The notes under the pieces are model-generated. The model ran no database searches and had not been told where the DNA came from. It worked only from the letters and a program-made list of their open reading frames with translations. From contig JBAQNJ010000001.1 of NCBI GenBank assembly GCA_049303675.1, positions 278,994 through 342,993 of the forward strand: a stretch of 64,000 nt of DNA. The letters run 5' to 3'. The position numbers and the translations under genes were made by a program. The DNA comes from Microgenomates group bacterium. Its GTDB lineage: Bacteria > Patescibacteriota > Microgenomatia > UBA12405. Shown here in pieces: positions 1-64,000 of this stretch (positions are counted from its first letter, which is position 1; each line of letters begins with the position of its first letter).

Positions 1-2013
1 TAATTTTGGTGATGGACAAATAATTGTGTTACCTACCCCCTCAATAAAATAATCATTTTTACCACAAATATTTTTTTTATATATTCCTGTTGGGGGTATC
101 AACCATGATTGATTTTCCTGTCCTTTCAACATTTCTCTCATCATATTATTCCAAATTGGCGTCGCTCCCGAAATTCCTGATGCCACCCAACTCATCGGAG
201 TATTATCATTATTGCCTACCCACGAGGCTACTAATATATTTGGTGTCCACCCGATACACCAATTATCCCGTAAATTATTGGTTGTCCCAGTTTTGACTGC
301 AATTGTATAGTTATCAATCTTAAGTTTTGAATTTAATCCAAATATCGGTGAACGTGCCTCATTATCACTTAGGGCACTATCAATTAAAAATGCCAGCTTA
401 GGGTCGACCGTATCCACCAACTCTGGTTTAATTGTAAATATTTCTTCACCCAAAAAATTTTCAATTTTTAATATTGGATTTATTTCAGTTTTTTTACCCA
501 TATTGGCAAATATGCTATATGCATTTGCCAACTCAATCATTTTTACCTCACCACTACCCAGAGCCAACGATAAACCATATCTACTTCTATCCTGCCAAGT
601 ACTTATTCCCATTTGTTGTGCCAAATCTATCATATTGTTTATCCCATTGGCCGCCAACAATTTTACTGAGGGAATATTCAATGACGACGCCAGTGCCGTT
701 CTCAATGTCACTTGCCCCATATATTTACCATTGTAGTTAACTGGTACATATTCTTTTTGCCCAGCAATTTTATAACTAACTTTTTGGTCATCAACCAGTG
801 ATAACAAACTCCAGCCATTTTTCAAAGCCAGCAGATAATTTATAGGTTTAATCGAAGACCCAGGTTGTCGTAGAGCAGTCGTCACATTATATTTTCCATC
901 TATTTCCGTAGAAAAATAATCTTTTGACCCCACCATAGCCAATACCTCCCCAGTATTAGGTTTTATCACCAATGCCGCCCCGTTAGAAATTCTCAATCTA
1001 TTTATATTTTTTAGTTCGTTAGCGACTATTTGTTCAGCTTTTTTTTGAACATTTATATCGAGACTTGTAGTTACTACCATTCCTCTTCTGGCAAAATTAT
1101 CATATCCAAATTTATTTTGTAAATATTCTTTTATGTAAAATACAAAATGAGGAGCCTCGATTTTTGGTTTGACAGTTACGATATTCAGACTTTGACTTCT
1201 TATTTCCGCAGCTTCATTTTCACTGATGAATCCAGCTACTCTCATCTCATTAATAACATGTTTTTGTCGCAAATACCCAAACCTTGGGTTATCTCCAGTT
1301 GGTGAATATGACGATGGTGCTGCTGGCAATCCTGCCAGATAAGCAGCCTCCGCTGTGTTTATATTCCACACATCTTTGCCAAAATATTTTTTTGATGCTT
1401 CTTCCACCCCATATGTTTCCCCGCCATATGCCACTTGGTTAAAATATTTCTCCAATATCTCCTCTTTCGACAATTTCCTCTCTACCATTAGGGCTAGGAT
1501 CATCTCTCGCATTTTTCTCGTCCATGTTTTTTCATTTGAAAAAAAGACACTTTTCACTAACTGTTGGGTTATTGTCGATCCTCCTCGTAGTCCATCACCA
1601 CTGTTTCTCTTTATAAAATTATAAATCACAGCAGTCATCACGCCTCTTAACGATATCCCCTGATGTGACAAGAACTCCTTATCTTCGATCGCCAATGTTG
1701 CTTGAATTAAGGATTTGGGTATTTTTTCATACTTTACCCATGTCCGATCTTCATCTTTATAGAATTTATAGAGCAGGACTCCATTTCTATCCAATATTTG
1801 TGAAGAAAGATTTGGCGGGTTATATATTTCATTTACATTCGGTAGGTTTCTCATTACATTAATATAAAACCACACCAAAATCCCCGTCATCCCCGTCAAC
1901 ATCAGGCCCACAAACAAATACGAAGATATGATTCTCCAAAATATTTTTAAAACATATAGTACTGGCCAGCCCAACGCGATTAATATTTTTTTAAGCCGGA
2001 AGATCAATCGCAT
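1..2013 (-). CDS. Penicillin-binding protein 1A family paralog (GT51 transglycosylase + transpeptidase), C-terminally truncated by window start
   Basis: Open minus-strand frame from ATG at 2013 to window edge (absent from ORF track because no in-window stop). My translation: MRLIFRLKKILIALGWPVLYVLKIFWRI...LAIEDKEFLSHQGISLRGVMTAVIYNF...RGGSTITQQLVKSVFFSNEKTW, the same GT51 motifs (EDxxF, RGGSTITQQ) as the neighbouring 727-aa PBP. Confidence 0.6.
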   Translation of the reverse strand, partial: MRLIFRLKKILIALGWPVLYVLKIFWRIISSYLFVGLMLTGMTGILVWFYINVMRNLPNVNEIYNPPNLSSQILDRNGVLLYKFYKDEDRTWVKYEKIPKSLIQATLAIEDKEFLSHQGISLRGVMTAVIYNFIKRNSGDGLRGGSTITQQLVKSVFFSNEKTWTRKMREMILALMVERKLSKEEILEKYFNQVAYGGETYGVEEASKKYFGKDVWNINTAEAAYLAGLPAAPSSYSPTGDNPRFGYLRQKHVINEMRVAGFISENEAAEIRSQSLNIVTVKPKIEAPHFVFYIKEYLQNKFGYDNFARRGMVVTTSLDINVQKKAEQIVANELKNINRLRISNGAALVIKPNTGEVLAMVGSKDYFSTEIDGKYNVTTALRQPGSSIKPINYLLALKNGWSLLSLVDDQKVSYKIAGQKEYVPVNYNGKYMGQVTLRTALASSLNIPSVKLLAANGINNMIDLAQQMGISTWQDRSRYGLSLALGSGEVKMIELANAYSIFANMGKKTEINPILKIENFLGEEIFTIKPELVDTVDPKLAFLIDSALSDNEARSPIFGLNSKLKIDNYTIAVKTGTTNNLRDNWCIGWTPNILVASWVGNNDNTPMSWVASGISGATPIWNNMMREMLKGQENQSWLIPPTGIYKKNICGKNDYFIEGVGNTIICPSPKL

Positions 2014-2017
2014 TATT

Positions 2018-4201
2018 TTAGTTTATTATTGTCGCTGGTAATTTTACAGGGTTTGTCGTCCCTTGTTCCAAGTTCACTGGACAGTCCAAACACACCCACA
2101 CACCGGTGGCGTCTTTAACAGACAGGTGGTCTTGCCATTCAATGTTCGGACTGGTATCCCCCTCTTTAAGAGTCCTATTAGTGTCTTTGTCAATCAAAAT
2201 ATTATTACGTATAGACAACCTCTCTGTTGGCATAAACTCCTTTTTGAAGTATTCATAGTGTGAATCACAGCCACCATCTGGCGGTAGTTGCCCAGTTAAG
2301 TTGCACACCGATATTTTCTGGACATCTGTTGGCATCACTTGTTTCCTGACTATTTTATCCTTCAGTAGATATGTCATGATCTTATTCCAAATTGGTGCCG
2401 CCCCCGTGGTGCCTGATACCAAATATCCCATTCGACTATTATTATTATTGCCTACCCAAACAGCAGTTACCACATCTGGTGTATAGCCAATCGTCCAGTT
2501 GTCTCTTAGATCATTAGTGGTTCCCGTTTTTACGGCCACCTCACTATGCCCCTTTATATTTAGAAGGGAGCCTCTGCCAAATACCATTCCCCTAGCTCCA
2601 TCATCACTCAATATGTCAGTGATAATAAAACTTGTCTCTCGTGATAGCACTCGTTTTCCCGGAGTTTCTGTATAAGTTTCTAGGACTTTTCCATGGCGAT
2701 CAGTTATGTTTAGAATAGTAGTTAGCTCCTGCCTTACCCCTCCACTTGCCAAAACTCCAAAGGCAGTATTCATCTCTGTCATCATCACTTCGCCTCCTCC
2801 CAGTGTTAAGGACAGTCCATATTTCGATGGATCAGCATAAGTACTAATTCCCATGGCCGATGCCGATGCTACAAAATTTACTAGACCCACCAACTTTAGC
2901 GTTTTTACAGCGGGGATATTCAGCGAATTTCCTAGAGAATTCCTCAAACTTTGGACTCCAGTATATCTTCCTCCATAGTTTGTTGGACAATATAGTTTTT
3001 GTCCCTCGACTCTAAAGCACGTCGGGTCATCATCAAAAACTGTTGCGGCTGTGACCACCCCCATTTCAATTCCGGTGGCATAATTTAGAGGCTTGATTGA
3101 TGATCCCGGCTGTCTTAGAGCAGTGGTGACATTAAAATTTCCTTCAATATCATTGGCAAAATAATCTTTTGAACCGACCATTGCCAGCACCTGTCCATTT
3201 TTCGGATCAGTAATTAGGGCAGCTCCGTTGCTAATTTTCTGTTTTACTAGTTTAGCTGTCTCTGAGGCAATCACTTCTTGGGCATATTGTTGGATATCTC
3301 TATCGAGGGTAGTGGTAATCCTCAGCCCTCCTTCGTTCACCATTTTTGCTCCATATTTTTCAATCAGTTGTTCTTTGACATAAAACACAAAATGAGGTGC
3401 TATTATTTTGTCTTTATTCACATAATAGTTCAAAGGTTCTCTTGCCGCCTTCTCTTTTTCCTCGCCACTAATATATCCCAGTTCCTGCATTCTGGTTAGC
3501 ACCATTAACTGCCTATTTTTTGCCGCTTCAGGGTAAGCAAAAGGAGAGTACCTTGTCGGCGAACCAGGTAGACCAGCCAATAATGCCATCTCTGCCAAGG
3601 TTAAGTCTTTGACCTCCTTGTTAAAGATCCCCTTGGCAGCTGCCTTCACCCCCCAGAGTGTTCCTCCGTATGGTGTTTGGTTAAAATACATCTCCAATAT
3701 CTGGTTCTTACTATATAGTATCTCAGTTACTACCGTCAAAATAGCCTCTTTTATTTTTCTGGTCCATGTCCTTTCTCGGGTCAACAGGGCGTTCTTGACT
3801 AATTGTTGGGTTAGGGTCGATCCTCCTTGAAGCCGTTTTTGAAAGACTGTCCTGTACAGACCTCTCATAATACCTTTTATATCAAAACCGCTGTGGCTAT
3901 AAAAATTAGCATCTTCTATCGCCATTGTTGCTTTTATCAAGTTAATCGGTATTTGGTCAAATCCAATAATATTTCTTTTTTTATCCGTATATATTTCATA
4001 AATTAGTTTTCCATTTCTGTCGTATATTTCCGAATTTTCAGGGTAAGTGTCAGAACTCAACTTTGTCGGATTGGGCATATCCCGCAGCACATAACCTAAT
4101 CCCAACACAATTATTAGCAATATACCCCCCGATACTATTAGTCCTTTATTCCTAATAGTTCCAGGTAAAACGAGTTTTTTCTTGATTTTTGTTCCAATCA
4201 T
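2018..4201 (-). CDS. Penicillin-binding protein 1A (bifunctional transglycosylase/transpeptidase)
   Basis: 727 aa; N-terminal TM; AIEDANFYSHSGFD, GGSTLTQQLVKN (GT51); later SxxK-type transpeptidase region (GSSIKP), KTGTT. Confidence 0.85.
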   Translation of the reverse strand: MIGTKIKKKLVLPGTIRNKGLIVSGGILLIIVLGLGYVLRDMPNPTKLSSDTYPENSEIYDRNGKLIYEIYTDKKRNIIGFDQIPINLIKATMAIEDANFYSHSGFDIKGIMRGLYRTVFQKRLQGGSTLTQQLVKNALLTRERTWTRKIKEAILTVVTEILYSKNQILEMYFNQTPYGGTLWGVKAAAKGIFNKEVKDLTLAEMALLAGLPGSPTRYSPFAYPEAAKNRQLMVLTRMQELGYISGEEKEKAAREPLNYYVNKDKIIAPHFVFYVKEQLIEKYGAKMVNEGGLRITTTLDRDIQQYAQEVIASETAKLVKQKISNGAALITDPKNGQVLAMVGSKDYFANDIEGNFNVTTALRQPGSSIKPLNYATGIEMGVVTAATVFDDDPTCFRVEGQKLYCPTNYGGRYTGVQSLRNSLGNSLNIPAVKTLKLVGLVNFVASASAMGISTYADPSKYGLSLTLGGGEVMMTEMNTAFGVLASGGVRQELTTILNITDRHGKVLETYTETPGKRVLSRETSFIITDILSDDGARGMVFGRGSLLNIKGHSEVAVKTGTTNDLRDNWTIGYTPDVVTAVWVGNNNNSRMGYLVSGTTGAAPIWNKIMTYLLKDKIVRKQVMPTDVQKISVCNLTGQLPPDGGCDSHYEYFKKEFMPTERLSIRNNILIDKDTNRTLKEGDTSPNIEWQDHLSVKDATGVWVCLDCPVNLEQGTTNPVKLPATIIN

Positions 4202-4781
4202 CTATTCGATTTATTAGTTTTGAATAATTTTCTTGGTCTAATTCATATTCACCCTTATTTCTAGTAAATATTTCGCCATAAGCAAACCCAGCCCACAATA
4301 TTTGCGTTCTAAATTGTCTTAATTGGGCATCAGTTACCTTCAGCTGCTTAATTAAACCGTCCGAATATTCTAGTTTATCCACAGCTTCATTTCCAGACTC
4401 AATTGCCAAATTTCGGTTACCATCTTTGGCCAATTTCTCAAACTCCACTGCTTTTTTGTCGGCGATTAGCAATGCCACCTTCACTTTTTCATTTCCCTGA
4501 CTAAAGGTAATCCACAAAAAATCTCTGACTCTTTTAAAACCATAAAGAATATTACTCGGTAACATCCCCGTTTGTGGTAACTTATATGTTCCTGCCAAAG
4601 TTTCCCCATCGTCGAAATTTTTTAGAAATTTAATTTCATCATTTTTTAGACCAGCATAAGCGCCATCCTCAGCCATTAAATTCAACCCCGCCCTTGTCAT
4701 AGACACAAACAGTATCACCACTCCTAGGCCAACTGCGATAACTCTTAACAATATCTTCATATGTCTATCCAATTTTATCAT
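4152..4781 (-). CDS. Hypothetical membrane-anchored protein
   Basis: 209 aa ORF with N-terminal hydrophobic segment; 50-nt overlap with PBP start. Confidence 0.4.
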   Translation of the reverse strand: MIKLDRHMKILLRVIAVGLGVVILFVSMTRAGLNLMAEDGAYAGLKNDEIKFLKNFDDGETLAGTYKLPQTGMLPSNILYGFKRVRDFLWITFSQGNEKVKVALLIADKKAVEFEKLAKDGNRNLAIESGNEAVDKLEYSDGLIKQLKVTDAQLRQFRTQILWAGFAYGEIFTRNKGEYELDQENYSKLINRIDDWNKNQEKTRFTWNY

Positions 4782-5541
4782 CTGGATGGAAAAAAGCCCT
4801 CTTTAGATCCACTTGTCCATTCTTAATTTTATTTTTCATGTACAATTTTTGCGGCCAGTAGACCAGCCAATTTATAAAGTTTAAAAATATTGTCTCATTT
4901 CTTTGTTTTGACTTTTTACTTTTTACTTTTGACTTTCGACTATATGGCGTCGCCACATATCTCCCAATCCACTTATTTTCCCTTATAAATTTCTTATATA
5001 TGCCACTTCTGTCTAGTACCGGTACCATCAATATTGAATCCATGGCATTTTTCAAGTTTTGCCTTTTTTGAGGTATTTCCAGCACGTCCTCTTCTAGCCA
5101 CAAATTAAAACAGAATTCATCACCCTTTTCGTTTTTGCCATACTTTCTATGGGGGATACCTCTTAATACCACAAATATTCTCAGCCACAATCTTGTCACC
5201 CATAGGCGGTTTTGTCTGGTGACAATCATCAAATCTATGTCGTCATCGACTTTTGGGTAGCCCGCCGCTACCGAGCCAGTTATGCCAACCAACAAAATAT
5301 TAGGGAAAAACTTTTCAATTAGTTTTACCACCTCCTTTGTTTTTACTATTTTATTATTCTTATTTTTAATTTTTAATTCGTAATTATTAATTCGTAATTT
5401 TTCCAATGCTCTATTTATGAGTTTTTCATTAAATACTGCCCCAGAAATCAAACGTTCCTTTATCACCCGTTTACTATATTCCACCCCATATTTTCTACCG
5501 TATTCTCTAGTTTTATTAATTGCCTCGTTTAATTGGTCCAC
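4765..5541 (-). CDS. Nucleotidyltransferase-domain protein (Pol-beta superfamily)
   Basis: LLVGITGSVAAGYPKVDDDIDLMIV = GS...DxD nucleotidyltransferase signature; contains Lys-rich segment encoded by heptamer repeat. Confidence 0.55.
   Translation of the reverse strand: MDQLNEAINKTREYGRKYGVEYSKRVIKERLISGAVFNEKLINRALEKLRINNYELKIKNKNNKIVKTKEVVKLIEKFFPNILLVGITGSVAAGYPKVDDDIDLMIVTRQNRLWVTRLWLRIFVVLRGIPHRKYGKNEKGDEFCFNLWLEEDVLEIPQKRQNLKNAMDSILMVPVLDRSGIYKKFIRENKWIGRYVATPYSRKSKVKSKKSKQRNETIFLNFINWLVYWPQKLYMKNKIKNGQVDLKRAFFHPDDKIG
4906..4940. repeat. Heptanucleotide tract (gacttttt/acttttt)
   Basis: ttttgactttttactttttacttttgactttcgac; on minus strand encodes KSKVKSKKSK in nucleotidyltransferase gene. 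Confidence 0.75.
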
Positions 5542-7080
5542 TCTCTATTCTACCTTGGTATAATAATAGTCGTATCTATGAATAAAAATGGCCGTTTATA
5601 CCGAATTCTTGAGATGGTTCCAGGAGTGTTTGCTTGGACAGCCATCACTTTCCCCATTTGGGGAGCCTTTATTTTTCCCAAGGTGGTTGCCTATTTTGTG
5701 ATTGCTTTTCTAATTTACTGGCTTTTTCAATCATTCAAATCAGCCATTTTTGCCATTATTGGTTATTTCAAAATTCATCGAGCTCAAAACACCTTGTGGT
5801 TTGAGCTATACAAACAACACCAAGATACCTCATGGTTGGAATATTCCAAAATTCACCATGTAATTATCATTTCCTCATACAAAGAACCTGTTGAAGTTAT
5901 CGACATGGCTGTAGGCAGTCTAGCTGCTCAAATTGATATCGACCTGCATCAGCTCCATGTGATTGTCGCCCAAGAGCAACGTGCCGGTATAGAAAATAAT
6001 CAGAGAACAATCAAATATTTTCAATCAAAATACAAAAACATTTTTGGCAACTTAATTTTTACCGAACATCCAGCAAATATCCATGGTGAAACTATTGGCA
6101 AACACAGCAACGAGGCCTACGCCGCCAAATATTTCAAAAAACACTATATCGATAATCACCAGTTTGATATTAATTTTCTAACACTCAGTTCTTGTGACGT
6201 TGATACTATTTTTAATCCCAAATATTTCTCTGCTCTTACTTATAACTTCGCCTCTTCCCCAAATCGTTATTTTAGATTCTGGCAGTCTCCCATCTTTTGG
6301 CATCACAATATTAATAGTGTCCCAGGACCAATTAGAATCATCGGAACTCTAGGCAATGTCATTCACATCGCCAATATTCAGGAGCCAGATGGTTTGTTTT
6401 TTAATTACTCCTGCTATTCATCGTCATATAAACTAATCGATTCAGCCGGTTACTGGGATGTCGACATGATACCTGAAGACTGGCATATTTTTCTCCAAAC
6501 ATTTTTTAGTAGCGGTGGTCGTAGCCAGGTTGAACCTATATTTCTCCCTACCATTGTCGACGCCCCCGATGGCAACAACTATCTTGACGCTCTCAAAAAT
6601 AGATACTCTCAATCCGTTCGTCACGCCTGGGGGGCTATTGATATACCCTATGCTATCCGCCAATCTGTGCTTCACCCCGAAATACCCTTTATCACCCGAG
6701 CCCTCCGTGTTTACAAGTTAGTCGAATCACATTTCATTTGGTCTAGTAATTGGTTCATCCTTACCCTAGGCACTTCACTTCCTGTTGTTCTCAACCCCAA
6801 ATTCTTCCAAACCACTATTGGTTTCAACCTACCTCGTATTTCCAATATCATTCTTACGCTCTGTCTTTTCCCGCTCATCTCCCTAATAATTCTCGACTGG
6901 AAACTCCGGCCAAAATATCAAAAAACTGGATTCAAAAATATCATGAACAATATCCTTCAATGGCCTTTTATGCCTTTGGCTACCTTGACCATGTCTGTCC
7001 TCCCCGGTCTCCATTCTCATACTCGACTCATGTTGGGCCAAAGGCTGGAATACAAGACTACCCAAAAAAAGGCAAAGTAA
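5533..7080 (+). CDS. Membrane glycosyltransferase, family 2-like
   Basis: 515 aa; N- and C-terminal TM clusters; central domain with SCDVDTIF (DxD-like) and FWQSPIFWHH (QxxRW-like) motifs. Confidence 0.5.
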   Translation: MVHSLFYLGIIIVVSMNKNGRLYRILEMVPGVFAWTAITFPIWGAFIFPKVVAYFVIAFLIYWLFQSFKSAIFAIIGYFKIHRAQNTLWFELYKQHQDTSWLEYSKIHHVIIISSYKEPVEVIDMAVGSLAAQIDIDLHQLHVIVAQEQRAGIENNQRTIKYFQSKYKNIFGNLIFTEHPANIHGETIGKHSNEAYAAKYFKKHYIDNHQFDINFLTLSSCDVDTIFNPKYFSALTYNFASSPNRYFRFWQSPIFWHHNINSVPGPIRIIGTLGNVIHIANIQEPDGLFFNYSCYSSSYKLIDSAGYWDVDMIPEDWHIFLQTFFSSGGRSQVEPIFLPTIVDAPDGNNYLDALKNRYSQSVRHAWGAIDIPYAIRQSVLHPEIPFITRALRVYKLVESHFIWSSNWFILTLGTSLPVVLNPKFFQTTIGFNLPRISNIILTLCLFPLISLIILDWKLRPKYQKTGFKNIMNNILQWPFMPLATLTMSVLPGLHSHTRLMLGQRLEYKTTQKKAK

Positions 7081-7093
7081 GCTAAAATATTTT

Positions 7094-8545
7094 ATGGTCA
7101 AGGTTTTTATACACAAGAACCGTTTTTTTATTATTCTATTTTTAATTTTTGTTTTATTACGTTTACCTTCTCTTTTTGAACCATATTGGTATGGCGATGA
7201 GGGGATTTATCTGGTACTAGGTCAAGCCATCCGTAGAGGTCTTGTTCTCTATACCCAAATTCACGATAACAAACCACCCACTCTCTATTACCTCGCTGCC
7301 CTTGCCCAGACAGTTTTTGGTTTTCGGCTTCTGTTGGCCCTATTCATGGCCGGAGCTTACTATTATTTTTATTTATTATCCAATAAATTATTGTCCTCAA
7401 AACTTTCTCAAGTTTCTTGTTTCTTGTTTCTTGTTTTAACTTCCATTCCCCTAATCGAAGGTAATATCGCCAATGCCGAGGTCTTTATGCTCCTCCCCAC
7501 TATTGCCGGTATATATTATTTTCTCTATTCCCATTCTAGTTTCAAATTTCTAGTTTCAGGCCTTTTACTTGGTTTCGCTTTCACCATCAAAATTCCAGTA
7601 GTAGTCGAATTTGGTTTTCTTGGTCTCTGGCTATTGATAAACAATAAAAATAATATCTACTCTACTCTAAAAAATTTATTCTTCTTCTCTCTTGGTTTCA
7701 TTTTTCCTTTTACCCTATACTTTATTTATTTTTATTTTAAGGGGGCTTTATCAGATTTTGTCTTCGCCTCAATTCTCCAAAATTTTGGCTATCTATCATC
7801 ATGGCAAACAGGCACTCACTCTGGCACGGCCACCAATAGTGGGTTGATAATCAGAGCCGTTACTCTGCTTGTTTTTTGGGGCACCACTTATTATCTGTAT
7901 TTAAAAAAATATCTCACCAAAAACACTTACCTTATTTTATTTTGGTTTTCTGCCACCATTTTTGGTGCACTTTTATCTGCCCGCCCATATCCTCACTATT
8001 TGATTCAGGTCACTCCGCCTCTCTGTCTGTTGATTCTCGCTATTTTTGATTCCAAGTTACATCCAAAAATTCGCTACTTTATTTTATTTTTGTGTTTTGT
8101 GTTTTGTGTTTTGATTTTTAGATTTAAATTCTATGCCTATCCCGTCTTTTCCTATTATAAAAACTATTATTCCCATCTCACCAGTCTAAGCTCACGCAGT
8201 TATCGAAATTATTTTGGATCCCGAGTTGACGATACCTACCAAATTTCCCAATACCTAAAAGACAATACCAGTCCTAACGACAAAATATTTGTTTGGGCCG
8301 ACGAACCCTATATTTATGCTCTCTCTTCTCGACTGCCAGTCGGCCGATTTACGGTTGCCTATCATATAGTCGACTTCAACCAGTACCTGCCCACATACAA
8401 CCAATTAATTGTTGATTTTCCCAAAGTAATTGTTACTTTTCCAATGAATAATCGACCCTATCCCGAACTCGAGAGATTACTAAAACTTTACTATCATCCC
8501 GATGCCAGCATCGGTGACTCAACCATATATTTTCGTACAGATTAA
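7094..8545 (+). CDS. GT-C fold glycosyltransferase, PMT_2/ArnT-like (dolichyl/undecaprenyl-phosphate-sugar dependent)
   Basis: 483 aa polytopic; first loop PYWYGDEGIY...HDNKPPTLYYL matches DE...KPPL signature of PMT_2/ArnT family; contains internal 7-mer (tttcttg x3) and 8-mer (tgtgtttt x3) nucleotide repeats. Confidence 0.55.
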   Translation: MVKVFIHKNRFFIILFLIFVLLRLPSLFEPYWYGDEGIYLVLGQAIRRGLVLYTQIHDNKPPTLYYLAALAQTVFGFRLLLALFMAGAYYYFYLLSNKLLSSKLSQVSCFLFLVLTSIPLIEGNIANAEVFMLLPTIAGIYYFLYSHSSFKFLVSGLLLGFAFTIKIPVVVEFGFLGLWLLINNKNNIYSTLKNLFFFSLGFIFPFTLYFIYFYFKGALSDFVFASILQNFGYLSSWQTGTHSGTATNSGLIIRAVTLLVFWGTTYYLYLKKYLTKNTYLILFWFSATIFGALLSARPYPHYLIQVTPPLCLLILAIFDSKLHPKIRYFILFLCFVFCVLIFRFKFYAYPVFSYYKNYYSHLTSLSSRSYRNYFGSRVDDTYQISQYLKDNTSPNDKIFVWADEPYIYALSSRLPVGRFTVAYHIVDFNQYLPTYNQLIVDFPKVIVTFPMNNRPYPELERLLKLYYHPDASIGDSTIYFRTD

Positions 8546-8547
8546 AC

Positions 8548-8928
8548 ATGTCCATTTTCCACCGAGCCTCGATTTACATCTCTAAAATAGGTCAATTCTG
8601 GCAGGAGGATATCAATGGTACTATCCTGCGCTGGAATCTAGCTATTATCATCCTCCAGCTTATTTTTATTTGGTATTGGTACACGGATCTCCCTCCCGAA
8701 ATACCATTATTTTATTCACGCCCCTGGGGGGCAGAACAGTTGGCCGGCAGTTCTAAAGTCTTTCTCCTGCCCATGTTTTCGTTTTCAACTGTGTTGTTAA
8801 ACAACCTTTTGGCCATCTTTTTCCTCCGTTACAATCTACTGCTATCCAGATTGCTCATAGTTGTGTCACTGCTGTTCTCAATATTTTCATTCGTTGCTGT
8901 TTTTCGGTCAATTAGTCTCATCATTTAA
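8548..8928 (+). CDS. Small polytopic membrane protein
   Basis: 126 aa, three hydrophobic segments, inside glycosyltransferase locus. Confidence 0.35.
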   Translation: MSIFHRASIYISKIGQFWQEDINGTILRWNLAIIILQLIFIWYWYTDLPPEIPLFYSRPWGAEQLAGSSKVFLLPMFSFSTVLLNNLLAIFFLRYNLLLSRLLIVVSLLFSIFSFVAVFRSISLII

Positions 8929-9984
8929 ATGATAAATACTTTTTATTTTTCATTACTTACCTCCTTTATTATTGTACTTATTCTGACACCTGTCATTCGA
9001 AACTATTTTATTTCCAAATCATTTATCGAAGACCCTTTGGAAAAACAGGCTAAAACCAACAATGCTACAGCTACCACCAAGTTACCTCGGGGAGGTGGAC
9101 TATCTATCTTTTTGGGGATTTTTTTATCACTTATTATCTTTCTTCCTCTCGACAAACATTTAATCGGCATTATCCTAGCACTTTGCCTCACTTTGTTAGT
9201 CGGTGTCTGGGACGATATCCACGATGTCAGTCCTAAAATCAGATTGTTTACCAATCTATTGGCAGCCGTAATTGTTGTTTCCTCTGGCGTTGGTATTGCC
9301 TATATTTCCAATCCATTTGGCGGAATAATTGACTTATCGTTTTTACAGTACACGTTCGATTTCTTTGGTACCCATAGTATCTGGATTCTCTCCGACATCC
9401 TCGCTATCATTTGGATAGTCTGGTGCATGAATATCACCGGCTGGTCTGGGGGAGTTGAAGGACAACTCCCAGGGTTTGTCGGTATCTCCGCCTTGTTTAT
9501 TGGTTTTGTCGGACTCAAGTATTCACAGGATATCTCCCAATGGCCGCTAATAATATTTTCTGCCATTGTCACCGGATCATATTTTGGATTTTTGCCCTAC
9601 AACTTTCATCCCCAATCAATCATGATTGGTTATAGTGGTAAAAGTATTGCTGGACTATCTCTGGCCATTCTGTCCATCCTCTCAGGGGCCAAACTAGCCA
9701 CTCTTTTTTTACTAATGGCCATTCCTATGTTGGATGCTATATTTGTAATTGTTCGCCGCTTTATTCAAAGGAAGTCCCTCGTCAGATCAGATGGTCAGCA
9801 TCTCCATCATCAATTACTCAAGTTGGGATGGAGTAGCCAAAAAATAGCTATTTTCTATTGGGCAGTTAGTTTATTTATGGGAATTATTACACTCTATCTC
9901 AATACCCAGCAAAAAATAATTGTTAGTCTTTTTATTTTAATTATCTTCTCTTTTTCACTGGCTACAATATCTCGGCGTATTTAG
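8929..9984 (+). CDS. Glycosyltransferase family 4 polyprenyl-phosphate sugar-1-phosphate transferase (WecA/MraY-like)
   Basis: 351 aa polytopic; VGVWDDIHDVSPKIRL (DD motif), many TM helices typical of MraY/WecA. Confidence 0.8.
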   Translation: MINTFYFSLLTSFIIVLILTPVIRNYFISKSFIEDPLEKQAKTNNATATTKLPRGGGLSIFLGIFLSLIIFLPLDKHLIGIILALCLTLLVGVWDDIHDVSPKIRLFTNLLAAVIVVSSGVGIAYISNPFGGIIDLSFLQYTFDFFGTHSIWILSDILAIIWIVWCMNITGWSGGVEGQLPGFVGISALFIGFVGLKYSQDISQWPLIIFSAIVTGSYFGFLPYNFHPQSIMIGYSGKSIAGLSLAILSILSGAKLATLFLLMAIPMLDAIFVIVRRFIQRKSLVRSDGQHLHHQLLKLGWSSQKIAIFYWAVSLFMGIITLYLNTQQKIIVSLFILIIFSFSLATISRRI

Positions 9985-10747
9985 ACAAGATCCAACCATT
10001 TTTATTGTTGCCCAAATCAATTTGAGTCCAATCAGTACTTTGTTGCAGTACCTTATACTTTTCCCCAGGTTTAATTTTTGTAACTTCAGTTCCACTACTA
10101 TTTGCGCTACTTCTGACTCTGAGCCACCCAGTTTCTGTCTCCAATATCCTCAGCATTTTTTCACCAGTTACTTCAGTTGGAGTTGGCACAGTCGTTGTCA
10201 CCGCCTGAACTTTTTCTTCAATTAAATCGGCATCAATTACCAACTGATAGCCGTTCACCATTCGAATGTATGAATTTATACTTTTGTGTCCGGGGTAGGA
10301 GATAGTTAACTTTCTGTCTCCCTCACCAATGTCTTCTAGTCGAATTGGCGAAAATCCCTTTACCTCATCATCTATCAGGACGGTCGACCGGTCAGGTCGC
10401 GAGCTCAACATAATTCCTGATTTTTTTGTATCCCCAGTTCCTTCGAAATAGAGCAAGTATCCACCATTTTGGCCATCTTCACTAAATTCACGATTAATAA
10501 CCGTATTTGCCCCGTTTTCCAGATGAACTGTTTTTATCCATTCTTGGCCATTTATCATTAGTTTAACTTTTACTTCCCCTGGCTTGAGTGTATTGCTTTT
10601 ATACGGAGTCATTCCTGCCTCTTTATCGTCTATATATACTTTTGCACTTGGGTAAGAGATTATTTCAATTCCCGATTTAGGAACACTCCAATTACATGCC
10701 GACAGTCCAAATGCCAGTGTCACCAGTATCCACAACTTCAATTTCAT
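9962..10747 (-). CDS. Lipoprotein with C-terminal SH3-like domain
   Basis: MKLKLWILVTLAFGLSAC lipobox; C-terminal W..GWI..Y SH3b-like. Confidence 0.5.
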   Translation of the reverse strand: MKLKLWILVTLAFGLSACNWSVPKSGIEIISYPSAKVYIDDKEAGMTPYKSNTLKPGEVKVKLMINGQEWIKTVHLENGANTVINREFSEDGQNGGYLLYFEGTGDTKKSGIMLSSRPDRSTVLIDDEVKGFSPIRLEDIGEGDRKLTISYPGHKSINSYIRMVNGYQLVIDADLIEEKVQAVTTTVPTPTEVTGEKMLRILETETGWLRVRSSANSSGTEVTKIKPGEKYKVLQQSTDWTQIDLGNNKNGWILSKYAEIL

Positions 10748-10769
10748 AACATCAAGTATACTAAATCAA

Positions 10770-11690
10770 ATGCGTCATTGGCTGATTTTTATTATTATTT
10801 CCTGTTCTTGTATTTTTTTGTCTTATTCTTACTTCTTAAATCATAAATCATATATCATATCCCCAACTGTTTATCAAAATTATATCCCGACAATCACTCC
10901 AACCCCCACACTGTCACCAACTGTGACAGTGGGCTTCGTCGGCGACCTTGGACTAGGCCGACACATCACCAGTACTGCTCGCAATAAAAATGATTTCAGT
11001 TGGAGCTTCACTCAAATTAATCCATGGCTATTGCAAAACGATTTTACCCTCGCCAATTTAGAGTCACCCATTATAACCAATTGTCCCTTAGGAAAAACCG
11101 GTACTTTTACTTTTTGTGGCGACCCAAAATTCATTCCCTACCTTACTCCATTTGTTATGAACCTCAACAATAACCATATTCTCAACTATGGTCTCGACGG
11201 TCTAAACCAGACAAAAAAATATTTACCCGACACCAGTTTTTACGACAATTTTTATATTAAAAAAGTGAATGGAATTTCTTTTGGATTTCTAGGATATGAT
11301 TTTATTACCTATCCACTCCAAGACAAACAGAAAATACTCAACGCTATAAGGTTGGCTAAACCACAGGTTGATTTTCTAGTGATATCCATTCACTGGGGTA
11401 ATGAGTATCTACCCCAACCAGAAAAATGGCGAGTAGAGTTGGCTCATCAAATGATCGATGCTGGGGCCGATTTTATTCATGGCCATCATCCTCATGTTTG
11501 GCAGGGGGTCGAGACTTACAAGGATAAATTAATTTTTTATTCTTTTGGCAACTTTATTTTTGACCAGAGTTGGTCCTACGAGACATCCCATTCCCAAATC
11601 GCCCGAGTTACTTTTGGCGACAATAAAATAAATTATGAATTATTTCCCATTGAGATCCGTTTTAACTCCCAACCCCGTCTAATACCTTGA
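10770..11690 (+). CDS. CapA/PgsA-family metallophosphatase (poly-gamma-glutamate capsule synthesis-like)
   Basis: ISIHWGNEY...HGHHPHVWQG...SFGNFIFDQ motifs of CapA (PGA_cap). Confidence 0.75.
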   Translation: MRHWLIFIIISCSCIFLSYSYFLNHKSYIISPTVYQNYIPTITPTPTLSPTVTVGFVGDLGLGRHITSTARNKNDFSWSFTQINPWLLQNDFTLANLESPIITNCPLGKTGTFTFCGDPKFIPYLTPFVMNLNNNHILNYGLDGLNQTKKYLPDTSFYDNFYIKKVNGISFGFLGYDFITYPLQDKQKILNAIRLAKPQVDFLVISIHWGNEYLPQPEKWRVELAHQMIDAGADFIHGHHPHVWQGVETYKDKLIFYSFGNFIFDQSWSYETSHSQIARVTFGDNKINYELFPIEIRFNSQPRLIP

Positions 11691-12270
11691 GCACCTCAAT
11701 CGGTTTTTTCACTGTGGCCACCACTCTTTTCTCTTTTTCTTCAAAGTGCATTTTAGTTACTAGATCTTTTACAACAGCTTCCCATTCTTTGCCCACAAAA
11801 ATTAATGGCTCATGATGCCCATACTCAAATTTAGCCAGTTCCCACACCAACCCCACCTCCGCCAAAGTACCTGTCCCTCCACGAAAAACTACAAAAGCAT
11901 CGGCAATCTCCACTAGCTTGGTTACTCGCTCTTCAATATTGTTAGTTATAGTAACTTTACTGGCATACTCCATGTTTTTATTGTCATTCCCTTCATAATT
12001 ATTTGGCTCCCTCTTCGGATCTATAATCACCAATTCAACCCTTCCCCCTGCCTCTCTCGCTCCTTCAGTCGCTGCCCCCATAATTCCTGGGCCACCTCCA
12101 TTTACTATGGTATATCCATTTTCTGCCAACAATTTAGCCGTATTTCGCGCCAATTTATAAGTATGATCTTTTTCAGCTATATCAGCATCACCAAAAAATG
12201 CCACTCTCTTTATAATCTTATTTGTTTTTTGTAGCATCTTTTTTGTGAAATAGTTTAATTTTTGTATCAA
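11662..12270 (-). CDS. LOG-family Rossmann protein (cytokinin riboside 5'-monophosphate phosphoribohydrolase-like)
   Basis: TIVNGGGPGIMGA...FRGGTGTLAE...PLIF motifs. Confidence 0.8.
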   Translation of the reverse strand: MIQKLNYFTKKMLQKTNKIIKRVAFFGDADIAEKDHTYKLARNTAKLLAENGYTIVNGGGPGIMGAATEGAREAGGRVELVIIDPKREPNNYEGNDNKNMEYASKVTITNNIEERVTKLVEIADAFVVFRGGTGTLAEVGLVWELAKFEYGHHEPLIFVGKEWEAVVKDLVTKMHFEEKEKRVVATVKKPIEVLKVLDGVGS

Positions 12271-12673
12271 AACTCTTAGATTTAAATTGTTTTGGTAATA
12301 GTTCAGATAATTTTTTTATTTCAAAGTTACTATTCATATCACTAGCAATTATTTCAAAGTCACAATCATTTACCTGGCTAAATTGGGTCAAGTATTGCAG
12401 ACATGCTCCGCACGGATAAGTTATATTGTCATCGACAACACAGATTGCCTTAAAATCATAGTTTCCGTGTACTACTGCATGGTCTATTGCTGACATTTCC
12501 GCACATACCCCTAGACTAGAAATCACCCCCTCTGAGTTACACCCACCATAAATCTCATTATCACTAGTTAGTACTGCCGCCCCAAAACTATGTCCAGACT
12601 TAAAAGAGAAGGCCTTATCTCTGGCTATTTTTGCCGTCACAATTAAACTATTTATTTCTTTGGTTGTTAGCAT
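12218..12673 (-). CDS. cdd: Cytidine deaminase
   Basis: CAEMSAIDHAV and PCGACLQYL zinc-binding motifs (H/CAE...PCGxC). Confidence 0.8.
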   Translation of the reverse strand: MLTTKEINSLIVTAKIARDKAFSFKSGHSFGAAVLTSDNEIYGGCNSEGVISSLGVCAEMSAIDHAVVHGNYDFKAICVVDDNITYPCGACLQYLTQFSQVNDCDFEIIASDMNSNFEIKKLSELLPKQFKSKSFDTKIKLFHKKDATKNK

Positions 12674-13256
12674 CCAGCAGTTTCCAATAATTAACTTCTG
12701 AGTAAATTATATCTGCTCCTGCCTCCACGATTTTTTCATAATTATCTACATCCACCCCACCATCAATTCCCACCCTATAGCCCATATCTTTTACTTTTTT
12801 TATTTTATCCAAGACTTTTCCTTCGAAATCAAAATAGCCAAAACCGGCCCTTCTTCCCATTAGCAATATTATGTCCCAATCTCCCTCAATAGTTTTTACT
12901 TCGGTATCCACATCAAATGCCAGACCTGCCTCCGCCGCCTCATTTTTGACTTTGTCCAAAAACATAGTCTTGTCACTCATCATCTCCGATTGCCCAATTA
13001 TCCTACTGGCGCCCACCTTTACACATTTATTTATCCAATTAATCGGCTCCTTGACCATTAGGTGTACATCCCACAAACTATTTTTTGTCTCAAAATCGAG
13101 CTTGCCGAGCAGTTCTAGTTCAAAAGTTTTCCCCTTTGCAAAGACACTATCGCACACATCTATCTGTATCCAGTTTGAATAATCCCGAATTTGTCTAATT
13201 CTCTCCTCCGCCTCTTCGTATTGTTTTTTTAGTCCAATTGTTGGGATAATCTGCAT
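12648..13256 (-). CDS. Ribulose-phosphate 3-epimerase-like TIM-barrel protein (divergent)
   Basis: Aligns to Rpe: IIPTIG, IQIDVCD (vs HxDVMD), DVHLMV, ILLMGRRAGFG, VGIDGGV, EAGADII; metal-binding His/Met replaced (Q/C). Confidence 0.6.
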   Translation of the reverse strand: MQIIPTIGLKKQYEEAEERIRQIRDYSNWIQIDVCDSVFAKGKTFELELLGKLDFETKNSLWDVHLMVKEPINWINKCVKVGASRIIGQSEMMSDKTMFLDKVKNEAAEAGLAFDVDTEVKTIEGDWDIILLMGRRAGFGYFDFEGKVLDKIKKVKDMGYRVGIDGGVDVDNYEKIVEAGADIIYSEVNYWKLLDANNQRNK

Positions 13257-13265
13257 TTTATATTC

Positions 13266-13296
13266 TGTAGACTGTTAACTGTTCACTGATAACTAT
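13266..13296. repeat. 14-mer repeat family copy (intergenic rpe-like/gap)
   Basis: tgtagactgttaactgttcactgataactat. Confidence 0.7.
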
Positions 13297-14327
13297 TTAC
13301 AAATGTACATAGCCATCTCTATCAACCGACATGAATAGCCGTATTCGTTATCGTACCATGCTCCAATACACACCATATCATCGGCCACTACATTGGTCAT
13401 TCGAGCATCGATAATACATGATCCATTGTTACCAATAATATCCGATGACACCAATGGTTCATAAGATACTTTCACTTTTCCCACTAGTTCTGGGCTCACG
13501 CTAGCCTCTTCGAAAATAGCGTTTACTTCTTCTATGGTTGTTTTTCGGACCATCTTAAAAGTTAAATCGGAATACGAGCCACAGACTACAGGAACTCGGA
13601 TGGCCGTCCCTGCAAACCTCCCTTTTGCCTCAGGATAAGCCGCAATTACCGCCTCCGCCGCCCCAGTGGCTGTCGGGACTATATTTATTGCCGCCGCTCT
13701 TGCTCGTCTTGGGTCTTTTCCCCCACCATCAACTATATTTTGATTGGTAGTATAGGCATGAATTGTTGTCAAAGATCCTTCTTGGAACCCAATTTTTTCA
13801 TCAATCAGTTTGACAATTGGTGCCACACAATTTGTGGTACATGAACCATTGGAAATTAATTCTTCCCCTTTATATCTATTTTCATTTACTCCCAGTATGA
13901 ATACTGGAATTTTTGGATCCTTAGCCGGCGCCGATAATACCACTTTCTTTGCTCCACCTCTAATATGCCCCAACGCTTTTGTGTCATTAAATGCCCCAGT
14001 GCACTCCAACACTACTTCAGCCCCATAATCACCCCAACGAATTTTACTCGGATCCGTTTCACCGAGTAAGGGAATTACTGTTTCCCCGACTGCCAATCTT
14101 CCCAATTCTCCGCCTTTTTGTGGATCAGCTGTTTCTACCTTCATCGGCATCCTGCCATATACCGAGTCATATTTAAATTGCATAGCATAGGCCTCCGCCG
14201 GCAAGTCTCCTTTAGTATTTATCGCCACTACTTCCACATTATATTTTTCCAGTAGTATCGCCCGTAGCACCACCGTTCCAATTCTCCCAAAACCATTAAT
14301 TCCAATTTTTATTTTTTTATTTTCCAT
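13293..14327 (-). CDS. gap: Glyceraldehyde-3-phosphate dehydrogenase
   Basis: IGINGFGRIGT...SNGSCTTNC active-site motif. Confidence 0.9.
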   Translation of the reverse strand: MENKKIKIGINGFGRIGTVVLRAILLEKYNVEVVAINTKGDLPAEAYAMQFKYDSVYGRMPMKVETADPQKGGELGRLAVGETVIPLLGETDPSKIRWGDYGAEVVLECTGAFNDTKALGHIRGGAKKVVLSAPAKDPKIPVFILGVNENRYKGEELISNGSCTTNCVAPIVKLIDEKIGFQEGSLTTIHAYTTNQNIVDGGGKDPRRARAAAINIVPTATGAAEAVIAAYPEAKGRFAGTAIRVPVVCGSYSDLTFKMVRKTTIEEVNAIFEEASVSPELVGKVKVSYEPLVSSDIIGNNGSCIIDARMTNVVADDMVCIGAWYDNEYGYSCRLIEMAMYICK

Positions 14328-14375
14328 AATTCAATTTTATACATAATTCTTAATACTTGATACTAAATACTTTTA

Positions 14376-15434
14376 TTATTCCCATGCTACTAATTTTCCT
14401 TTTGTCAACAGTTCCAACATCATTCCACCACCAGAAGCTATCAAATCAATTTTATCCTTCATTCCCAAATTCTCAATCGATGCAGTTGTATCACCACCAG
14501 CAATTATCTTATAAGCATTTGATTCAGCCACAGCGACAGCTATCTCTTCTGTCCCTTTTTTACAATCTTCTTTTTCGAACCATCCCATCGCTCCCGCCCA
14601 GACTATCATCTTTGATTCACTAATTACTTTTTTAAATTCTTCAATATCCTCCTCGCTCAAATCAAACGTGTCCTCCCTCAACTTAGCAATTTTTATTTTT
14701 CCACTATTCACTGTTAACTGTTCACTATTAACTAAAAGCGGTAATTTACCGCCAATAAGTATGTTATCAGCGATCTTGAGGATTTCAGCAATGTGGTCCA
14801 GTTTGTCTTCCTTTGCTCCCCCTAAAATAATGGTCAAGGGACTAGTCTTTTCCTCCACCACTTTCATTATTTTATTTACCTCTTCAATAAACGCCAGTCC
14901 ATAAAATCCAGGCATCTCTTTATACAACATGTTAGACCTTTCTCTTCGGTGGGACACCGCTAGGGCATCATTCACAAAAAATTGACAAATTTCCACCAAG
15001 TTTTTCAAAAAATCACTGTCATTATTTTCTTCACCCTTCCAAAAACGTAAATTTTCCAAAAACACAATCTGATTTTTAGATATCGCCATATCTAATTTTT
15101 CAAAATTACCCACATCTTCCACAAAAATACTCTCAATCATATTTTCGCCATTTGGTTCAAGTAGCGTCATCAACTCCAAGTAGACAGGTCTAAGTGATAA
15201 CTTTGGATCATAGCCATCAGGCTTGCCCGCCGTAGCCTTGGCGTAGGTGGGTCTACCTAGTTTTCCCACAATCACTATCTTACATTTTTTATCCATCAGT
15301 AACCTTATCGTTGGAATTGACTTAGACAACCTAGCATTGTCCCTCACCATCCCCTCCATCATAGGCACGTCCAAGTCTAGTTTTAGAATTACTTTTGTTT
15401 CTGGTAATATTTCCTCAACCGATCTCAGTTTCAT
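14376..15434 (-). CDS. pgk: Phosphoglycerate kinase
   Basis: KVILKLDLDVPM, GGGMMLELL; likely start MKLRSVEEIL (ORF track extends to 15530); contains in-frame 14-mer repeat insertion (VNSEQLTVNSG). Confidence 0.85.
   Translation of the reverse strand: MKLRSVEEILPETKVILKLDLDVPMMEGMVRDNARLSKSIPTIRLLMDKKCKIVIVGKLGRPTYAKATAGKPDGYDPKLSLRPVYLELMTLLEPNGENMIESIFVEDVGNFEKLDMAISKNQIVFLENLRFWKGEENNDSDFLKNLVEICQFFVNDALAVSHRRERSNMLYKEMPGFYGLAFIEEVNKIMKVVEEKTSPLTIILGGAKEDKLDHIAEILKIADNILIGGKLPLLVNSEQLTVNSGKIKIAKLREDTFDLSEEDIEEFKKVISESKMIVWAGAMGWFEKEDCKKGTEEIAVAVAESNAYKIIAGGDTTASIENLGMKDKIDLIASGGGMMLELLTKGKLVAWE
14702..14734. repeat. 14-mer repeat family copy, in-frame in pgk
   Basis: cactattcactgttaactgttcactattaact (minus strand encodes VNSEQLTVNSG). 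Confidence 0.75.
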
Positions 15435-15861
15435 ACTTTTTAATTTTATTAATTCTTCTGATATACCTCTCCTCAGATCCAAAAGTAGTTGCCAAAAACA
15501 GCGCCATAATCTTTTCGTTATCTTCCACACTTACCGAATCTGCCGACAAGCAAAGTACATTAATATCATCGTCATTTCGAGCCGCCCGCACTAGCTTCTC
15601 CGAAGTGCACAACCCAGCCCGTATTCCTTTGACCTTATTGGCCGCAATCGATGCACCAGCTCCTGAGCCACATACCAATATTCCCTTAACATTTTCCACC
15701 GCCACTTTTTCTGCCAGCTTTATGGCTATATCCGTATAATCATCATCTTTGTCGTACTCGGATGCTCCCAAATCCCTAAATTCATAATGTTCGGATTCCA
15801 ATATTTTTTTTAGTTCTTCCTTGAGTCTAAAGCCTCTATGATCGGCGCCAATATAAATCAT
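15415..15861 (-). CDS. rpiB: Ribose-5-phosphate isomerase B
   Basis: MIYIGADHRGF...GILVCGSGAGASIAANK (RpiB/LacAB). Confidence 0.85.
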   Translation of the reverse strand: MIYIGADHRGFRLKEELKKILESEHYEFRDLGASEYDKDDDYTDIAIKLAEKVAVENVKGILVCGSGAGASIAANKVKGIRAGLCTSEKLVRAARNDDDINVLCLSADSVSVEDNEKIMALFLATTFGSEERYIRRINKIKKYETEIG

Positions 15862-15881
15862 CTATTATAATATTACCATCA

Positions 15882-16574
15882 ATGTCCACTATTTTTCTCA
15901 AAGGCCAGAAATACACTTACCAAGTATCTCGAAAAGCAATCAGCTCCATTACTCTAAAACTAAAATCCCGCCGTTGTTTTATGATGTCCGTCCCCCTATT
16001 TACTCCACAGTTCATGATCAACAACTTTTTACATGAACATACCGACTGGCTTGTCAATAATTCCTCAAAACTAACACCTCAAAAAACCCTCAGAAGGACA
16101 AAACAACTCCAAATTCTTGATAATAGTTATCAATTAATCATCACAAAAACACTGAGGGACTCCGTAGTAATATTCCATGATGAACACAAAATTTATGCAA
16201 ATACCACCTCACTGTCCAACTCTTATCTCAAAAAACTATTTGATACCAAATTTCGCCCCCTATCCTTATCTCTCATCACCCAAGAGATCTCTGATTTGTC
16301 GACTAAACATAGTTTTACTGTTGGCAAGATATCTGTCAAAAACACCACTTCTCGTTTCGGTTCTTGTTCTAGTACCAACAATCTAAATTTTAATTGGCAA
16401 ATAATATTTTTGCCCCGACCCATTTTTATCCACATTCTTCTTCACGAGTTAACTCATACAATCCATCACAATCACTCCTACAAATTTTGGGATCAATTAT
16501 CCCAGTTTGACCCAGACTGGCATTCTCATCGCCAGTATCTTCGCACCCACGCCAGTCTCCATTTTTTGATCTAA
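15882..16574 (+). CDS. YgjP/DUF45-family metal-dependent hydrolase (M48-like)
   Basis: LLHELTHTIHHNHSYKFW = HExxHxxxxNH signature. Confidence 0.7.
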   Translation: MSTIFLKGQKYTYQVSRKAISSITLKLKSRRCFMMSVPLFTPQFMINNFLHEHTDWLVNNSSKLTPQKTLRRTKQLQILDNSYQLIITKTLRDSVVIFHDEHKIYANTTSLSNSYLKKLFDTKFRPLSLSLITQEISDLSTKHSFTVGKISVKNTTSRFGSCSSTNNLNFNWQIIFLPRPIFIHILLHELTHTIHHNHSYKFWDQLSQFDPDWHSHRQYLRTHASLHFLI

Positions 16575-16887
16575 ATTACCGATTTAATCTATTCTTAATT
16601 TGCCCTTGTGTATATTTGGGCTATGATCACCCCACTTCTCCCCAATTCTGTTTTTGATTTTTTTAATCTAATTAGTCATCAATCAGATACAAAAAATCAA
16701 TCAAACAAGATTAACTATTACCGAAAAATAAATTTAGGCATACTCAAATTCGAGTCTTATATTTATCATCATCCCAGTGGTGCCAACTTACCCCGAATTT
16801 CCCTTCATTCCGGCTGGTCTCGCCACCGTCGCCATACTATAATAAAATTCAAGTTAGATCATCTTAGTTATTATTGATAACAAAAAT

Positions 16888-17808
16888 ATGAAGATAGGCT
16901 ATATCGGACTTGGCAAAATGGGTAAAAATATGGTGTTTCGTTTATTAGAACAGAGGATCGACGTTGTCGCTTGGAACAGATCTCCCCAACCAATGGTCGA
17001 AGTTGGTGCCTCTGGAGCCAATACTTCCTCAGATATTATTCATCTTATTTCCCAACTCGAAGCTCCTCGTATTATTTGGCTAATGTTGCCAGCAGGCGAT
17101 GTTACCGACCAAATTATAGATATTTTAATCCCTCTATTAAGCCCCCATGATTTAATCATTGACGGCGCCAATTCTTTTTACAAAGATACACTCAAAAGAG
17201 GTCAGTTATTATCCCAACATTCAATCCGATTTATGGACATTGGTGTTTCCGGTGGTCCGGATGGCGCTCGAAATGGTGCTTGCCTCATGGTCGGAGGAAC
17301 AAGTGAAGACTATCAATATATTTTACCAGTGATTAAGGCCGCCAGTGCCCCGCAAGCCTTTGGCCATTTTGGACCGCTCGGTTCAGGCCACTTTGCCAAA
17401 ATGGTCCACAATGGAATCGAATATGGCATGATGCAGGCCATTGCCGAGGGTGCGGCAGTACTAAAAAATAGCTCATTTGATCTGGATTTAGTTGAAATTT
17501 TTCGAGTCTATGGACTAGGTTCAGTTATTTCCTCTCGCTTAGTTGATTGGACCCGAGAAGCATTGGAAGATGATATAAATTTAGTCAATATATCCGCCAA
17601 AATAAATGCCTCTGGTGAAGGGGAGTGGACAGTTAAAACAGCTCACGAGCTAGGAATCGAAGTGCCAATTATTGAAAAGTCTTTAGATATTCGTACGGCT
17701 TCTCAAACTGAAAGCAGTGATTCACCCAATTCCTTTCGCAACAAGGTTGTTTCCGCCCAAAGAGGCAAATTCGGTCATCATCCAGTCACCAAAAGCGAAG
17801 AGGTGTAA
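16888..17808 (+). CDS. 6-phosphogluconate dehydrogenase (decarboxylating), short NAD-binding form
   Basis: MKIGYIGLGKMGKNMVFRL Rossmann N-terminus; HNGIEYGMMQAIAEG; TATAAT at about 16838 upstream. Confidence 0.8.
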   Translation: MKIGYIGLGKMGKNMVFRLLEQRIDVVAWNRSPQPMVEVGASGANTSSDIIHLISQLEAPRIIWLMLPAGDVTDQIIDILIPLLSPHDLIIDGANSFYKDTLKRGQLLSQHSIRFMDIGVSGGPDGARNGACLMVGGTSEDYQYILPVIKAASAPQAFGHFGPLGSGHFAKMVHNGIEYGMMQAIAEGAAVLKNSSFDLDLVEIFRVYGLGSVISSRLVDWTREALEDDINLVNISAKINASGEGEWTVKTAHELGIEVPIIEKSLDIRTASQTESSDSPNSFRNKVVSAQRGKFGHHPVTKSEEV

Positions 17809-17820
17809 TATAATCTCTGT

Positions 17821-18684
17821 ATGTTCACACCCCAAAAATCAAAAACACTTTTATTTTTATTAATTTTAGTTTGGTTCCCTCTTTCGTGGTTTATTATTCA
17901 GTTACCCATCTCCCAATTTAACTCTGTCTTACAAAACGCCCCCAAGTACATCAATGAAAACTTATTAATCAAATATCCTACCGATTTAATTATCACTCTC
18001 AAGTCCGGACAAGTTTCCCTCAATCAGCCCTCACCTTATTGTCTTGTCCTAGATGATAAGTCCAATAGTGGTGTCGTTTTTGATACTGCCCTGACCGGTG
18101 CCCCAAATCCAGCCGATCTTGGTGCAAACGGTAAATATTCTCAACTTTGCACGCCTATGGGTATAATTGGCCGCCAATTTGTCCTCTATCCTGACAAAGA
18201 AAACTCCTACAAAGTTACCCAAATTAGTCCCGACCTAAATTACACCATCGACAAACCTGCCATCACCAAGTTTGTCGATCAATATTTACCCAATCTCCTC
18301 AGTTTCGCCAAGAGTGGTTACTATTTTGGTCCAATTATTCTGGCACTATTTGCCTATCTCTATTTTTTATTGATCAATACGTGGTATACCCTTGTCACCC
18401 GTTTTTTTACACGAGTTCTCAAAATTTCCACTTCGTATCCAGTCGATCAAATTTTTAACTTAACTTTATTTTTCTATACTTTTGTCTTAGCCTTTGATTG
18501 GATAATCATTGGCTACTTTGTCCACACCTTAGCTGGTTTGACCAACGTCTCCGCCATTTTCTTCCTGCGGAATACTATCGTGATTACACTGTTGTCTTTG
18601 TATTACCAAACTTCCCGTCCACCTATAGTTCCATCTCAATCCCCACTGGACAGTGGTCCGAGCCCATTACCTCCGGCAGTATAA
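17821..18684 (+). CDS. Hypothetical membrane protein
   Basis: 287 aa with several hydrophobic segments. Confidence 0.4.
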   Translation: MFTPQKSKTLLFLLILVWFPLSWFIIQLPISQFNSVLQNAPKYINENLLIKYPTDLIITLKSGQVSLNQPSPYCLVLDDKSNSGVVFDTALTGAPNPADLGANGKYSQLCTPMGIIGRQFVLYPDKENSYKVTQISPDLNYTIDKPAITKFVDQYLPNLLSFAKSGYYFGPIILALFAYLYFLLINTWYTLVTRFFTRVLKISTSYPVDQIFNLTLFFYTFVLAFDWIIIGYFVHTLAGLTNVSAIFFLRNTIVITLLSLYYQTSRPPIVPSQSPLDSGPSPLPPAV

Positions 18685-19393
18685 AAGCATTTTTTAAATT
18701 GGGGAGTAGTTTATTATCTACAAAAAAATAATCAATTCTCCATCCCACATTTCTCAATCTGGCTTTAGTGATTTGATCCCACCAACTATAATTTTCCGGC
18801 TCTTTATTGAATTCTCTAAATGTATCCACCCAGCCATTTTCTACCAATTTGTCTATCCATCGTCTCTCTATATCCAAAAATCCCGAAGTCTTCGAATTTT
18901 CCTTGGGTCGACTCAGATCAATTTCAGTGTGGGCCGTATTCACATCTCCACAAAAAATTACCCTCTCCCCATTATCTCTCAAATTATTTATATATTTCAA
19001 AAAATATTCATAAAAATCCATTTTATATTGCAGTCGACCCTTATCTCTTTTTCCGTTAGGAAAATAGACATTGAGTAGTGTAAATTCATCATATTTGGCA
19101 ATTATTACCCGCCCCTCTCCATCCCAATCATTATCTCTATCTCCATTAATTATTACTTTTGGCTCCAGTTTGGAAAATATCCCCACTCCAGAATATCCCG
19201 CTTTTTCCGCATCATTTAGGAAGAATCTATATTCTGCCGGTGCTCCCATTGGCACTTGTTCAAATTTCGCCTTGCATTCCTGAAGACAATAAATCTCTGC
19301 CTTGTCCTTGGCTACAAACTCATACAACCCCTTTTTTATCGCTGCCCTTATCCCCGCCACGTTCCATGAGATTATTCGTATTTTTTGACTCAT
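18623..19393 (-). CDS. xth: Exodeoxyribonuclease III / AP endonuclease
   Basis: MSQKIRIISWNVAGIRAA...LQECK...GDHCP motifs. Confidence 0.85.
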   Translation of the reverse strand: MSQKIRIISWNVAGIRAAIKKGLYEFVAKDKAEIYCLQECKAKFEQVPMGAPAEYRFFLNDAEKAGYSGVGIFSKLEPKVIINGDRDNDWDGEGRVIIAKYDEFTLLNVYFPNGKRDKGRLQYKMDFYEYFLKYINNLRDNGERVIFCGDVNTAHTEIDLSRPKENSKTSGFLDIERRWIDKLVENGWVDTFREFNKEPENYSWWDQITKARLRNVGWRIDYFFVDNKLLPNLKNAFILPEVMGSDHCPVGIEMEL

Positions 19394-19779
19394 ATTTTTT
19401 CGGAAAACATTAATACATAGCCACTATTGTCCTTCATTGAAAATTCTTTTGATCCGTAAAAGGTTGTATGTTTTTCAGCGACTATCTCAACTTTACCTTT
19501 TACCTTTTCATACAGCTCATCCAATCCTTCAAGCTCAATATATTGAACTACACTTCCACCAATACTTTTTGTCTTAAACTCGACAATTTCTTCTCCCATA
19601 CTTTCGGGAGTCATAAACATAAACCCAACTTCACTTTCTGGCCACATGACATTAGCCCACACTAGGTCGCCTTCCCCGACACTGTTGGTTAATTCAAAAC
19701 CCAATACACTAGTATAAAAGTCGACAGATTCTTTAATGTTCCTAACCACCAACTCTGGAGTTAATCTTTTTATTTTCAT
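19390..19779 (-). CDS. Glyoxalase/VOC-family protein
   Basis: ELVVRNIKESVDFYTSVLGFEL VOC signature. Confidence 0.7.
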   Translation of the reverse strand: MKIKRLTPELVVRNIKESVDFYTSVLGFELTNSVGEGDLVWANVMWPESEVGFMFMTPESMGEEIVEFKTKSIGGSVVQYIELEGLDELYEKVKGKVEIVAEKHTTFYGSKEFSMKDNSGYVLMFSEKI

Positions 19780-19797
19780 AACAAATTATATAGTATG

Positions 19798-20151
19798 CTA
19801 TATTTCACCCCTCAGCCACCTAATTCTTTCTATATATTCATCATAATTTCGCAACTCTCCGTTTTTCTCAAAAGTATATCTCGCTCCCCGAATATCCATC
19901 TTGGCTTGTTCGCTTGCCTCCACCACTTCTACCTCAATTGCTGTTCTCAATCCAATTTCCAATGCTCTGGCAATCCTATGATGACCAAATTTGACATACA
20001 GGTTACCGTCCCCAGTATCCTCCAAAACAACTCCTTCAAAATTAATATCTCCAATTTGTTTAGCCCTAGCCAAATCACGGGCAGAATTGTATCTAGGGTA
20101 ATCAGTGGGGATTATTTTTTCTTTATCGAGAATAACCATTTTTCTGGTCAT
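19798..20151 (-). CDS. ParB-like nuclease domain protein
   Basis: 117 aa; GHHRIARALEIG (GHHR ParB/Srx motif). Confidence 0.55.
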   Translation of the reverse strand: MTRKMVILDKEKIIPTDYPRYNSARDLARAKQIGDINFEGVVLEDTGDGNLYVKFGHHRIARALEIGLRTAIEVEVVEASEQAKMDIRGARYTFEKNGELRNYDEYIERIRWLRGEI

Positions 20152-20195
20152 GTCCGATTATAGTCCTTCTTACCTAGATTAGCATGATTATTATT

Positions 20196-20245
20196 GATAT
20201 AATCCCACAGTAACCCGGTGATAGTCCCGCCGCTGCGGGACGGTT
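20196..20245 (+). repeat. Partial duplicate of tRNA-Tyr promoter + 5' part (acceptor to D-arm) with inserted GC hairpin tcccgccgctgcggga
   Basis: tgatataat...cagtaacccggtgatag[tcccgccgctgcgggac]ggttatgc matches 20510..20556 except hairpin replaces caaagc. Confidence 0.7.
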
Positions 20246-20512
20246 ATGCAAATAATGTATTATGTCTATATTTTAAAAAGTTTGGTTGACGGAAAAATTT
20301 ATACAGGTTTTACTTCTGACCTAAAGCACCGATATCAACAACATTTAGACGGAATGGTTTTTTCGACCAAAAATCGTCGACCACTTAAACTAATTTATTA
20401 CGAAGCTTTTTTATCAAAAATAGATGCAGCAAAACAAGAAAAGTATCTAAAGTCAGGTGGTAAAGCAAAAATTGATTTAAAAACAAAAATAAAAAATAGC
20501 TTAGAACTTTGA
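20246..20512 (+). CDS. GIY-YIG nuclease domain protein
   Basis: MYYVYILKSLVDGKIYTGFTSDLKHRYQQHLDG...KYLKSGGKAK; GIY-YIG with conserved R/H and E-bearing region. Confidence 0.65.
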   Translation: MQIMYYVYILKSLVDGKIYTGFTSDLKHRYQQHLDGMVFSTKNRRPLKLIYYEAFLSKIDAAKQEKYLKSGGKAKIDLKTKIKNSLEL

Positions 20513-20518
20513 TATAAT
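20510..20518 (+). promoter_or_regulatory. Extended -10 (TGaTATAAT) for tRNA-Tyr
   Basis: tgatataat 14 nt upstream of tRNA 5' end; identical copy at 20196. Confidence 0.45.
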
Positions 20519-20531
20519 TTGGCTCAGTAAC

Positions 20532-20603
20532 CCGGTGATAGCAAAGCGGTTATGCGTCGGTCTGTAAAACCGATCTAGGTAGGTTCAACTCCTACTCACC
20601 GGA
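20532..20603 (+). tRNA. tRNA-Tyr(GUA), class-I-like (short variable loop, C1:G72)
   Basis: Manual cloverleaf: acceptor CCGGTGA/TCACCGG, anticodon stem TCGGT/ACCGA loop CTGTAAA (anticodon GTA), V-loop TCTAG, T-arm GTAGG-TTCAACT-CCTAC, discriminator A. Confidence 0.7.
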
Positions 20604-20611
20604 CATAATTT

Positions 20612-20663
20612 TAGCGACGGTCTGTAACCCCGCCGCTGCGGGGCAACTCCTACTCACCGGACT
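20612..20663 (+). repeat. Partial duplicate of tRNA-Tyr 3' part (anticodon loop to acceptor 3') with same GC hairpin replacing V-loop/T-stem
   Basis: gcgacggtctgtaa[ccccgccgctgcgggg]caactcctactcaccgga vs tRNA gcgtcggtctgtaaaaccgatctaggtaggttcaactcctactcaccgga. Confidence 0.7.
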
Positions 20664-21297
20664 CATTTTTTAATCTCTCTAATATTTTTGGTGTTATCGG
20701 CCATAAAGTAGCCGCAGTATAATCCGCGTATTCTTCTGGTGTCATTTCTGATAAAGTATTTTTTTTCCCTTCAGGAATAAAAAACCAATCAAAATAATAA
20801 CCAAGTTTTGTAATTCGTAATTCATTTGCCGCTGTACCTCTTGTTCTGACACCTTCCGAAATTACTTCACCATTAGGTATAGCCAAGGCAATTCCATAAC
20901 CAAAATAAATAGTTCGATTTTCAGTACCATTCAATTTGTCTAACAGTTTTTGAGTATTAGTTACGTCCGACTCGTATCGATTGTCTACTCCCAGTATCAT
21001 TTTGTCGTTGCCTGTTAATTCTTTTTTGGATTCTGTCCCTGGCCAGCCACCAAGTGCTTCAAATTCAATTCCTCTGTCAAAAGAAATCGACATCAGACCA
21101 GATGCTCTGCAGTAAGCCCTAGCCTTCAATTCACTATCACCTACAAAGCTACCCGAATTCTCCTCAACTTCAATATCTATCCCCAGTTCTTTAGGGTTTA
21201 CAAATCTATACAGCTTATCAAGTCCCAACTTTCGACAAGAATATAAAAATGGTTCTACCTTTGATCTATTTGTCGTCGCAATTAGTAGGTCTTTCAT
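20650..21297 (-). CDS. Ham1/RdgB-family non-canonical purine NTP pyrophosphatase (divergent)
   Basis: Manual alignment to RdgB: LLIATTNRSKVEP~VVLATGNVGKVRE; EENSGSF..ELKAR; LGGWPGTES; GYYFDWFFIPEGKKNTLSEMTPEE~[24 protein letters not shown]. Confidence 0.55.
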   Translation of the reverse strand: MKDLLIATTNRSKVEPFLYSCRKLGLDKLYRFVNPKELGIDIEVEENSGSFVGDSELKARAYCRASGLMSISFDRGIEFEALGGWPGTESKKELTGNDKMILGVDNRYESDVTNTQKLLDKLNGTENRTIYFGYGIALAIPNGEVISEGVRTRGTAANELRITKLGYYFDWFFIPEGKKNTLSEMTPEEYADYTAATLWPITPKILERLKNESGE

Positions 21298-21308
21298 ACA
21301 CGCTTTAA

Positions 21309-21818
21309 CTACCTTATTTTACACGAATATTTTATTAGATCCTTCGTGATTTTATTTACATCGACCTTTTTTCCATCAACTTTGAAAAAAGCCAAATATC
21401 TAAGCCCAGCTCCCGGTGCTTCACTCATCATTATTTTTAAAACTATTTCTCCAATTTCTTTAGTACTAGTTACTTTCTTCTGACTCAGAATCAACTTTTC
21501 TTCAACCTCATCGAATATTTTCTTTGATGTAATTCCTGAATCTCCTCTATCTATTTTCTTTTGTCCGACGACTACATGGTAAATGGATGAGTATAATTTT
21601 GCTCCAACATATTTAACTCTTTTTCCAGATCTTTTAACGACTGTAATATGTCCTAAATCAATCTTCTCGTGAGTTGTAAACAAAAAATCACATTTTAGAC
21701 ACTTCCTTCTTCTCCATATTTGAATTCCTTTATTTGTTGGCCTTGAGTTCGTCACCTCAATTTGTTCACTTCCACAATTCGGACAAAACATACCCATATA
21801 TTGACATATAATAGCCAT
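21309..21818 (-). CDS. nrdR: Transcriptional repressor NrdR (zinc ribbon + ATP-cone)
   Basis: MFCPNCGSEQIEVTNSR...RRRKCLKCDFLFTTHEKID...VVKRSGKRV; true start probably internal Met (MFCPNCG, about 21791). Confidence 0.8.
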   Translation of the reverse strand: MAIICQYMGMFCPNCGSEQIEVTNSRPTNKGIQIWRRRKCLKCDFLFTTHEKIDLGHITVVKRSGKRVKYVGAKLYSSIYHVVVGQKKIDRGDSGITSKKIFDEVEEKLILSQKKVTSTKEIGEIVLKIMMSEAPGAGLRYLAFFKVDGKKVDVNKITKDLIKYSCKIR

Positions 21819-21855
21819 TTTATCAATTTATAATTTACTTTTGAACTAAAATAAG

Positions 21856-22296
21856 TTGTCATATCTGTCAACAATATGTTCTATCAAATCGATCCTGTTT
21901 GACATTAAATATAAATATCAAATGACAAGGGAAAATATAATCAACATCACAATAAGTGAGCCTTCCCAAATATGTATTATTGTTAGGCAAGCCAACAAAT
22001 TCATCGCTTCAAAACCTTATCTGGGTGTTCATACCATTGGAGCCAGTGCAAATGGTGTAATTTCGTACCCTGTCGGCAACATCGAAGGTTCGTATCTAAA
22101 ACCAACTGTCAAACCAGTCACAATTAGTCCGCCGTTTAGAATTTCCTTATCACAAGATACCAATATTGTTGTTAGTTTTCAGGCGAAAGGCGAATTCTCA
22201 CCAGAACCATCACAAGACTGGATGCTCGACCGACTTAAGAACCAATTTACCAGTGTCATAGCCGACTCACATCCAAAATTAAGACAGTCCACTTAA
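21856..22296 (+). CDS. Hypothetical protein
   Basis: 146 aa ORF, no recognisable motif. Confidence 0.3.
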   Translation: MSYLSTICSIKSILFDIKYKYQMTRENIINITISEPSQICIIVRQANKFIASKPYLGVHTIGASANGVISYPVGNIEGSYLKPTVKPVTISPPFRISLSQDTNIVVSFQAKGEFSPEPSQDWMLDRLKNQFTSVIADSHPKLRQST

Positions 22297-22315
22297 ATTA
22301 TCAGTTAAATTTAAT

Positions 22316-22618
22316 ATGAAAAATATCGTCGTCGACAAGCCAAGTGAAATAAGTCAAATTGCCTATTTCCTTAATCATTCAGATATCTTTAGCTCCGTTA
22401 ATATCAGTTCAATTAGTGCCAATCAAAATTATCTCAAATGGTCCGCTCCTTCAACAGATTATCCTTGCATTTATAATTCATATTATCTATTTTCACCATT
22501 CAAAATAGTATTGTATCCACATCCTTTTGTTGTTCCAACTGATGAAAGTGGCGAAAGTAAAATTATTCTTGACCAAGTAAAAACAAAATTAATGGAAGCC
22601 ATTCTCAGGATAATCTGA
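22316..22618 (+). CDS. Hypothetical protein
   Basis: 100 aa ORF downstream, same strand. Confidence 0.3.
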   Translation: MKNIVVDKPSEISQIAYFLNHSDIFSSVNISSISANQNYLKWSAPSTDYPCIYNSYYLFSPFKIVLYPHPFVVPTDESGESKIILDQVKTKLMEAILRII

Positions 22619-22635
22619 TTTTGCTATAATCATTT

Positions 22636-23685
22636 GTGCAGATTTCTACCTTAATCCTCGAAAATTTTCGCTCTTACACACGACGTGAACTAAAACTTGA
22701 TTCAAAAACTAATTTAATTTTGGGACACAATGGTGCCGGCAAGACTAATATTTTAGAAGCTATTTATTTCCTGTCCTGTGGTAAAAGTTTTCGTAGTAGT
22801 TCCCTATCGCAATTAATCAATTGGAACAGTACTTACACTAGTGTTCAGGGTCAACTTGATGACCATACTCTCGAGGCTCAGCTAATCAAGAATGCTGCCA
22901 AAATGTCCCTTAGTCGTCAGTTCAAACTCGACCAAGTGATCAAAACTCGTCCCAAATATCTCGGCACTATGAAATGTGTTGTTTTTGAGCCAGAGGATAT
23001 TCGACTAGTTAATGGTTCACCCACCCGTCGTCGCGATTATCTCGATAGTGTTTTTGCTACCACCGAGTGGCGTTATGCTGGTGCCCTGTCCCAATTTCAC
23101 CGAGCTCTTAAGCATCGCAATGAATTGCTAGATCAAATCAGGGACGGCAAAAACCAAAAATCAGAGTTATTTTACTGGGATCAGTCTCTTATTAAAAACT
23201 CAGAAATAATTCACGATTTCCGGCAAAAATTTATACAATCAGTCAATCAATTTTTTCAGAACCATTCTTTCACCGAAATAAAAACTTTGTTTTTAACCTA
23301 CCACCCCTCAGTTCTGACTCAAGAAAAATTAGAACTCAATTATTTCCACGACCTCAATTCCGGATTTACCCAAGCAGGAATTCATCGTGACGATTTTACC
23401 TTCAATAATTCAATTTTCTCCACTGAAGACAAGAATTTAGCTTATTGGGGGAGTCGTGGTCAACAGAGACTAGCAGTCCTAGCTCTCAGACTTGCTCAAA
23501 TAAATTATCTAGAGGAAACCTATTCTCAAAAGCCAATTTTACTTCTCGACGATATTTTTTCCGAGCTCGATCCCGAGCATCGCCAGTTAGTTGTCAACAT
23601 CTGTCAAACGTACCAAACCATTTTTACCTCCGCCGAGGACAATATTTCTCACTTTTTACCTCAAGCTAACCAAATTAGTCTCTAA
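22636..23685 (+). CDS. recF: DNA replication and repair protein RecF
   Basis: NFRSYTRREL...ILGHNGAGKTNILEAIYFLSCGKSFR Walker A; C-terminal LLLDDIFSELD signature. Confidence 0.85.
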   Translation: MQISTLILENFRSYTRRELKLDSKTNLILGHNGAGKTNILEAIYFLSCGKSFRSSSLSQLINWNSTYTSVQGQLDDHTLEAQLIKNAAKMSLSRQFKLDQVIKTRPKYLGTMKCVVFEPEDIRLVNGSPTRRRDYLDSVFATTEWRYAGALSQFHRALKHRNELLDQIRDGKNQKSELFYWDQSLIKNSEIIHDFRQKFIQSVNQFFQNHSFTEIKTLFLTYHPSVLTQEKLELNYFHDLNSGFTQAGIHRDDFTFNNSIFSTEDKNLAYWGSRGQQRLAVLALRLAQINYLEETYSQKPILLLDDIFSELDPEHRQLVVNICQTYQTIFTSAEDNISHFLPQANQISL

Positions 23686-23710
23686 AGATATTGTATAATC
23701 TGACTAAATT

Positions 23711-23929
23711 ATGAAAATATCACCAATTATGGATTCAGATGAAGCCACTGCCCAGCAAAGGCTGAAAGAAATATATCGACGTCAAAGAAATGACCTTTCT
23801 ACTGAAACTAGTCTTGAGGATTTACGAACCGAACTAACAATTACCACCAGATTATTGGAACTAAAATGTCGAATTCAATTGAGCAACATGGAAAATATTG
23901 TTGCCGCTTCGGTCGAGGCACAGATGTAA
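23711..23929 (+). CDS. Hypothetical small protein
   Basis: 72 aa ORF between recF and rRNA. Confidence 0.3.
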   Translation: MKISPIMDSDEATAQQRLKEIYRRQRNDLSTETSLEDLRTELTITTRLLELKCRIQLSNMENIVAASVEAQM

Positions 23930-24119
23930 AACTATTTACCCCCTCCACAAACGCAATATTTGTTCTATAATACCTACACTGTCTTTATCAAGACAGGTTT
24001 TTATTGTACATTAACATTCAACCACTCTATTTTTTTAAAGCCACGGCTGTTAGTATCAGAGAGATGACACCGATAATTCGGTATTTCTTTTTTGAAAATC
24101 ATCCCGATCATTCGGGATT

Positions 24120-25617
24120 TGTACTAAGAGTTTGATCGTGGCTCAGGGTAAACGCTGGCGATGTGCCTAAGACATGCAAGTCGAACGGGATTCATTATCT
24201 TCACAAAGTTTCTAATTTTAGTGATTTTGTGAAGATAGTGAGTTTAGTGGCGAACGGGTGAGTAATGAGTACGAACGTACTCTCAAGCGGAACATAGCCC
24301 ACCGAAAGGTGGAGTAATTTTCCATAGTCTCGCAAGAGTAAAGATGCAAATCACTTGAGAAGCGGCGTACTTGCCACCAGCTAGTTGGTAGGGTAACGGC
24401 CTACCAAGGCTATAACGGCTAACGGCTCTTAGCGGAGAGTCCGTCACAATGGGACTGAGACACGGCCCATACTTCTACGGAAGGCAGCAGTTAGGAATCT
24501 TGCGCAATGGACGAAAGTCTGACGCAGCGACATCGCGTGAAGGATGAAGGCCCTCGGGTCGTAAACTTCTTTTATTGTGCCATGAAGGCATTTTGAATCA
24601 ACAGCTACTAACTACGTGCCAGCAGTCGCGGTAATACGTAGGCTGTAAGCGTTACCCGGTTTTATTGGGCGTAAAGCGTCTGTAGGTGGTTTTGTAAGTC
24701 TTGTTTCAAAGACCCCAGCTTAACTGGGGGCAGGGGCAGGATACTGCAAGACTAGAGTGATATCGGGGTTACTGGAATTTTTAGTGTAGGGGTAAAATCC
24801 GTGGATACTAAAAAGAACACCAAGCGCGAAGGCGGGTAACCAGGTATTTACTGACACTCAGAGACGAAAGCTAGGGTAGCCAATCAGATTAGAGACCTGA
24901 GTAGTCCTAGCTGTAAACTATGTATGTTAATTCTCTGTAATTTATTATGGGGGATGTAAGCTAACGCGTTAAACATACCGCCTGGGGAGTATAGCCGCAA
25001 GGCCGAAACTCAAACGAATTGGCGGGGAGGCGCACAACCAGTGGAGCATGTGGTTCAATTCGATACGAAGCGATGAACCTTACCTGGGTTTGAAATGTAT
25101 CTGCAAACCCCCAGAAACGGGGGAATCCTTAGAGGGTGATACACAGCTGTTGCATGGCTGTCGTCAGCTCGTGACGTGAGTTGTTCTCTTAAGTGAGGTA
25201 ACGAGCGCAACCCCCATCCGGTGTTATTGTGTCACCGGAGACTGCCTAGCATTATTTTGTTAGGAGGAAGGAGGGGACGACGTCAAGTCAGCATGATGCT
25301 TATGTCCAGGGCTACACACATCCTACAATGAGGAAGACAATGGGTCGCGAAACCGCGAGGTGGAGCCAATCCCACAAACTTCCTCTCAGTTGGGATTGCA
25401 GGCTGAAACTCGCCTGCATGAACCCGGAATTGGTAGTAATCGCGCATCAGCAGCGCGCGGTGAATACGTTCTCGCCTCTTGCACACACTGCCCGTCAAAT
25501 CAGCAAAGTTGAGGGCACCTGAAGCTTGGCCTTTGGCCGAATCAAGGTGAATTCAGCGATGAGGGTTAAGTCGTAACAAGGTATCTGTACTGGAAGGTGC
25601 AGATGGATCACCTCCTT
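24120..25617 (+). rRNA. rrs: 16S ribosomal RNA
   Basis: AGAGTTTGATCGTGGCTCAG at 24127; GTGCCAGCAGTCGCGGTAATAC; 3' end GGATCACCTCCTT at 25605-25617. Confidence 0.95.
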
Positions 25618-25721
25618 TGAGGATTTATCCGTATTCCAATTTATTGGATATCGGATCATGAATCGAACTCTTTCTGGTACTAACATTTTTGGCTTTAAAT
25701 AAAATAGTGGTTGAATAAAAT

Positions 25722-25752
25722 AAAAATCCCCCAGTAATGGGGGATTTTTTTT
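25722..25752 (+). terminator. Intrinsic terminator immediately after 16S
   Basis: aaaaatcccccagtaatgggggattttttttg hairpin + T-run about 105 nt after 16S 3' end; no 23S or tRNA follows. Confidence 0.7.
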
Positions 25753-25762
25753 GCAATAAATA

Positions 25763-25981
25763 TTATTTGGTTTTAGGTTTAAGATACTGAATTGATATTC
25801 CACCTGGAGTCAATTCGTCTTTCTTTTCCACTCTCTGCCATCCCGCACTACTAAATATCAAAGCCACTGCTGGTTCTTCAACTGGAGATACATAAAAAAC
25901 ATCCCTATCCTTTTCACTTAGAGCTAACCTCGCTCTTGAAACTAATGAATCTTCGATCGCTTGTGCTATTTGTTCTGTCAT
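25763..25981 (-). CDS. Hypothetical small protein
   Basis: 72 aa ORF convergent on 16S terminator. Confidence 0.3.
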   Translation of the reverse strand: MTEQIAQAIEDSLVSRARLALSEKDRDVFYVSPVEEPAVALIFSSAGWQRVEKKDELTPGGISIQYLKPKTK

Positions 25982-26049
25982 ATTGAACTTATTCTCTCCC
26001 TCTCTCTTCTATAAGTCAAATTTTCCGATATTTTTAGTACAATCAACCA

Positions 26050-26573
26050 TGAATCTAATTTTTATCTATGGCCCTCCGGCCACTGGCAAACTTACAGTTG
26101 CTAAAGAATTGTCAATATTGACCAATTATCCTGTCTTTCATAATCACTTAACTTATGATTTAGCATTTTCATTGTTTAAGGGTTATAAGTTTGGAAAATT
26201 AATTGAACAAATTCGGCTTGATGTTTTTCAACACGCCATTAATCAAAAGTTGTCAGGCTTAATTTTTACAGTCGCCTATGGATATGGCTCTGACGATCAA
26301 TTCGTAAAATCAGTTATAAAATTAATCGAAAAATCAGGTAATAAAATTAATTTTGTCCAGCTAAAATGTTCTCGAGAAGAATTACATGATCGTGTCAATC
26401 AGGACTCTCGTCAACAATTTGGCAAGGTCAAAGATGTCCAAAATTTAGACGAATTATTAAACACCAATGACTACTTTACTCCTATTTCATTCGTCAAAAA
26501 TCTAATAATTGACAACACATCTCTCGACCCAAAAACTGTCGCCGAAAAAATTATGAATGAGTTTGCAATATAA
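26050..26573 (+). CDS. P-loop NTPase/kinase (AAA_33-like)
   Basis: MNLIFIYGPPATGKLTVAKEL Walker A at probable start (ORF track begins 25983). Confidence 0.6.
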
Positions 26574-26588
26574 TCCGACTAACCTTCT

Positions 26589-27311
26589 ATGCCTCCATTT
26601 GTTACCAAACTAAAAATCGAGCCGGACAAACTTCCCCAACACATTGCCATTATTATGGACGGCAACCGTCGTTGGGCCAAACAAAACAATTTTGACCCCA
26701 GCAAAGGCCACGAGGCAGGCGCTGCCAATCTCCAAAAAATTGTCGAATATTGTCGCGATATTGGCGTCAAACATTTGACAGTCTATGCCCTATCTACCGA
26801 AAACTGGCGACTCCGTTCCCCCCTCGAAGTCAGGGGATTATTTAATTTATTGATCAAGGTAGTCAAGACCAAGGCCGAGGAATATCAGCGTTCCGGCATC
26901 AAGTTTTTTGTCCTCGGCAATTTTCAAGCTTTCCCTCACAAGGTCAAAGAAGCAATCAAAAAAATATTATCTCTGGCCATAGTTAAGGAAAAAATACAGT
27001 TCAATATCGCTCTCAATTACGGCGGTCGTGATGAAATCGTTCATGCTCTGAAGAAAATTATTCAGGACAAAGTTCCTGAAAACAAAATAGACGAAAATTT
27101 AATTAGCAGCTATCTCTATACCAAAAATCAGCCCGATCCTGATCTCATTATTCGTCCGGGCGGTGAATTTAGACTTTCCAATTTTCTTATTTGGCAAATG
27201 TCCTATGCCGAACTATTTTTCACCAATATTCTCTGGCCAGATTTTACCCCCCGTGAACTCGAAAAAGCCATCTACTGGTACCAGCAGCGCGACCGCCGCA
27301 TGGGAAAATAA
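26589..27311 (+). CDS. uppS: Undecaprenyl pyrophosphate synthase
   Basis: HIAIIMDGNRRWAK...ALSTENW...FLIWQ motifs. Confidence 0.9.
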   Translation: MPPFVTKLKIEPDKLPQHIAIIMDGNRRWAKQNNFDPSKGHEAGAANLQKIVEYCRDIGVKHLTVYALSTENWRLRSPLEVRGLFNLLIKVVKTKAEEYQRSGIKFFVLGNFQAFPHKVKEAIKKILSLAIVKEKIQFNIALNYGGRDEIVHALKKIIQDKVPENKIDENLISSYLYTKNQPDPDLIIRPGGEFRLSNFLIWQMSYAELFFTNILWPDFTPRELEKAIYWYQQRDRRMGK

Positions 27312-27313
27312 AT

Positions 27314-28249
27314 CTATATATTTATTTTCCACTTTGGCGGGTAAAAATACTTAATCAAATTGTTTGCTGGTTGATATCTCGTTTTTATTCGTACTCGATT
27401 ACTTACCAACTTTGGAAATTTTACTCGACAGTATTTATCAGTTTCACAAAACCATCCCTGACAATCAATCGCACTCATAGGCCTGCCTCCCAGATTTTTG
27501 AAATCAATTCCTAGTCTCCGAAATTCTTTTTCCTGATTTTCCACCATATATCGTATGATATCCTCATCACTCTTTCCAGATGTATTTACAAAACATTTGG
27601 CAATTCCTCTGAGTGCCCCAGGCCCAGCTACAGTAAAGTCATTTTCATCAAAATCAAATATTTCGGAATAATTAAAATCAATCGCCAACTGATACGCCAT
27701 AAAATTTCCCAGTAGAGGAAAACCTTTCAAACCTTCATACAATTTTTTCAAAGAATTTGCGCTCAAAATTAACTGTGTATTTTTCTTATTTCCAAAAATA
27801 AAATTCAACAAAGCTAGGTGATTTTCGTGTTTTTTATCAAAACCAAATATTTTGTTCGCACACAAAATAAATGCATTGCCGTATATTGGTTTATTTTCTT
27901 TTATCTTTTCTAATATTCTTGCGTATCTATCAGCACTAAAATTTTTTAGGCTAATTTCTCCCAGATCTAACTCTAACTGCTGCCATGTTTCAATTTTATT
28001 GAGTAGTCTAAATAACAAAATTCTAAAAAGAGTATCCTCTGCCGTAAATTTATCAGTGTAGATTACGTTTTTAATCAAAAATTGGGAAACTCTGTCACTT
28101 GCTCGGTAGACATTACAAAATTTATAACTTTGGTAAATTGGATCATCTGTCAAATGAACAGTTTTATTATTTAATTTACGAAAAAATATTTCTTGTCGCT
28201 CAGCTGCTGTTTTCCAATAGGTGTCATAAACTTTTTGCCGAACTCTCAT
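27314..28249 (-). CDS. Hypothetical protein
   Basis: 311 aa, no motif I can name with confidence; last gene of minus-strand pilin-like operon. Confidence 0.4.
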   Translation of the reverse strand: MRVRQKVYDTYWKTAAERQEIFFRKLNNKTVHLTDDPIYQSYKFCNVYRASDRVSQFLIKNVIYTDKFTAEDTLFRILLFRLLNKIETWQQLELDLGEISLKNFSADRYARILEKIKENKPIYGNAFILCANKIFGFDKKHENHLALLNFIFGNKKNTQLILSANSLKKLYEGLKGFPLLGNFMAYQLAIDFNYSEIFDFDENDFTVAGPGALRGIAKCFVNTSGKSDEDIIRYMVENQEKEFRRLGIDFKNLGGRPMSAIDCQGWFCETDKYCRVKFPKLVSNRVRIKTRYQPANNLIKYFYPPKWKINI

Positions 28250-28254
28250 TTTAT

Positions 28255-28545
28255 CTAGTGACTCAAAAAATCAAACCCCTGTGCCGCCAATCTCATTCTC
28301 ATTACCCCCGCAATCAGCTCTTTATCCCATTCTTCCTGTGCCGATTTCACTTCTCTGGCCTTATCCTCAGCCATTCTCGCCTCTGGGCTCATGGCTTCTC
28401 TTCTAGCAACGGATCTCTCTAACAATTTTGTAAATTCTTCTTTTGCTGCCAACGCCCTAGGGGTAAAACTGCTTCCAGCCCCAGAGAGAGTCTCTATCCA
28501 TCTCTGGTCATTCTTACCATCATCCATTTTGCTTCTCATCCCCAA
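28255..28545 (-). CDS. Hypothetical charged small protein
   Basis: 96 aa, locally higher GC. Confidence 0.3.
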   Translation of the reverse strand: MGMRSKMDDGKNDQRWIETLSGAGSSFTPRALAAKEEFTKLLERSVARREAMSPEARMAEDKAREVKSAQEEWDKELIAGVMRMRLAAQGFDFLSH

Positions 28546-28817
28546 TTATATCCTATTTTTTTACCAACCCGATCTATTGCCGAGTATACAACCACCACTT
28601 GTTTCGCCAACGCCTCATCAATTTCTGCCGAAGATGCTCCCATTGGCAGTAGTAGCCCCCGAGGGAATATGGCTCTGCCTGTACCTACTGGTATTGGCAC
28701 TCGGCACTCTATACAAGCTGTATGAGGAAAGCTAGGTATTCCCCCACATGGCTCTTTTTTTTTCCAATCTTCTTGCGGACAATCTCTTGGTACTTTTCCC
28801 ATACAGAGGTATATCAC
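28536..28817 (-). CDS. Hypothetical Cys-rich small protein
   Basis: 93 aa with CxxxC...C...CxxC pattern. Confidence 0.3.
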   Translation of the reverse strand: MIYLCMGKVPRDCPQEDWKKKEPCGGIPSFPHTACIECRVPIPVGTGRAIFPRGLLLPMGASSAEIDEALAKQVVVVYSAIDRVGKKIGYNWG

Positions 28818-28824
28818 ACTTTCA

Positions 28825-29106
28825 CTACAAAAATTTTACCCCAAACACAACTTGTACAATTTGCGCCACAAAATAGGCCACAAATATAATGATGAATCCA
28901 ATTATCGCCGCCGAAATCTTGCCATAGCCATCTTTTGATTTGGCTTGGTCCCCGCCAGCAGTCATCAGGGTAATTCCTCCCACAATCAACATCACTAGCA
29001 TCGCCAATCCGGCAATGACGTACACATATGGTAAAACTGCACTAATCACCGACCCAATAGTCGGAAACTTAGTACTAATCGCATCAGTTGGAAGTGTTAC
29101 TGCCAT
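28825..29106 (-). CDS. TrbC/VirB2-like two-TM pilin-family protein
   Basis: 93 aa; TM1-MTAGGDQAKSKDG loop-TM2 architecture. Confidence 0.5.
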   Translation of the reverse strand: MAVTLPTDAISTKFPTIGSVISAVLPYVYVIAGLAMLVMLIVGGITLMTAGGDQAKSKDGYGKISAAIIGFIIIFVAYFVAQIVQVVFGVKFL

Positions 29107-29107
29107 A

Positions 29108-29521
29108 TTAATTTATTCCGGGAATTTTTAATATTCCTACGGCCAATAGTCGTAGTAAAAAAAGTGCAAAAATAGACACTAGTAGTCCCGTAATCGCCGA
29201 TGTCACCGTTTCTTGCGCCCCTGCCACTTTCTTGGGATCTCCTCCCGAGGTGGTTAGTAGGAAAAATCCGTAACACATTAGTAGAAATGCAATTCCCCCC
29301 GCCACTCCAAACATCGAAGGTAGCAGCCACGCTACAAATTGATCTATTTTTACCGGTACACAGCCAAAGGCAGTATTTACCTTGGGATCATTACCAGTTT
29401 GGCAAAATGCTTTATTGGTCGCTGCCATAATTGGGCTGACTGTATTTATCATCAACACCGTCACAATTACAGCAACCTTCGCCAATTTCCCAAAATTCAT
29501 ACACAAGTATATCATGCACAC
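29108..29521 (-). CDS. TrbC/VirB2-like two-TM pilin-family protein (paralog)
   Basis: 137 aa; signal/TM then LLTTSGGDPKKVAGAQE loop then TM. Confidence 0.5.
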   Translation of the reverse strand: MCMIYLCMNFGKLAKVAVIVTVLMINTVSPIMAATNKAFCQTGNDPKVNTAFGCVPVKIDQFVAWLLPSMFGVAGGIAFLLMCYGFFLLTTSGGDPKKVAGAQETVTSAITGLLVSIFALFLLRLLAVGILKIPGIN

Positions 29522-29525
29522 CTAA

Positions 29526-31226
29526 ATGATAAACTTACTAGTGATCCAAAAAATGCTTTTCTTTTTTACTTTTTACTTTTTACTTTTTACTTTCGTCCCC
29601 CATGTTTTTGCCGATATAAATGATGATATAGCGCAGCTTAGTAAACAAATTTCCGCCCTAGATGCTGCCATCGCCCCCCTCAAAAAAGAATCTACCGGAC
29701 TCTCCGCCAAAATTTCCTCAGCCAAAGCCACCATTCTCAAAACCGAAAAACAAATTACCGACCTTGGTGTCCGCCTGATTGACAAGGAGGCGGATCTCGA
29801 AGTCCAAAAAACTCTTCTCTCTTCTCGAGTTCGTCGTTATTACATCAACACCAAAAAATACAATCCACTCCTCATCTTTTTTGCCTCTACCGAGAGTACT
29901 TCTCTCCTCCGCCAATATTCTTGGTATCAATCAATTATTAGTACTGATCGCAATACCATTGTTGGCTATGTCAACGATATTAATTCTCTTAATCAAAATA
30001 AAATAAAATTAGAAGCTGAAAAAGTCAAATTGGCCGTCATCAAAAAAAATCTTGAATCCCGTTTTGGCTTTTTAGCCGGTGAAATCCAAAAAGCCGAGGC
30101 CTACAAAAATGAACTTAGCAAAAAACAGCAAGCCTTAATCGCCGAGAAAACCGCTATGTTCAACACCAGCGTTGGTGACGTCTCCTCATCCGACGATCCC
30201 GCCTCTAGATCCGATTATAATCCGGGGTTTTCCCCTGCTTTTGCTGTCTTTTCTTTTGGCGCCCCCCATCGTAAAGGTATGTCCCAATACGGTGCTTTTG
30301 GTCGATCCAAGGCAGGGCAATCCGCCGAAACCATTCTCAAGGCCTACTATGGCGATATTCGTCTCGAGAAAATGGACTCACCAGCTTCAATCCGCACCAC
30401 AGTTGGTATCCTTCCCTTCGAAGATAATTACTTAGTCGGTATCGCCGAAATGCCCGCTAGTTGGGGAGATTTAGGTGGCTATGAAGCACTCAAAGCTCAG
30501 GCCATTGCCGCTCGCACTTATGCCATCAATTCCACCAACAATTTATCCGGCACTATTTGTGTCACCGAGGCTTGTCAGGTCTACAGTCGTTCCCGACTCA
30601 ATTCACCGGGGCGCTGGCGTCAGGCAGTTATTGATACTCGGGGTATAGTTATCAAAAGCAACAAAACTGGCCGAGTTTTCTCCACCATGTATGCTTCGAC
30701 TTCTGGTGGGGCCATCACTTCATATTCCAGTTCCGATCACAGCACTCCTATGGTTTGGGATACCACTTGTGGCAGCCAGTCCTGCTGGCCATCTGGAGCC
30801 TACGAAAAATCAGCAGGTTCTTCGTGGTATTACAAGGGTTGGTACAAGACTCGTAGCAATGTCTCCGCCGGTCGATCTCATCCATGGTTAAATCAAGAGG
30901 AATTTTCCGACATTATCAATGCTATTATTTATTTTTCCAAAAACAAAGACTCTTCTCATTTATCTCAAATCCAAAATTGTCTCGGTTCCTGTGATTCAAA
31001 TGCGTGGTCTAGGGACGAACTTCGTAGGCAAGTAGGCAACGCCGTAAGTTCAGTCAACTCTGTCTCTGTTGACTATTCTACCGCTGGCTATACCCAAACC
31101 GTTCGAGTCAGTACCGACAAAGGTGATTTTAGCTTTAATGGCACAGACTTTAAAGAAATATTTACCCTCCGTGCCCCAGGTGCCCTGACTGCTAAATCCA
31201 GTCTCTTCAATATTGAGAAAAAATAA
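29526..31226 (+). CDS. SpoIID/LytB-domain cell-wall protein with N-terminal coiled coil
   Basis: APHRKGMSQYGAFGRSKAGQSAETILKAYYGD = SpoIID/LytB core; N-terminal signal/TM encoded by (acttttt)4 heptamer tract. Confidence 0.7.
   Translation: MINLLVIQKMLFFFTFYFLLFTFVPHVFADINDDIAQLSKQISALDAAIAPLKKESTGLSAKISSAKATILKTEKQITDLGVRLIDKEADLEVQKTLLSSRVRRYYINTKKYNPLLIFFASTESTSLLRQYSWYQSIISTDRNTIVGYVNDINSLNQNKIKLEAEKVKLAVIKKNLESRFGFLAGEIQKAEAYKNELSKKQQALIAEKTAMFNTSVGDVSSSDDPASRSDYNPGFSPAFAVFSFGAPHRKGMSQYGAFGRSKAGQSAETILKAYYGDIRLEKMDSPASIRTTVGILPFEDNYLVGIAEMPASWGDLGGYEALKAQAIAARTYAINSTNNLSGTICVTEACQVYSRSRLNSPGRWRQAVIDTRGIVIKSNKTGRVFSTMYASTSGGAITSYSSSDHSTPMVWDTTCGSQSCWPSGAYEKSAGSSWYYKGWYKTRSNVSAGRSHPWLNQEEFSDIINAIIYFSKNKDSSHLSQIQNCLGSCDSNAWSRDELRRQVGNAVSSVNSVSVDYSTAGYTQTVRVSTDKGDFSFNGTDFKEIFTLRAPGALTAKSSLFNIEKK
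29561..29597. repeat. Heptanucleotide tract (ACTTTTT)x4 + actttcgtc
   Basis: cttttttactttttactttttactttttactttcgtc inside 5' end of SpoIID gene. Confidence 0.8.
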
Positions 31227-31311
31227 TCCTCTCCAATTTATTAACTCAATCAATTTGATAAAAAACCTATCTTGATGTAAAATCTCACTCAAATTAGCCA
31301 AGCACCTATTT

Positions 31312-31632
31312 ATGAGCATTCATCTAATCGCCATTGCCCTCCATGGCCCAAATCATCCCCCAGTTATTGAAATTAATGATGATCAACAACCAAACTTTTC
31401 ACATAACAGTGGTCTTCCTTATCGTCGGACAGCTGTGCCTATTTTTTCCGGTGATGACATTGTTGCTGCCGATAAGGGCGATATCGGGACGGTTGATCTA
31501 AGGTTCAAAAACAAAGATGGAAATACTGTTTTCAAACCAATACTAGACTTAAAACCAGGTGAGCTCTGTTCCGCTACCACCACTAATCTTCCCAGTGGCC
31601 ACAGATATACATTTATTTTGCAACGTCTCTAA
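31312..31632 (+). CDS. Hypothetical protein
   Basis: 106 aa ORF. Confidence 0.3.
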   Translation: MSIHLIAIALHGPNHPPVIEINDDQQPNFSHNSGLPYRRTAVPIFSGDDIVAADKGDIGTVDLRFKNKDGNTVFKPILDLKPGELCSATTTNLPSGHRYTFILQRL

Positions 31633-31691
31633 AATCTGTACTCATCTATGCTTTTTCTAACCAGTGGGGGACCAACATTTCCCGTCGCACT

Positions 31692-32171
31692 TTGCTGGAA
31701 TTAGAGAAAAAATTGCCAAAAAACAATTTGCTAAATTATCAAATTGTTTATTTTCATCCCAAAACTTTTTTCAATAAATATATAAAAAGTTTTTGCACCC
31801 CTTCCCCCTTGTTAAAGGGGGATCGAGGGGGATTAATCATTGGTCTTGGCGATTTCTTTGGTGACATTACCAAAATCCGTCTCGAAACTATTACCCATAA
31901 TCAATATGCTCAAAACTCAATTTATCCATTTTCACCCATCAATTTAGATATTTCGCTGCCACCACTGGAAGATATTGACGAAAGAATCTTTACCGTTAGT
32001 GAACACATGGGCAAATACAATTGCAACTGGATTGTCTATTCTACCGAATTATATATCCGTCAACATGCCCCAGCCACAAAGCAATTATTTTTTCACCTGC
32101 CCCGTTCCCAAAATGCCACCATTTTAGCCTCTCAAATATACAATTTGCTCAATAATAATCAAATAATTTAG
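31692..32171 (+). CDS. Hypothetical protein (contains repeat copy in-frame; start uncertain)
   Basis: 159 aa ORF; hairpin repeat at 31804-31834 encodes SPLLKGDRGGL. Confidence 0.25.
   Translation: MLELEKKLPKNNLLNYQIVYFHPKTFFNKYIKSFCTPSPLLKGDRGGLIIGLGDFFGDITKIRLETITHNQYAQNSIYPFSPINLDISLPPLEDIDERIFTVSEHMGKYNCNWIVYSTELYIRQHAPATKQLFFHLPRSQNATILASQIYNLLNNNQII
31804..31834. repeat. Hairpin repeat family copy 1 (short form)
   Basis: cccccttgttaaagggggatcgagggggatt. Confidence 0.8.
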
Positions 32172-32175
32172 TGTT

Positions 32176-32218
32176 TTCCCCCTTTTCAAGGGGGAAGCGG
32201 CGTAGCCGAGGGGGTTTT
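32176..32218. repeat. Hairpin repeat family copy 2 (long form)
   Basis: ttcccccttttcaagggggaagcggcgtagccgagggggtttt, followed by ttataat 5 nt before ATG 32235. Confidence 0.8.
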
Positions 32219-32234
32219 GATGTTATAATTAACC

Positions 32235-32942
32235 ATGCCTCGAATCAAAGATGTTGATAATGTCGCTCCTGACGATTTAATTACTTCCCCAAAAACTAAT
32301 TTAACTATAAATACAAATCCAATTATAAAATCACCCAACAAGTTGGTCGATACAGAGACTTTAAACGACAAGGTTTACTCAATTTTTGGTCACACCAAGT
32401 CCTCATTTTCCTCTGCCCTAGTTTTCCCTCATGTCTTTAGTTTTGCCGAGCAGGACGACGATGAAAAAATTCTCGTCGCTATGCGTCCCCATTGGTTCAC
32501 CAATGTTTCTTGGATTTTCACCTCTATTTTTTTATTTCTCCTTCCTAGCCTAATCCATTTTGTTCCCCTTATCAACACCCTCCCGTGGAACTACCAGTTT
32601 GTCATTACCCTCTCTTGGTATCTAATCGCCATTGCCTACACTTTCGAGAAATTTATGGGCTGGTATTTCGATGTCTATATTATTACTGACCGTCGGGTCA
32701 TTGACATCGACTTTATCAATCTCCTTACCAAAAAATACGCCGAAGCAGATATATCCAAGATACAAGATGTCTCCTCGAAGGTTTCTGGTGTTAGCCAGAC
32801 ATTCTTCAATTATGGCTCAGTTCTCATCCAGACCGCCTCCGAAGTCAATGAATTGCACTTTGACAAAGTTGCCAATCCCGAAAAAATTGTCAAAATATTA
32901 CAGGAATTAGGCGAGTTAGAAGAATCCAAACACCATGAATAA
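32235..32942 (+). CDS. Membrane protein with bacterial PH (bPH_2/DUF304-like) domain
   Basis: Two TM helices then YFDVYIITDRRVIDIDF...GSVLIQTAS pattern. Confidence 0.5.
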   Translation: MPRIKDVDNVAPDDLITSPKTNLTINTNPIIKSPNKLVDTETLNDKVYSIFGHTKSSFSSALVFPHVFSFAEQDDDEKILVAMRPHWFTNVSWIFTSIFLFLLPSLIHFVPLINTLPWNYQFVITLSWYLIAIAYTFEKFMGWYFDVYIITDRRVIDIDFINLLTKKYAEADISKIQDVSSKVSGVSQTFFNYGSVLIQTASEVNELHFDKVANPEKIVKILQELGELEESKHHE

Positions 32943-33150
32943 TCTCAATCTCTATTTTTTACTGGCCCAAAAATTTTCTTTTGTTCTCGGTTCTATTATT
33001 TATCTTGTTTTTGCCCTAATTGTGGTGAAGCAAACTACTATGATGAGTAAAAACGTTATCGACAAATTCAATCCTGTTCTGATCTCCATTGCCTATCTCC
33101 ACCTCGCCTTTTCCATATTTCTCGTCTTCCTTACTTTAGTAATACTCTAA
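32935..33150 (+). CDS. Small membrane protein
   Basis: 71 aa, two hydrophobic segments, overlaps upstream gene stop. Confidence 0.3.
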   Translation: MNNLNLYFLLAQKFSFVLGSIIYLVFALIVVKQTTMMSKNVIDKFNPVLISIAYLHLAFSIFLVFLTLVIL

Positions 33151-33189
33151 CAAAGATTATCCCCCTCTTTCGTCAATATAGTTTGTACT

Positions 33190-33234
33190 TCTCCCTTTTT
33201 CAAGGGGAGATGCGGCGAAGCCGAGAGGGGTTTT
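33190..33234. repeat. Hairpin repeat family copy 3 (long form)
   Basis: tctccctttttcaaggggagatgcggcgaagccgagaggggtttt then tagtat 8 nt before ATG 33250. Confidence 0.8.
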
Positions 33235-33249
33235 GTAGTATCATTAATC

Positions 33250-35052
33250 ATGCACTTTATTTGTCGATCTTTCCTCGGTCAAGCACAGCCCAATTCTTGG
33301 TCTCAGTATTGGGAGAACGAACCAGAGGATCAGGCTCTCGCTGCCAATCGTGGCCATCTTTTTGCCCTGCTCAATCTTGTCGTTGATCAAAATATCCCCA
33401 CTAGCGATATCGGTCATCGGCTTATCAATGAACTCAATCAACAATATTTTTCTTCATCCCTTGATCCAATTCCCGTTTCACTGACGCAGGCTATCCAGAC
33501 AGTTGTCAATCAACCAGCCTACAACTTACTCGACATTTCTCTGACTATCGCCATTATTCACCAGTCCCAGCTCTATCTGGCTATGTACAACTCCGGTTAT
33601 GTTTTTCTCGTTCGCCAGCATCAGTTCTCTCAGCTTCTTAGCGGCACCACCTCGAAGGTCAATCTCGTCTCTGGCCTGATTGCCCCCGATGACATTATCT
33701 TTATTTGCACTCAAAATTTTTATGACAATGCTACCCTAAATGGTATCAAGAGTTACCTGTCATTAGGCAAAACAGAAGACATTGAGGAGAGCATTATGGC
33801 CGACATTTACACTTTTACCGAGCAGGCCACCCTCGCTTCCCTCCTCATCGGAATTCACCCCGATGTCGATACCCCTTCCCCTCTTCCTGACAGCCCCGAG
33901 CCTAGTTCTCCCCCAGTTTCTGAGGTTATTTCTCCTCCCGATGTCTACATTTCCCACCTCGACTCTACCGCCATCAAAAATCGTCGTTATTTCAACATCA
34001 TTATTGCCATCATTTTGATTTTAGCCCTGTCTGTCAGTGTTTTCTTTGGCAATCAGCGTAATCAAAAAAATAATTTACAAACCAAATATCAGACCCTCAA
34101 ATCAGCCTATCAGGCCAAAATGAGTAGTGCTCTAGCCACCAAAAATATCAATCTCGAAGAGGCCCAGAAGATTGCTGCCGAGGCCAAAAGTATCGCCCTC
34201 GAATTGCAGTCTCTCAAGATAAATTCAGCCGAATCATCCCAGTTATTAGCTGATGCCCTCAATATACTGTCCCAAACTGGTTCTGCCGACAGTTACTCAC
34301 CCCAAGACTACTACGACACCACCGATCTCAACTCTGCTGCGAATTATTCTCATCTTATTTCTGCCAAAAACTTTTTATATCTCCTCGATCAGACTTCAGG
34401 TCGTCTCGACCGCCTCGATCTAGCCGCCAAAAGCAAACAAAAAATTATCCAAAATGATCAACTAAAAAATGCCACCGATATCGCCGAAAATAATGGTCAA
34501 CTCTACCTCCTCATCGACAAAAAAATCTATCAAGTTAGTGGCACTTCCCTTAATTCAGTTATTGATATTCCCACCGACATTCCCGACTTCACCTCCGGCA
34601 AAATCCACTTTTGGAACAGTAGTCTCTATCTTCTTGGCACCAACATTTGGAAATTCACCCCCTCAGGCACCTCCTTTTCTCAGGCCCAAGTCTGGCTCAA
34701 GGATGGCAACAATTTACCACCCACTAGTTCCTCATTGGCCATCAATGGCCAAGTTTGGGTCTTAGCCAAGTCAGGGGATCTTTCCTCCTACACTCGGGGT
34801 ACCCGCGATGCCACCCCGCCCCATATTGCCACCAATTTATCAGCCGCCGATCACTTAGTTGTTTCTCTTGACTCAGAAATTATTTCCTTTGTCGATGGCA
34901 GTTCCGTTGTTTATATTTATCACAAATCTACCGCATCCGCCTCCAAATACAATTTTGGCAATCGTCAGATTCTTAGTACCGCTCTCGATTCTACTAACAA
35001 TCGTCTTTTAGTTCTCTGTGCCGACAAAAAAATCTACCAAATTAAATTATAG
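33250..35052 (+). CDS. Large hypothetical protein: cytoplasmic N-domain, single TM, Ser/Pro-rich linker, beta-rich C-domain
   Basis: 600 aa; TM RRYFNIIIAIILILALSVSVFFG; SPLPDSPEPSSPPVSEVISPP linker. Confidence 0.45.
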   Translation: MHFICRSFLGQAQPNSWSQYWENEPEDQALAANRGHLFALLNLVVDQNIPTSDIGHRLINELNQQYFSSSLDPIPVSLTQAIQTVVNQPAYNLLDISLTIAIIHQSQLYLAMYNSGYVFLVRQHQFSQLLSGTTSKVNLVSGLIAPDDIIFICTQNFYDNATLNGIKSYLSLGKTEDIEESIMADIYTFTEQATLASLLIGIHPDVDTPSPLPDSPEPSSPPVSEVISPPDVYISHLDSTAIKNRRYFNIIIAIILILALSVSVFFGNQRNQKNNLQTKYQTLKSAYQAKMSSALATKNINLEEAQKIAAEAKSIALELQSLKINSAESSQLLADALNILSQTGSADSYSPQDYYDTTDLNSAANYSHLISAKNFLYLLDQTSGRLDRLDLAAKSKQKIIQNDQLKNATDIAENNGQLYLLIDKKIYQVSGTSLNSVIDIPTDIPDFTSGKIHFWNSSLYLLGTNIWKFTPSGTSFSQAQVWLKDGNNLPPTSSSLAINGQVWVLAKSGDLSSYTRGTRDATPPHIATNLSAADHLVVSLDSEIISFVDGSSVVYIYHKSTASASKYNFGNRQILSTALDSTNNRLLVLCADKKIYQIKL

Positions 35053-35080
35053 TAGTTTTTTTGTACAACTTTGATATAAT

Positions 35081-35575
35081 TTGATTATGCCAGTTGATAA
35101 AACCCATCGAGAAATATTAGACCATGCCATCAACATTGCCTATCAAAACGCCACCAAATTCACTGCTCGCCAGCCAAATAGTGACTTCGCTACCACCTCT
35201 GCAGAAATAGATAGTTCTCGGGGTAAAGCCCATTTGTCAATTGGTGTCACTCGAACACAGCAAGGGCTAGATACCGAAGTCAGTCTTCAGCCAGCAGGTA
35301 GTGGTAAAGGCAATGACTGGAGCTATCGACTTGTATCCCAAACCGTCTGGCCAGATATCTACGGTCAACTAGTTGGAACTATGGACCATTACCCAGAAAC
35401 ACAAGGCATGACTGCCTCAGAAGCATTGGAAGTTTTACAGAAGACCTCACCCATAGAAATATCTTTTCCAAGGCGAGAACAACATTCATCTGAGGAAATC
35501 AGCTTTTTTCTACTGAGGGGAGATGGCAGAAGTGTGATTGACGATCTAGCTCGAATGGTCCGACCCCGTCGATAA
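35081..35575 (+). CDS. Hypothetical protein
   Basis: 164 aa ORF. Confidence 0.35.
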   Translation: MIMPVDKTHREILDHAINIAYQNATKFTARQPNSDFATTSAEIDSSRGKAHLSIGVTRTQQGLDTEVSLQPAGSGKGNDWSYRLVSQTVWPDIYGQLVGTMDHYPETQGMTASEALEVLQKTSPIEISFPRREQHSSEEISFFLLRGDGRSVIDDLARMVRPRR

Positions 35576-35577
35576 AA

Positions 35578-36006
35578 TTATCGTTTTTTTCTATCCAATA
35601 TTACGTCAATATATCCCGTTTTCACCCCTTCTGCTTGAGGTCTGCCCACGCCCATCATCAAAAAATACATTTTTTCTTCGCTTGCCGGCATGTCTTTTAT
35701 CCAAGCATCAGTTTTAGACATCGGTTCGATTATTTGCAAGTGGCCCACACACCTACTATCAGGATTTTCTCCTCTAGGTGTCAAATAAGTTATATTTTTT
35801 AGTGCTCGAAGTTGTTCTAGCGTCAAGCCTTCCTCTTCCCCTAACATAGTTTCAAAATTTTTTTGAGTATGTTCGGCAATTTCTTTATGAAAATCACTTG
35901 CCCTAGGTATTAGTATGAGTGCAAAAATATCCTTATTGACTGCATCCATCATTTGGGCTGAAGCTTTCAATTTCTTATAATACTCTCTAAATTTCTCGTC
36001 ATCCAT
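35578..36006 (-). CDS. Hypothetical protein
   Basis: 142 aa ORF. Confidence 0.35.
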   Translation of the reverse strand: MDDEKFREYYKKLKASAQMMDAVNKDIFALILIPRASDFHKEIAEHTQKNFETMLGEEEGLTLEQLRALKNITYLTPRGENPDSRCVGHLQIIEPMSKTDAWIKDMPASEEKMYFLMMGVGRPQAEGVKTGYIDVILDRKKR

Positions 36007-36047
36007 ATCATTATTATATCAATAAAGCCCATAATATACAATGTTTT

Positions 36048-36089
36048 TCTCCCTTGTCATAGGGAGAAGCGGCTGTGCCGAGAGGGATT
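36048..36089. repeat. Hairpin repeat family copy 4 (long form)
   Basis: tctcccttgtcatagggagaagcggctgtgccgagagggatt. Confidence 0.8.
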
Positions 36090-36155
36090 GAAATATGAGA
36101 TAATCACTTAGTTTGTTTTATTCATAAATCATATTTCTTATTTCATACACCAACT

Positions 36156-36566
36156 ATGAGGTACTTCAATCGAGATTCACTCGACTACGAGTTCAAAGAC
36201 AAGTACGAAGCAGGCCTCGTCCTCACTGGTTCTGATGCCAAATCTCTCCGGACTCAGGGAGTCCTCTTCAATGGCTCCAAAATCGAGATAATTGATGGTA
36301 TTCCTACAGTTTTCAATCTGACTATCGAGCCCTACAAGTATTCCCAAAACCAATCGATCGACACCACTCGGGAACGAAAAATCTTATTATCGCAGAGGGA
36401 AATAGCCAAGTTAATTAGTCTCCGCAATCAAAAATATATGATCATCCCCATCAGTATATTTTTGAAGCACAATTGGTTCAAAATGGAAATTGGTGTCGGC
36501 CGCAAGCTCCGCAAATACGAAAAAAGAGAAAAAATCAAAGCCAAGGATTCTCTACGTCACTCCTAA
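36156..36566 (+). CDS. smpB: SsrA-binding protein SmpB
   Basis: DKYEAGLVLTGSDAKSLR...KILLSQREIAKL...MEIGVGRKLRKYEKREKIK. Confidence 0.85.
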   Translation: MRYFNRDSLDYEFKDKYEAGLVLTGSDAKSLRTQGVLFNGSKIEIIDGIPTVFNLTIEPYKYSQNQSIDTTRERKILLSQREIAKLISLRNQKYMIIPISIFLKHNWFKMEIGVGRKLRKYEKREKIKAKDSLRHS

Positions 36567-36567
36567 A

Positions 36568-36804
36568 CTAGCCAATTTTTCCCTTTTCTGTCTGAACTAG
36601 GGGACCAGTCACTTCCAATTTTTGTCGACCTCTTAGTACCGCAAGTTCTGATTTTTTCACTACCGTCCCAATCCTCACCTGATTATCATCAGTTCCATAG
36701 ACCACTGTATCATCACCCACAGTTTGTATTTCTTTCACCAAAATACGCCCGCTATTTGTCGGCCAGATAAATGGTTTTTCCACTATATTGTTATCATTTG
36801 ACAC
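36568..36804 (-). CDS. Hypothetical small protein
   Basis: 78 aa ORF. Confidence 0.3.
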   Translation of the reverse strand: MSNDNNIVEKPFIWPTNSGRILVKEIQTVGDDTVVYGTDDNQVRIGTVVKKSELAVLRGRQKLEVTGPLVQTEKGKIG

Positions 36805-36882
36805 ATCGCTAATCTATCATATTATTGTCATTTTTTCTCCTTGTTGCTGGCCAATGCCCCTAGTTTGTAGTAACCTATATGT

Positions 36883-38211
36883 ATGTCCAAATACATCATT
36901 GACGGTGGTACACCACTCTCCGGTGAAGTTTTTATCCGTGGCGCCAAAAATGCCAGTTACAAGCAAATCATTGCCTCCCTGCTGACCAGTGATTCCGTCG
37001 AACTGACCAACATTCCTCAAATTTCCGACGTTCACATTACCACTAGTATTGCCCAAAACTTAGGCGTTTCTGTCGAAGAGGTTGGCGAGCATGGCCTGAT
37101 TATCACCGCCAAAAATATCACCCATTCGGTCATTCCCAGTGGTACCGGCGAGAAATCACGCACTTCTTTTATATTTATTGGTCCCTTGCTAGCCCGTACC
37201 GGTAGCATTACCTTTCCTTCTCCGGGAGGCGACAAATTGGGGGAGCGGCCCCTTGATCGTCTTTTTGCCTGTCTGACTCAGATGAATGTCCAGATAGTTG
37301 CCGCCGAGGATTCCTATACTCTCACTACTTCAGGGCTTGTCGGTACTGATTATACTTTCGAAAAGCCTTCACACACCTCCACCGAAGTTGTCATCATGAC
37401 TGCTTGTCTGGCTGCAGGGGAGACAATTATTCGCCATGCCGCCTGCGAGCCCGAAATCGACGACCTCATCCACTTACTCAATCAAATGGGTGCCCAGATC
37501 AAGCGAGATACTACCGAACCTTCCACTATTTATATTACTGGTGTCCAGTCACTCCATGGTGCTACTCATCAGGTTATCTCCGACCGCAATGAGGCAGTCA
37601 CTTTTGCTTGTGCTGCTCTCAGTACCCGTGGTTCCATCAGTATTTTGCGCCTCAACCCTCAGATAATTGCCACATTTTTAGATACCATCGAAAAAATGGG
37701 AGCGCAGGTCAATCGGGGCAAGGATGAAGTTAAGATTAGCTGGCACCAGCCTCTCTCTGCTATCGATATTGCCACCGGACCAGAGCCGGAATTTATGACT
37801 GACTGGCAAGCAGTTTTTAGTCTAGTTCTTACTCAGGCCGTCGGGGTTAGTAGTGTCATCGAGCGGGTTTTCCCTTCTCGTTTCCAACACATCCAATTGC
37901 TCAACCAAATGGGAGCCAAGACCAAATTTTTTCAGCCAGATATAGCCGATCCTGCCGCTTATTACCACTTCAATCCTAGTTCCGATCGCCCTGAATTTTT
38001 TCATGGCGTTACCATCTATGGCCCCACCAAATTACAGCCAGCCGATATGAAAATCTCCGATCTCCGAGCCGGTGCTACCTCCACCCTCGCCGCTCTCACT
38101 GCTCAGGGCACATCTACCATTGAGGGTGTCGAGTTTATCGAGCGCGGCTACGAAAAATTAGCCGATAGATTGGCTTCACTAGGTGCTCGCATCAAGTACA
38201 TCAAGACTTAG
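36883..38211 (+). CDS. murA: UDP-N-acetylglucosamine 1-carboxyvinyltransferase
   Basis: MSKYIIDGGTPLSGEVFIRGAKNAS..., 442 aa EPT family. Confidence 0.9.
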   Translation: MSKYIIDGGTPLSGEVFIRGAKNASYKQIIASLLTSDSVELTNIPQISDVHITTSIAQNLGVSVEEVGEHGLIITAKNITHSVIPSGTGEKSRTSFIFIGPLLARTGSITFPSPGGDKLGERPLDRLFACLTQMNVQIVAAEDSYTLTTSGLVGTDYTFEKPSHTSTEVVIMTACLAAGETIIRHAACEPEIDDLIHLLNQMGAQIKRDTTEPSTIYITGVQSLHGATHQVISDRNEAVTFACAALSTRGSISILRLNPQIIATFLDTIEKMGAQVNRGKDEVKISWHQPLSAIDIATGPEPEFMTDWQAVFSLVLTQAVGVSSVIERVFPSRFQHIQLLNQMGAKTKFFQPDIADPAAYYHFNPSSDRPEFFHGVTIYGPTKLQPADMKISDLRAGATSTLAALTAQGTSTIEGVEFIERGYEKLADRLASLGARIKYIKT

Positions 38212-38455
38212 TGCTATAATTTTCCATATGTCCAAAAAATCAACAGCATCTCTCGAAATTGAATTACCTCAAGACACTATTACTGCGATCAAAGCCTATG
38301 CCTCCGAGAAACACCTATCTTTCAACAAAGCTACCCTCAGGTTTATCAGTATTGGTCAACAATTCGAACAATTGGCCAGTGAATCAGGAGTGACTTTTCA
38401 CACCAAGCTGCCTGCCAGTCGTCATCCTCATCCATTTGGTCGCAAATTTCCCTAA
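38183..38455 (+). CDS. Hypothetical small protein
   Basis: 90 aa ORF overlapping murA end. Confidence 0.25.
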   Translation: MLASSTSRLSAIIFHMSKKSTASLEIELPQDTITAIKAYASEKHLSFNKATLRFISIGQQFEQLASESGVTFHTKLPASRHPHPFGRKFP

Positions 38456-38859
38456 CCAATTTTTGTTGTTAGTCCATATATCGGCAATATTATTGCCACC
38501 ACCAACAGTCCCACTACTAGTCCGATCAACAGCATTGCCAACCATTGTAATTCACTAATCATCAAATCCTTCGAGCTAATCATTGAACCTTCCTTGTATT
38601 TTAGTAGTCTCTCATCAAACTTAATATCCATAAAATTTGGTGAGAATATGTATCCCGCAAAAATAATCAATCCTACTACCACATAATTAATGTACTTCTC
38701 TACCAAAATAGTTATTGCCAGTTTATCCACCCCCATTTCAGTATACAGTCCCGTTAGCTTTGGCATTACCACATACGACATTAATCCCAGTACTATCGCC
38801 ATTACTATTGATACTATGGCCACCTGCAACTTTTGCCCTTTCAAAATATCCCTTGCCAC
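38452..38859 (-). CDS. PilC/GspF-like (T2SS-F domain) C-terminal fragment
   Basis: 135 aa; C-terminus LLIGLVVGLLVVAIILPIYGL resembles PilC/GspF terminal helix; only one partial domain. Confidence 0.4.
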   Translation of the reverse strand: MARDILKGQKLQVAIVSIVMAIVLGLMSYVVMPKLTGLYTEMGVDKLAITILVEKYINYVVVGLIIFAGYIFSPNFMDIKFDERLLKYKEGSMISSKDLMISELQWLAMLLIGLVVGLLVVAIILPIYGLTTKIG

Positions 38860-38892
38860 TTCTTTTTTTATATAAGCTGGTTACATAGACTA

Positions 38893-39132
38893 TTATACAA
38901 AATGTTTCTTGGCAAAAGCTATTCCCGACCCTGTTTTAAGATATTTCTCAAATTTATATGCGATATATTTGTCATTAAATGCAAAATACACCTTTACTTT
39001 CCAGGGTTTATAAAATTGTGTTGCGGGTACTTTTCCTTCATTGTGCATTTTAATCCGCTCTTTTAGGTCTTCAGTACATCCTACATACCTCCGTCCGTAC
39101 TTATTTGTAAGTATGTAAACATAAGAAAACAT
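38893..39132 (-). CDS. GIY-YIG nuclease domain protein (paralog of 20246..20512)
   Basis: MFSYVYILTNKYGRRYVGCTEDLKERIKMHNEG...KYLKTGSG. Confidence 0.65.
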   Translation of the reverse strand: MFSYVYILTNKYGRRYVGCTEDLKERIKMHNEGKVPATQFYKPWKVKVYFAFNDKYIAYKFEKYLKTGSGIAFAKKHFV

Positions 39133-39206
39133 TACAAATTTTATTACAAATGGAGGACTTTGTCCTCCGGAGCAGAGAGATTATTTGACAATTTAGACAG
39201 TTGGCG

Positions 39207-39246
39207 TATACGAAAAACGCGCCTTTGTATACACAAAAGCGCGCGC
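39207..39246 (-). terminator. Intrinsic terminator after tmRNA candidate
   Basis: Minus strand GCGCGCTTTTGTGTATACAAAGGCGCGTTTTTCG: long GC-clamped hairpin + T5. Confidence 0.6.
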
Positions 39247-39678
39247 AGGAGGAGATGCTCGGTATTGAGCCGAGGTCCAAAGTGGACTATAAAAAACGTC
39301 TACAAGCTTAATTTACTTTATCCTACACTTTCAACAACTAAAGTAAACGAAAAGTGTTGAAATGTCGATTATTGAGGGCATTACCCCTCTCTTAAATCCA
39401 CGATCTAATCGAGAAGATCGGGACAGCATTCTAGTTTAATTTACACTAGCTAGTCTTCTCTAGAAAAGGGGACTAACTAATGGATGATTCTGTTTAGGCA
39501 AGAGCCCAAACAGGAGCCTTAGAAGCTAGAGCGCCTTTTACAGCGTTTGCAACTTTGGTTAAATCAACACCAAAAGTATTTTTGGCATGTTTGTTTTTGA
39601 CCCTGTTTAACGACTCAATGGATCAAAGTCGGCTTGCGGTTTTTTAAGGTACTCACCTTGTCGATGCAATACATCTCC
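39247..39678 (-). ncRNA. ssrA: tmRNA (ssrA) candidate
   Basis: Minus strand: 5' GGAGATG-TATTGCATCGACAAGG (cf. GGAUUCGACGGG), internal tag ORF GCA AAC GCT ... TAA = ANAVKGALASKAPVWALA*, 3' GGAC-CTCGG-CTCAATA-CCGAG-CATCTCC (T-arm + acceptor strand complementary to 5' GGAGATG) then terminator; smpB 2.7 kb away. Confidence 0.55.
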
Positions 39679-39720
39679 AAGTTATAGAACTACATATTCT
39701 ACCAATAATCAGCCCAAAAA

Positions 39721-40065
39721 TCAACCTTTTTTGTAAAACCTACTTACAGGTTTTACATTTTTCGGAAGAATTTCTCTGGAGACCACATCCCCAGGTCTAA
39801 AATTATCACCTTCAACTACAACTGATATAACTGGTCTATAACAAGCGAAATCTTCTTTTTTCCATACCAACACTTTTCCGAGAGACAATGTTTGTCTCAC
39901 CGGCCTACCATTTTCAAAAGATGTCCCCGTTCCAATTACTTCTATAGTTTTTTCGAGTGCACGCTCCATAATTCCGTCATCCATTCCTGCCAATTTTCCT
40001 TCTCGTTCCCACTTGTCCCATTGAGCTCTATTTTTAGGATTTGCTTTTGATTCATTCATAATCAA
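39721..40065 (-). CDS. Hypothetical protein
   Basis: 114 aa ORF. Confidence 0.35.
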   Translation of the reverse strand: MIMNESKANPKNRAQWDKWEREGKLAGMDDGIMERALEKTIEVIGTGTSFENGRPVRQTLSLGKVLVWKKEDFACYRPVISVVVEGDNFRPGDVVSREILPKNVKPVSRFYKKG

Positions 40066-40145
40066 ATTATATCATATGTTATAGGTTCTTTCAAGTATTC
40101 GTTAGAATTATCCAAGTTGTATAGTCGACTAACTTACGATTAAAA

Positions 40146-40358
40146 TCAACCTTTCAACTCTTTAGCATACAATCTTCTAGCATATCGTTGCATTAGCTCA
40201 CCCATTTCCGGTGCCCGTCTATCGAGCATATTCTCCACTACCTTCTTTCGTTCAGCAGCACTAACTGGTGGAAGAACTCTTCCCCTTATCCCAGGCGCAA
40301 TTTCCTCCAAAACTATTTTTTGAGGTACTTCGTCTAAATTACCTTCCATTGTTTTCAT
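40146..40358 (-). CDS. Hypothetical small protein
   Basis: 70 aa ORF. Confidence 0.3.
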   Translation of the reverse strand: MKTMEGNLDEVPQKIVLEEIAPGIRGRVLPPVSAAERKKVVENMLDRRAPEMGELMQRYARRLYAKELKG

Positions 40359-40397
40359 AACCCGATTATATCACCAAGTTGTTATACTCTTTTCACA

Positions 40398-41018
40398 ATG
40401 CCCATTCCATTTTTAGTCAAATCAGTCAAAAATCTTAGTTACCTAGACGACAAATTTACTCTCAGTTGGCCCAAATTTGTCGAGTGGTACTCTAGCCGCA
40501 AAGCCATCAAAGCCTTTGCTAAAGTCAAGCCATTCATAGTTGGGGAGAATATTCTTGATGTTGGTTTTGGCGCCGGCACCATCGGTAAAATTATCGCCAC
40601 CTCAGGGTATAATCTCACCGGAATCGATGTGGCCGATCTAAGCATTTATTCCGATCTAAAGGCAGTTATCTATGATGGTGTCAAAATGCCTTTTAAGAAT
40701 AAACAGTTCGACACTGCCGTCATTATTCACGTCCTCCATCATTGTTCTGACCCTGTTGCTACTTTAATCGAAGCCAAAAGATGTGCCAAAAGAGTTGTCT
40801 TTATCGAGGATACCTACCGCAATTCGTTTGAAAAGGCCATTGTTTCCTTCAATGACAACCTTGGCAACTGGGAATTTTATCAACATCCATATCAGACCGA
40901 TTTATCTTGGCGCCAAACTATCCAGAAGCTGGGATACAAACTTATTTATCAACAAAGTTGGACAGAGATGTCACCTTCAATCCTTCCCTCCCGATATTGT
41001 CTTTGTGTTATTGAGTAA
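40398..41018 (+). CDS. Class I SAM-dependent methyltransferase
   Basis: ILDVGFGAGTIGKIIA...GIDVAD motif I/II. Confidence 0.7.
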   Translation: MPIPFLVKSVKNLSYLDDKFTLSWPKFVEWYSSRKAIKAFAKVKPFIVGENILDVGFGAGTIGKIIATSGYNLTGIDVADLSIYSDLKAVIYDGVKMPFKNKQFDTAVIIHVLHHCSDPVATLIEAKRCAKRVVFIEDTYRNSFEKAIVSFNDNLGNWEFYQHPYQTDLSWRQTIQKLGYKLIYQQSWTEMSPSILPSRYCLCVIE

Positions 41019-41039
41019 ATTGTGGCAATCTTTACCTAG

Positions 41040-41666
41040 ATGTCTCTTCTATTCGATCTTCTCTTTCCCCGTACCTGCGCCGGCTGTGGTCGAGTCGGCC
41101 ACTATCTTTGTCGGGATTGTCAGTCAAAACTTGTTTATCAAAGTGTTTATCAAAACAATCGTCTCTCTCTGTTTCGTTATCATGGTGCCATCAAGCAATT
41201 AATTACCGATCTCAAATTTAGCTTTGTCAGCGATATTGTCCCTGAAATAGGGGACATTCTGGTTTACGGGCTAGTCAACAAATATCCCCACCTTCTTCGC
41301 TATTGGCAGCAAAATAATTATATTTTAGTCCCTATTCCCCTTTATGAATCTCGCCACAATTGGCGCGGATACAATCAATCAGAATTGTTATGTCAAAAAT
41401 TATCAGCCGAATTAAACCTATCCTACGAACCAAATCTATTGGTCCGCACTCGCAACACCATCCCCCAGACTAGTATTCGCGACCGCCGCCTTCGTAAAAC
41501 CAACATCAATTCTTCATTTTCGTTTCGTTCCGATTTATTAAATTCTGTTAAATTATTAAATTTTATTATTGTAGACGACGTCTACACCACCGGTTCCACC
41601 ATTCATTCTGCTGCTTCCGCTTTTCCTAGAGGCTCAAATCTCTGGGCTCTCACAATAGCTGGATAG
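41040..41666 (+). CDS. comF: ComF-family phosphoribosyltransferase-domain protein
   Basis: N-terminal CAGCGRVGHYLCRDC zinc finger; C-terminal IIVDDVYTTGSTI PRTase motif; contains 36-nt AT repeat in-frame. Confidence 0.75.
   Translation: MSLLFDLLFPRTCAGCGRVGHYLCRDCQSKLVYQSVYQNNRLSLFRYHGAIKQLITDLKFSFVSDIVPEIGDILVYGLVNKYPHLLRYWQQNNYILVPIPLYESRHNWRGYNQSELLCQKLSAELNLSYEPNLLVRTRNTIPQTSIRDRRLRKTNINSSFSFRSDLLNSVKLLNFIIVDDVYTTGSTIHSAASAFPRGSNLWALTIAG
41522..41557. repeat. 36-nt AT-rich repeat copy a
   Basis: gatttattaaattctgttaaattattaaattttatt inside comF. Confidence 0.75.
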
Positions 41667-41696
41667 TTACGTCTTTTAGTGATACAATAGTTCAAT

Positions 41697-42125
41697 ATGT
41701 TTCGTATTATCACCGAGAAATCATTAATACAGGAGCAGAAGCGAGTCGGTCGATCCGGACGCACTCTCGGATTTTCTCCTATTCACGCTCATGAAATAAA
41801 CTTGGTTAGGGATATTGTCGCCGCATCTGAATCTTCTGCACTCGGCAAACATACAGTCGAAGAAGCCACAGTTGTATTTGGACTTCTCCCCCGCAGATGC
41901 GTTATTATCGAGGGTCCTGCACACGGGCTAAGTCCGTTTTGGAACGTTTTCAACGATGTTGCCGATACTTTGGCTCAGGCAAAGTCACTCAAAGCGGAGG
42001 GATATTCTTTTCAGGTCACCCAATCACTTCAAGACCTTGCCACTGGTAAGTTGCAGGAGCGAAAAGAGAAACGCCAGAGAATACTGGAACGTAAAATAAA
42101 GACACAGCTAGATCTTCGTGGTTAG
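41697..42125 (+). CDS. Hypothetical protein
   Basis: 142 aa ORF. Confidence 0.3.
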   Translation: MFRIITEKSLIQEQKRVGRSGRTLGFSPIHAHEINLVRDIVAASESSALGKHTVEEATVVFGLLPRRCVIIEGPAHGLSPFWNVFNDVADTLAQAKSLKAEGYSFQVTQSLQDLATGKLQERKEKRQRILERKIKTQLDLRG

Positions 42126-42155
42126 TTTATTCTGAATACAAACCATTACCCAAAA

Positions 42156-42824
42156 TCATCCCTGGCTAATCACTCTACTTTTTCTTATCTCTTCTTCTGT
42201 CTTCATTTCTCCCATTACTTCTTTTGGCATACTTACCGTCGCTTCATCAATCAACTTTCCATCAATTGGAGTTAGTGAGCTGAGGTAAAAATTCTCTACA
42301 TCCAGTCCGTGGTTCGACAGCGATTCTCTCAATTCTTTCTTAATTTCATCTTCTATTTGGCTTCGGCTAGTCGCTAGCGCCATATTGAGAGTATGGTTAG
42401 TCAGTACTTTTCGTATTCTACTGCGAGTTACCGGTCGGACCACTTTTGACACAAAATTTTCCCCTATATTTTGCCAAATCTCTGGCAATCTCTCGGTATC
42501 TAGTTTGATTAGAGCCGTGGCTTCTACCGCTACAAATTTATTGTCCGCCGTCACTGCATTAATTACTTCATCACCCATAATTTCTTTGTTGTCCTTGACG
42601 GTCACATCCTTTGATATCGTGTATTCAATTAGTTGGGCATTAAACAATTTGACGCGATGAATAATCGGGATTTTAAAATGCATCCCTGGGTACCATACAT
42701 TTTGTAGGACTCCCTGAAATATACTATAGATACAGCCCACATGCCCAGGGGGGACAGTGACGATAAATCCGCCGACTACTTCGTCAACGAATAGGGAGAC
42801 TAATAGATTATCAATTGATGCCAT
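42156..42824 (-). CDS. SPFH/band-7 domain protein
   Basis: VPPGHVGCIYSIFQGVLQNVWYPGMHFKIPIIHRV resembles SPFH core (pGlhf.iPfi). Confidence 0.55.
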   Translation of the reverse strand: MASIDNLLVSLFVDEVVGGFIVTVPPGHVGCIYSIFQGVLQNVWYPGMHFKIPIIHRVKLFNAQLIEYTISKDVTVKDNKEIMGDEVINAVTADNKFVAVEATALIKLDTERLPEIWQNIGENFVSKVVRPVTRSRIRKVLTNHTLNMALATSRSQIEDEIKKELRESLSNHGLDVENFYLSSLTPIDGKLIDEATVSMPKEVMGEMKTEEEIRKSRVISQG

Positions 42825-42831
42825 ATTCGGT

Positions 42832-43491
42832 CTAAATTATACCATTAAACCCACTTGCCAACTCTCGAAGTTCTTTCTCTGGATCTTTTGCCAATACGAA
42901 ATCACTCGCCGACACCACTCCAACTGCCCCCATCTTTAGGCAAACTTCTACATCAGCTTTGCTTTTGATTCCTGCTCCGGCAATTAGTTTTATTCCCTTG
43001 GCCATCTCCACCGCGTTTTTAATCATTTTTGGCTCTTCCGATGAGATTGACTTATCTTTACTGCCAATTAGACTTGGCGGTTCATACATTATCCAATCAG
43101 GCTTACCACTTGCTCCCCATTTTTCGATTTGGCCCAATGTCCCCATGCACAGGCATATTTCAAACCCATCTGGTTTCCCCTTGATTATTTTAAGCACTGT
43201 CCCTTTAGGTTTTTTGTGTTCCGAGTGGTTGACTAGTGACCCTTTTATCCCCAGCATTCTTGCCTGATCCATACTTGTCCAGCCAGTGGCCTTACCCCCA
43301 TTATATTCATCCACATTTTGTAGCCATACCTCTGCCCCTGTTTCTTGGATTATCCGTACTGCATCCAGTGCCGAGGCTACCACCACCATTCTGATTTTTG
43401 TCTCATCAGCCACTTTTTTGACAATTTTTGCCAACTTTACCGCCCCATCTCCAAAAGTTTCTTTATATATTTTAAAATTAATTAATATCAT
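42832..43491 (-). CDS. tpiA: Triosephosphate isomerase, archaeal-type short form
   Basis: MILINFKIYKETFGDGAVKLAKIV (archaeal TIM N-terminus x-I-N-F-K-x-Y), 219 aa, C-terminal GAGIK...G motifs. Confidence 0.7.
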   Translation of the reverse strand: MILINFKIYKETFGDGAVKLAKIVKKVADETKIRMVVVASALDAVRIIQETGAEVWLQNVDEYNGGKATGWTSMDQARMLGIKGSLVNHSEHKKPKGTVLKIIKGKPDGFEICLCMGTLGQIEKWGASGKPDWIMYEPPSLIGSKDKSISSEEPKMIKNAVEMAKGIKLIAGAGIKSKADVEVCLKMGAVGVVSASDFVLAKDPEKELRELASGFNGII

Positions 43492-43492
43492 T
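43457..43492. repeat. 36-bp perfect direct repeat (copy A = tpiA start region)
   Basis: gtttctttatatattttaaaattaattaatatcatt; identical at 43538..43573. Confidence 0.9.
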
Positions 43493-43537
43493 GTTTCCTT
43501 TTAACTTTATAAACTTTCAACTTTACAAACTCTTCTT

Positions 43538-43573
43538 GTTTCTTTATATATTTTAAAATTAATTAATATCATT
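43538..43573. repeat. 36-bp perfect direct repeat (copy B, upstream duplicate of tpiA first 12 codons)
   Basis: Creates upstream ORF MILINFKIYKETRRVCKVESL* on minus strand. Confidence 0.9.
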
Positions 43574-43574
43574 A

Positions 43575-43610
43575 AGTTTATTAAATTCTGTTAAATTATT
43601 AAATTTTATT
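43575..43610. repeat. 36-nt AT-rich repeat copy b
   Basis: agtttattaaattctgttaaattattaaattttatt at 3' end of SBP gene/upstream of tpiA. Confidence 0.75.
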
Positions 43611-45105
43611 TTATTCCATACTTCTGCCTCATTTGTTCGATCCCATTTCGGAGTGCTGGCATTACCTCTTCCATGGTCGCATTTTTGACCACAATTCCAT
43701 TAATTGCGTCCCCAAAATATTTACTCATTTCATCATTTAATCCCTCATCAAAAGTCCGCGAGGACAAATACCAGCCACTACTATTATTGGCCACCTTCGC
43801 AAAGGGTCGGGTCAGGGGATTGGACTCCATCTTTGTTGCCATACTTTTACGGGGATATATTTCCCCAAAGCTTCTAATTTGTGAGGCAGCAGTATACATT
43901 TTTTCTAGGCTTTCTTTGGTGGCTAGGAATGCCAAAAATTTCCAAGCTTCTTTTTGATATTTACTCTTGGCACTGACTCCTTCCGCCCAATAAGTCGACC
44001 AGTGAATATTGGTTAGGTTGGCCTCATTATTCACCTGATCCGGTGGCACATCTTTGAGTGTTGGTAGCTGGGGCACGGTGGTTATATCGTATCTTAGGCT
44101 GGGTATTTTCATTTCTTCTATATTAAATACCCGCCAGCTGGGGGCAAAATAAAAGGCCAACTTGCCATTGGCAAACAGTTCGGTCGAGCTCGGCAGTGCC
44201 TCATCCCAGACTTTATCTTTAGTTTTAAACAGAGTGTAATAAGTCAGTACATCTTGCATTTTTTTCTCACTTTCGGCATCCACGGCCAGCGGATCTACTC
44301 CGCCCTGTTTCATCATTAGTCCGACTATATCACTCCAATGATCCACATTATCCACTAGTCCCATGGCTGCTCCCGCCACTGTAATCTTGCCATTGGCATC
44401 TCGGACGGTCAGTTTATTGGCCGATTGTTCTAGGTCCCACCATGATTTGGGCAGGCTCACTCCCCCCGACTCCACCAAATCTTTGTTGTAAAACAGTGAC
44501 AATCCATCATACATTAGTGGTATCCCCAGCCAGCTCCCACTTATTTTTATGGTATTTTTATATCCCTCAAAAAAGTCGCTATCCAATCCCACTGTTGTCG
44601 ATATATCTGTTGGTACCTTGGCCAAGTCACCGGTAAACATCGGCAGCCAGCTACTGTGATATCTAAAAATATCTGGCGCATCAGTCTCTCCACCCTCAAT
44701 TCTAGTTTTTAGTCGAGTTCGGTAATTTACCTTTTGATTACGCACGTAATTAATTTTTATATTTGGGTTTTTCGATTCGTAGTCAGCAATTATTGCCTGT
44801 ATTGTCGCCGGTTCTTCCCATAGTCCCCAATAATTCAAAGTTATCACTGGTGTTTTTCCTCCTAGGTTAGGGATAATTACTTTGAATATCAAAAACAAAA
44901 TTAGTAGTATTAGTGCACCAATTCCCCCATAAATTAGGTATTTTTTAGTATCAATTGGCTTGGCCAGTGGCAGATTATTTGTTACCGTTATTTCCTCTTT
45001 CTGATCACTAATCACTGTTTTCTGTTCACTTATTTCGCTTTCATCCGCTAGGCTACTAAACCTCCGTGGTGGTAATGGTGATTTGATTTCTTCCTCAACA
45101 GGCAT
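43606..45105 (-). CDS. ABC transporter extracellular solute-binding protein (family 1, sugar-type) with N-terminal membrane anchor
   Basis: 499 aa; TM then domain with WGLWEEPATIQAIIADYE... typical SBP_bac_1 pattern. Confidence 0.65.
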   Translation of the reverse strand: MPVEEEIKSPLPPRRFSSLADESEISEQKTVISDQKEEITVTNNLPLAKPIDTKKYLIYGGIGALILLILFLIFKVIIPNLGGKTPVITLNYWGLWEEPATIQAIIADYESKNPNIKINYVRNQKVNYRTRLKTRIEGGETDAPDIFRYHSSWLPMFTGDLAKVPTDISTTVGLDSDFFEGYKNTIKISGSWLGIPLMYDGLSLFYNKDLVESGGVSLPKSWWDLEQSANKLTVRDANGKITVAGAAMGLVDNVDHWSDIVGLMMKQGGVDPLAVDAESEKKMQDVLTYYTLFKTKDKVWDEALPSSTELFANGKLAFYFAPSWRVFNIEEMKIPSLRYDITTVPQLPTLKDVPPDQVNNEANLTNIHWSTYWAEGVSAKSKYQKEAWKFLAFLATKESLEKMYTAASQIRSFGEIYPRKSMATKMESNPLTRPFAKVANNSSGWYLSSRTFDEGLNDEMSKYFGDAINGIVVKNATMEEVMPALRNGIEQMRQKYGIK

Positions 45106-45146
45106 ATCTAATCTTAACAGATTTTACTATGTGTTAATATAATCAT

Positions 45147-45719
45147 ATGCAAAAAATAATCATCATCCACTCTGTTGTTTTAGCCATTATTTTGGCCATT
45201 GCTGGTTTTGCTTATGCCAAGTATTGGAACGTTGCCATTGTCAATGGTCGCCCTATTACCCGTCTTTCCTATATCAAATTAATGGAAAAACAGGCCGGCA
45301 AACAAATTCTAAGTCAAATGGTCGATGATGCCATTATCATGGCCGAAGCCGATGCCAAGGGACTCAAAATTGATCAAGCCGCCATCGATGAAGAATTAGC
45401 CAAAATAGAAACCAATCTCAAATCCAAGGGTCAAACTCTTGATGCCGCCCTAGCTAGTGCTGGCATGACCCGCGACGATCTCACTGGTCAAATCAAATTG
45501 AAGAAAATTCAGGATGCCCTCTCTGCCTCCAAAATCGAAGTCACCCAAGCCAAAATCGATGAATTTCTCAAAGCCAACAAAGCTCTGTTGCCTACTGGCA
45601 AAACCCGCGACGAGCTCAACACTCTCGCCAAAAATCAGCTAATTCTCGAGGCTGATCAGGCCTCCGCTACCGCTTGGCTCGATACTCTTCGCGCCTCCGC
45701 CAAAGTCATCTACAAATAA
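45147..45719 (+). CDS. SurA N-terminal-like chaperone domain protein, membrane-anchored
   Basis: 190 aa; TM; VAIVNGRPITRLSYIKLMEKQAGKQILSQMVDDAII pattern. Confidence 0.45.
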   Translation: MQKIIIIHSVVLAIILAIAGFAYAKYWNVAIVNGRPITRLSYIKLMEKQAGKQILSQMVDDAIIMAEADAKGLKIDQAAIDEELAKIETNLKSKGQTLDAALASAGMTRDDLTGQIKLKKIQDALSASKIEVTQAKIDEFLKANKALLPTGKTRDELNTLAKNQLILEADQASATAWLDTLRASAKVIYK

Positions 45720-45765
45720 GTTCACTCGCTCTTGACTTTGTAATACAAACACACTACAATGTGTT

Positions 45766-46086
45766 ATGTCTACACTACAAACAGTCAATGCCCGCCAGTC
45801 TGACTTTATCCAAATCAGACTTGATTCTCAGACCAAAAAAATGGCCACCAATATACTCGACAAACTTGGTTTATCTCCATCTCAGGCCATCAAACTATTT
45901 TTAAACAAGGTTATTATGACTCGGTCAATTCCTTTCTCTCTTGAACTGTCACCCGACTATATTGAGCCATTATCACCCACCCAATCTGCCGAGGTTGGAC
46001 TTGCCCTTACCCAAATCCAAAATGGTAAATACGTCAAAATAGATATGTCCGATTCCAAAGCAGTTAAAAAACATTTGGGTGTCTAA
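45766..46086 (+). CDS. Type II antitoxin, RelB/DinJ family
   Basis: IQIRLDSQTKKMATNILDKLGLSPSQAIKLFLNKVIMTRSIPFSL. Confidence 0.6.
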   Translation: MSTLQTVNARQSDFIQIRLDSQTKKMATNILDKLGLSPSQAIKLFLNKVIMTRSIPFSLELSPDYIEPLSPTQSAEVGLALTQIQNGKYVKIDMSDSKAVKKHLGV

Positions 46087-46089
46087 AAA

Positions 46090-46386
46090 GTGGCTCACTG
46101 CAATTTGTTATTTTCAAAGATATTTCTCCAAAAACAGCAAAAGTTAGCCAAAACTGATCATCAGTTAGCCCAAAAAGTCTACCGAGTCTTACAGATACTT
46201 GAGACTGATCCCAAAAACTTGTCTCTTCATTCTCACAAGGTTTCTACCAAAAACTTTGGTACTGCTTGGAGCTCGTCAGTCACTGGGGACATCCGGATTA
46301 TCTGGAATTACGACTCCCAAAATAATCTGGTTATATTTATACCTACTCTCGGTTCACACTCGGGCAAAGATAAAGTCTACAAATAA
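46090..46386 (+). CDS. Type II toxin, YafQ/RelE family
   Basis: LHSHKVSTKNFGTAWSSSVTGDIRIIWNYD...IPTLGSHSG matches YafQ (H.L.G...W.c.i..D.RLIy...IGTHS). Confidence 0.6.
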   Translation: MAHCNLLFSKIFLQKQQKLAKTDHQLAQKVYRVLQILETDPKNLSLHSHKVSTKNFGTAWSSSVTGDIRIIWNYDSQNNLVIFIPTLGSHSGKDKVYK

Positions 46387-46417
46387 TAATTTATTTTACT
46401 TTAGACAGTATCAATAC

Positions 46418-46455
46418 TTTCCCCTCTTTGCTCAAAGAGGGGCTAGGGGTGATTT
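46418..46455. repeat. Hairpin repeat family copy 5 (short form)
   Basis: tttcccctctttgctcaaagaggggctaggggtgattt. Confidence 0.7.
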
Positions 46456-46589
46456 AAAATCTTGCATTCTATTTTTAGTTTCGCTATTATTCTTAGAGTG
46501 TTTAGAAGACCCTTAGGGGTTGACAACCGAGTCCGCCAAATGGTCCACGGTGCCCACTAAAACACGCCTTATCAATTAAAAGGAAAAAT

Positions 46590-47690
46590 ATGAATTATCC
46601 TCAATTTTCGTCCGAATCTGTCTGTGAAGGTCACCCCGACAAAGTCTGTGACCAAATTAGTGATGCTATCTTAGACGCTGCCTATACCCTCGACCCTATG
46701 GCTCGGGTCGCTATCGAGACTTTGGCTACGGTCAACAAATTAGTTTTAGCCGGAGAAGTTACTATTAATGGTACTCTCGATTATGCCGCTATTGCCCGCC
46801 AAAAGATCGCCGAGCTCGATTTTCTCGATTCAGTTTTAGATTTTACCGACAAATGCGACATCGAAATTGCTGTCCACACACAGTCACCCGATATTGCTCA
46901 GGGCGTCAATGCTGGTGGAGCCGGTGATCAGGGGATGATGTTTGGTTATGCTTGTCGCGAGACACCCGAACTAATGCCCCTTCCCATTTCCATGGCTCAC
47001 AAATTATGCCGTCAAATGGACGAATTACAGCGCATTCATCGTTGGATGCGCCCCGATGGCAAGTCTCAGGTTACCGTTCGTTATGATGGTCAGACTCCGG
47101 TAGCCATCGAGCGAGTTGTCTTGGCCAAGCCCATGAATTACGACCTCGCCCCTGCTGATTATTCTCACTTTTTCTATCAAAATGTCATTGTTCCAGTCTT
47201 AGCTGAATACAAGTTTGAAATCAGTGAAGACAAAATGATTCTCAATGGTACCGGTAAATGGACCATTGGTGGCCCCTCCGCCGATACTGGCGTTACTGGC
47301 CGCAAAATTGTCGTTGATACTTACGGTGGTATGGGTCGTATTGGTGGTGGTTGCTTTTCCGGCAAGGATACTACCAAGGTCGATCGCAGTGCCGCCTACG
47401 CCGCTCGCTATATTGCCAAAAATATTGTGGCTGCAGGTCTCGCCGATCGCTGCGAGGTTCAATTAGCCTATGCTATTGGTCAAGTCCTGCCTGTTGGTCA
47501 ATCTATTGAGACTTTTGGCACTGCCAAGTCAGAATTAAAGGTAATCGAAGATTTTGCATGGAAATTACTCGAATTATCGGTCGCTGGTATCAACAGTGGT
47601 CTCAATCTCCGCGTGCCAATGTATGCCAAAACCGCCCGCTATGGCCACTTTGGCCATCCCGAGTATCCATGGGAGAAGATAAAAGGCTAA
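46590..47690 (+). CDS. metK: S-adenosylmethionine synthetase
   Basis: FSSESVCEGHPDKVCDQISDAILDA; GGGCFSGKDTTKVDRSAAYAARYIAKN. Confidence 0.9.
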   Translation: MNYPQFSSESVCEGHPDKVCDQISDAILDAAYTLDPMARVAIETLATVNKLVLAGEVTINGTLDYAAIARQKIAELDFLDSVLDFTDKCDIEIAVHTQSPDIAQGVNAGGAGDQGMMFGYACRETPELMPLPISMAHKLCRQMDELQRIHRWMRPDGKSQVTVRYDGQTPVAIERVVLAKPMNYDLAPADYSHFFYQNVIVPVLAEYKFEISEDKMILNGTGKWTIGGPSADTGVTGRKIVVDTYGGMGRIGGGCFSGKDTTKVDRSAAYAARYIAKNIVAAGLADRCEVQLAYAIGQVLPVGQSIETFGTAKSELKVIEDFAWKLLELSVAGINSGLNLRVPMYAKTARYGHFGHPEYPWEKIKG

Positions 47691-47691
47691 A

Positions 47692-47726
47692 CAAAAACCC
47701 CTCCGAAAACTTTCGGAGGGGTTTTA
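47692..47726 (+). terminator. Intrinsic terminator after metK
   Basis: aaaaacccctccgaaaactttcggaggggtttt. Confidence 0.75.
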
Positions 47727-47752
47727 GGTTAAAAAATTGAAACTTAGATTAA

Positions 47753-47944
47753 CTATCTAACAATTAGTGTCGTAGGATCAGTCAGTGGAGGTCCAACTTT
47801 AGTCAATTGATCTACTCTTGGGTTGAGGGGCTGATTAGTGACATCACCTACCGTACCTTTATTTTTTAACAAAGCATCAGTATCAATTATGCTGTCAGTA
47901 TTGGCGGTAACTGATTTTGGTTTTAGCTCTGATTTTTTAATCAT
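47753..47944 (-). CDS. Hypothetical small protein
   Basis: 63 aa ORF. Confidence 0.25.
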   Translation of the reverse strand: MIKKSELKPKSVTANTDSIIDTDALLKNKGTVGDVTNQPLNPRVDQLTKVGPPLTDPTTLIVR

Positions 47945-48019
47945 ATTGAGCTTATAATATCACATAAATCGATATTATCAAGTAGTCAAGTTTAATATCA
48001 TTTTTGTTACAATCTCTCT

Positions 48020-48436
48020 ATGCAAGTTAGTATCTACACCGATGGTGGTAGTCGAGGCAATCCAGGCCCTTCCGGTTTTGGCGTCGTTATTTATGACGAA
48101 CACAAAAAAATCATCGAAAAAATCAGTCAGTTTGTGGGAGTGAAGACCAACAATGAAGCCGAATATCTCGCCCTCAATGAGGCAATTTCTTGGGTCAAGC
48201 ACAATTATCAAAAGTTGGACATCACTCAAATCGAATTTTATTCCGATTCTCAGCTCTTAGTCCGCCAAATGCAAGGCAAATACAAGGTCAAGGCTCCTAC
48301 TATTGTTCCACTTTATCGTCTTGCGGCCTCCACTCTCTTTGAATTAAAATTAAATTATTCTTTTCACGAAATTTTACGTGAATTAAATTCCGTCGCCGAC
48401 TCTCTTGCTAATCAAGCAATGGATAATAAAAAATAA
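48020..48436 (+). CDS. rnhA: Ribonuclease H I-like
   Basis: MQVSIYTDGGSRGNPGPSGFGVVIY...EAEYLALNEA...YSDSQLLV. Confidence 0.8.
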   Translation: MQVSIYTDGGSRGNPGPSGFGVVIYDEHKKIIEKISQFVGVKTNNEAEYLALNEAISWVKHNYQKLDITQIEFYSDSQLLVRQMQGKYKVKAPTIVPLYRLAASTLFELKLNYSFHEILRELNSVADSLANQAMDNKK

Positions 48437-50217
48437 TGAATAATAATCTATATAAAAATAGTACTTTCCCCCTTTTTCAAGGGGGGATTAAGGGGGGTTT
48501 TGTATTAAAAACTTTTTTTTACTTTTTACTTTTTACTTTTGTTTTTATTTTAATTTTTACTCTCCCTCTTATTTTCGGTTTTGGCAAAACCGGCAAAAAC
48601 ACTCTTGTTTTAGGCAAAGACTATTCCTTACTCTCCAAATCCCAAATAATTTCTCGCTTATCAGTCGATTTTCCTCTTCCTCCCAGCCTGAATATTCAGA
48701 CCTCAAACCGCAAATTTACTCTCAATTTAGCCGATATCTCCGCCCAATACGACTATCCCTCAATCGCATCCAATCTACTATTCCGTCGACTTCATAGTGG
48801 AGTTTTACCTTATTTTAAGGCATTTTTTCAGCCAAAAAACTTTAGCCTTAGTCTCGATTACAGCTCCGATTCACTCGATAAACAAATTGCCAATATCTCC
48901 CAGCAGGTCGATCATCCCTTTGTTCCCTCCCAATTTAGTCTCGATGAGAAATCCAAAGAAATCATCCTCAAAAACGGTGAACGGGGGCAAAGAGTCAATT
49001 CTGAAGAATTGAAAAACCGTCTCGTCTCTGCTCTTCGTTATTATGAGGCATCTACCCCTATCGACCTTCCCCTCGACCCTATTGGTGAGTTGCCCACTAC
49101 TGATCAAATTAGTAGTGCCACCGCTGTCGCTCAGTCCCTTATCGGCAAGAAGCTCGAATTTTCCGCCCCCGACGAGGTTGTCACCCTCGACGACAAGACC
49201 CTTATTTCTTGGGTCGACTTTGGGACCATTTGTCGCCGCTCCACAGTTGATGATTATGTCGCTGGACTGAAGTCTAGTCTGAAAAAGGATCCTGTCGAAG
49301 CCGTCTTCAAATTTGAAAATGGTCAAGTCCTCGAATTTCAACCATCTAAAAATGGTTATCTATTAGATGACTCCAATTTAAGCCAACAAATTTGTTCAAA
49401 AATAGTTGAACTATCCCAATCCTCGGACAAAATAATTAAGGATAAATTCCCAGTTATCACCCTCGAAACCAAGACTCAAAACTCTGATGTCAACAATTTA
49501 GGCATCAAAGAATTAATTGGCAGTGGCACCTCTACCTTCCGTCACAGTAGTACTATTCGCAATATCAATGTCGAGCGCGGCGCCCAAATAGTCAATCGCA
49601 TTTTAGTCGCCCCAGGCGAAAAGTTTTCCTTTGTCAAAGCTCTTGGCGATGTCACCATCGAAAATGGTTTCAAAATGGCTTATGTCATTCGGGCCGGCAA
49701 GACGGAATTAGACGTTGGTGGTGGTATCTGTCAGGTCTCCACCACTTTTTTCCGCGCCCTTCTCAATTCTGGGCTCGATATAATTGACAGACGCAACCAC
49801 GCCTATCGAGTCCAATACTATGAAGAAGACATGCCCCCAGGTTATGACGCCACTGTTTTTATCCCCAGTCCTGATTTATCTTTTGTCAACGACACTGGCC
49901 ATCATATCCTTATTCAAAGTAAATATGATGGTAAAAATAAACGGCTTACCTACGATCTTTATGGTACCTCCGATGGTCGATCTGTCGATATTAGCAACTA
50001 TCGCCAATGGGGAGCTGCTCCTGCTCCTCCGGCGGTCTATATTGACGATCCTACCTTACCGGCGGGCAAAGTCGTTCAGGACGAGCACGCTATTCCAGGA
50101 CTGAAGACATCTTTTGACTGGAAAGTGACCCGAGCCGGAGAGATAATCCATCAGAAAACCTTTACCAGCAATTTCGTCCCTTGGGCCGCCGTTTTCCGTC
50201 GCGGACCGCAAATTTAA
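48436..50217 (+). CDS. VanW-family protein with N-terminal TM
   Basis: GGGICQVSTTFFRALLNSGLDIIDRRNHAYRVQYY...GYDATVF VanW core; N-terminus carries hairpin repeat copy 6 and heptamer tract in-frame. Confidence 0.7.
   Translation: MNNNLYKNSTFPLFQGGIKGGFVLKTFFYFLLFTFVFILIFTLPLIFGFGKTGKNTLVLGKDYSLLSKSQIISRLSVDFPLPPSLNIQTSNRKFTLNLADISAQYDYPSIASNLLFRRLHSGVLPYFKAFFQPKNFSLSLDYSSDSLDKQIANISQQVDHPFVPSQFSLDEKSKEIILKNGERGQRVNSEELKNRLVSALRYYEASTPIDLPLDPIGELPTTDQISSATAVAQSLIGKKLEFSAPDEVVTLDDKTLISWVDFGTICRRSTVDDYVAGLKSSLKKDPVEAVFKFENGQVLEFQPSKNGYLLDDSNLSQQICSKIVELSQSSDKIIKDKFPVITLETKTQNSDVNNLGIKELIGSGTSTFRHSSTIRNINVERGAQIVNRILVAPGEKFSFVKALGDVTIENGFKMAYVIRAGKTELDVGGGICQVSTTFFRALLNSGLDIIDRRNHAYRVQYYEEDMPPGYDATVFIPSPDLSFVNDTGHHILIQSKYDGKNKRLTYDLYGTSDGRSVDISNYRQWGAAPAPPAVYIDDPTLPAGKVVQDEHAIPGLKTSFDWKVTRAGEIIHQKTFTSNFVPWAAVFRRGPQI
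48465..48501. repeat. Hairpin repeat family copy 6 (short form), in-frame in VanW N-terminus
   Basis: tttccccctttttcaaggggggattaaggggggtttt encodes FPLFQGGIKGGF. Confidence 0.8.
48511..48541. repeat. Heptanucleotide tract actttttttt(actttttx2)acttttg
   Basis: encodes FFYFLLFTF of VanW signal/TM. Confidence 0.75.
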
Positions 50218-50235
50218 CAATTTAATTAAACGCGA

Positions 50236-50652
50236 ATGCCGCAACACTTTTTTTGTCCTCACGCCTTAATCAGAAAAGATGGTAAGTATTTAGTAATGCA
50301 TCGTTCCGCCAATACCGGCTATAAGCCGGGATTTTGGGATATCCCTGGCGGCCACTTCAACGAAGGTGAAGACAACATTGCCGAAGTGGTTATGAGAGAA
50401 ACGTTGGAAGAGACAGGTTTACATATCGCTGTAGGCAAAGTCGTTCACATTTCTTCAGAGATCCAGAGTCCCCAACGACATCAATTTTGTGGCATATATG
50501 AGTGTGAACCTCTGGCAGGTGAAGAAATCAATTTAGATCCAGTTGAACATGACGAGTATCGCTGGGTCACTCCACAGGAGATGGCCGAGCTTCCAATCAT
50601 GTTTTTTGTTCAAAGTCTTCTCGAGAATTATTTACTGAAATCTCAAATATAG
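50236..50652 (+). CDS. NUDIX hydrolase
   Basis: GGHFNEGEDNIAEVVMRETLEETGL Nudix box. Confidence 0.75.
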   Translation: MPQHFFCPHALIRKDGKYLVMHRSANTGYKPGFWDIPGGHFNEGEDNIAEVVMRETLEETGLHIAVGKVVHISSEIQSPQRHQFCGIYECEPLAGEEINLDPVEHDEYRWVTPQEMAELPIMFFVQSLLENYLLKSQI

Positions 50653-50669
50653 TTTTTGTCTATATTCTC

Positions 50670-51038
50670 TTATTTAATCCAATAGCCAGAAATTCTTGTT
50701 CTTTGAGTCCTACCAATTTCACTCAGGTTCTTTTCTTGACACCAGCATCCTCTGTAAGAATCGTATACCATCTCCACCTCTCCAATTTCGGGAATCACAA
50801 TTTTTTTGGACAACTCGACATGCTGTGTATGACCGGCGCTAAATCTTTCTGCTTGTGGGAGCTGGTGTACGGCTCTCACCGTAAACTCTCCTGTTCCAAA
50901 TCGTTTCTCTAGTCCAGGTTCCAAAGTCACCACTTCTCCTACTGCTATTTTTCTTAATATAGCTGGGTCGCTCAACACTGCTGCAGTCACAAGATCTAAT
51001 CCTAATTCCTTATATTGACCAAAAGAAAGCGTTTTCAT
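50670..51038 (-). CDS. Hypothetical protein
   Basis: 122 aa ORF. Confidence 0.35.
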   Translation of the reverse strand: MKTLSFGQYKELGLDLVTAAVLSDPAILRKIAVGEVVTLEPGLEKRFGTGEFTVRAVHQLPQAERFSAGHTQHVELSKKIVIPEIGEVEMVYDSYRGCWCQEKNLSEIGRTQRTRISGYWIK

Positions 51039-51089
51039 ACCCTATATTATACGAAACACCAATTATATAGTCAACTATCCATCAAATTT

Positions 51090-51737
51090 CTATATTCTAT
51101 GTTCAGGATTGCTCTGCATTTTTCCTTTCGCCAGCCAGGGGCTGGGTCTCTTTGATCCTTTTTTATAACACTCTTTCAATTCTGTCACCAGTTCAGGTAT
51201 AAATTGCAAGTCAATTTTCTCCACTATATTTAGAGTATTAAACCAAATCATTTCCCAGCCATCATGGGCATATCCTAGGTATTTCCATTCCTGCATTTCC
51301 AGTAGGTACGCCGTCCAATCGGCCGCTTTTATTACTAGCTTTTCTCTTTCATTCAATTCTTCACCATACTTTGATGTGTCCATCTCTTCCGATATCGATG
51401 ACATCATTTCTTTATACGCCTTCTCTCCCGCCTTACTTGCCTCTTCTTTTATATTTATCTCCCAAAAACTGGCATAACTCGGACTTCCTGAGGGTATGTC
51501 TCCAATTACAATTTCCCGCCAATCATGGGTCATTGCATATCTCATCACTTTGTCAAAACTTATTTCTGGTTCGCCTAGTTTATCGACAAATAGCATGGCA
51601 AGGTAGCCCACCATATACGAATGTTCGGCAATCGATATATTCATACTCGTGGGCAGCCCCAAGGCCAAGTTCCCTCCAGTTCTTTTAATCCTATTTAAGT
51701 TTTGTAAATTTTGTACCAGTTCAAATATTTTTTTCAT
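51090..51737 (-). CDS. HD-domain phosphohydrolase (YfbR-like)
   Basis: AEHSYMVGYLA...AMTHDWREIVIGDIP (H..HD...D). Confidence 0.65.
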   Translation of the reverse strand: MKKIFELVQNLQNLNRIKRTGGNLALGLPTSMNISIAEHSYMVGYLAMLFVDKLGEPEISFDKVMRYAMTHDWREIVIGDIPSGSPSYASFWEINIKEEASKAGEKAYKEMMSSISEEMDTSKYGEELNEREKLVIKAADWTAYLLEMQEWKYLGYAHDGWEMIWFNTLNIVEKIDLQFIPELVTELKECYKKGSKRPSPWLAKGKMQSNPEHRI

Positions 51738-51780
51738 GACGAATTATAACTTTTTTGTAGGGGCGACGCTAGCCGTCGCC

Positions 51781-52884
51781 CTAAAAGTTTAATCGTGGAT
51801 CACGGTCCAGAGTCTCGGGATCCGACCATTCTTTTCGCTTCGCCAATTCCCAGCCCACTCTTCCAATCATGGCCGCATTATCGGTATTTAGCCATATTTT
51901 CGCTGGCATATAAATTAGCAATTTCTTTTTTCTGGCTAGGGCTCTCAGTTTTTTTCGAAGCATCATATTGGCCAGTACCCCTCCCGAGGCCATTATAGTT
52001 TTTGGCTCATATTTATCAATCGCCAAATCAAATTTTCTAATCAAAGTATTGAATACCGACTCTTGAAATGTTGCCGCCAGACTAGCCAAATTTTTATTTT
52101 TTTCCTCTATTGACCAGTCTTTTATTTTATAATAAAAACTAGTTTTCAGTCCCGAAAAGCTATAGTCCAACACTTTTTTATCGGCGAGCGGTTTGGGTAA
52201 TTCAAACAAATTATTATTGGCGCCAGCTTGCATCGCCAGTCGCTCTATCACCGGCCCCCCAGGGTATCCCAAACCCAGTAATTTTGCCGCCTTATCCAAC
52301 GCTTCTCCCGCCGCATCATCCAACGTTTCCCCCACTACAGTATATTTTTGTAAGGGCGTACCCTTGTGGTCGCCCTTTTCCAAAAGTACAATCTTCGTAT
52401 GTCCTCCACTTACCGTCAGGCAAATAGCTGGCAGCTCTATCTCTCTCTCTGGCAATCCTTTACTATTTTTGACGAGGTTAGACAATATATGTCCCTCCAC
52501 ATGATTCACCGCCACCAATTTTTTATTATATTTTATCGCCAATTCACAGGCAGTTTTCACCCCTACTCCTAGAGCAATCGCCAGCCCCGGCCCTTTCGTC
52601 ACTGCAATTACATCAACAGACTTCATGTAATATTCCAATGTCTTTCTCTCCCTTGTCAAAGGGAGATGCCCCGAAGGGGAGAGGGATTGAGAACGTTTCA
52701 ATGCCGTCATTATCACCGGCAAAATTCTCGCTTGATGTGCTCTTTTCGCAATATCCGGTACCACCCCACCCCAATCTTTATGCAAATCAGTTTGCGAGGA
52801 AATTACATTACTTATCACTCGATCATTTTCCAGCACTGCCGCACAGGTATCATCACAGCTGGTTTCAATCGCCAATATTTTCAT
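51781..52884 (-). CDS. tsaD: tRNA N6-adenosine threonylcarbamoyltransferase TsaD
   Basis: MKILAIETSCDDTCAAVLE...VTKGPGLAIALGVGV...VNHVEGHIL; carries in-frame hairpin repeat copy 7 (LPLTRERK). Confidence 0.9.
   Translation of the reverse strand: MKILAIETSCDDTCAAVLENDRVISNVISSQTDLHKDWGGVVPDIAKRAHQARILPVIMTALKRSQSLSPSGHLPLTRERKTLEYYMKSVDVIAVTKGPGLAIALGVGVKTACELAIKYNKKLVAVNHVEGHILSNLVKNSKGLPEREIELPAICLTVSGGHTKIVLLEKGDHKGTPLQKYTVVGETLDDAAGEALDKAAKLLGLGYPGGPVIERLAMQAGANNNLFELPKPLADKKVLDYSFSGLKTSFYYKIKDWSIEEKNKNLASLAATFQESVFNTLIRKFDLAIDKYEPKTIMASGGVLANMMLRKKLRALARKKKLLIYMPAKIWLNTDNAAMIGRVGWELAKRKEWSDPETLDRDPRLNF
52645..52688. repeat. Hairpin repeat family copy 7 (long form, inner hairpin CCCCGAAGGGG), in-frame in tsaD
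   Basis: tctctcccttgtcaaagggagatgccccgaaggggagagggatt. Confidence 0.8.
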
Positions 52885-52905
52885 AATTGGGTATATTATA
52901 AATTA

Positions 52906-53466
52906 ATGAGTCGCCATCTACCCTACATATTATTATCCCTCATTTTTTTAGGGCTATCCCTCTTTGGTGTTAATTACCTCAAAAGCATAGTTGTCGTCCA
53001 GCCGGAACCGCTAGTCAACGATGTTTTTCCCATTCCAACTGCCGCTGCCACGGCAACAGCGGTCCCTACCGATATCTCTGCAACTATGACTCTCGCCCCT
53101 ACAGTGACTCCTGTTACCCAAACTCTAACTAGTGACAAATATCACTTTAGCTTAGTTTACCCATCTTTCCGTACTTTATACGAAGCAGCCGAGAATGGGG
53201 GTACCCGTTTTACCCTTTATTCTGCCTCTGGCAATATCACTCTTCACGCTGGCACCCTCTGGTCATGGACTCATCCCAGCCGTGTTTTTTCCACCGAGTT
53301 ACTCGTTTCCGGACAGCCCACCTTTGTCTACCGTGTTCCCACCCAGACAATTGTCGACTTCCAAAACGGTGGTATCAACTACACTATTCAGTGTGTCCAC
53401 AAAGACATTCCTTCAGCCGTTCTCGAGTGCGACAATATTATCTCCAGCTTCGTTCTAACTTCCTAA
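52906..53466 (+). CDS. Secreted/anchored hypothetical protein
   Basis: Likely start MSRHLPYILLSLIFLGLSLFGV (ORF track starts 52666 inside tsaD); Thr/Ala-rich linker. Confidence 0.45.
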   Translation: MSRHLPYILLSLIFLGLSLFGVNYLKSIVVVQPEPLVNDVFPIPTAAATATAVPTDISATMTLAPTVTPVTQTLTSDKYHFSLVYPSFRTLYEAAENGGTRFTLYSASGNITLHAGTLWSWTHPSRVFSTELLVSGQPTFVYRVPTQTIVDFQNGGINYTIQCVHKDIPSAVLECDNIISSFVLTS

Positions 53467-54136
53467 TCAACATATTTTTTTTGACGTATTCTCTGGTAAA
53501 TGACACCAAACTCTTTTTTCTATCAATACTCATCTCAAAATCACCAACTCTTATTTTCTCTATTATCTCCTGCCAACTTTTTATCCCTTCACCAAAAACC
53601 ATTTTTCCCTTACCGAGATACATTAGTGCATGAGCATCACTGCCAGTTATGGATATCATGTTCAGTTTTTTTGCCAGACGTACTGCCTTTCTGGTAGCCA
53701 ATTTTGTTTGGGCCACACAATAGCTTTCCATCGCGTCTAGGTCAAGTTTTTTTATTTTGCTATTCAGCGACGAGCCAAACTTGTTAAACGGGTGAGCCGC
53801 GATAGCCAACCCACCTTGTTGATGAATCAGTTCTATTGTCTCCTTAGCACTTAACTTGGCCGGAATTTCTCTCAATATGCCATAAGCTAATATATGTCCA
53901 TCTTTACTGGATATTTCACACGCCGGCACCAGCACTATCGGCAGTTTTTTGTCCCCAATTATTTTTTTTGCCCTCCGATATCCTTCTAGTGAATCATGAT
54001 CGGTAATTGCCAATATTTCAATTCCTAGCTCAATACATCTCTCCATAATTTCCTCCACCGACATCACCGAGTCATAAAACTTTTTGAAGTAGGGGAGTCT
54101 AGTTGTCCGGCTATGGCAATGTAATTCCGCAATCAT
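53438..54136 (-). CDS. PHP-domain phosphoesterase
   Basis: MIAELHCHSRTT...LAITDHDSLEGY...HPF motifs. Confidence 0.7.
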   Translation of the reverse strand: MIAELHCHSRTTRLPYFKKFYDSVMSVEEIMERCIELGIEILAITDHDSLEGYRRAKKIIGDKKLPIVLVPACEISSKDGHILAYGILREIPAKLSAKETIELIHQQGGLAIAAHPFNKFGSSLNSKIKKLDLDAMESYCVAQTKLATRKAVRLAKKLNMISITGSDAHALMYLGKGKMVFGEGIKSWQEIIEKIRVGDFEMSIDRKKSLVSFTREYVKKNMLIRKLERSWR

Positions 54137-54159
54137 TATGTATTATATATAATTCGAAG

Positions 54160-54194
54160 TCCCCCTTGTTAAAGGGGGATTTAGGTGGATTAGG
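54160..54194. repeat. Hairpin repeat family copy 8 (short form)
   Basis: tcccccttgttaaagggggatttaggtggattagg between divergent PHP and lemA. Confidence 0.75.
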
Positions 54195-54208
54195 TGTTAT
54201 TATAAAGT

Positions 54209-54769
54209 ATGAACAAAACACTTATCTCTATTGTTGCCATTCTTGTTTTTCTCGGTCTGGTTCTCGCCGGAGTCTACAACAATCTTATCTCTCTAAATCA
54301 AAAAGTTGACCTTGCTTGGGCTCAGGTTGATACTCAGTATCAGCGTCGTTTTGACCTCATTCCCAATTTAGTCTCATCAGTCCAAGGCGAGATGAAACAG
54401 GAGCAGAAAATATTCTCCGACATTGCTACCGCTCGGACTCAATATTCCGGTGCTGCCTCGGTCAATGACAAAGCCACTGCCGCCACAGCCTTAGAGGGGA
54501 CTTTGGGCAGATTATTAGTTATTATGGAAAATTATCCCGTTCTAAAATCCAACGAAAATGTCACTCGACTTATGGATGAATTGGCTGGTACCGAAAATCG
54601 TATCAGTGTCGAGCGCTCTCGTTTCAACAATCAGGTTACTACCTACAACATGGTAGTAATTCGATTCCCTGGCAATCTTCTCGCTCGACTTTTTGGCTTT
54701 AGTTCACGAGCATTTTTTCAAAGTGCCAGTGGCGCCGATGTTGCCCCACGAGTGGAAATTAATCCCTAA
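54209..54769 (+). CDS. lemA: LemA-family protein
   Basis: TM then NNLISLNQKVDLAWAQVDTQYQRRFDLIPNLV. Confidence 0.8.
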   Translation: MNKTLISIVAILVFLGLVLAGVYNNLISLNQKVDLAWAQVDTQYQRRFDLIPNLVSSVQGEMKQEQKIFSDIATARTQYSGAASVNDKATAATALEGTLGRLLVIMENYPVLKSNENVTRLMDELAGTENRISVERSRFNNQVTTYNMVVIRFPGNLLARLFGFSSRAFFQSASGADVAPRVEINP

Positions 54770-54772
54770 TTC

Positions 54773-55615
54773 ATGAGAACAATTTGGCTTAGCTTTCTTT
54801 TCTTTATTTTTTCACTTTCGCAGGTCTTTGCTCAAAATATTCCCAATCCCACGAGCTATGTTAATGATTACGCCAATGTTTTATCTGATCAGTTTGAAGC
54901 CCAATTAGACCAGCAAATATCCGATTTTCAAAAGAAAACTTCTATTGAAATCGCAGTAGTCACGGTTGCCTCCCTCGATGGCACCACTGTCGATGATTAT
55001 GCGGTCAAGTTGTTTGAGAAATGGGGCATTGGTCAGGCCAAAAAAGATAATGGCTTATTATTTCTAATTGCCCCAAATGAAAAAAAAGTCCGCCTTGAAG
55101 TCGGTTATGGCTTGGAAGGCACTATCACCGATGGTCGTGCTGGAAATATTCTGGACACTCAGGTACTGCCAGAATTCAAAAAAAATGATTATGAAGCCGG
55201 AGTCAAAAACGGTGTCGATGTGCTAATTTCTTACCTCAATGATCCTTCCTCTATCCCCGCCACCACTTCTGATTTACCATCAGAGTCTACCATCACTTGG
55301 CTAATGATAATTTTATTTTCCGGTCTGCCAATTTATTTTCTGTCCTATCTTAGCCGCTCTCGGGAAATCACTACTGGCGCTATTGTCGGAGGTCTTATTG
55401 GTTACTTAATATACGGCTTTATTTTTGCCATTATTTTGGGTATTTTTGGACTAATACTTGACCTAATTCTCTCTCGCAATTACAAAAAATTTACCTCGAT
55501 GGGACTATCGACTAGTTTTTGGAAAAGTCGTGGTGGTTTTGGCGGTGGGGGAGGTGGATTTGGAGGTTTTGGTGGAGGGGGTAGTGGCGGCGGCGGCTCG
55601 TCGAGAGGTTGGTAG
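54773..55615 (+). CDS. TPM-domain (YgcG-like) protein with Gly-rich C-terminus
   Basis: VNDYANVLSDQFEAQLDQQISDFQKKTSIEIAVVTVASLDG; C-terminal GGFGGGGGGFGGFGGGGSGGGG. Confidence 0.75.
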   Translation: MRTIWLSFLFFIFSLSQVFAQNIPNPTSYVNDYANVLSDQFEAQLDQQISDFQKKTSIEIAVVTVASLDGTTVDDYAVKLFEKWGIGQAKKDNGLLFLIAPNEKKVRLEVGYGLEGTITDGRAGNILDTQVLPEFKKNDYEAGVKNGVDVLISYLNDPSSIPATTSDLPSESTITWLMIILFSGLPIYFLSYLSRSREITTGAIVGGLIGYLIYGFIFAIILGIFGLILDLILSRNYKKFTSMGLSTSFWKSRGGFGGGGGGFGGFGGGGSGGGGSSRGW

Positions 55616-55727
55616 CGCTAGTGTCATTCCCGCGCCGTGTCAGTCTGTAGCTTTAGCGTAGGATGATAGGTGGGAATCTATTAAATTTATTTGTCCTATT
55701 CATAAATCTTAAATCGTATATCTTAAA

Positions 55728-56816
55728 TCAAAAATTTATCTCCCGTGTCGTCTCATCCACATAGCTAAAATTAATCGGTATATAGTTAGTTATTTTTTTT
55801 AATTTATTTAGGTATTCTTCACCCATATTTTCCGGCCACTCAATACAGGCAACTAGCTCTGAGCTTGTCGAAGGGAATTGTTCCAAAAATTTTATTTCCT
55901 CAAATTCATATTTATTTCCCAATCTATACAAATCAAAATGTAAAAATTTCTTGCACTGATAACTGTTCACTGATAACTGTTCACTGATTAAATATTCATT
56001 ATAAATTACAAACGTCGGGCTAGTTATTTTTTCCTTTACCCCGAGTAGTTGTCCTATCTTTCGGGAAAATACAGTCTTTCCACAACCTAGGTCTCCGCTC
56101 AATCCAAACACTAGAGGTTTTCTCTCCCTTGTTAAAGGGAGAAGCGGCGTAGCCGAGAGGGATTTGTTCAACAAAAATTCAGCAATTTTCTCCGTTTCCT
56201 TTTCCGATTTAGAAATTAGTGTTTGGGATTTCCCCACTATCAAGTCTCCCCGTCTGAGGATTTTTATCTCCGGTTCAGTGGCGTCAATTACTGTCGATGG
56301 TTTGTTCCGTGGTAATTTACCACTGTCCACCATCATATCGATCATCATCAATTTTTTCTGGGACAGAGTTTTTACAAAGCTTGCCAGTGAATAGTGGGGA
56401 GTCCGTCCCGACAGATTCGCTGACGTCGCCGTCACTGGCCCTCCCACCGCCTTCACCAGATCCATTATCCATTGGTTATCCGGTATTCGTATTCCCAATG
56501 TCCCATTTTCCGCCTCTATACCCTTGGCCACCTTATGTTTGCCCTCCGACACAATCGTAAAAGGTCCGGGTAGCAAGTTTGCATAAATATTTTCTGCATT
56601 TTCACTCAGTTTTACAAAATCTTGTGCCATTTTTTTATCTGCTACAGCTATCGATATCGCCTTCCCCGTCCATCTGTTTTTAAATGCGAGAAGTTTATCT
56701 GTTGCGCTCTGGCTTCTCGGATCTACCGCCAAAATGTACACCGTATCACTCGGGAATATTACTAGCCCACCATCTTTTATTATTCTGGCCGCCTTTTCAA
56801 TATCCTCGACTTTCAT
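55728..56816 (-). CDS. Fused TsaC/Sua5 (YrdC domain) and TsaE (P-loop) protein
   Basis: N: GGLVIFPSDTVYILAVDP...; C: SEKETEKIAEFLL...GDLGCGKTVFSRKIG...SPTFVIYNEY...HFDLYRL; carries hairpin copy 9 and 14-mer repeat in-frame in TsaE part. Confidence 0.75.
   Translation of the reverse strand: MKVEDIEKAARIIKDGGLVIFPSDTVYILAVDPRSQSATDKLLAFKNRWTGKAISIAVADKKMAQDFVKLSENAENIYANLLPGPFTIVSEGKHKVAKGIEAENGTLGIRIPDNQWIMDLVKAVGGPVTATSANLSGRTPHYSLASFVKTLSQKKLMMIDMMVDSGKLPRNKPSTVIDATEPEIKILRRGDLIVGKSQTLISKSEKETEKIAEFLLNKSLSATPLLPLTRERKPLVFGLSGDLGCGKTVFSRKIGQLLGVKEKITSPTFVIYNEYLISEQLSVNSYQCKKFLHFDLYRLGNKYEFEEIKFLEQFPSTSSELVACIEWPENMGEEYLNKLKKITNYIPINFSYVDETTREINF
55954..55989. repeat. 14-mer tandem repeat (aactgttcactgat)x2.5
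   Basis: cactgataactgttcactgataactgttcactgatt encodes ISEQLSVNSYQ. Confidence 0.8.
56121..56165. repeat. Hairpin repeat family copy 9 (long form), in-frame in TsaE domain
   Basis: tctctcccttgttaaagggagaagcggcgtagccgagagggattt encodes (minus) SLSATPLLPLTRERK. Confidence 0.8.
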
Positions 56817-56832
56817 GGGGATATTCTATCAC

Positions 56833-57246
56833 TTAAGGGTTAGATTTTTGAGCTTCTTCCAATAACACCTTCGACACCCTCTCAAGTCCCCACATCTGAA
56901 TTTGATAAAGACTTACATCTGTTGTTACCGCGCCTGTTAAAAACCCTCTGTCAAATTCTTCCTTTGCTACTTCTGAGCAATGAAGGGCAAAACCAGCTAG
57001 AGCCAAATCGGGATTTAATTTATTTACTTGATCATAAATTGTCAGCGCTACTAGATCATCGTTTCCACTTTGATATTCGAGTTTCATACCAGTTTCTTGT
57101 ACTCTCAGGCTATTCACCAGATCTAAAGTAATTTCTCTAGCTGTCTCCAAACCAATTTTTTCTGGAGTAGCTTTTTCAAATTTTTCTCTCAAACCATCAT
57201 CTGTTAAAAGCCTTTGATTTAACTTGCTACTTCCTTCGTTAAACAT
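56833..57246 (-). CDS. Hypothetical protein
   Basis: 137 aa ORF. Confidence 0.35.
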   Translation of the reverse strand: MFNEGSSKLNQRLLTDDGLREKFEKATPEKIGLETAREITLDLVNSLRVQETGMKLEYQSGNDDLVALTIYDQVNKLNPDLALAGFALHCSEVAKEEFDRGFLTGAVTTDVSLYQIQMWGLERVSKVLLEEAQKSNP

Positions 57247-57305
57247 TTTTTTATATTAAATTTTTAATCTGCCCTCATTATATTTCATTTCTCTCCCATG
57301 TCAAA

Positions 57306-57725
57306 ATGTTAAACTCTCTTATGTCCAAGTATGCAATACCACTTTTCATTTGTCTTATTCTTACAAGTCTTATCTATAGTCAGAAAAATAATTTTTCCTC
57401 GGGCAACCGCTATTACTCGACTTTGCAACAGTGGTATTCGTTTGCCCAAACAGGGGACTGGGTAAGTGCTGATCGTCTCGCCACTCGTCTTGATCCAGCC
57501 GACATTGCTCACTATCGTTCACTTTATCATCCCGACGAATTAAAAAAAGATATAAATACCCTGATGTTGGCGCCCCAAAAATCCGTCGAGGATTGGATAG
57601 AATTAGCCCGTATTCAGGCAATCTTAGGCAAAGGCAGTGAGTCACTCGAATCTTTGTCCCGGGCTCATTCTCTCGACCTCCTGCGCGACGACATTAGTCG
57701 TCTCTATTACCAGACCAAAAAATAA
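57306..57725 (+). CDS. Hypothetical secreted protein
   Basis: 139 aa, N-terminal hydrophobic segment. Confidence 0.35.
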   Translation: MLNSLMSKYAIPLFICLILTSLIYSQKNNFSSGNRYYSTLQQWYSFAQTGDWVSADRLATRLDPADIAHYRSLYHPDELKKDINTLMLAPQKSVEDWIELARIQAILGKGSESLESLSRAHSLDLLRDDISRLYYQTKK

Positions 57726-57771
57726 CTCCCAAAAGTTTTTACTTTTGTCTTTTGTTTTTAGGATTTAGAAT

Positions 57772-58488
57772 TTATTTATCTTTCTCTTCTTTCTTTTTCT
57801 CCTCCGCCTTCTTGGCATCATCTGCCGCCTTTTCTTCTTCTGTCTTTTGGTTCATAGCTGGGGCGACCACTACTTCAGTCGTCTCTTCTACTACTGGTTC
57901 GACTTCTACCTTAGGTTCTTCGACTTTGACCACTACTTGTTCTGGATCATTTTTAATTTCGATTTTACTTCGATCAACAATTAGGTCAGCTACCGTAATT
58001 TCTGAATCTAGGGTCACTAGTTTTGCCAAATCAACCTCAATTTTTTCTGGTAAATCAGTTGGTAGTGCTTCGACCTCAATTTCGTTCACTGCTTCCACCA
58101 GTACATTTCCTAGTTTTACTGCCTCCGATTCGCCCACAAATTCAATCGGGACGAAGGTGGTAATCTTTTCTTTCAGGTTCACTTTATAACAGTCAATATG
58201 AGTCATTAGTCCGGTGACAGGGTGATATTGGGGGTTACGGAACAATATTGGCAATGCTTTTCCATCTAGTTCTAGTTCTACTAGTCCTGATTCTCCCGCA
58301 TGGGCAAAAATTGCGGCCATTTCTTTTTCATTTATTTGAATTGAAACAGGTTCAAATCCGTGTCCATAGACACTTGAGGGCATTAATCCCTGTTTGCGTA
58401 GTTGGCGGACTTTTTTACCAGTAATTGTTCGGACACTAGCGGACAGTTTTGATTTTTCTTTGGTCATATTATTCTTGGAAGCCTTCAC
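57772..58488 (-). CDS. rplY: 50S ribosomal protein L25/general stress protein Ctc
   Basis: RTITGKKVRQLRKQGLMPSSVYGHG...; Lys/Glu-rich C-terminal extension. Confidence 0.8.
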   Translation of the reverse strand: MKASKNNMTKEKSKLSASVRTITGKKVRQLRKQGLMPSSVYGHGFEPVSIQINEKEMAAIFAHAGESGLVELELDGKALPILFRNPQYHPVTGLMTHIDCYKVNLKEKITTFVPIEFVGESEAVKLGNVLVEAVNEIEVEALPTDLPEKIEVDLAKLVTLDSEITVADLIVDRSKIEIKNDPEQVVVKVEEPKVEVEPVVEETTEVVVAPAMNQKTEEEKAADDAKKAEEKKKEEKDK

Positions 58489-58579
58489 CCACTAACTCGG
58501 GGCTAACTCAACCATAGCAAGGACTGTGTCACGCCATAGCTTTGCGTCGGCGGACTGAGGCTATTCTAGCACAAATTAT

Positions 58580-58780
58580 TTATATTGTTATAGTAAAGAT
58601 TCCCCGTCCATATGTTTTTCTTGTATCTGTTTCTTCTTCTTTTTGAGGAGGAGTTACGTATCCCTCAGGCATTTCAACTCTTGCAGTTACTTGTGTTGAT
58701 ACAGGTGTAAAACCATCTTTCTTCACGATAGCTTTCCTCTCAGCAACTTTATTTGAAAATTCTTTCCATAATATCTTCAT
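58580..58780 (-). CDS. Hypothetical small protein
   Basis: 66 aa ORF. Confidence 0.25.
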   Translation of the reverse strand: MKILWKEFSNKVAERKAIVKKDGFTPVSTQVTARVEMPEGYVTPPQKEEETDTRKTYGRGIFTITI

Positions 58781-58805
58781 GTCCTATATTATATCATTTA
58801 TTTTT

Positions 58806-59426
58806 TTAATTACAATTCAGTGCCTTCTTGTATCCCGCCGCTATTGCCTCAGCTTCAGTGCAAAACCATTGATCTCCCAAGTCAGTTTCAATATCGGTAT
58901 TGGTATAACCCTTGCATTTTGGTAGCACAAATATTTTTTCATTTTCTCGATTATTACCCTTAATTAGGCACTTGGGATTATTCAGATTAGTCGTCTCTAC
59001 GCACTTTCCATAAATCCCTAACTTATTTTTTTCTGCCACATTATCAATTTCACTTATTTGCTTATTGTCACCCTGACTAACATATCTTACCCAGCCACTT
59101 CTGGCCATTTCTTCGTTGAGCATTTTATTGTCAATCCAAGCAGTTGTCAGTAGTCGTCCAAACTTATCATTTGTTTTCCCAACTATCTTTATCTTTTTAT
59201 TTAGAGTCAGCTTCTCCATTTCATTTTTTGCTTCTTCGAATCCACACAATCCTTTCTCTGGCGCGTCAATATTTGCGAGGCGTATTTCTTGGTTATTATC
59301 AACCACCAGTGTGTCTCCATCGATAACTCTTTGGACTGTATACAGCTTTTCCTTATTTATATTTTTTCCAATTCCTACTCCCACACCAATACATACCAAT
59401 ATTGCCAACACAACTTTCCAATTCAT
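58806..59426 (-). CDS. Thermonuclease (SNase-like) family protein, secreted
   Basis: YTVQRVIDGDTLVV...IRLANIDAPEK; N-terminal TM. Confidence 0.75.
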   Translation of the reverse strand: MNWKVVLAILVCIGVGVGIGKNINKEKLYTVQRVIDGDTLVVDNNQEIRLANIDAPEKGLCGFEEAKNEMEKLTLNKKIKIVGKTNDKFGRLLTTAWIDNKMLNEEMARSGWVRYVSQGDNKQISEIDNVAEKNKLGIYGKCVETTNLNNPKCLIKGNNRENEKIFVLPKCKGYTNTDIETDLGDQWFCTEAEAIAAGYKKALNCN

Positions 59427-59429
59427 ACT

Positions 59430-59693
59430 CTAGTACACCTCCTCATGTTTGCCAATTTTTAATAAATATATAGTACCTTTTTCAATTGACAACAAAATTC
59501 TGATTGATTTATTAACTGAAATTGAATACCATTTTGTTCCTGACAACTTATGCAGCCTGAGGCTTGGATGATCTACATCATGTTCGAGAAGATCTACTAT
59601 TTTTCTAATTTTAACTACATACTTTCGATTGTGTCGAGTTAAATTTCGAAGCTGCTGATCAAATTTGTTTCCGAATACAATTTTGTACACCAA
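59430..59693 (-). CDS. Type II toxin, RelE/ParE superfamily
   Basis: 87 aa; ...HPSLRLHKLSGTKWYSISVNKSIRIL... Confidence 0.55.
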   Translation of the reverse strand: MVYKIVFGNKFDQQLRNLTRHNRKYVVKIRKIVDLLEHDVDHPSLRLHKLSGTKWYSISVNKSIRILLSIEKGTIYLLKIGKHEEVY

Positions 59694-59699
59694 CTAACA

Positions 59700-59936
59700 C
59701 TATAGACTCTTGAAATAGTTGTCAATATCTTTCTTGTTTTTTAATACAAAGCCCTTACCAGCCTTCCTCTCAGCTTTTGCTTCTGACAATAATTGATCAA
59801 GCTCTGACTCCATCAAAGTTTTTCGTAGTGATGATCTAACCAGATCACTAAACGAGGCATAATAGCCCTTTTCTATTTCTTTTTCAGCCAAAGTCTTTAA
59901 TGCCTTCGGTAGCGATATATTAATTGTACTAATCAT
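59700..59936 (-). CDS. Type II antitoxin (RHH/ParD-like)
   Basis: 78 aa immediately upstream of toxin; INISLPKALKTLAEKEIEKGYYASFSDLVR. Confidence 0.5.
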   Translation of the reverse strand: MISTINISLPKALKTLAEKEIEKGYYASFSDLVRSSLRKTLMESELDQLLSEAKAERKAGKGFVLKNKKDIDNYFKSL

Positions 59937-59954
59937 GTATGAATATTAGCATAA

Positions 59955-59982
59955 TTGACACATGAAGACAATGTGTTACAAT
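59955..59982 (+). promoter_or_regulatory. Sigma70-like promoter TTGACA-16-TGTTACAAT
   Basis: ttgaca(59955-60) 16-nt spacer tgt tacaat(59977-82); drives small transcript ending at terminator 60077-60105. Confidence 0.55.
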
Positions 59983-59988
59983 ATCCCA

Positions 59989-60060
59989 ATGAAATTAAAC
60001 ATCTCTACAATCTGGTGGCGAGAATCTAGCCCAAGTGCGGGAGATATTAATTTGTCATAA
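59989..60060 (+). other. Leaderless 23-codon small ORF / small RNA candidate
   Basis: ATG at predicted TSS; MKLNISTIWWRESSPSAGDINLS*; bounded by promoter and terminator. Confidence 0.35.
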
Positions 60061-60076
60061 GTTCTAGTTTTTCCAA

Positions 60077-60105
60077 AAATATCAATCCCGCAACTGCGGG
60101 ATTTT
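60077..60105 (+). terminator. Intrinsic terminator
   Basis: aatcccgcaactgcgggatttttttt. Confidence 0.7.
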
Positions 60106-60184
60106 TTTTCGTTTAAATAGGTCTAAATTTCAAACGAAGTGAAAAAATTTTGCCTATTTACACAATCCGCCTCTGGCGGAGTTT

Positions 60185-60257
60185 GGGTGGATAGTTCAGT
60201 TGGTTAGAATGCTGGTCCCCAAAACCGGCGACAATGGTTCAAGTCCATTTCCACCCA
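60185..60257 (+). tRNA. tRNA-Trp(CCA)
   Basis: Acceptor GGGTGGA/TCCACCC, anticodon stem CTGGT/ACCGG, loop CCCCAAA (anticodon CCA; C at 33), T-arm AATGG-TTCAAGT-CCATT, discriminator A. Confidence 0.7.
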
Positions 60258-60259
60258 CT

Positions 60260-61222
60260 ATGATTAATTATAATCTGACAGTAGATAGGATAAAAAACAG
60301 CCTGCAAAACGGGAGATGTTTCTATGGTGAAACCTATGATTCTCATGGCATGACAATTGACTCTCTAAAGTACTATTTTTTCTTATCTCTACTACATCTG
60401 ATATTAGCTAAATCAAATATCAAAACTGAGTCGACGGTGATAATCGCCGATATTGCCTCGGGTATCAACAAATCTAGTCAAAAAATAAATTGCGATATAG
60501 ATGAGGTGGGGAAAAATCGTCTAGATTATTGTGAAAAAATAAAAAAATATTTTAATTTACCTATCAAGTTTGTTTTAATGAGCAACTTTTTTGCCACCAA
60601 TCCCATTGCAAAACTAGTTGAACAATTCGAAAATGTTGGTCATAGCAACCCCAAAGTGACTGAACTTTTAGCAAAAACAGTACTCCAAAATAAAATTAAA
60701 CAAGAAAATGATTCGGGCTTTCGTTATGGTTATGAAGAAATTGCTACCGGATCATTTTTTAATATCAAAATTGGCCCACCGCGAGAAAAATATTACGACC
60801 AAGCCGCCAAAATTATTTGCAAAAAATTAAAACTGAATCAATTAAAAAGTATTTATCTGACACCCACGTTTCCTTTGGGTCAAGATTTTTCCTATTTCCT
60901 AACTCACCCCGAAATAGAAGAATTTGGACTTACACCATACAAAGCCGGTAGTAACCAAATGCAGGATTTCAGAATAACTATAAATACAACCACGATAGAA
61001 AAAGTTGAGCAACTAATCAACGATACTTACATCACTACTAATCCAAATTTACCAAATCCAATATTTGATTTACTGTTTATTGCCAATATGGCAGAAAAGT
61101 TAAAAAACAAAGAATATGAGTTTCCAGTTTACAAAAATAATATTTATATAAATCCAAAAAAACTAAAGAGTTTTGCTTTCCAGAAAATAACTAGGTTATT
61201 GATTGATCTAAAAAATCTATGA
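60260..61222 (+). CDS. Hypothetical protein
   Basis: ORF track 60200..61222 overlaps tRNA; first ATG after tRNA at 60260. Confidence 0.4.
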   Translation: MINYNLTVDRIKNSLQNGRCFYGETYDSHGMTIDSLKYYFFLSLLHLILAKSNIKTESTVIIADIASGINKSSQKINCDIDEVGKNRLDYCEKIKKYFNLPIKFVLMSNFFATNPIAKLVEQFENVGHSNPKVTELLAKTVLQNKIKQENDSGFRYGYEEIATGSFFNIKIGPPREKYYDQAAKIICKKLKLNQLKSIYLTPTFPLGQDFSYFLTHPEIEEFGLTPYKAGSNQMQDFRITINTTTIEKVEQLINDTYITTNPNLPNPIFDLLFIANMAEKLKNKEYEFPVYKNNIYINPKKLKSFAFQKITRLLIDLKNL

Positions 61223-62385
61223 ATAGCCCACAGGCAATTGCCCAATCACATCAAGAATATCAATCTAAATTAACTATCAAGAAAAAAATTGGGGATTATT
61301 ACTTGGATCAAACCACCAAAAATGGTCTCTCTAGCCTTGATAAAATTAAGGCCTATTTACCTCTTGATCTACAGCCACTTCATTTTCGACGCAGCATCGC
61401 TATCGCCCATCTTGATCTTGAACCAATCATCGAAAAAATTGCCAAGAATCAGGAGTTTGTTATTGTTTCCGGTCTCAATCCGTCTTCTCCCTTACACCTC
61501 GGTCATAAGGCCCTGTTTGATTTACTCCTAAGTTTACAAGGACTAGGAGCCAGAGTATTTATTCCTCTGACCAACGACGAGTCGCTAGTTGATGGTAAGG
61601 TTAGTTCTTTGGCTCAGAGTCTAAACATTGCCAAAACCTCAATTCTCCCCGACATTATCAATTTTGGATTTGATCCGGACAAAACCCATATTTTTATTGA
61701 CTCCGAATATCCCCAGCTCTACAACTTCGCTATGTATCTCAGCCAACATATTTCCTTTGGACAACTTCGTCAAGTCTTTGGTGACGATTCACTGACTACT
61801 CCTGGCCAAATTTTTTATCGTGGAGTCGTTCAAATGGCGCAGATCCTGTTACCCCAACTCCCTGAATTTGGTGGTCCAAAAGTGACTTTGATTCCAGTTG
61901 GTATTGACCAGCACCCATATATATTATTGGCTCGTGATGTTGCCAAAAAAATTGGTATGATTCCACCGTCTGAGTTGGTTATTAGATTCTTGCCTAGCTT
62001 ACTAGGGCCAGAAGATAAAATGTCGGCATCAAAACCAAACACTGCTATTTACCTTAGTGACACTCCAGAGGCAATTCACAAAAAAATTAGTCGAGCCTAT
62101 ACCGGTGCTGTTTCAGCCCTTGATGTATATCAAGAACGGGGTGGTATTCCCGAAATATGCTCAGTTTTTACTCTTCTAAATTTTCATCATCCCGACGGTG
62201 TATTTGTCGAAAATATTAAACAAAGTTATTTGCATGGTCTTATTACCATGTCTGAGTTGAAAGAACTTACAACAGCTTTTATTACCGAATTAGTCACCCG
62301 CCACCAGCAAAAAAGCCCGCCTACCTCTGATCAAATCAATAAGTACATTTTAACTACACCATTAAAATCACTTTTAACCCTATGA
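61219..62385 (+). CDS. trpS: Tryptophan--tRNA ligase, archaeal/eukaryotic type
   Basis: Class I HIGH variant SPLHLGH and KMSAS (EDKMSASKP) as in archaeal/eukaryal TrpRS; adjacent tRNA-Trp. Confidence 0.7.
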   Translation: MNSPQAIAQSHQEYQSKLTIKKKIGDYYLDQTTKNGLSSLDKIKAYLPLDLQPLHFRRSIAIAHLDLEPIIEKIAKNQEFVIVSGLNPSSPLHLGHKALFDLLLSLQGLGARVFIPLTNDESLVDGKVSSLAQSLNIAKTSILPDIINFGFDPDKTHIFIDSEYPQLYNFAMYLSQHISFGQLRQVFGDDSLTTPGQIFYRGVVQMAQILLPQLPEFGGPKVTLIPVGIDQHPYILLARDVAKKIGMIPPSELVIRFLPSLLGPEDKMSASKPNTAIYLSDTPEAIHKKISRAYTGAVSALDVYQERGGIPEICSVFTLLNFHHPDGVFVENIKQSYLHGLITMSELKELTTAFITELVTRHQQKSPPTSDQINKYILTTPLKSLLTL

Positions 62386-62610
62386 ACCAGATACCCGAAT
62401 CTTTAAACAATAATTCAGACCAAAGGAGGCCTCTAGGTGAACTTCCTCACCAGAGGTTAGTTTGGTGAAACTCCATCACAAAGAAGGTTTATCACTTGCT
62501 TATCCCAATCGCCACTCCAAGTTCTTGACCAAGGTGCTGGCGATCAGCGAATTATCAAACATTTAGATAGAGTCGTCCCTCCTGCCGAGTTTCCCAAAAA
62601 AGAGGCTGAG

Positions 62611-63510
62611 GTGTTGGGCAAGTTTTTAAGTCAAAATCAAACGCATCTTTCTGCTATCGATTTAGGTGGAGTATCTCAAGCAGTAGATATCACCAAAAAA
62701 CTAGTCGCTACACCGTCGCTAGTAAAAAATACAAAAATAATTACTGTCTTTGGCGCTACCGAAGCCACACCTCTTCGGGCTCTAGCTTACCCAATCCCTG
62801 CCCTTAAGTTGGCCACGGAAATTGGAGCAGTAAATCATCAGCTTCTTCCTCAGGTTGAATTTATTTTTATGTCAGAGGCAGGAGTTTTAGCCAATGGACT
62901 CGATAGATCCAAAGTTCATCAAGAAAGGGATCTTCTGCAGAAACTAATCAAAGGCTACGTCGACGAATTTCATCCCTTACTTTCTAGTCATGTCAATTTT
63001 TCCAATGACGACAGTTTCACCCCTCAAGTCATTGCCTCATCTAGTTTCAAGAACTTAACTGATGTTCTCCAAAGTTCAAATGCTGTTAATGATTTATCCA
63101 GAATGGGCACTAGTCATGGCGGTACCAATAACTCCCTAAAATACGGTGTTCTTCACTCTTACGTCCACGACCTTGTCTTGGACGATTCAAATGTCGATCT
63201 ACTCATATCTCTCGGTGCCCAGCCCGAAAGACATTTTTACAAGACAAGACAAGTCCTCAAGCCACATCTTCCATCAGTTGATGGCTTTCGACCTGTAAAG
63301 ACAATTCAATATCTGAGTTCATTTAATGTTCCCCCTTACCAGCCATTGGCAAGTGGCGACCCTACGTTACGTCAAGTTATCAATGACTTTAATAATGTCG
63401 ATTTTGATGATCTTCAAACTCCGGTCCGACAAGCCATAAATTTATTGGCCAAGGATACATCAGGATATTCTACTCTCGCTAACTTTCTCAAAGAAAATCA
63501 AAATATTTAA
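62611..63510 (+). CDS. Hypothetical protein
   Basis: 299 aa ORF. Confidence 0.35.
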   Translation: MLGKFLSQNQTHLSAIDLGGVSQAVDITKKLVATPSLVKNTKIITVFGATEATPLRALAYPIPALKLATEIGAVNHQLLPQVEFIFMSEAGVLANGLDRSKVHQERDLLQKLIKGYVDEFHPLLSSHVNFSNDDSFTPQVIASSSFKNLTDVLQSSNAVNDLSRMGTSHGGTNNSLKYGVLHSYVHDLVLDDSNVDLLISLGAQPERHFYKTRQVLKPHLPSVDGFRPVKTIQYLSSFNVPPYQPLASGDPTLRQVINDFNNVDFDDLQTPVRQAINLLAKDTSGYSTLANFLKENQNI

Positions 63511-63527
63511 ATGTTAAACTTCATCAT

Positions 63528-64000
63528 ATGATCGAACCAATTGTTCTTCAAAATAATCAAACACTCGCAAAACTTGGCATTGAATATACCAACCTCGAGC
63601 ATCCACCCATCAAAGAAATCTTTGATTGTATGCGTTTTCTTGGTCTGCCCATTTCCGAAGGTTTTTCCACCCTTATCATGAAGGCTGATGATCGCTATGT
63701 GGCCATCATCCGTCGCGATGATTGTAAATTAGACTTAAACAAAGCCTGTAAGGTAATTGGCTGCTCCAAATTAAATTTAGCATCCCCCGACGAGTTTGAA
63801 GCCTTAACCCACTTACCTTCCGGAGCCGCTTTCGTCGTTAATTCAGGAATAAAAACATATCTCGACCAAAAGCTATTCGATAAAGAATACCTAATTGGTG
63901 GATCAGGCAGTTTGTCAGTCAGTAACAAATACCGTTCCGTTGACCTCAAAAAAATACCCGACAGCATCATTGTCGATATTGCTGATATTAAGGCAAAACA
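63528..64000 (+). CDS. YbaK/ProX-type aminoacyl-tRNA deacylase domain protein (3' partial)
   Basis: Open frame from ATG 63528 to window end: MIEPIVLQNNQTLAKLGIEYTNLEHPP...KADDRYVAIIRRDDCKLDLNKA...GGSGSL; not in ORF track (no stop). Confidence 0.55.
   Translation, partial: MIEPIVLQNNQTLAKLGIEYTNLEHPPIKEIFDCMRFLGLPISEGFSTLIMKADDRYVAIIRRDDCKLDLNKACKVIGCSKLNLASPDEFEALTHLPSGAAFVVNSGIKTYLDQKLFDKEYLIGGSGSLSVSNKYRSVDLKKIPDSIIVDIADIKAK

Follow-up and report, generated by a model that had tools for sequence, protein, structure and literature searches.

The 64-kb window of this Microgenomates genome, meaning the whole stretch of 64,000 nucleotides analysed here, contains a short structured repeat, and several of its copies sit directly in front of −10 boxes that almost touch a start codon. 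Is the repeat a working part of these promoters, a combined terminator and insulator between leaderless genes as the preliminary description proposed, or did it arrive beside promoters that already existed? The window holds nine copies, far above chance, all on the plus strand, solo and co-oriented. They are given below with their neighbouring features (positions within the window; the triplex motif is described further on).

31803–31833, plus strand: triplex-motif copy 1, TCCCCCTT-GTTA-AAGGGGGA-TCG-AGGGGGAT, an in-frame insertion (..SPLLKGDRGG..) in an ORF of a 167-aa family
32174–32218, plus strand: triplex-motif copy 2, Y arm CCCCCTT, loop, R arm AAGGGGGAA, linker a GC mini-hairpin (GCGGC-GTA-GCCG), mirror arm AGGGGGTTTT; between the stop codon at 32169–32171 and the −10 box
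32221–32229, plus strand: extended −10 element TGT-TATAAT, 5 nt before ATG 32235
32235–32942, plus strand: gene for a PH-domain (bPH_2) membrane protein, predicted leaderless
32935–33150, plus strand: DUF5657 gene, whose start overlaps the stop of the upstream gene (ATGAATAA) and which is therefore coupled rather than leaderless
33190–33232, plus strand: triplex-motif copy 3, TCTCCCTTT-TTC-AAGGGGAGA-[TGCGGCGAAGCCG]-AGAGGGGTT
33239–33244, plus strand: −10 box TATCAT, 5 nt before ATG 33250
33250–35052, plus strand: gene for a 600-aa conserved protein (MHFxCRSF..), whose mRNA is predicted to have no leader or one of ≤4 nt
36047–36089, plus strand: triplex-motif copy 4, between divergently transcribed genes; the ancestral smpB promoter, TGA-GATAAT, lies 9 nt downstream
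46421–46454, plus strand: triplex-motif copy of another subfamily, CCCCTCTTT-GCTC-AAAGAGGGG-CTA-GGGGTGATT, upstream of a SAM-I/IV riboswitch and metK
48466–48499, plus strand: triplex-motif copy in the annotated N-terminus of a VanW protein (..FPLFQGGIKGGF..)
52647–52687, plus strand: triplex-motif copy in tsaD (51781–52884, minus strand), antisense, with the in-frame reading SLSPSGHLPLTRERK
54160–54190, plus strand: triplex-motif copy separating two divergent genes; TGT-TATTAT-N5-ATG 54209 (LemA) lies 6 nt downstream
56123–56163, plus strand: triplex-motif copy in a TsaC/Sua5-TsaE fusion gene (55728–56816, minus strand), with the in-frame reading SLSATPLLPLTRERK just ahead of the TsaE P-loop

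The −10 box described at copy 2 is borne out by the sequence. The copy is followed by gaTGTTATAATtaaccATG, in which TATAAT (32224–32229) lies 5 nt before ATG 32235 and is extended by a TG at 32221–32222. Copy 3 is followed by ttttgTAGTATCATtaatcATG, and here the earlier claim of a −10 box close to ATG 33250 stands with an adjustment: TAGTAT (33236–33241) is 8 nt from the ATG, and it is the overlapping TATCAT (33239–33244), 5 nt away, that corresponds to the hexamer conserved in orthologues. The gene order needs more revision. Copy 1 does not lie upstream of a gene starting at 31692 but inside an ORF whose homology reaches upstream to ~31638, and the genes at 31692, 32235 and 33250 are not three consecutive plus-strand genes, as the DUF5657 gene (32935–33150) intervenes.

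The leaderless geometry is a property of the genome and not of the repeat. Among the 81 ORFs in the window, 22 have a near-consensus −10 box exactly 5–6 nt before the start, and 28 have one at a gap of 4–8 nt, compared with 3.8% of other ATGs (p~1e-19). Shine-Dalgarno (SD)-like motifs are depleted upstream of starts (5/81 vs a background of 11%); the 16S rRNA retains its anti-SD tail, and its 3′ end reads CACCTCCTTT. By start class, 43 of the ORFs are leaderless-type and 17 coupled. TGn extended −10 boxes are enriched (14/43 vs 6%), and −35 matches at the leaderless-type promoters are poor. Upstream stop codons were also seen to double as the TGn of extended −10 boxes. The predicted leaderless starts at 32235 and 33250, which we deduce from the −10/ATG spacing, are thus supported in silico by the −10 peak, the SD depletion and the conserved spacing in orthologues. 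The genome as a whole appears to run mostly on −10-only promoters combined with leaderless or stop/start-coupled translation, which bears on gene calling and on gene expression in minimal cells.

Orthologous loci show these promoters without the repeat. The placement of the repeat beside a −10/ATG unit, as first described, holds for copies 2 and 3, but at the copy-2 promoter the orthologues L202, L203, L204, L206 and L207 carry TGn-TAnAAT-N5-ATG with no repeat. Intergenic regions at empty orthologous sites measure only 4–25 nt (11 nt in L203 and L207). Copy 3 is missing in the orthologues L202, L203, L205 and L206, the residues inserted by copy 1 are missing in L202, L203 and L205, and copy 4 forms the right-hand boundary of a ~1.1-kb insertion (35053–36140) that relatives do not have. 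In this Microgenomates genome, promoters are as a rule built with the −10 box 5–6 nt before the ATG, and this design predates the repeat insertions. Relatives carry insertions acquired independently in the same intergenic slots (L207), which could reflect target preference or function rather than mere tolerance.

What kind of element is the repeat? From 5′ to 3′, each copy (31–45 nt in the window) consists of a pyrimidine (Y) arm, a loop, a purine (R) arm, a linker and a second purine arm. In all nine window copies, the Y arm faces a complementary R arm in a stem of 7–9 bp across a short loop of 3–6 nt. For the motif as a whole, the loop has 3–8 nt, mostly GTCA or GTTA, and the linker before the third arm is 2–4 nt long or a variable GC hairpin. 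The minus-strand loop TTGACA was considered as a −35 element and rejected, its spacing to the nearest −10 being inconsistent (9–36 nt). The third arm is the mirror image of the first purine arm, with the code G to G and A to A or T, giving G.G-C, A.A-T or T.A-T triads. Seven window copies were detected automatically with ≤1 mismatch in the mirror arm; copies 2 and 4 were checked by eye. At the DUF559 loci described below, 36 distinct asymmetric purine arms each have a perfect mirror arm, perfect mirror instances number 110 against 9 direct-repeat controls, and the third-arm base opposite A is A 149 times and T 146 times. This anatomy places the repeat among the class II (purine-motif) intrastrand-triplex motifs of the BoxC/PIT/TMECO kind.

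Three-strand folding of the window subfamily is predicted from this covariation and from experiments on its E. coli relative, TMECO, whose single-stranded DNA folds into a stable triplex in vitro by CD/NMR, although DMS footprinting detected no stable triplex in vivo (PMC4666352). The fold would probably form in single-stranded DNA, because purine-motif triplexes do not form in RNA (PMC4666352). Within the class, the window copies belong to a different sequence subfamily (TCYCCCTT-GTYA-AAGGGRGA...GRGGGAT) and do not match the TMECO consensus CCCTCNCCC-N3-6-GGGNGAGGG-N3-GGGNGAGGG, which is matched by some DUF559-flanking motifs (L184, L187) and in E. coli. One triplex-motif sequence of 33 nt reads GTCTCCCTTGTCAAAGGGAGATTTAGAGGGATT. 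A sequence-based literature search for the repeat returned unrelated primer matches only. CRISPR repeats, DGR, attC sites and ribozymes were excluded by spacing, copy context and absence of matches.

The compensatory changes in hairpin P1, together with a variable linker hairpin that keeps its pairing across families, could also indicate a structured RNA, either an sRNA or a cis-regulatory motif. The third arm, however, covaries as a mirror (G.G, A.A/T.A), as expected for a DNA purine-motif triplex, which has no RNA counterpart, and not for RNA pairing. Copies lie in both orientations with respect to genes, and RNA-fold z-scores, mostly −0.8 to −2.5, are not compelling for an RNA element. Rfam gave no family at the copies, neither in a gathering-threshold scan of the window nor in a permissive scan of 31750–33300, where matches were sub-threshold noise only. 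We regard an RNA element as very improbable.

In the proposed dual role as terminator and insulator, the element would stop upstream transcription and isolate the next leaderless promoter. Copies 2, 3 and 5 do follow plus-strand stop codons and end in GGGG-TTTT(G), and homopolymeric arms allow arm 1 to pair with arm 3 into a hairpin with a U-run (copy at 48466). Nevertheless, the G-rich stem plus T-run does not correspond to the definition of a terminator: the terminator scan made no call at repeat copies, those at 32174–32218 and 33190–33232 included, and fold z-scores stand out little in most cases. The T-run comes behind the third arm, 15–25 nt beyond the hairpin, and six of the nine copies have none. 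Where it occurs, after copies 2, 3 and 5, it probably represents, at least in part, the A to T version of the mirror arm. At copy 3, TTTTGTAG-TATCAT is identical to the orthologues’ stop-codon/−10 junction and is therefore probably not a terminator U-tract. Other copies occupy divergent intergenic regions or the inside of genes on either coding strand, and orthologous gene pairs, only 4–25 nt apart, do without such an element. The E. coli BoxC/PIT/TMECO relatives showed neither terminator nor promoter activity in experiments (PMC4666352). We consider the terminator and insulator role improbable.

The lack of promoter activity in these relatives equally weighs against a promoter-proximal activator of −10-only promoters, whether it worked as an UP-like element or in place of a −35, bound a transcription factor or eased melting as non-B DNA. 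Such a role would fit the several copies that end 0–9 nt before a −10 box, in the window and at other Patescibacteria loci, as well as the same-slot insertions of L207 and the opposite-strand loop, which reads TTGACA, TTAACA or TTGAAA. But the loop lies ~26–29 nt from the −10 box, the wrong distance for a −35 element, and the orthologues have the same promoters without the repeat. At other Patescibacteria loci the association is weak, with 8 of 75 low-GC copies located ≤90 nt from a leaderless-type start, and the 20–30% of copies inside open reading frames also argue against activation. An activator is no more probable to us than a terminator.

The distribution of the repeat points instead to a selfish origin. 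Related motifs were found at ≥118 loci where ~1 was expected. The repeat is dispersed and mobile-like, with nine same-strand copies in the 64-kb window, empty sites in orthologues and several insertions that keep the reading frame of coding genes. These last lie within TsaD, where the insert has 15 residues, the TsaC-TsaE fusion and two other ORFs. At the first hotspot in TsaD, the insert is present in P0001 and missing in P0005, P0006, P0010, P0012 and P0022; such in-frame insertions into conserved genes, missing in orthologues, are typical of RPE-like invaders of coding sequence. We therefore favour, with a probability of about 0.7, the reading that a selfish triplex repeat landed beside pre-existing leaderless promoters and is not a dedicated terminator or insulator. 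As these promoters would require no sequence ahead of TGn-TATAAT and intergenic regions otherwise measure ~11–25 nt, few places would tolerate insertion, among them the gap from an upstream stop codon to the following −10 box. Those intergenic copies that survive would adjoin −10 boxes for this reason. No consistent target-site duplication was found at the flanks of copies 2, 3 and 5 or of DUF559 cassettes; duplicated host 3′ ends occur at L173, at E. coli ycjD and possibly at copy 3.

A possible source of mobility emerged from the related loci. Inverted pairs of triplex motifs flank genes for DUF559 proteins (PF04480, E 1e-26 to 1e-30), the recurrent flanked gene, whose fold is of the Vsr-like PD-(D/E)xK repair-nuclease type. 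This arrangement is new here and is seen across phyla. The DUF559 loci were searched for with three closer sequences as query, a nine-sequence alignment being too divergent. Flanking pairs occur at 62 of 80 DUF559-selected loci, a count that includes near-duplicates and so overstates independence. Motif density is 3.5/kb near DUF559 gene ends vs 0.16/kb further away, and orientation is strongly skewed, upstream copies being reverse (59:14) and downstream copies forward (46:6), with 0 in shuffles. E. coli ycjD is flanked likewise, with TMECO no. 9. This arrangement is missing or changed in ~38% of E. coli genomes, and the one variant examined is a larger rearrangement, not a clean empty site. 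In the 64-kb window, tblastn found no DUF559 gene. Among element-adjacent ORFs, no HUH Y1 (RAYT) transposase cluster was present.

DUF559 nucleases, with inverted copies of such motifs on either side of their genes, are candidates for mobilising or processing the repeat family. More broadly, we tentatively suggest, judging it rather less than an even chance, that DUF559 proteins (YcjD-like, Vsr-fold) are the missing partner enzymes of BoxC/PIT/intrastrand-triplex repeats. Jointly they would form cross-phylum selfish elements with ends recognised as folded Y-R-R′ triplexes in single-stranded DNA, and in CPR the repeats would have undergone solo, strand-biased spread into promoters and even essential genes. 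The flanking arrangement provides a concrete hypothesis on what a very widespread uncharacterised domain does and on where the repeat came from, and as E. coli K-12 has ycjD and 23 TMECO copies, it is directly testable.

The same observations could be read as host biology, with the motifs as host-maintained structural DNA signals, DUF559 as a host repair nuclease that processes triplexes, and the flanking as autoregulation rather than mobility. The Vsr-like repair-nuclease fold would suit this role, as would the preference of the motif for the C-rich strand, seen for 9/9 window copies and for 48/65 in strongly skewed loci, and the link of such motifs to local genome instability reported by Holder et al. 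(PMC4666352). We find it unlikely: a motif that varies in presence between orthologous sites and invades essential genes looks more like selfish DNA than like a maintained signal, and inverted pairs around a small nuclease gene, along with tandem gene-less pairs at L052 and L075, resemble IS/MITE or RAYT/REPIN systems. The MITE/IS resemblance lies in the inverted pairs at DUF559 genes; the window copies are 9/9 solo and co-oriented. Such copies are unexplained by a simple TIR-transposon model.

On the promoter side, the closest parallels are leaderless genes of Actinobacteria, Deinococcus and archaea (Zheng et al. 2011, PMC3160421; GeneMarkS-2, PMC6028130). Like these, the genes here have a −10-like TANNNT at a fixed short distance before the start and no SD. 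They differ in belonging to a Microgenomates-group CPR genome, in their TGn extended −10 boxes and in the stop codons that double as TGn; no report of such leaderless architecture in CPR was found in the literature searched.

The repeat itself most closely resembles BoxC/PIT/TMECO, with which it shares the order of Y arm, loop, R arm, short loop and mirror R arm, and the class II triple code C-G-G, T-A-A, T-A-T. Those repeats, too, are dispersed in multiple highly conserved copies, some of them in inverted pairs, and are associated with variable loci. Knowledge of BoxC/PIT triplex repeats goes back to the 1990s, but neither a function nor a mobilising activity has been assigned to them; the earlier intrastrand-triplex work is reportedly that of Hoyne and Maher in 2000 and 2002. 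TMECO was described as ‘always intergenic’ in E. coli, and its authors found no mobility genes nearby (PMC4666352). In contrast, the window copies represent another subfamily in a CPR (Microgenomates) host, often with a GC hairpin as linker; they occur in frame in coding genes, are strand-biased and belong to a family with a DUF559 link.

Small dispersed gene-adjacent repeats are also found in Neisseria. The Correia elements (CREE/NEMIS) have 26-bp TIRs and a TA duplication, promoter, terminator and RNase III sites are documented in them, and they can influence transcription, the role first proposed for the present repeat. None of these hallmarks was found for the window repeat. REP/REPIN with RAYT (TnpA_REP) offers a closer parallel, with short structured repeats, solo or in inverted doublets, that flank one small nuclease gene, and by analogy structure-based recognition of single-stranded DNA is plausible for the triplex repeat. 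Here, however, the partner is DUF559 (PD-(D/E)xK, Vsr-like) and not an HUH Y1 transposase, the repeat has a mirror third arm, and mobility is a hypothesis.

The coding insertions recall Rickettsia palindromic elements (RPE), which Ogata et al. are said to have described in 2000 as inserted in frame into protein-coding genes. Both are short in-frame repeats in conserved housekeeping genes, in several frames and on both strands, although the triplex motif measures 31–45 nt vs ~100–150 nt for RPE palindromes, and the host phylum differs. The presence of triplex repeats in essential tRNA-modification genes extends ‘selfish DNA in proteins’ beyond Rickettsia.

The hairpin repeat of this region proves to have a third arm. 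Each of its nine copies in the window consists of a pyrimidine arm, a short loop, a complementary purine arm, a linker (3–4 nt or a variable GC mini-hairpin) and a further purine-type arm. This third arm mirrors the second, repeating it neither directly nor in inverted form, as in AAGGGAGA/AGAGGGAT, AAGGGGAGA/AGAGGGGTT and AAAGAGGGG/GGGGTGATT. All nine copies of this triplex repeat lie in the same orientation:

Triplex copies and associated features in the window
31803-31833, +, triplex copy 1, within the 167-aa-family ORF
32174-32218, +, triplex copy 2, followed by gaTGTTATAATtaaccATG
32224-32229, +, -10 box TATAAT with TGn in front, 5 nt from ATG 32235
32935-33150, +, DUF5657 gene, overlapping the PH-domain gene at its stop codon
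33190-33232, +, triplex copy 3, followed by ttttgTAGTATCATtaatcATG
35081-35575, +, ORF with no assigned role, TGATATAAT-N6-ATG
35578-36006, -, ORF with no assigned role, TGATATAAT-N6-ATG
36047, +, triplex copy 4
46421, +, triplex copy
48466, +, triplex copy, in the annotated N-terminus of a VanW protein
52647, +, triplex copy, in tsaD, read antisense as SLSPSGHLPLTRERK
54160, +, triplex copy
56123, +, triplex copy, in a TsaC-TsaE fusion, read as SLSATPLLPLTRERK just before the P-loop

The preliminary description associated copies with three consecutive plus-strand genes at 31692, 32235 and 33250. The sequences 3' of copies 2 and 3 are as described there, with TATAAT 5 nt before ATG 32235, and TAGTAT 8 nt and TATCAT 5 nt from ATG 33250. 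Copy 1, however, lies inside the ORF at 31692, whose orthologue homology reaches to about 31638, and the DUF5657 gene separates the second gene from the third. The 167-aa-family ORF (31638-32171) carries copy 1 in frame, shows a weak Peptidase_C15-like match and has GTA in place of the ATG or GTG start codon of its relatives, so the gene may be in decay.

The spacing between -10 box and ATG is a feature of the whole genome and not repeat-specific. In 81 window ORFs, with the first ATG taken as start, strict -10 boxes (hexamers agreeing with TATAAT at five or more of six positions) show a sharp maximum close to the start, with 13 ORFs at a gap of 5 nt and 9 at 6 nt over a background of ~0.7% per offset. 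Such a box lies 4–8 nt before the start in 28/81 ORFs versus 3.8% for the remaining ATGs (p~1e-19). When four matching positions of six suffice, 43/81 ORFs count as leaderless-type, and a further 17/81 overlap a co-directional upstream ORF or start within 25 nt of one. Of the 43, 14 have an extended -10 with TGn (6% in the background; p~1e-7), and agreement with a -35 box is poor, mostly 2–3 of 6. SD-like tetramers precede 5/81 starts, below the 11% background, despite a 16S rRNA 3' end that is still CACCTCCTTT. The spacing thus supports putative leaderless starts at 32235 and 33250, as a property of the genome and not of the repeat.

Six relatives keep the gene order SpoIID, 167-aa protein, PH-domain protein, DUF5657, ~600-aa protein and SmpB. 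Upstream of the PH-domain gene they read stop|TACAATATCTC|ATG (L203), stop|TATAATCACTT|ATG (L207) and ..CTGTTAAAATACCTT|ATG (L202), and L204 and L206 have the same TGn-TATAAT-N5-ATG. In L203 and L207 (both 2989-3001) only 11 nt separate the two genes, made up of a -10 hexamer and 5 nt more, and the TGA stop of the upstream gene also serves as the TGn of the extended -10. Upstream of the 600-aa gene, relatives have ..TTTTGTAG|TATCAT(N6-9)ATG, and the identical string TTTTGTAGTATCAT stands directly 3' of copy 3 in the window. Because relatives keep the same promoter and start without the repeat, copies 2 and 3 are insertions, each of which separates a stop codon from a leaderless promoter that was already in place.

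The proposal that the repeat doubles as terminator and insulator is not supported. A terminator scan made no call at the triplex copies, a T-run follows only three of the nine, and copies also lie in divergent regions and within genes. The three T-runs fit the mirror arm, and that of copy 3 also matches the stop/-10 junction of its orthologues. Elsewhere, only 8/75 low-GC copies have a leaderless-type start within 90 nt downstream. The frequent contact of copies with -10 boxes in the window is best explained by survivorship: since promoters here depend on no sequence 5' of TGn-TATAAT, and hardly any other non-coding DNA exists, insertions would persist there. A target preference for stop/-10 junctions is a possible alternative, given independent insertions in L207 at the same slots as the window copies.

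Copy 4 forms the right border of a ~1.1-kb insertion (35053-36140), which holds the two ORFs listed above with no assigned role and is missing from five relatives; there, smpB follows the 600-aa gene by 13–21 nt. An AT-rich repeat family (..TTCATAAATCATAT..) occurs at 10806-10858, 36101-36153 and 55679-55731. Insertion of its copy at 36101 has separated an ancestral TGA-GATAAT-N9 promoter from the ATG of smpB, giving smpB a ~55-nt leader without SD, where relatives have GATAATTCCTTAGTT|ATG. Short intergenic repeats of ACTGTTAAC/ACTGATAAC/ACTGTTCAC units lie at 13271-13300, 14703-14732 and 55955-55998. Three collinear direct repeats (835-1590 versus 3080-3832; ~70% identity, offset 2242–2245 nt) are consistent with tandem paralogous genes.

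The repeat shows mobile-like behaviour, within genes too. Close TsaD orthologues vary from 340 to 424 aa, with repeat-type peptides (LNPPLTPPLRKGG, SLSASPRLPLTREKN, PPQPPFDKGG..) found in some and missing from others at two or three hot spots. A second insert class (..ISNFQFLN.., ..SIYNFKF..) occupies the same loop in P0002, P0008, P0019, P0021, P0040, P0053 and other TsaD proteins of alignment A1, which suggests that in this lineage coding sequence is invaded by a second, AT-rich repeat family as well. Separately, the repeat TTTTTACTTTTTACTTTTTACTTT (4906-4937, 29563-29594, 48516-48547) codes FYFLLFTF-type N-terminal hydrophobic segments of several secreted or membrane proteins (SpoIID-like, VanW).

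Searching species-representative genomes with the main-subfamily pattern yielded at least 118 loci versus ~1 by chance, in Shapirobacteria, Woesebacteria, Parcubacteria, SR1, Clostridia, Geomonas, Ignavibacteria, Bacteroidota, Chloroflexota and others. In other genomes 20–30% of copies lie in long open frames versus 65% of random positions. The pyrimidine-purine-purine (Y-R-R') strand of the repeat is the C-rich strand in 48/65 strongly skewed loci and for 9/9 window copies, and the 16S rRNA gene shares that strand. Across the window (1-64000), genes of either orientation show a strong excess of C on the + strand (GC skew about -0.2), an asymmetry that therefore looks replication-type.

Clustering the ORFs adjoining the 118 matches gave DUF559 (PF04480, E 1e-26 to 1e-30) as the sole recurrent small family across phyla; it has a Vsr-like PD-(D/E)xK fold, with PDB 3HRL as the only solved relative. 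Conversely, among 80 metagenomic loci (near-duplicates included) picked solely by DUF559 homology, 62 have one or more generic triplex motifs no further than 200 nt from the gene ends. Motif density is 3.5/kb near the ends, 0.16/kb further off and 0 in shuffled sequence, with a polarity of 59:14 for reverse-complement upstream and 46:6 for forward downstream. In E. coli K-12, a degenerate motif straddles the stop codon of the DUF559 gene ycjD, with TMECO no. 9 (Holder et al.) 168 nt downstream. A partial ycjD 3'-end duplicate (1351204-1351420) sits between the degenerate BoxC and TMECO no. 9, and the arrangement, upstream of fabI, is absent from ~38% of complete E. coli genomes. At the metagenomic locus L173, the host gene 3' end (..KKGLVKRTPRGRV.. 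coding) flanks motif-DUF559-motif on both sides, as if insertion had copied or replaced its target; the duplicated junction TTTTGTAGTATCAT 3' of copy 3 is similar. No DUF559 gene was found in the 64-kb window, and the literature searched contained no prior link of DUF559 or YcjD to these repeats. We propose DUF559 as a previously unreported candidate partner gene, the direction of causality being our interpretation.

The same 80 loci contain 36 different asymmetric purine arms, each with a perfect mirror arm (110 perfect mirror instances versus 9 in the direct-repeat control). Opposite G there is always G; opposite A, A occurs 149 times and T 146 times, which is exactly the base-facing rule of an antiparallel purine-motif triple helix. 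Prokaryotic genomes contain abundant, conserved class II intrastrand triplex motifs, the type case of which is TMECO, the BoxC/PIT element of E. coli (Holder et al. 2015, PMC4666352). The same authors associate TMECO with genome regions that vary locally, state that no transposase or integrase was ever found near the motifs, and report that PIT elements showed neither promoter nor terminator activity and that RNA does not form purine-motif triplexes (PMC4666352). The window element is a new subfamily of this known class: it shares the architecture of BoxC/PIT/TMECO but differs in sequence and, compared with the E. coli members, shows coding insertions and a strand bias.

What the first reader, a model, noticed from the sequence alone, without database searches (positions are those of the whole stretch)
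39247..39678. Unannotated structured RNA between GIY-YIG and a hypothetical gene: tmRNA candidate with tag ANAVKGALASKAPVWALA
This 590-bp ORF-free region has higher GC than its surroundings. On the minus strand, 5' GGAGATG pairs with 3' CATCTCC. The 3' strand is preceded by a T-arm-like CTCGG-CTCAATA-CCGAG and followed by a strong terminator. There is a tmRNA-like UUGCAUCGACAAGG near the 5' end, and an internal resume-codon ORF GCA AAC GCT GTA AAA GGC GCT CTA GCT TCT AAG GCT CCT GTT TGG GCT CTT GCC TAA that ends in ALA. smpB is at 36156. Deviations from the expected form are a T-loop starting with C rather than U, a discriminator U, and CCU instead of an encoded CCA.
Basis: partly seen in the sequence, partly recalled or inferred. 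Interest (0 to 1): 0.55.

Follow-up and report, generated by a model that had tools for sequence, protein, structure and literature searches.

The report
tmRNA lacking the alanine identity pair
This is the genuine ribosome-rescue RNA (tmRNA) of an uncultured Shapirobacteria bacterium, but it and about 50 relatives have lost the two nucleotides said to be invariant in every tmRNA because they direct loading with alanine, so how this clade loads its tmRNA is an open question.

Summary
Window 39247-39678 (-) is a full-length tmRNA gene: Rfam RF00023 scores 82.5 bits (gathering score 47, E 1.7e-30) at exactly those coordinates. It has its own promoter and terminator, and smpB lies 2.7 kb away. Across 43 relatives, 97 base pairs in 14 helices, including four pseudoknots, are 96.8% paired, and 61 pairs show compensatory changes.

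The encoded tag is AKNTFGVDLTKVANAVKGALASKAPVWALA (30 aa).

Acceptor pair 3:70 is A-U, not G-U, and the discriminator is U, not A. Reviews describe G3:U70 plus A73 as "always present" in tmRNA. Among 69 distinct tmRNAs I collected:
- 50 Shapirobacteria sequences have A3:U70 with U73 or G73, never A73.
- 4 sequences nested inside that clade have G3:U70, and all have A73.
- 15 outgroups have G3:U70 and A73, as do 12 further ARAGORN-called outgroup tmRNAs.

There are no mixed states. The most likely explanation is that a synthetase other than AlaRS charges these tmRNAs, and SerRS is the best candidate. A G:U-independent AlaRS remains a serious rival. The clade's tRNA-Ala genes and its own AlaRS could not be retrieved, and only one tRNA-Ser came from a probable relative of uncertain affiliation.

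The parts
39247..39678 (-). tmRNA (ssrA) gene, 432 nt as encoded. Mature RNA nt 1 is 39678.
   Evidence: RF00023 scores 82.5 bits (gathering score 47), E 1.7e-30, model positions 1-374. Homologs lie next to smpB in 24 loci. Rfam hits the relatives at the same boundaries.
39696..39724 (-). Promoter-like site: TTGATT, 17-nt spacer, TG-extended TAGAAT. It implies a leader of about 10 nt removed by RNase P (the leader and RNase P step are inferred).
   Evidence: A TGnTATAAT motif is conserved at this place in the relatives.
39672..39678 (-). 5' strand of the acceptor stem, GGAGAUG. A3 is at 39676.
   Evidence: This strand is invariant apart from position 3 in 69 distinct sequences.
39632..39660 (-). 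5' strand of the P2 connector helix (nt 19-47).
   Evidence: Helices 2-4, 99.5-100% paired.
39599..39631 (-). Pseudoknot PK1: hairpin nt 48-68, plus loop nt 55-59 pairing with nt 76-80.
   Evidence: Helices 5 and 6. In helix 6, 3 of 5 pairs show compensatory change.
39494..39586 (-). Tag reading frame: resume codon GCC (39586-39584), 30 codons encoding AKNTFGVDLTKVANAVKGALASKAPVWALA, stop TAA (39496-39494).
   Evidence: Infernal alignment of the resume codon. The frame is conserved in every Shapirobacteria-clade tmRNA examined. Third-position variation dominates in the first 12 codons.
39429..39482 (-). Pseudoknot PK2 (nt 197-250).
   Evidence: Helices 7 and 8: 11 of 14 and 6 of 6 pairs show compensatory change.
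39365..39423 (-). Pseudoknot PK3 with an internal hairpin (nt 256-314).
   Evidence: Helices 9, 10 and 11: 9 of 9, 3 of 5 and 5 of 5 pairs show compensatory change.
39312..39362 (-). Pseudoknot PK4 (nt 317-367).
   Evidence: Helices 12 and 13: 8 of 8 and 8 of 9 pairs show compensatory change.
39278..39307 (-). 3' strand of the P2 connector helix (nt 372-401), including the conserved AAGCUUGUAGA.
   Evidence: Helices 2-4. The pattern was used for the metagenome scan.
39258..39274 (-). T-arm CUCGG / CUCAAUA / CCGAG, with a non-canonical C54 in the loop.
   Evidence: Helix 14: 100% paired, 4 of 5 pairs compensatory. T-loop states are tabulated.
39251..39257 (-). 3' strand of the acceptor stem, CAUCUCC. 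U70 is at 39253 and pairs with A3.
39250..39250 (-). Discriminator base N73 = U. Canonical tmRNA has A.
39247..39249 (-). Encoded CCU in place of CCA. The 3' end must be trimmed and completed by the CCA-adding enzyme (inferred).
   Evidence: The window's tRNA-Tyr and tRNA-Trp do not encode CCA either.
39217..39244 (-). Intrinsic-terminator-like hairpin (12 bp, 6 of them G-C) followed by a T-run.
36156..36566 (+). smpB, the protein partner of tmRNA (136 aa, divergent).
   Evidence: Pfam SmpB 108 bits. NCBIfam SmpB 110 bits, below its cut-off of 130.
41040..41666 (+). ComF-family gene, a neighbour of tmRNA in the window, in most Shapirobacteria loci and in most outgroup Microgenomates loci held. 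Context only.

Best explanation
This is the functional ssrA gene of a Candidatus Shapirobacteria bacterium (Microgenomates, CPR).

Shown:
- It is a one-piece tmRNA with a tRNA-like domain, a P2 connector helix and four pseudoknots.
- It encodes a 30-codon tag, AKNTFGVDLTKVANAVKGALASKAPVWALA.
- It has promoter-like and terminator-like sites of its own.
- In this clade the acceptor pair is A3:U70 and the discriminator is U or G. No G:U pair occurs elsewhere in the acceptor stem.
- Positions 3 and 73 change only together.

Inferred, general mechanism: together with SmpB, the RNA enters stalled ribosomes, accepts the nascent chain on its aminoacylated 3' end, and switches translation to the tag frame.

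Inferred, charging: under the established AlaRS rules this RNA is not an alanine acceptor, so another anticodon-independent synthetase loads it. SerRS is the best candidate, for four reasons:
- The stem GGAGA/UCUCC keeps the G1-C72 and G2-C71 pairs conserved in bacterial tRNA-Ser. It matches the first five pairs of several tRNA-Ser genes of related Microgenomates.
- The tmRNA connector helix projects in the direction of the long variable arm that SerRS uses.
- A non-A discriminator blocks LeuRS, the only other anticodon-independent enzyme.
- A single G3-to-A change turns the ancestral GGGGAUG into this stem.

The first residue added to rescued proteins would then be Ser (or another amino acid) instead of Ala. 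The confidence of 0.5 refers to charging by a synthetase other than AlaRS. That this is a real, functional tmRNA is about 0.97. Serine specifically is about 0.35.
For: It is a real tmRNA:
- RF00023 hits here and in 10 relatives.
- The covariation-supported structure has 96.8% of cells paired against 39-54% in slid controls, 61 pairs with compensatory change, and 0 of 500 shuffles reaching the observed values.
- The tag frame is conserved with third-position variation.
- Promoter-like and terminator-like sites flank it, and smpB and ComF are linked to it.

Alanine identity is lost across the clade:
- 50 of 50 distinct A3:U70 sequences, from separately assembled genome and metagenome contigs, have U73 (26) or G73 (24).
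- All 19 G3:U70 sequences, and 12 further ARAGORN-called outgroup tmRNAs, have A73.
- Fisher's exact test gives p = 2e-17 overall and 3e-6 within the clade. Neither value is corrected for phylogeny.

The two positions are coupled:
- The in-clade G3/A73 sequences L028, L089 and L155 are nested among A3 lineages in both the tmRNA and the SmpB trees. The fourth, L175, could be placed only in the tmRNA tree because its contig has no SmpB.
- Their nearest A3 relatives are 79-85% identical.
- G73 and U73 swap between tmRNAs that are 97% identical.

Literature:
- Pair 3 is 'completely conserved as G-U', alanine is not obligatory for trans-translation (a histidine switch worked in vitro), and the connector helix points like a class II variable arm (PMC3985003).
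- Serine identity is anticodon-independent, G1-C72 and G2-C71 are conserved, G73 is dispensable in vitro, and G73 acts in vivo as an antideterminant against LeuRS and TyrRS (PMC9976931).

Local tRNA-Ser acceptor stems are GGAGACG, GGAGAGG and GGAGGGA, each followed by G73. T-stem pair 51:63 is G:C in 4 of 4 in-clade G3 forms but in only 3 of 50 A3 forms.
Against: - No aminoacylation data exist.
- I could not retrieve tRNA-Ala or AlaRS from a confirmed Shapirobacteria genome, and the one tRNA-Ser (L190) comes from a probable relative of uncertain affiliation. So it is assumed, not shown, that the clade's tRNA-Ala keeps G3:U70 and that its tRNA-Ser stems match.
- Half of the A3 tmRNAs, including this one, have U73, whereas every tRNA-Ser seen has G73.
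- From memory, not verified here: E. coli tmRNA mutated at G3:U70 is reported as uncharged rather than serylated.
- The AlaRS proteins of related CPR bacteria differ at both G:U-reading residues. E. coli D400 is E or Q in 118 of 120, and N303 is S in 39 of 120. Altered AlaRS recognition is therefore plausible.
- The number of independent coupled transitions may be as low as two.
- The resemblance to the tRNA-Ser stem is one mutation away from the ancestral tmRNA stem, so it could be coincidental.
Confidence: 0.5

Rival explanations
1. It is a functional tmRNA that is still charged with alanine. Shapirobacteria AlaRS, or a second AlaRS-like enzyme, would recognise the tRNA-like domain without G3:U70, through helix shape, other contacts or SmpB assistance. 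The change at pair 3:70 would then be tolerated drift.
For: - The AlaRS proteins of related CPR bacteria are short (about 620-640 aa, no C-Ala domain). They differ from E. coli at both residues that read G3:U70: D400 is E or Q in 118 of 120, and N303 is S in 39 of 120.
- G:U-independent minihelix charging has been reported for Nanoarchaeum equitans AlaRS (PMC11392972, listed).
- Bilaterian mitochondrial tRNA-Ala has lost G3:U70 (PMC9976931).
Against: - It does not explain why A73 is absent from all 50 A3 forms yet present in all 4 in-clade G3 forms. Nor does it explain why G73 and U73 interchange freely while A73 and C73 never occur.
- The same AlaRS substitutions occur in lineages whose source names are Pacebacteria or Patescibacteria group. 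They are therefore not specific to the A3 clade, although the tmRNAs of those particular organisms were not examined. The outgroup CPR tmRNAs I did examine are all canonical.
- A regular A-U pair abolishes charging by the AlaRS enzymes that have been characterised (established knowledge; PMC3985003).
Confidence: 0.33
2. It is a functional tmRNA charged by a synthetase other than AlaRS or SerRS. Examples are CysRS or GlyRS for the U73 forms, or a dedicated or unknown enzyme.
For: U73 is the discriminator of bacterial tRNA-Cys and tRNA-Gly (established knowledge). Half of the A3 forms have U73.
Against: - G73 and U73 alternate between near-identical tmRNAs, so one enzyme must accept both.
- Most other synthetases need an anticodon, which tmRNA lacks.
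- The Gly identity pair C2:G71 is absent. The stem has G2:C71.
Confidence: 0.12
3. It is a decaying or non-aminoacylated ssrA, either a pseudogene or an RNA with a role that needs no charging.
For: The alanine determinants are lost, the T-loop is non-canonical, and ARAGORN fails to detect it.
Against: - Structure and tag frame are conserved across the clade under clear purifying selection: compensatory changes in 61 pairs, open in-frame tags with typical ...YALA or ...LAFA ends, and third-position variation.
- smpB is retained next to it.
- Translating the tag requires peptidyl transfer to a charged 3' end (established mechanism).
Confidence: 0.04

Closest known systems
Canonical one-piece bacterial tmRNA (SsrA, Rfam RF00023), e.g. 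E. coli 10Sa RNA
   Same: Homologous over the full length. It shares the 7-bp acceptor stem and T-arm, the sheared G-A region and P2 connector, PK1 followed by the resume codon, a tag ending in ALA, PK2-PK4, the SmpB partner, and inferred RNase P and CCA-adding maturation.
   Different: - Pair 3:70 is A-U instead of the 'always present' G-U, and N73 is U (or G in relatives) instead of A.
- Canonical T54-A58 is absent (C54 here; U54/U58 in many relatives).
- The D-loop has one G instead of GG.
- CCA is not encoded.
- The tag is long, at 30 codons.
- ARAGORN cannot find it.
Engineered E. coli tmRNA with histidine identity (Nameki et al. 1999, cited in PMC3985003)
   Same: It shows that a tmRNA charged with a non-alanine amino acid can still carry out trans-translation. 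That is the state proposed here.
   Different: That was an in vitro laboratory construct. Here the loss of alanine determinants is natural and fixed across a whole bacterial class, and the amino acid is unknown.
Bacterial class II tRNA-Ser as a SerRS substrate
   Same: It has G1-C72, G2-C71, A3-U70, R4-Y69 and R5-Y68, as in the tRNA-Ser genes of related Microgenomates (GGAGACG, GGAGAGG). Recognition is anticodon-independent. G73 is present in 24 of 50 A3 tmRNAs. A helix projects where the long variable arm would be (PMC3985003).
   Different: - It is not a tRNA and has no D-arm or anticodon arm.
- The window copy has U73.
- The 'variable arm' is the roughly 30-bp P2 helix bound near SmpB.
- Serylation is untested.
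Alanine systems that do without G3:U70 (bilaterian mitochondrial tRNA-Ala; N. equitans AlaRS minihelix charging)
   Same: These are precedents for AlaRS working without the G3:U70 pair, which is what the main rival explanation requires.
   Different: They occur in organelles or archaea and involve tRNA-Ala itself. There is no precedent for tmRNA, and none shows the coupling between positions 3 and 73 seen here.

Membership tests
tmRNA (RF00023) | Covariance-model score above the curated gathering score over the full model | tested here: met
   82.5 bits against 47, E 1.7e-30, model positions 1-374. Relatives score 51-113 bits.
tmRNA (RF00023) | tRNA-like domain: a 7-bp acceptor stem closed by the 5' and 3' ends, plus a 5-bp T-stem with a 7-nt loop | tested here: met
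   Helices 1 and 14 are 100% paired, and the T-stem has 4 of 5 pairs with compensatory change.
tmRNA (RF00023) | G3:U70 wobble pair, the AlaRS determinant described as completely conserved | tested here: not met
   A3:U70 here and in 50 of 54 distinct in-clade sequences. No G:U pair lies elsewhere in the stem.
tmRNA (RF00023) | Adenosine discriminator (A73) | tested here: not met
   U73 here. Among A3 forms, 26 have U73, 24 have G73 and none has A73.
tmRNA (RF00023) | Canonical T-loop (T54-A58; GUUCRANY) | tested here: not met
   The loop is CUCAAUA (C54, A58). Only 1 of 50 A3 forms has U54/A58. tRNAs of the same genome have canonical loops.
tmRNA (RF00023) | Internal tag reading frame that starts without an initiation codon after PK1 and ends in a hydrophobic, Ala-rich C-terminus | tested here: met
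   GCC resume codon in the conserved AU|GCY motif. Tags are 28-42 codons, always end in TAA, and finish with ...WALA...YALA or ...LAFA. Variation is mainly at third positions.
tmRNA (RF00023) | Pseudoknots PK1-PK4 and the P2 connector helix | tested here: met
   Every helix other than the invariant ones shows compensatory change.
tmRNA (RF00023) | SmpB partner encoded in the genome | tested here: met
   smpB at 36156-36566. smpB and tmRNA are linked in 24 loci.
tmRNA (RF00023) | Aminoacylation and tagging activity | not testable with these tools
   Needs biochemistry or proteomics.
AlaRS substrate (alanine identity) | G3:U70, or a translocated G:U in the acceptor stem, plus A73 | tested here: not met
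   All seven pairs are Watson-Crick (G-C, G-C, A-U, G-C, A-U, U-A, G-C), and N73 is U.
AlaRS substrate (alanine identity) | The cognate AlaRS of this clade has canonical G:U-reading residues, and tRNA-Ala keeps G3:U70 | tested here: inconclusive
   No AlaRS or tRNA-Ala from a confirmed Shapirobacteria genome was retrieved. Related CPR AlaRS proteins deviate at the equivalents of D400 and N303.
SerRS substrate (serine identity, bacterial type) | G1-C72 and G2-C71, with an acceptor stem like the local tRNA-Ser genes | tested here: met
   GGAGAUG/CAUCUCC compared with tRNA-Ser GGAGACG, GGAGAGG and GGAGGGA in Gottesmanbacteria- and Amesbacteria-like loci and in L190. This is resemblance only.
SerRS substrate (serine identity, bacterial type) | G73 discriminator | tested here: not met
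   The window copy has U73. G73 is present in 24 of 50 A3 relatives. G73 is reported as dispensable in vitro for E. coli SerRS.
SerRS substrate (serine identity, bacterial type) | Long variable arm of the right orientation, and actual serylation | not testable with these tools
   The literature states that the connector helix points like a class II variable arm.

The most novel reading that the evidence does not exclude
Shapirobacteria carry a natural tmRNA identity switch. The tmRNA is loaded with a non-alanine amino acid, most plausibly serine by SerRS, so every rescued protein is joined to its tag through that residue. The RNA can toggle in evolution between two discrete identity states, {A3:U70, G/U73} and {G3:U70, A73}, by two coupled point changes. 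This would be the first natural exception to the rule that tmRNA is always alanylated.
Probability: 0.45. Interest if true: 0.85.

Novelty: new variant of a known kind. Interest (0 to 1): 0.7.

Why it matters
Reviews state that tmRNA is always charged by AlaRS and that G3:U70 plus A73 is present in every tmRNA sequence. That invariance has even been used to argue for the antiquity of the alanine minihelix code. A whole bacterial class that keeps a clearly functional tmRNA without either determinant breaks the rule.

Either outcome is informative. One possibility is that trans-translation naturally runs on another amino acid. The other is that a bacterial AlaRS has evolved G:U-independent recognition.

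The two discrete, interconverting states offer a natural experiment on how tRNA identity sets evolve. The question is directly testable with two transcripts and two recombinant synthetases.

There is also a practical consequence. Annotation by ARAGORN alone would miss ssrA in this clade, because ARAGORN finds no tmRNA in any Shapirobacteria locus tested. Shapirobacteria genomes could then wrongly appear to lack tmRNA.

Tried and rejected
- ARAGORN on the window and on 60 loci found no tmRNA in any Shapirobacteria locus. In-silico mutagenesis showed that detection needs a canonical T-loop plus one more canonical feature, so the miss is a tool limitation and not evidence against the gene.
- Alternative registers of the acceptor stem do not restore a G:U at pair 3. 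The second CUCC gives only 4 bp, so this was rejected by inspection.
- I tried to reach a Shapirobacteria Arg-Ser-Arg tRNA cluster through its flanking 176-aa protein from the Gottesmanbacteria-like locus L032. Only Gottesmanbacteria homologs were returned.
- I walked the source genome outward from both window ends, about 8-9.5 kb on each side. This yielded tRNA-Ile(UAU), tRNA-Met, tRNA-Cys and an intron-containing tRNA(CAU), but no Ala or Ser.
- A further step through a partial protein did not return the genome's own protein. Its homologs led to L190, which has a tRNA-Ser but is of uncertain affiliation, and to L193, which has an AlaRS but is probably Pacebacteria-like.
- The AlaRS residue check proved uninformative for the clade question, because the deviations are general among these CPR AlaRS proteins.
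- Literature searches for any reported tmRNA without G3:U70, or for tmRNA in Microgenomates or Shapirobacteria, found none in the held library.
- A-to-I editing at position 3 was considered and set aside. From memory (Musier-Forsyth et al. 1991), I:U lacks the 2-amino group that AlaRS needs.
Full report
WHAT IS THERE

On the minus strand of window 39247-39678, the Rfam tmRNA model RF00023 matches end to end (model positions 1-374). It scores 82.5 bits against a gathering score of 47, with E = 1.7e-30. ARAGORN reports only tRNA-Tyr and tRNA-Trp in the window and no tmRNA.

The gene sits between a small GIY-YIG ORF (38893-39132) and a 114-aa hypothetical ORF (39721-40065). smpB lies at 36156-36566 and matches Pfam SmpB at 108 bits. 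A promoter-like site (TTGATT, 17-nt spacer, TG-extended TAGAAT; 39724-39696) ends 18 nt upstream of the mature 5' G. A 12-bp hairpin followed by a T-run (39244-39217) starts three bases after the encoded 3' end.

An exact-protein look-up of SmpB places the window on NCBI contig JBAQFH010000001.1 (998 kb, GCA_049287145.1). Its closest SmpB relatives, at 60-87% identity, mostly come from records titled Candidatus Shapirobacteria.

RELATIVES AND STRUCTURE

- Using SmpB as an anchor, I fetched 61 loci from species-representative genomes.
- nhmmer with the window RNA found a homolog in 22 of the 27 Shapirobacteria loci, in the source contig itself and in one outgroup locus.
- A metagenome scan with the conserved 3' motif AAGCTTGTAGANGTTTNTT added 120 contigs.
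- After trimming and de-duplication there are 69 distinct full-length tmRNAs.
- Rfam hits ten of the relatives at precisely the boundaries I derived.

On an alignment of 43 in-clade sequences (A1), RNAalifold recovers the acceptor stem, the three-part P2 connector, the PK1-PK4 hairpins and the T-arm. After I added the four pseudoknot stems by hand, 97 pairs in 14 helices are 96.8% paired. Controls with the 3' partner slid by 1-3 columns give 39-54%. Sixty-one pairs carry compensatory changes, and 0 of 500 shuffles reach any observed measure. This is a selected, folded tmRNA and not a chance match.

THE TAG

Infernal aligns the window's UGCC to the consensus U|GCA resume codon. All 54 in-clade sequences have a conserved AU|GCY at this point. 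Translating from the GCY gives an open frame of 28-42 codons that always ends in TAA just before PK2, despite many indels.

The window's encoded tag is AKNTFGVDLTKVANAVKGALASKAPVWALA (39586-39494). ARAGORN picks the same short tag once the RNA is mutated enough for it to be detected.

THE ANOMALY

The acceptor stem is G1-C72, G2-C71, A3-U70, G4-C69, A5-U68, U6-A67, G7-C66. It is followed by U73 and then CCU. There is no G:U pair anywhere in the stem, and no alternative register creates one.

Reviews state that the third pair is 'completely conserved as G-U' (PMC3985003). [quoted passage not shown]

This is not an assembly error, because it holds across the clade:
- 50 distinct in-clade sequences have A3:U70, with N73 = U (26) or G (24), never A or C.
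- 4 in-clade sequences (L028, L089, L155, L175) have G3:U70, and all four have A73.
- All 15 outgroup relatives collected with the same motif have G3:U70 and A73.
- So do 12 further outgroup tmRNAs that ARAGORN called, from Amesbacteria, Saganbacteria, WOR-1, Parcubacteria, Saccharibacteria and Mycoplasma.

No mixed state occurs. Fisher's exact test gives p = 2e-17 overall and 3e-6 within the clade, uncorrected for phylogeny.

In both a tmRNA tree and an SmpB tree, the in-clade G3/A73 forms are nested among A3 lineages. In the SmpB tree, L028, L089 and L155 group with the A3 sequences L114 and L173. L175 has no SmpB on its contig and appears only in the tmRNA tree. Their nearest A3 relatives are 79-85% identical.

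Parsimony therefore gives one switch at the base of the clade and at least one reversal, with both positions changing each time. In contrast, G73 and U73 interchange between tmRNAs that are 97% identical (L017 and L020).

Further deviations:
- The T-loop lacks canonical T54-A58 in 49 of 50 A3 forms.
- The D-loop analogue has a single G.
- CCA is not encoded, although the window's tRNA-Tyr and tRNA-Trp do not encode it either.
- T-stem pair 51:63 is G:C in all four in-clade G3 forms but in only 3 of 50 A3 forms. I cannot interpret this with confidence.

HOW IT MOST LIKELY WORKS

Shown: the RNA has every structural and coding feature needed for trans-translation, it is under purifying selection, and it lacks both alanine determinants in a pattern where positions 3 and 73 are coupled.

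Inferred: because the tag is evidently translated, the 3' end must be aminoacylated.

Established rules say that an A3:U70 helix is not an AlaRS substrate. Only AlaRS, SerRS and LeuRS ignore the anticodon in bacteria. LeuRS requires A73, which is precisely the base that is excluded here.

SerRS fits the pattern:
- It needs G1-C72 and G2-C71, which are present.
- It reads a long variable arm largely by shape.
- It is indifferent to N73 in vitro, while G73 serves in vivo to repel LeuRS and TyrRS (PMC9976931).
- The tmRNA connector helix leaves the tRNA-like domain in the direction of a class II variable arm (PMC3985003).
- tRNA-Ser genes from Gottesmanbacteria-like and Amesbacteria-like loci and from L190 begin GGAGACG, GGAGAGG or GGAGGGA and have G73. 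The tmRNA begins GGAGAUG.
- A single G3-to-A change converts the ancestral GGGGAUG into this stem.
- Alanine is not mechanistically required, since a histidine-accepting tmRNA works in vitro.

I therefore favour a natural identity switch, at about 0.5 for any non-alanine amino acid and about 0.35 for serine specifically.

THE MAIN RIVAL

AlaRS in this clade may have become independent of G:U.

I could not obtain AlaRS or tRNA-Ala from a confirmed Shapirobacteria genome. One AlaRS reached by chance (L193, 624 aa, no C-Ala domain) has Glu at the position of E. coli Asp400. Among its 120 closest homologs, named Pacebacteria or Patescibacteria group where a name is given, that position is E or Q in 118 of 120. 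The Asn303 equivalent is Ser in 39.

So CPR AlaRS proteins deviate at the G:U-reading residues in general. That keeps the rival alive, but it does not single out the A3 clade. The rival also does not explain the strict exclusion of A73 from A3 forms or its return in G3 forms. I give it about 0.33.

Charging by some other enzyme gets about 0.12. A decaying or uncharged RNA gets about 0.04 and is contradicted by the conservation data.

WHAT WAS NOT ACHIEVED

- tRNA-Ala, tRNA-Ser of confirmed affiliation, and AlaRS of Shapirobacteria were not retrieved, despite several routes.
- The whole genome could not be scanned for a second ssrA. Only about 82 kb was examined.
- The trees are simple neighbour-joining trees without support values, so the number of independent transitions (at least two) is uncertain.
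- No expression or aminoacylation data are available.

VERDICT

As a tmRNA the locus would be routine. What makes it notable is a clade-wide, evolutionarily coupled loss of the alanine identity set that the literature treats as invariant. I found no report of this in the held library.

It is a new variant of a known kind, and it leaves a sharply testable question: which amino acid is loaded, and by which synthetase?

Noticed in passing
window 20532-20604 (+); also L011 667-739 and L023 35-107: tRNA-Tyr(GUA) is 73 nt with a C1:G72 first pair and a 5-nt variable loop. That is the archaeal/eukaryal type, not the bacterial class II tRNA-Tyr with G1:C72 and a long arm. It implies an archaeal-type TyrRS recognition mode in this bacterium.
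   Followed up: partly
window 61219-62385 (+) and L186 10918-12381 (about 1 kb past the window's 3' end): There are two tryptophanyl-tRNA synthetase genes about 1.5 kb apart, just downstream of tRNA-Trp (60185-60258). The second is 487 aa, with an N-terminal YbaK/ProRS-INS-type editing domain fused to a bacterial-type TrpRS, which is an unusual architecture.
   Followed up: partly
L186 about 16146-16446 (same genome, about 5.5 kb past the window end): A group I intron (RF00028, 78.6 bits) interrupts the anticodon loop of a tRNA with anticodon CAU. ARAGORN does not call this tRNA.
   Followed up: partly
window 46493-46599 (+): A SAM-I/IV riboswitch match scores exactly the gathering score (41.1 bits) and overlaps the start of the 366-aa ORF at 46590-47690. 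A homologous hit in the Shapirobacteria locus L008 scores 47.2 bits.
   Followed up: no
window 24120-25618 (+): The 16S rRNA gene stands alone, with no 23S rRNA or spacer tRNA-Ile/tRNA-Ala beside it. It carries an insertion of about 35 nt near model position 80.
   Followed up: no
Tag frames of L007, L008, L013, L014, L029, L030, L090, L091, L103, L108, L122, L145 and others: About 40% of Shapirobacteria tmRNA tags end in Cys (...GAAC...LAVC...AVAYC) rather than the usual Ala or Val. An Amesbacteria tag also ends ...GAIC.
   Followed up: no
L097 5905-6339 (-): The 5' end reads GGGGAUGGAGAUG. A G3-type copy of the acceptor strand lies immediately upstream of the A3-type one, so two alternative 5' ends are conceivable.
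   Followed up: no
L193 2295-4169 and proteins P0164-P0283: CPR AlaRS proteins of about 620-640 aa lack the C-Ala domain. E. coli Asp400 is replaced by Glu or Gln in 118 of 120, and Asn303 by Ser in 39 of 120. These are the two residues that read G3:U70.
   Followed up: partly
window 38893-39132 (-), window 20249-20470 (+), L032 11727-12032: Small GIY-YIG ORFs (about 75-100 aa) repeatedly sit next to tRNA or tmRNA genes: beside the tmRNA, beside tRNA-Tyr, and beside tRNA-Ser in the Gottesmanbacteria-like locus.
   Followed up: no
L006 10988-11481 (-): This Shapirobacteria tmRNA is 494 nt. It has an extra insertion of about 30 nt in the PK1 region and another of about 30 nt in PK4.
   Followed up: no
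window 36156-36566 (+): SmpB is short (136 aa) and scores below both NCBIfam SmpB cut-offs (110 against 130, and 99 against 119), although it is well above the Pfam threshold. Annotation pipelines that rely on those cut-offs could fail to name it.
   Followed up: no
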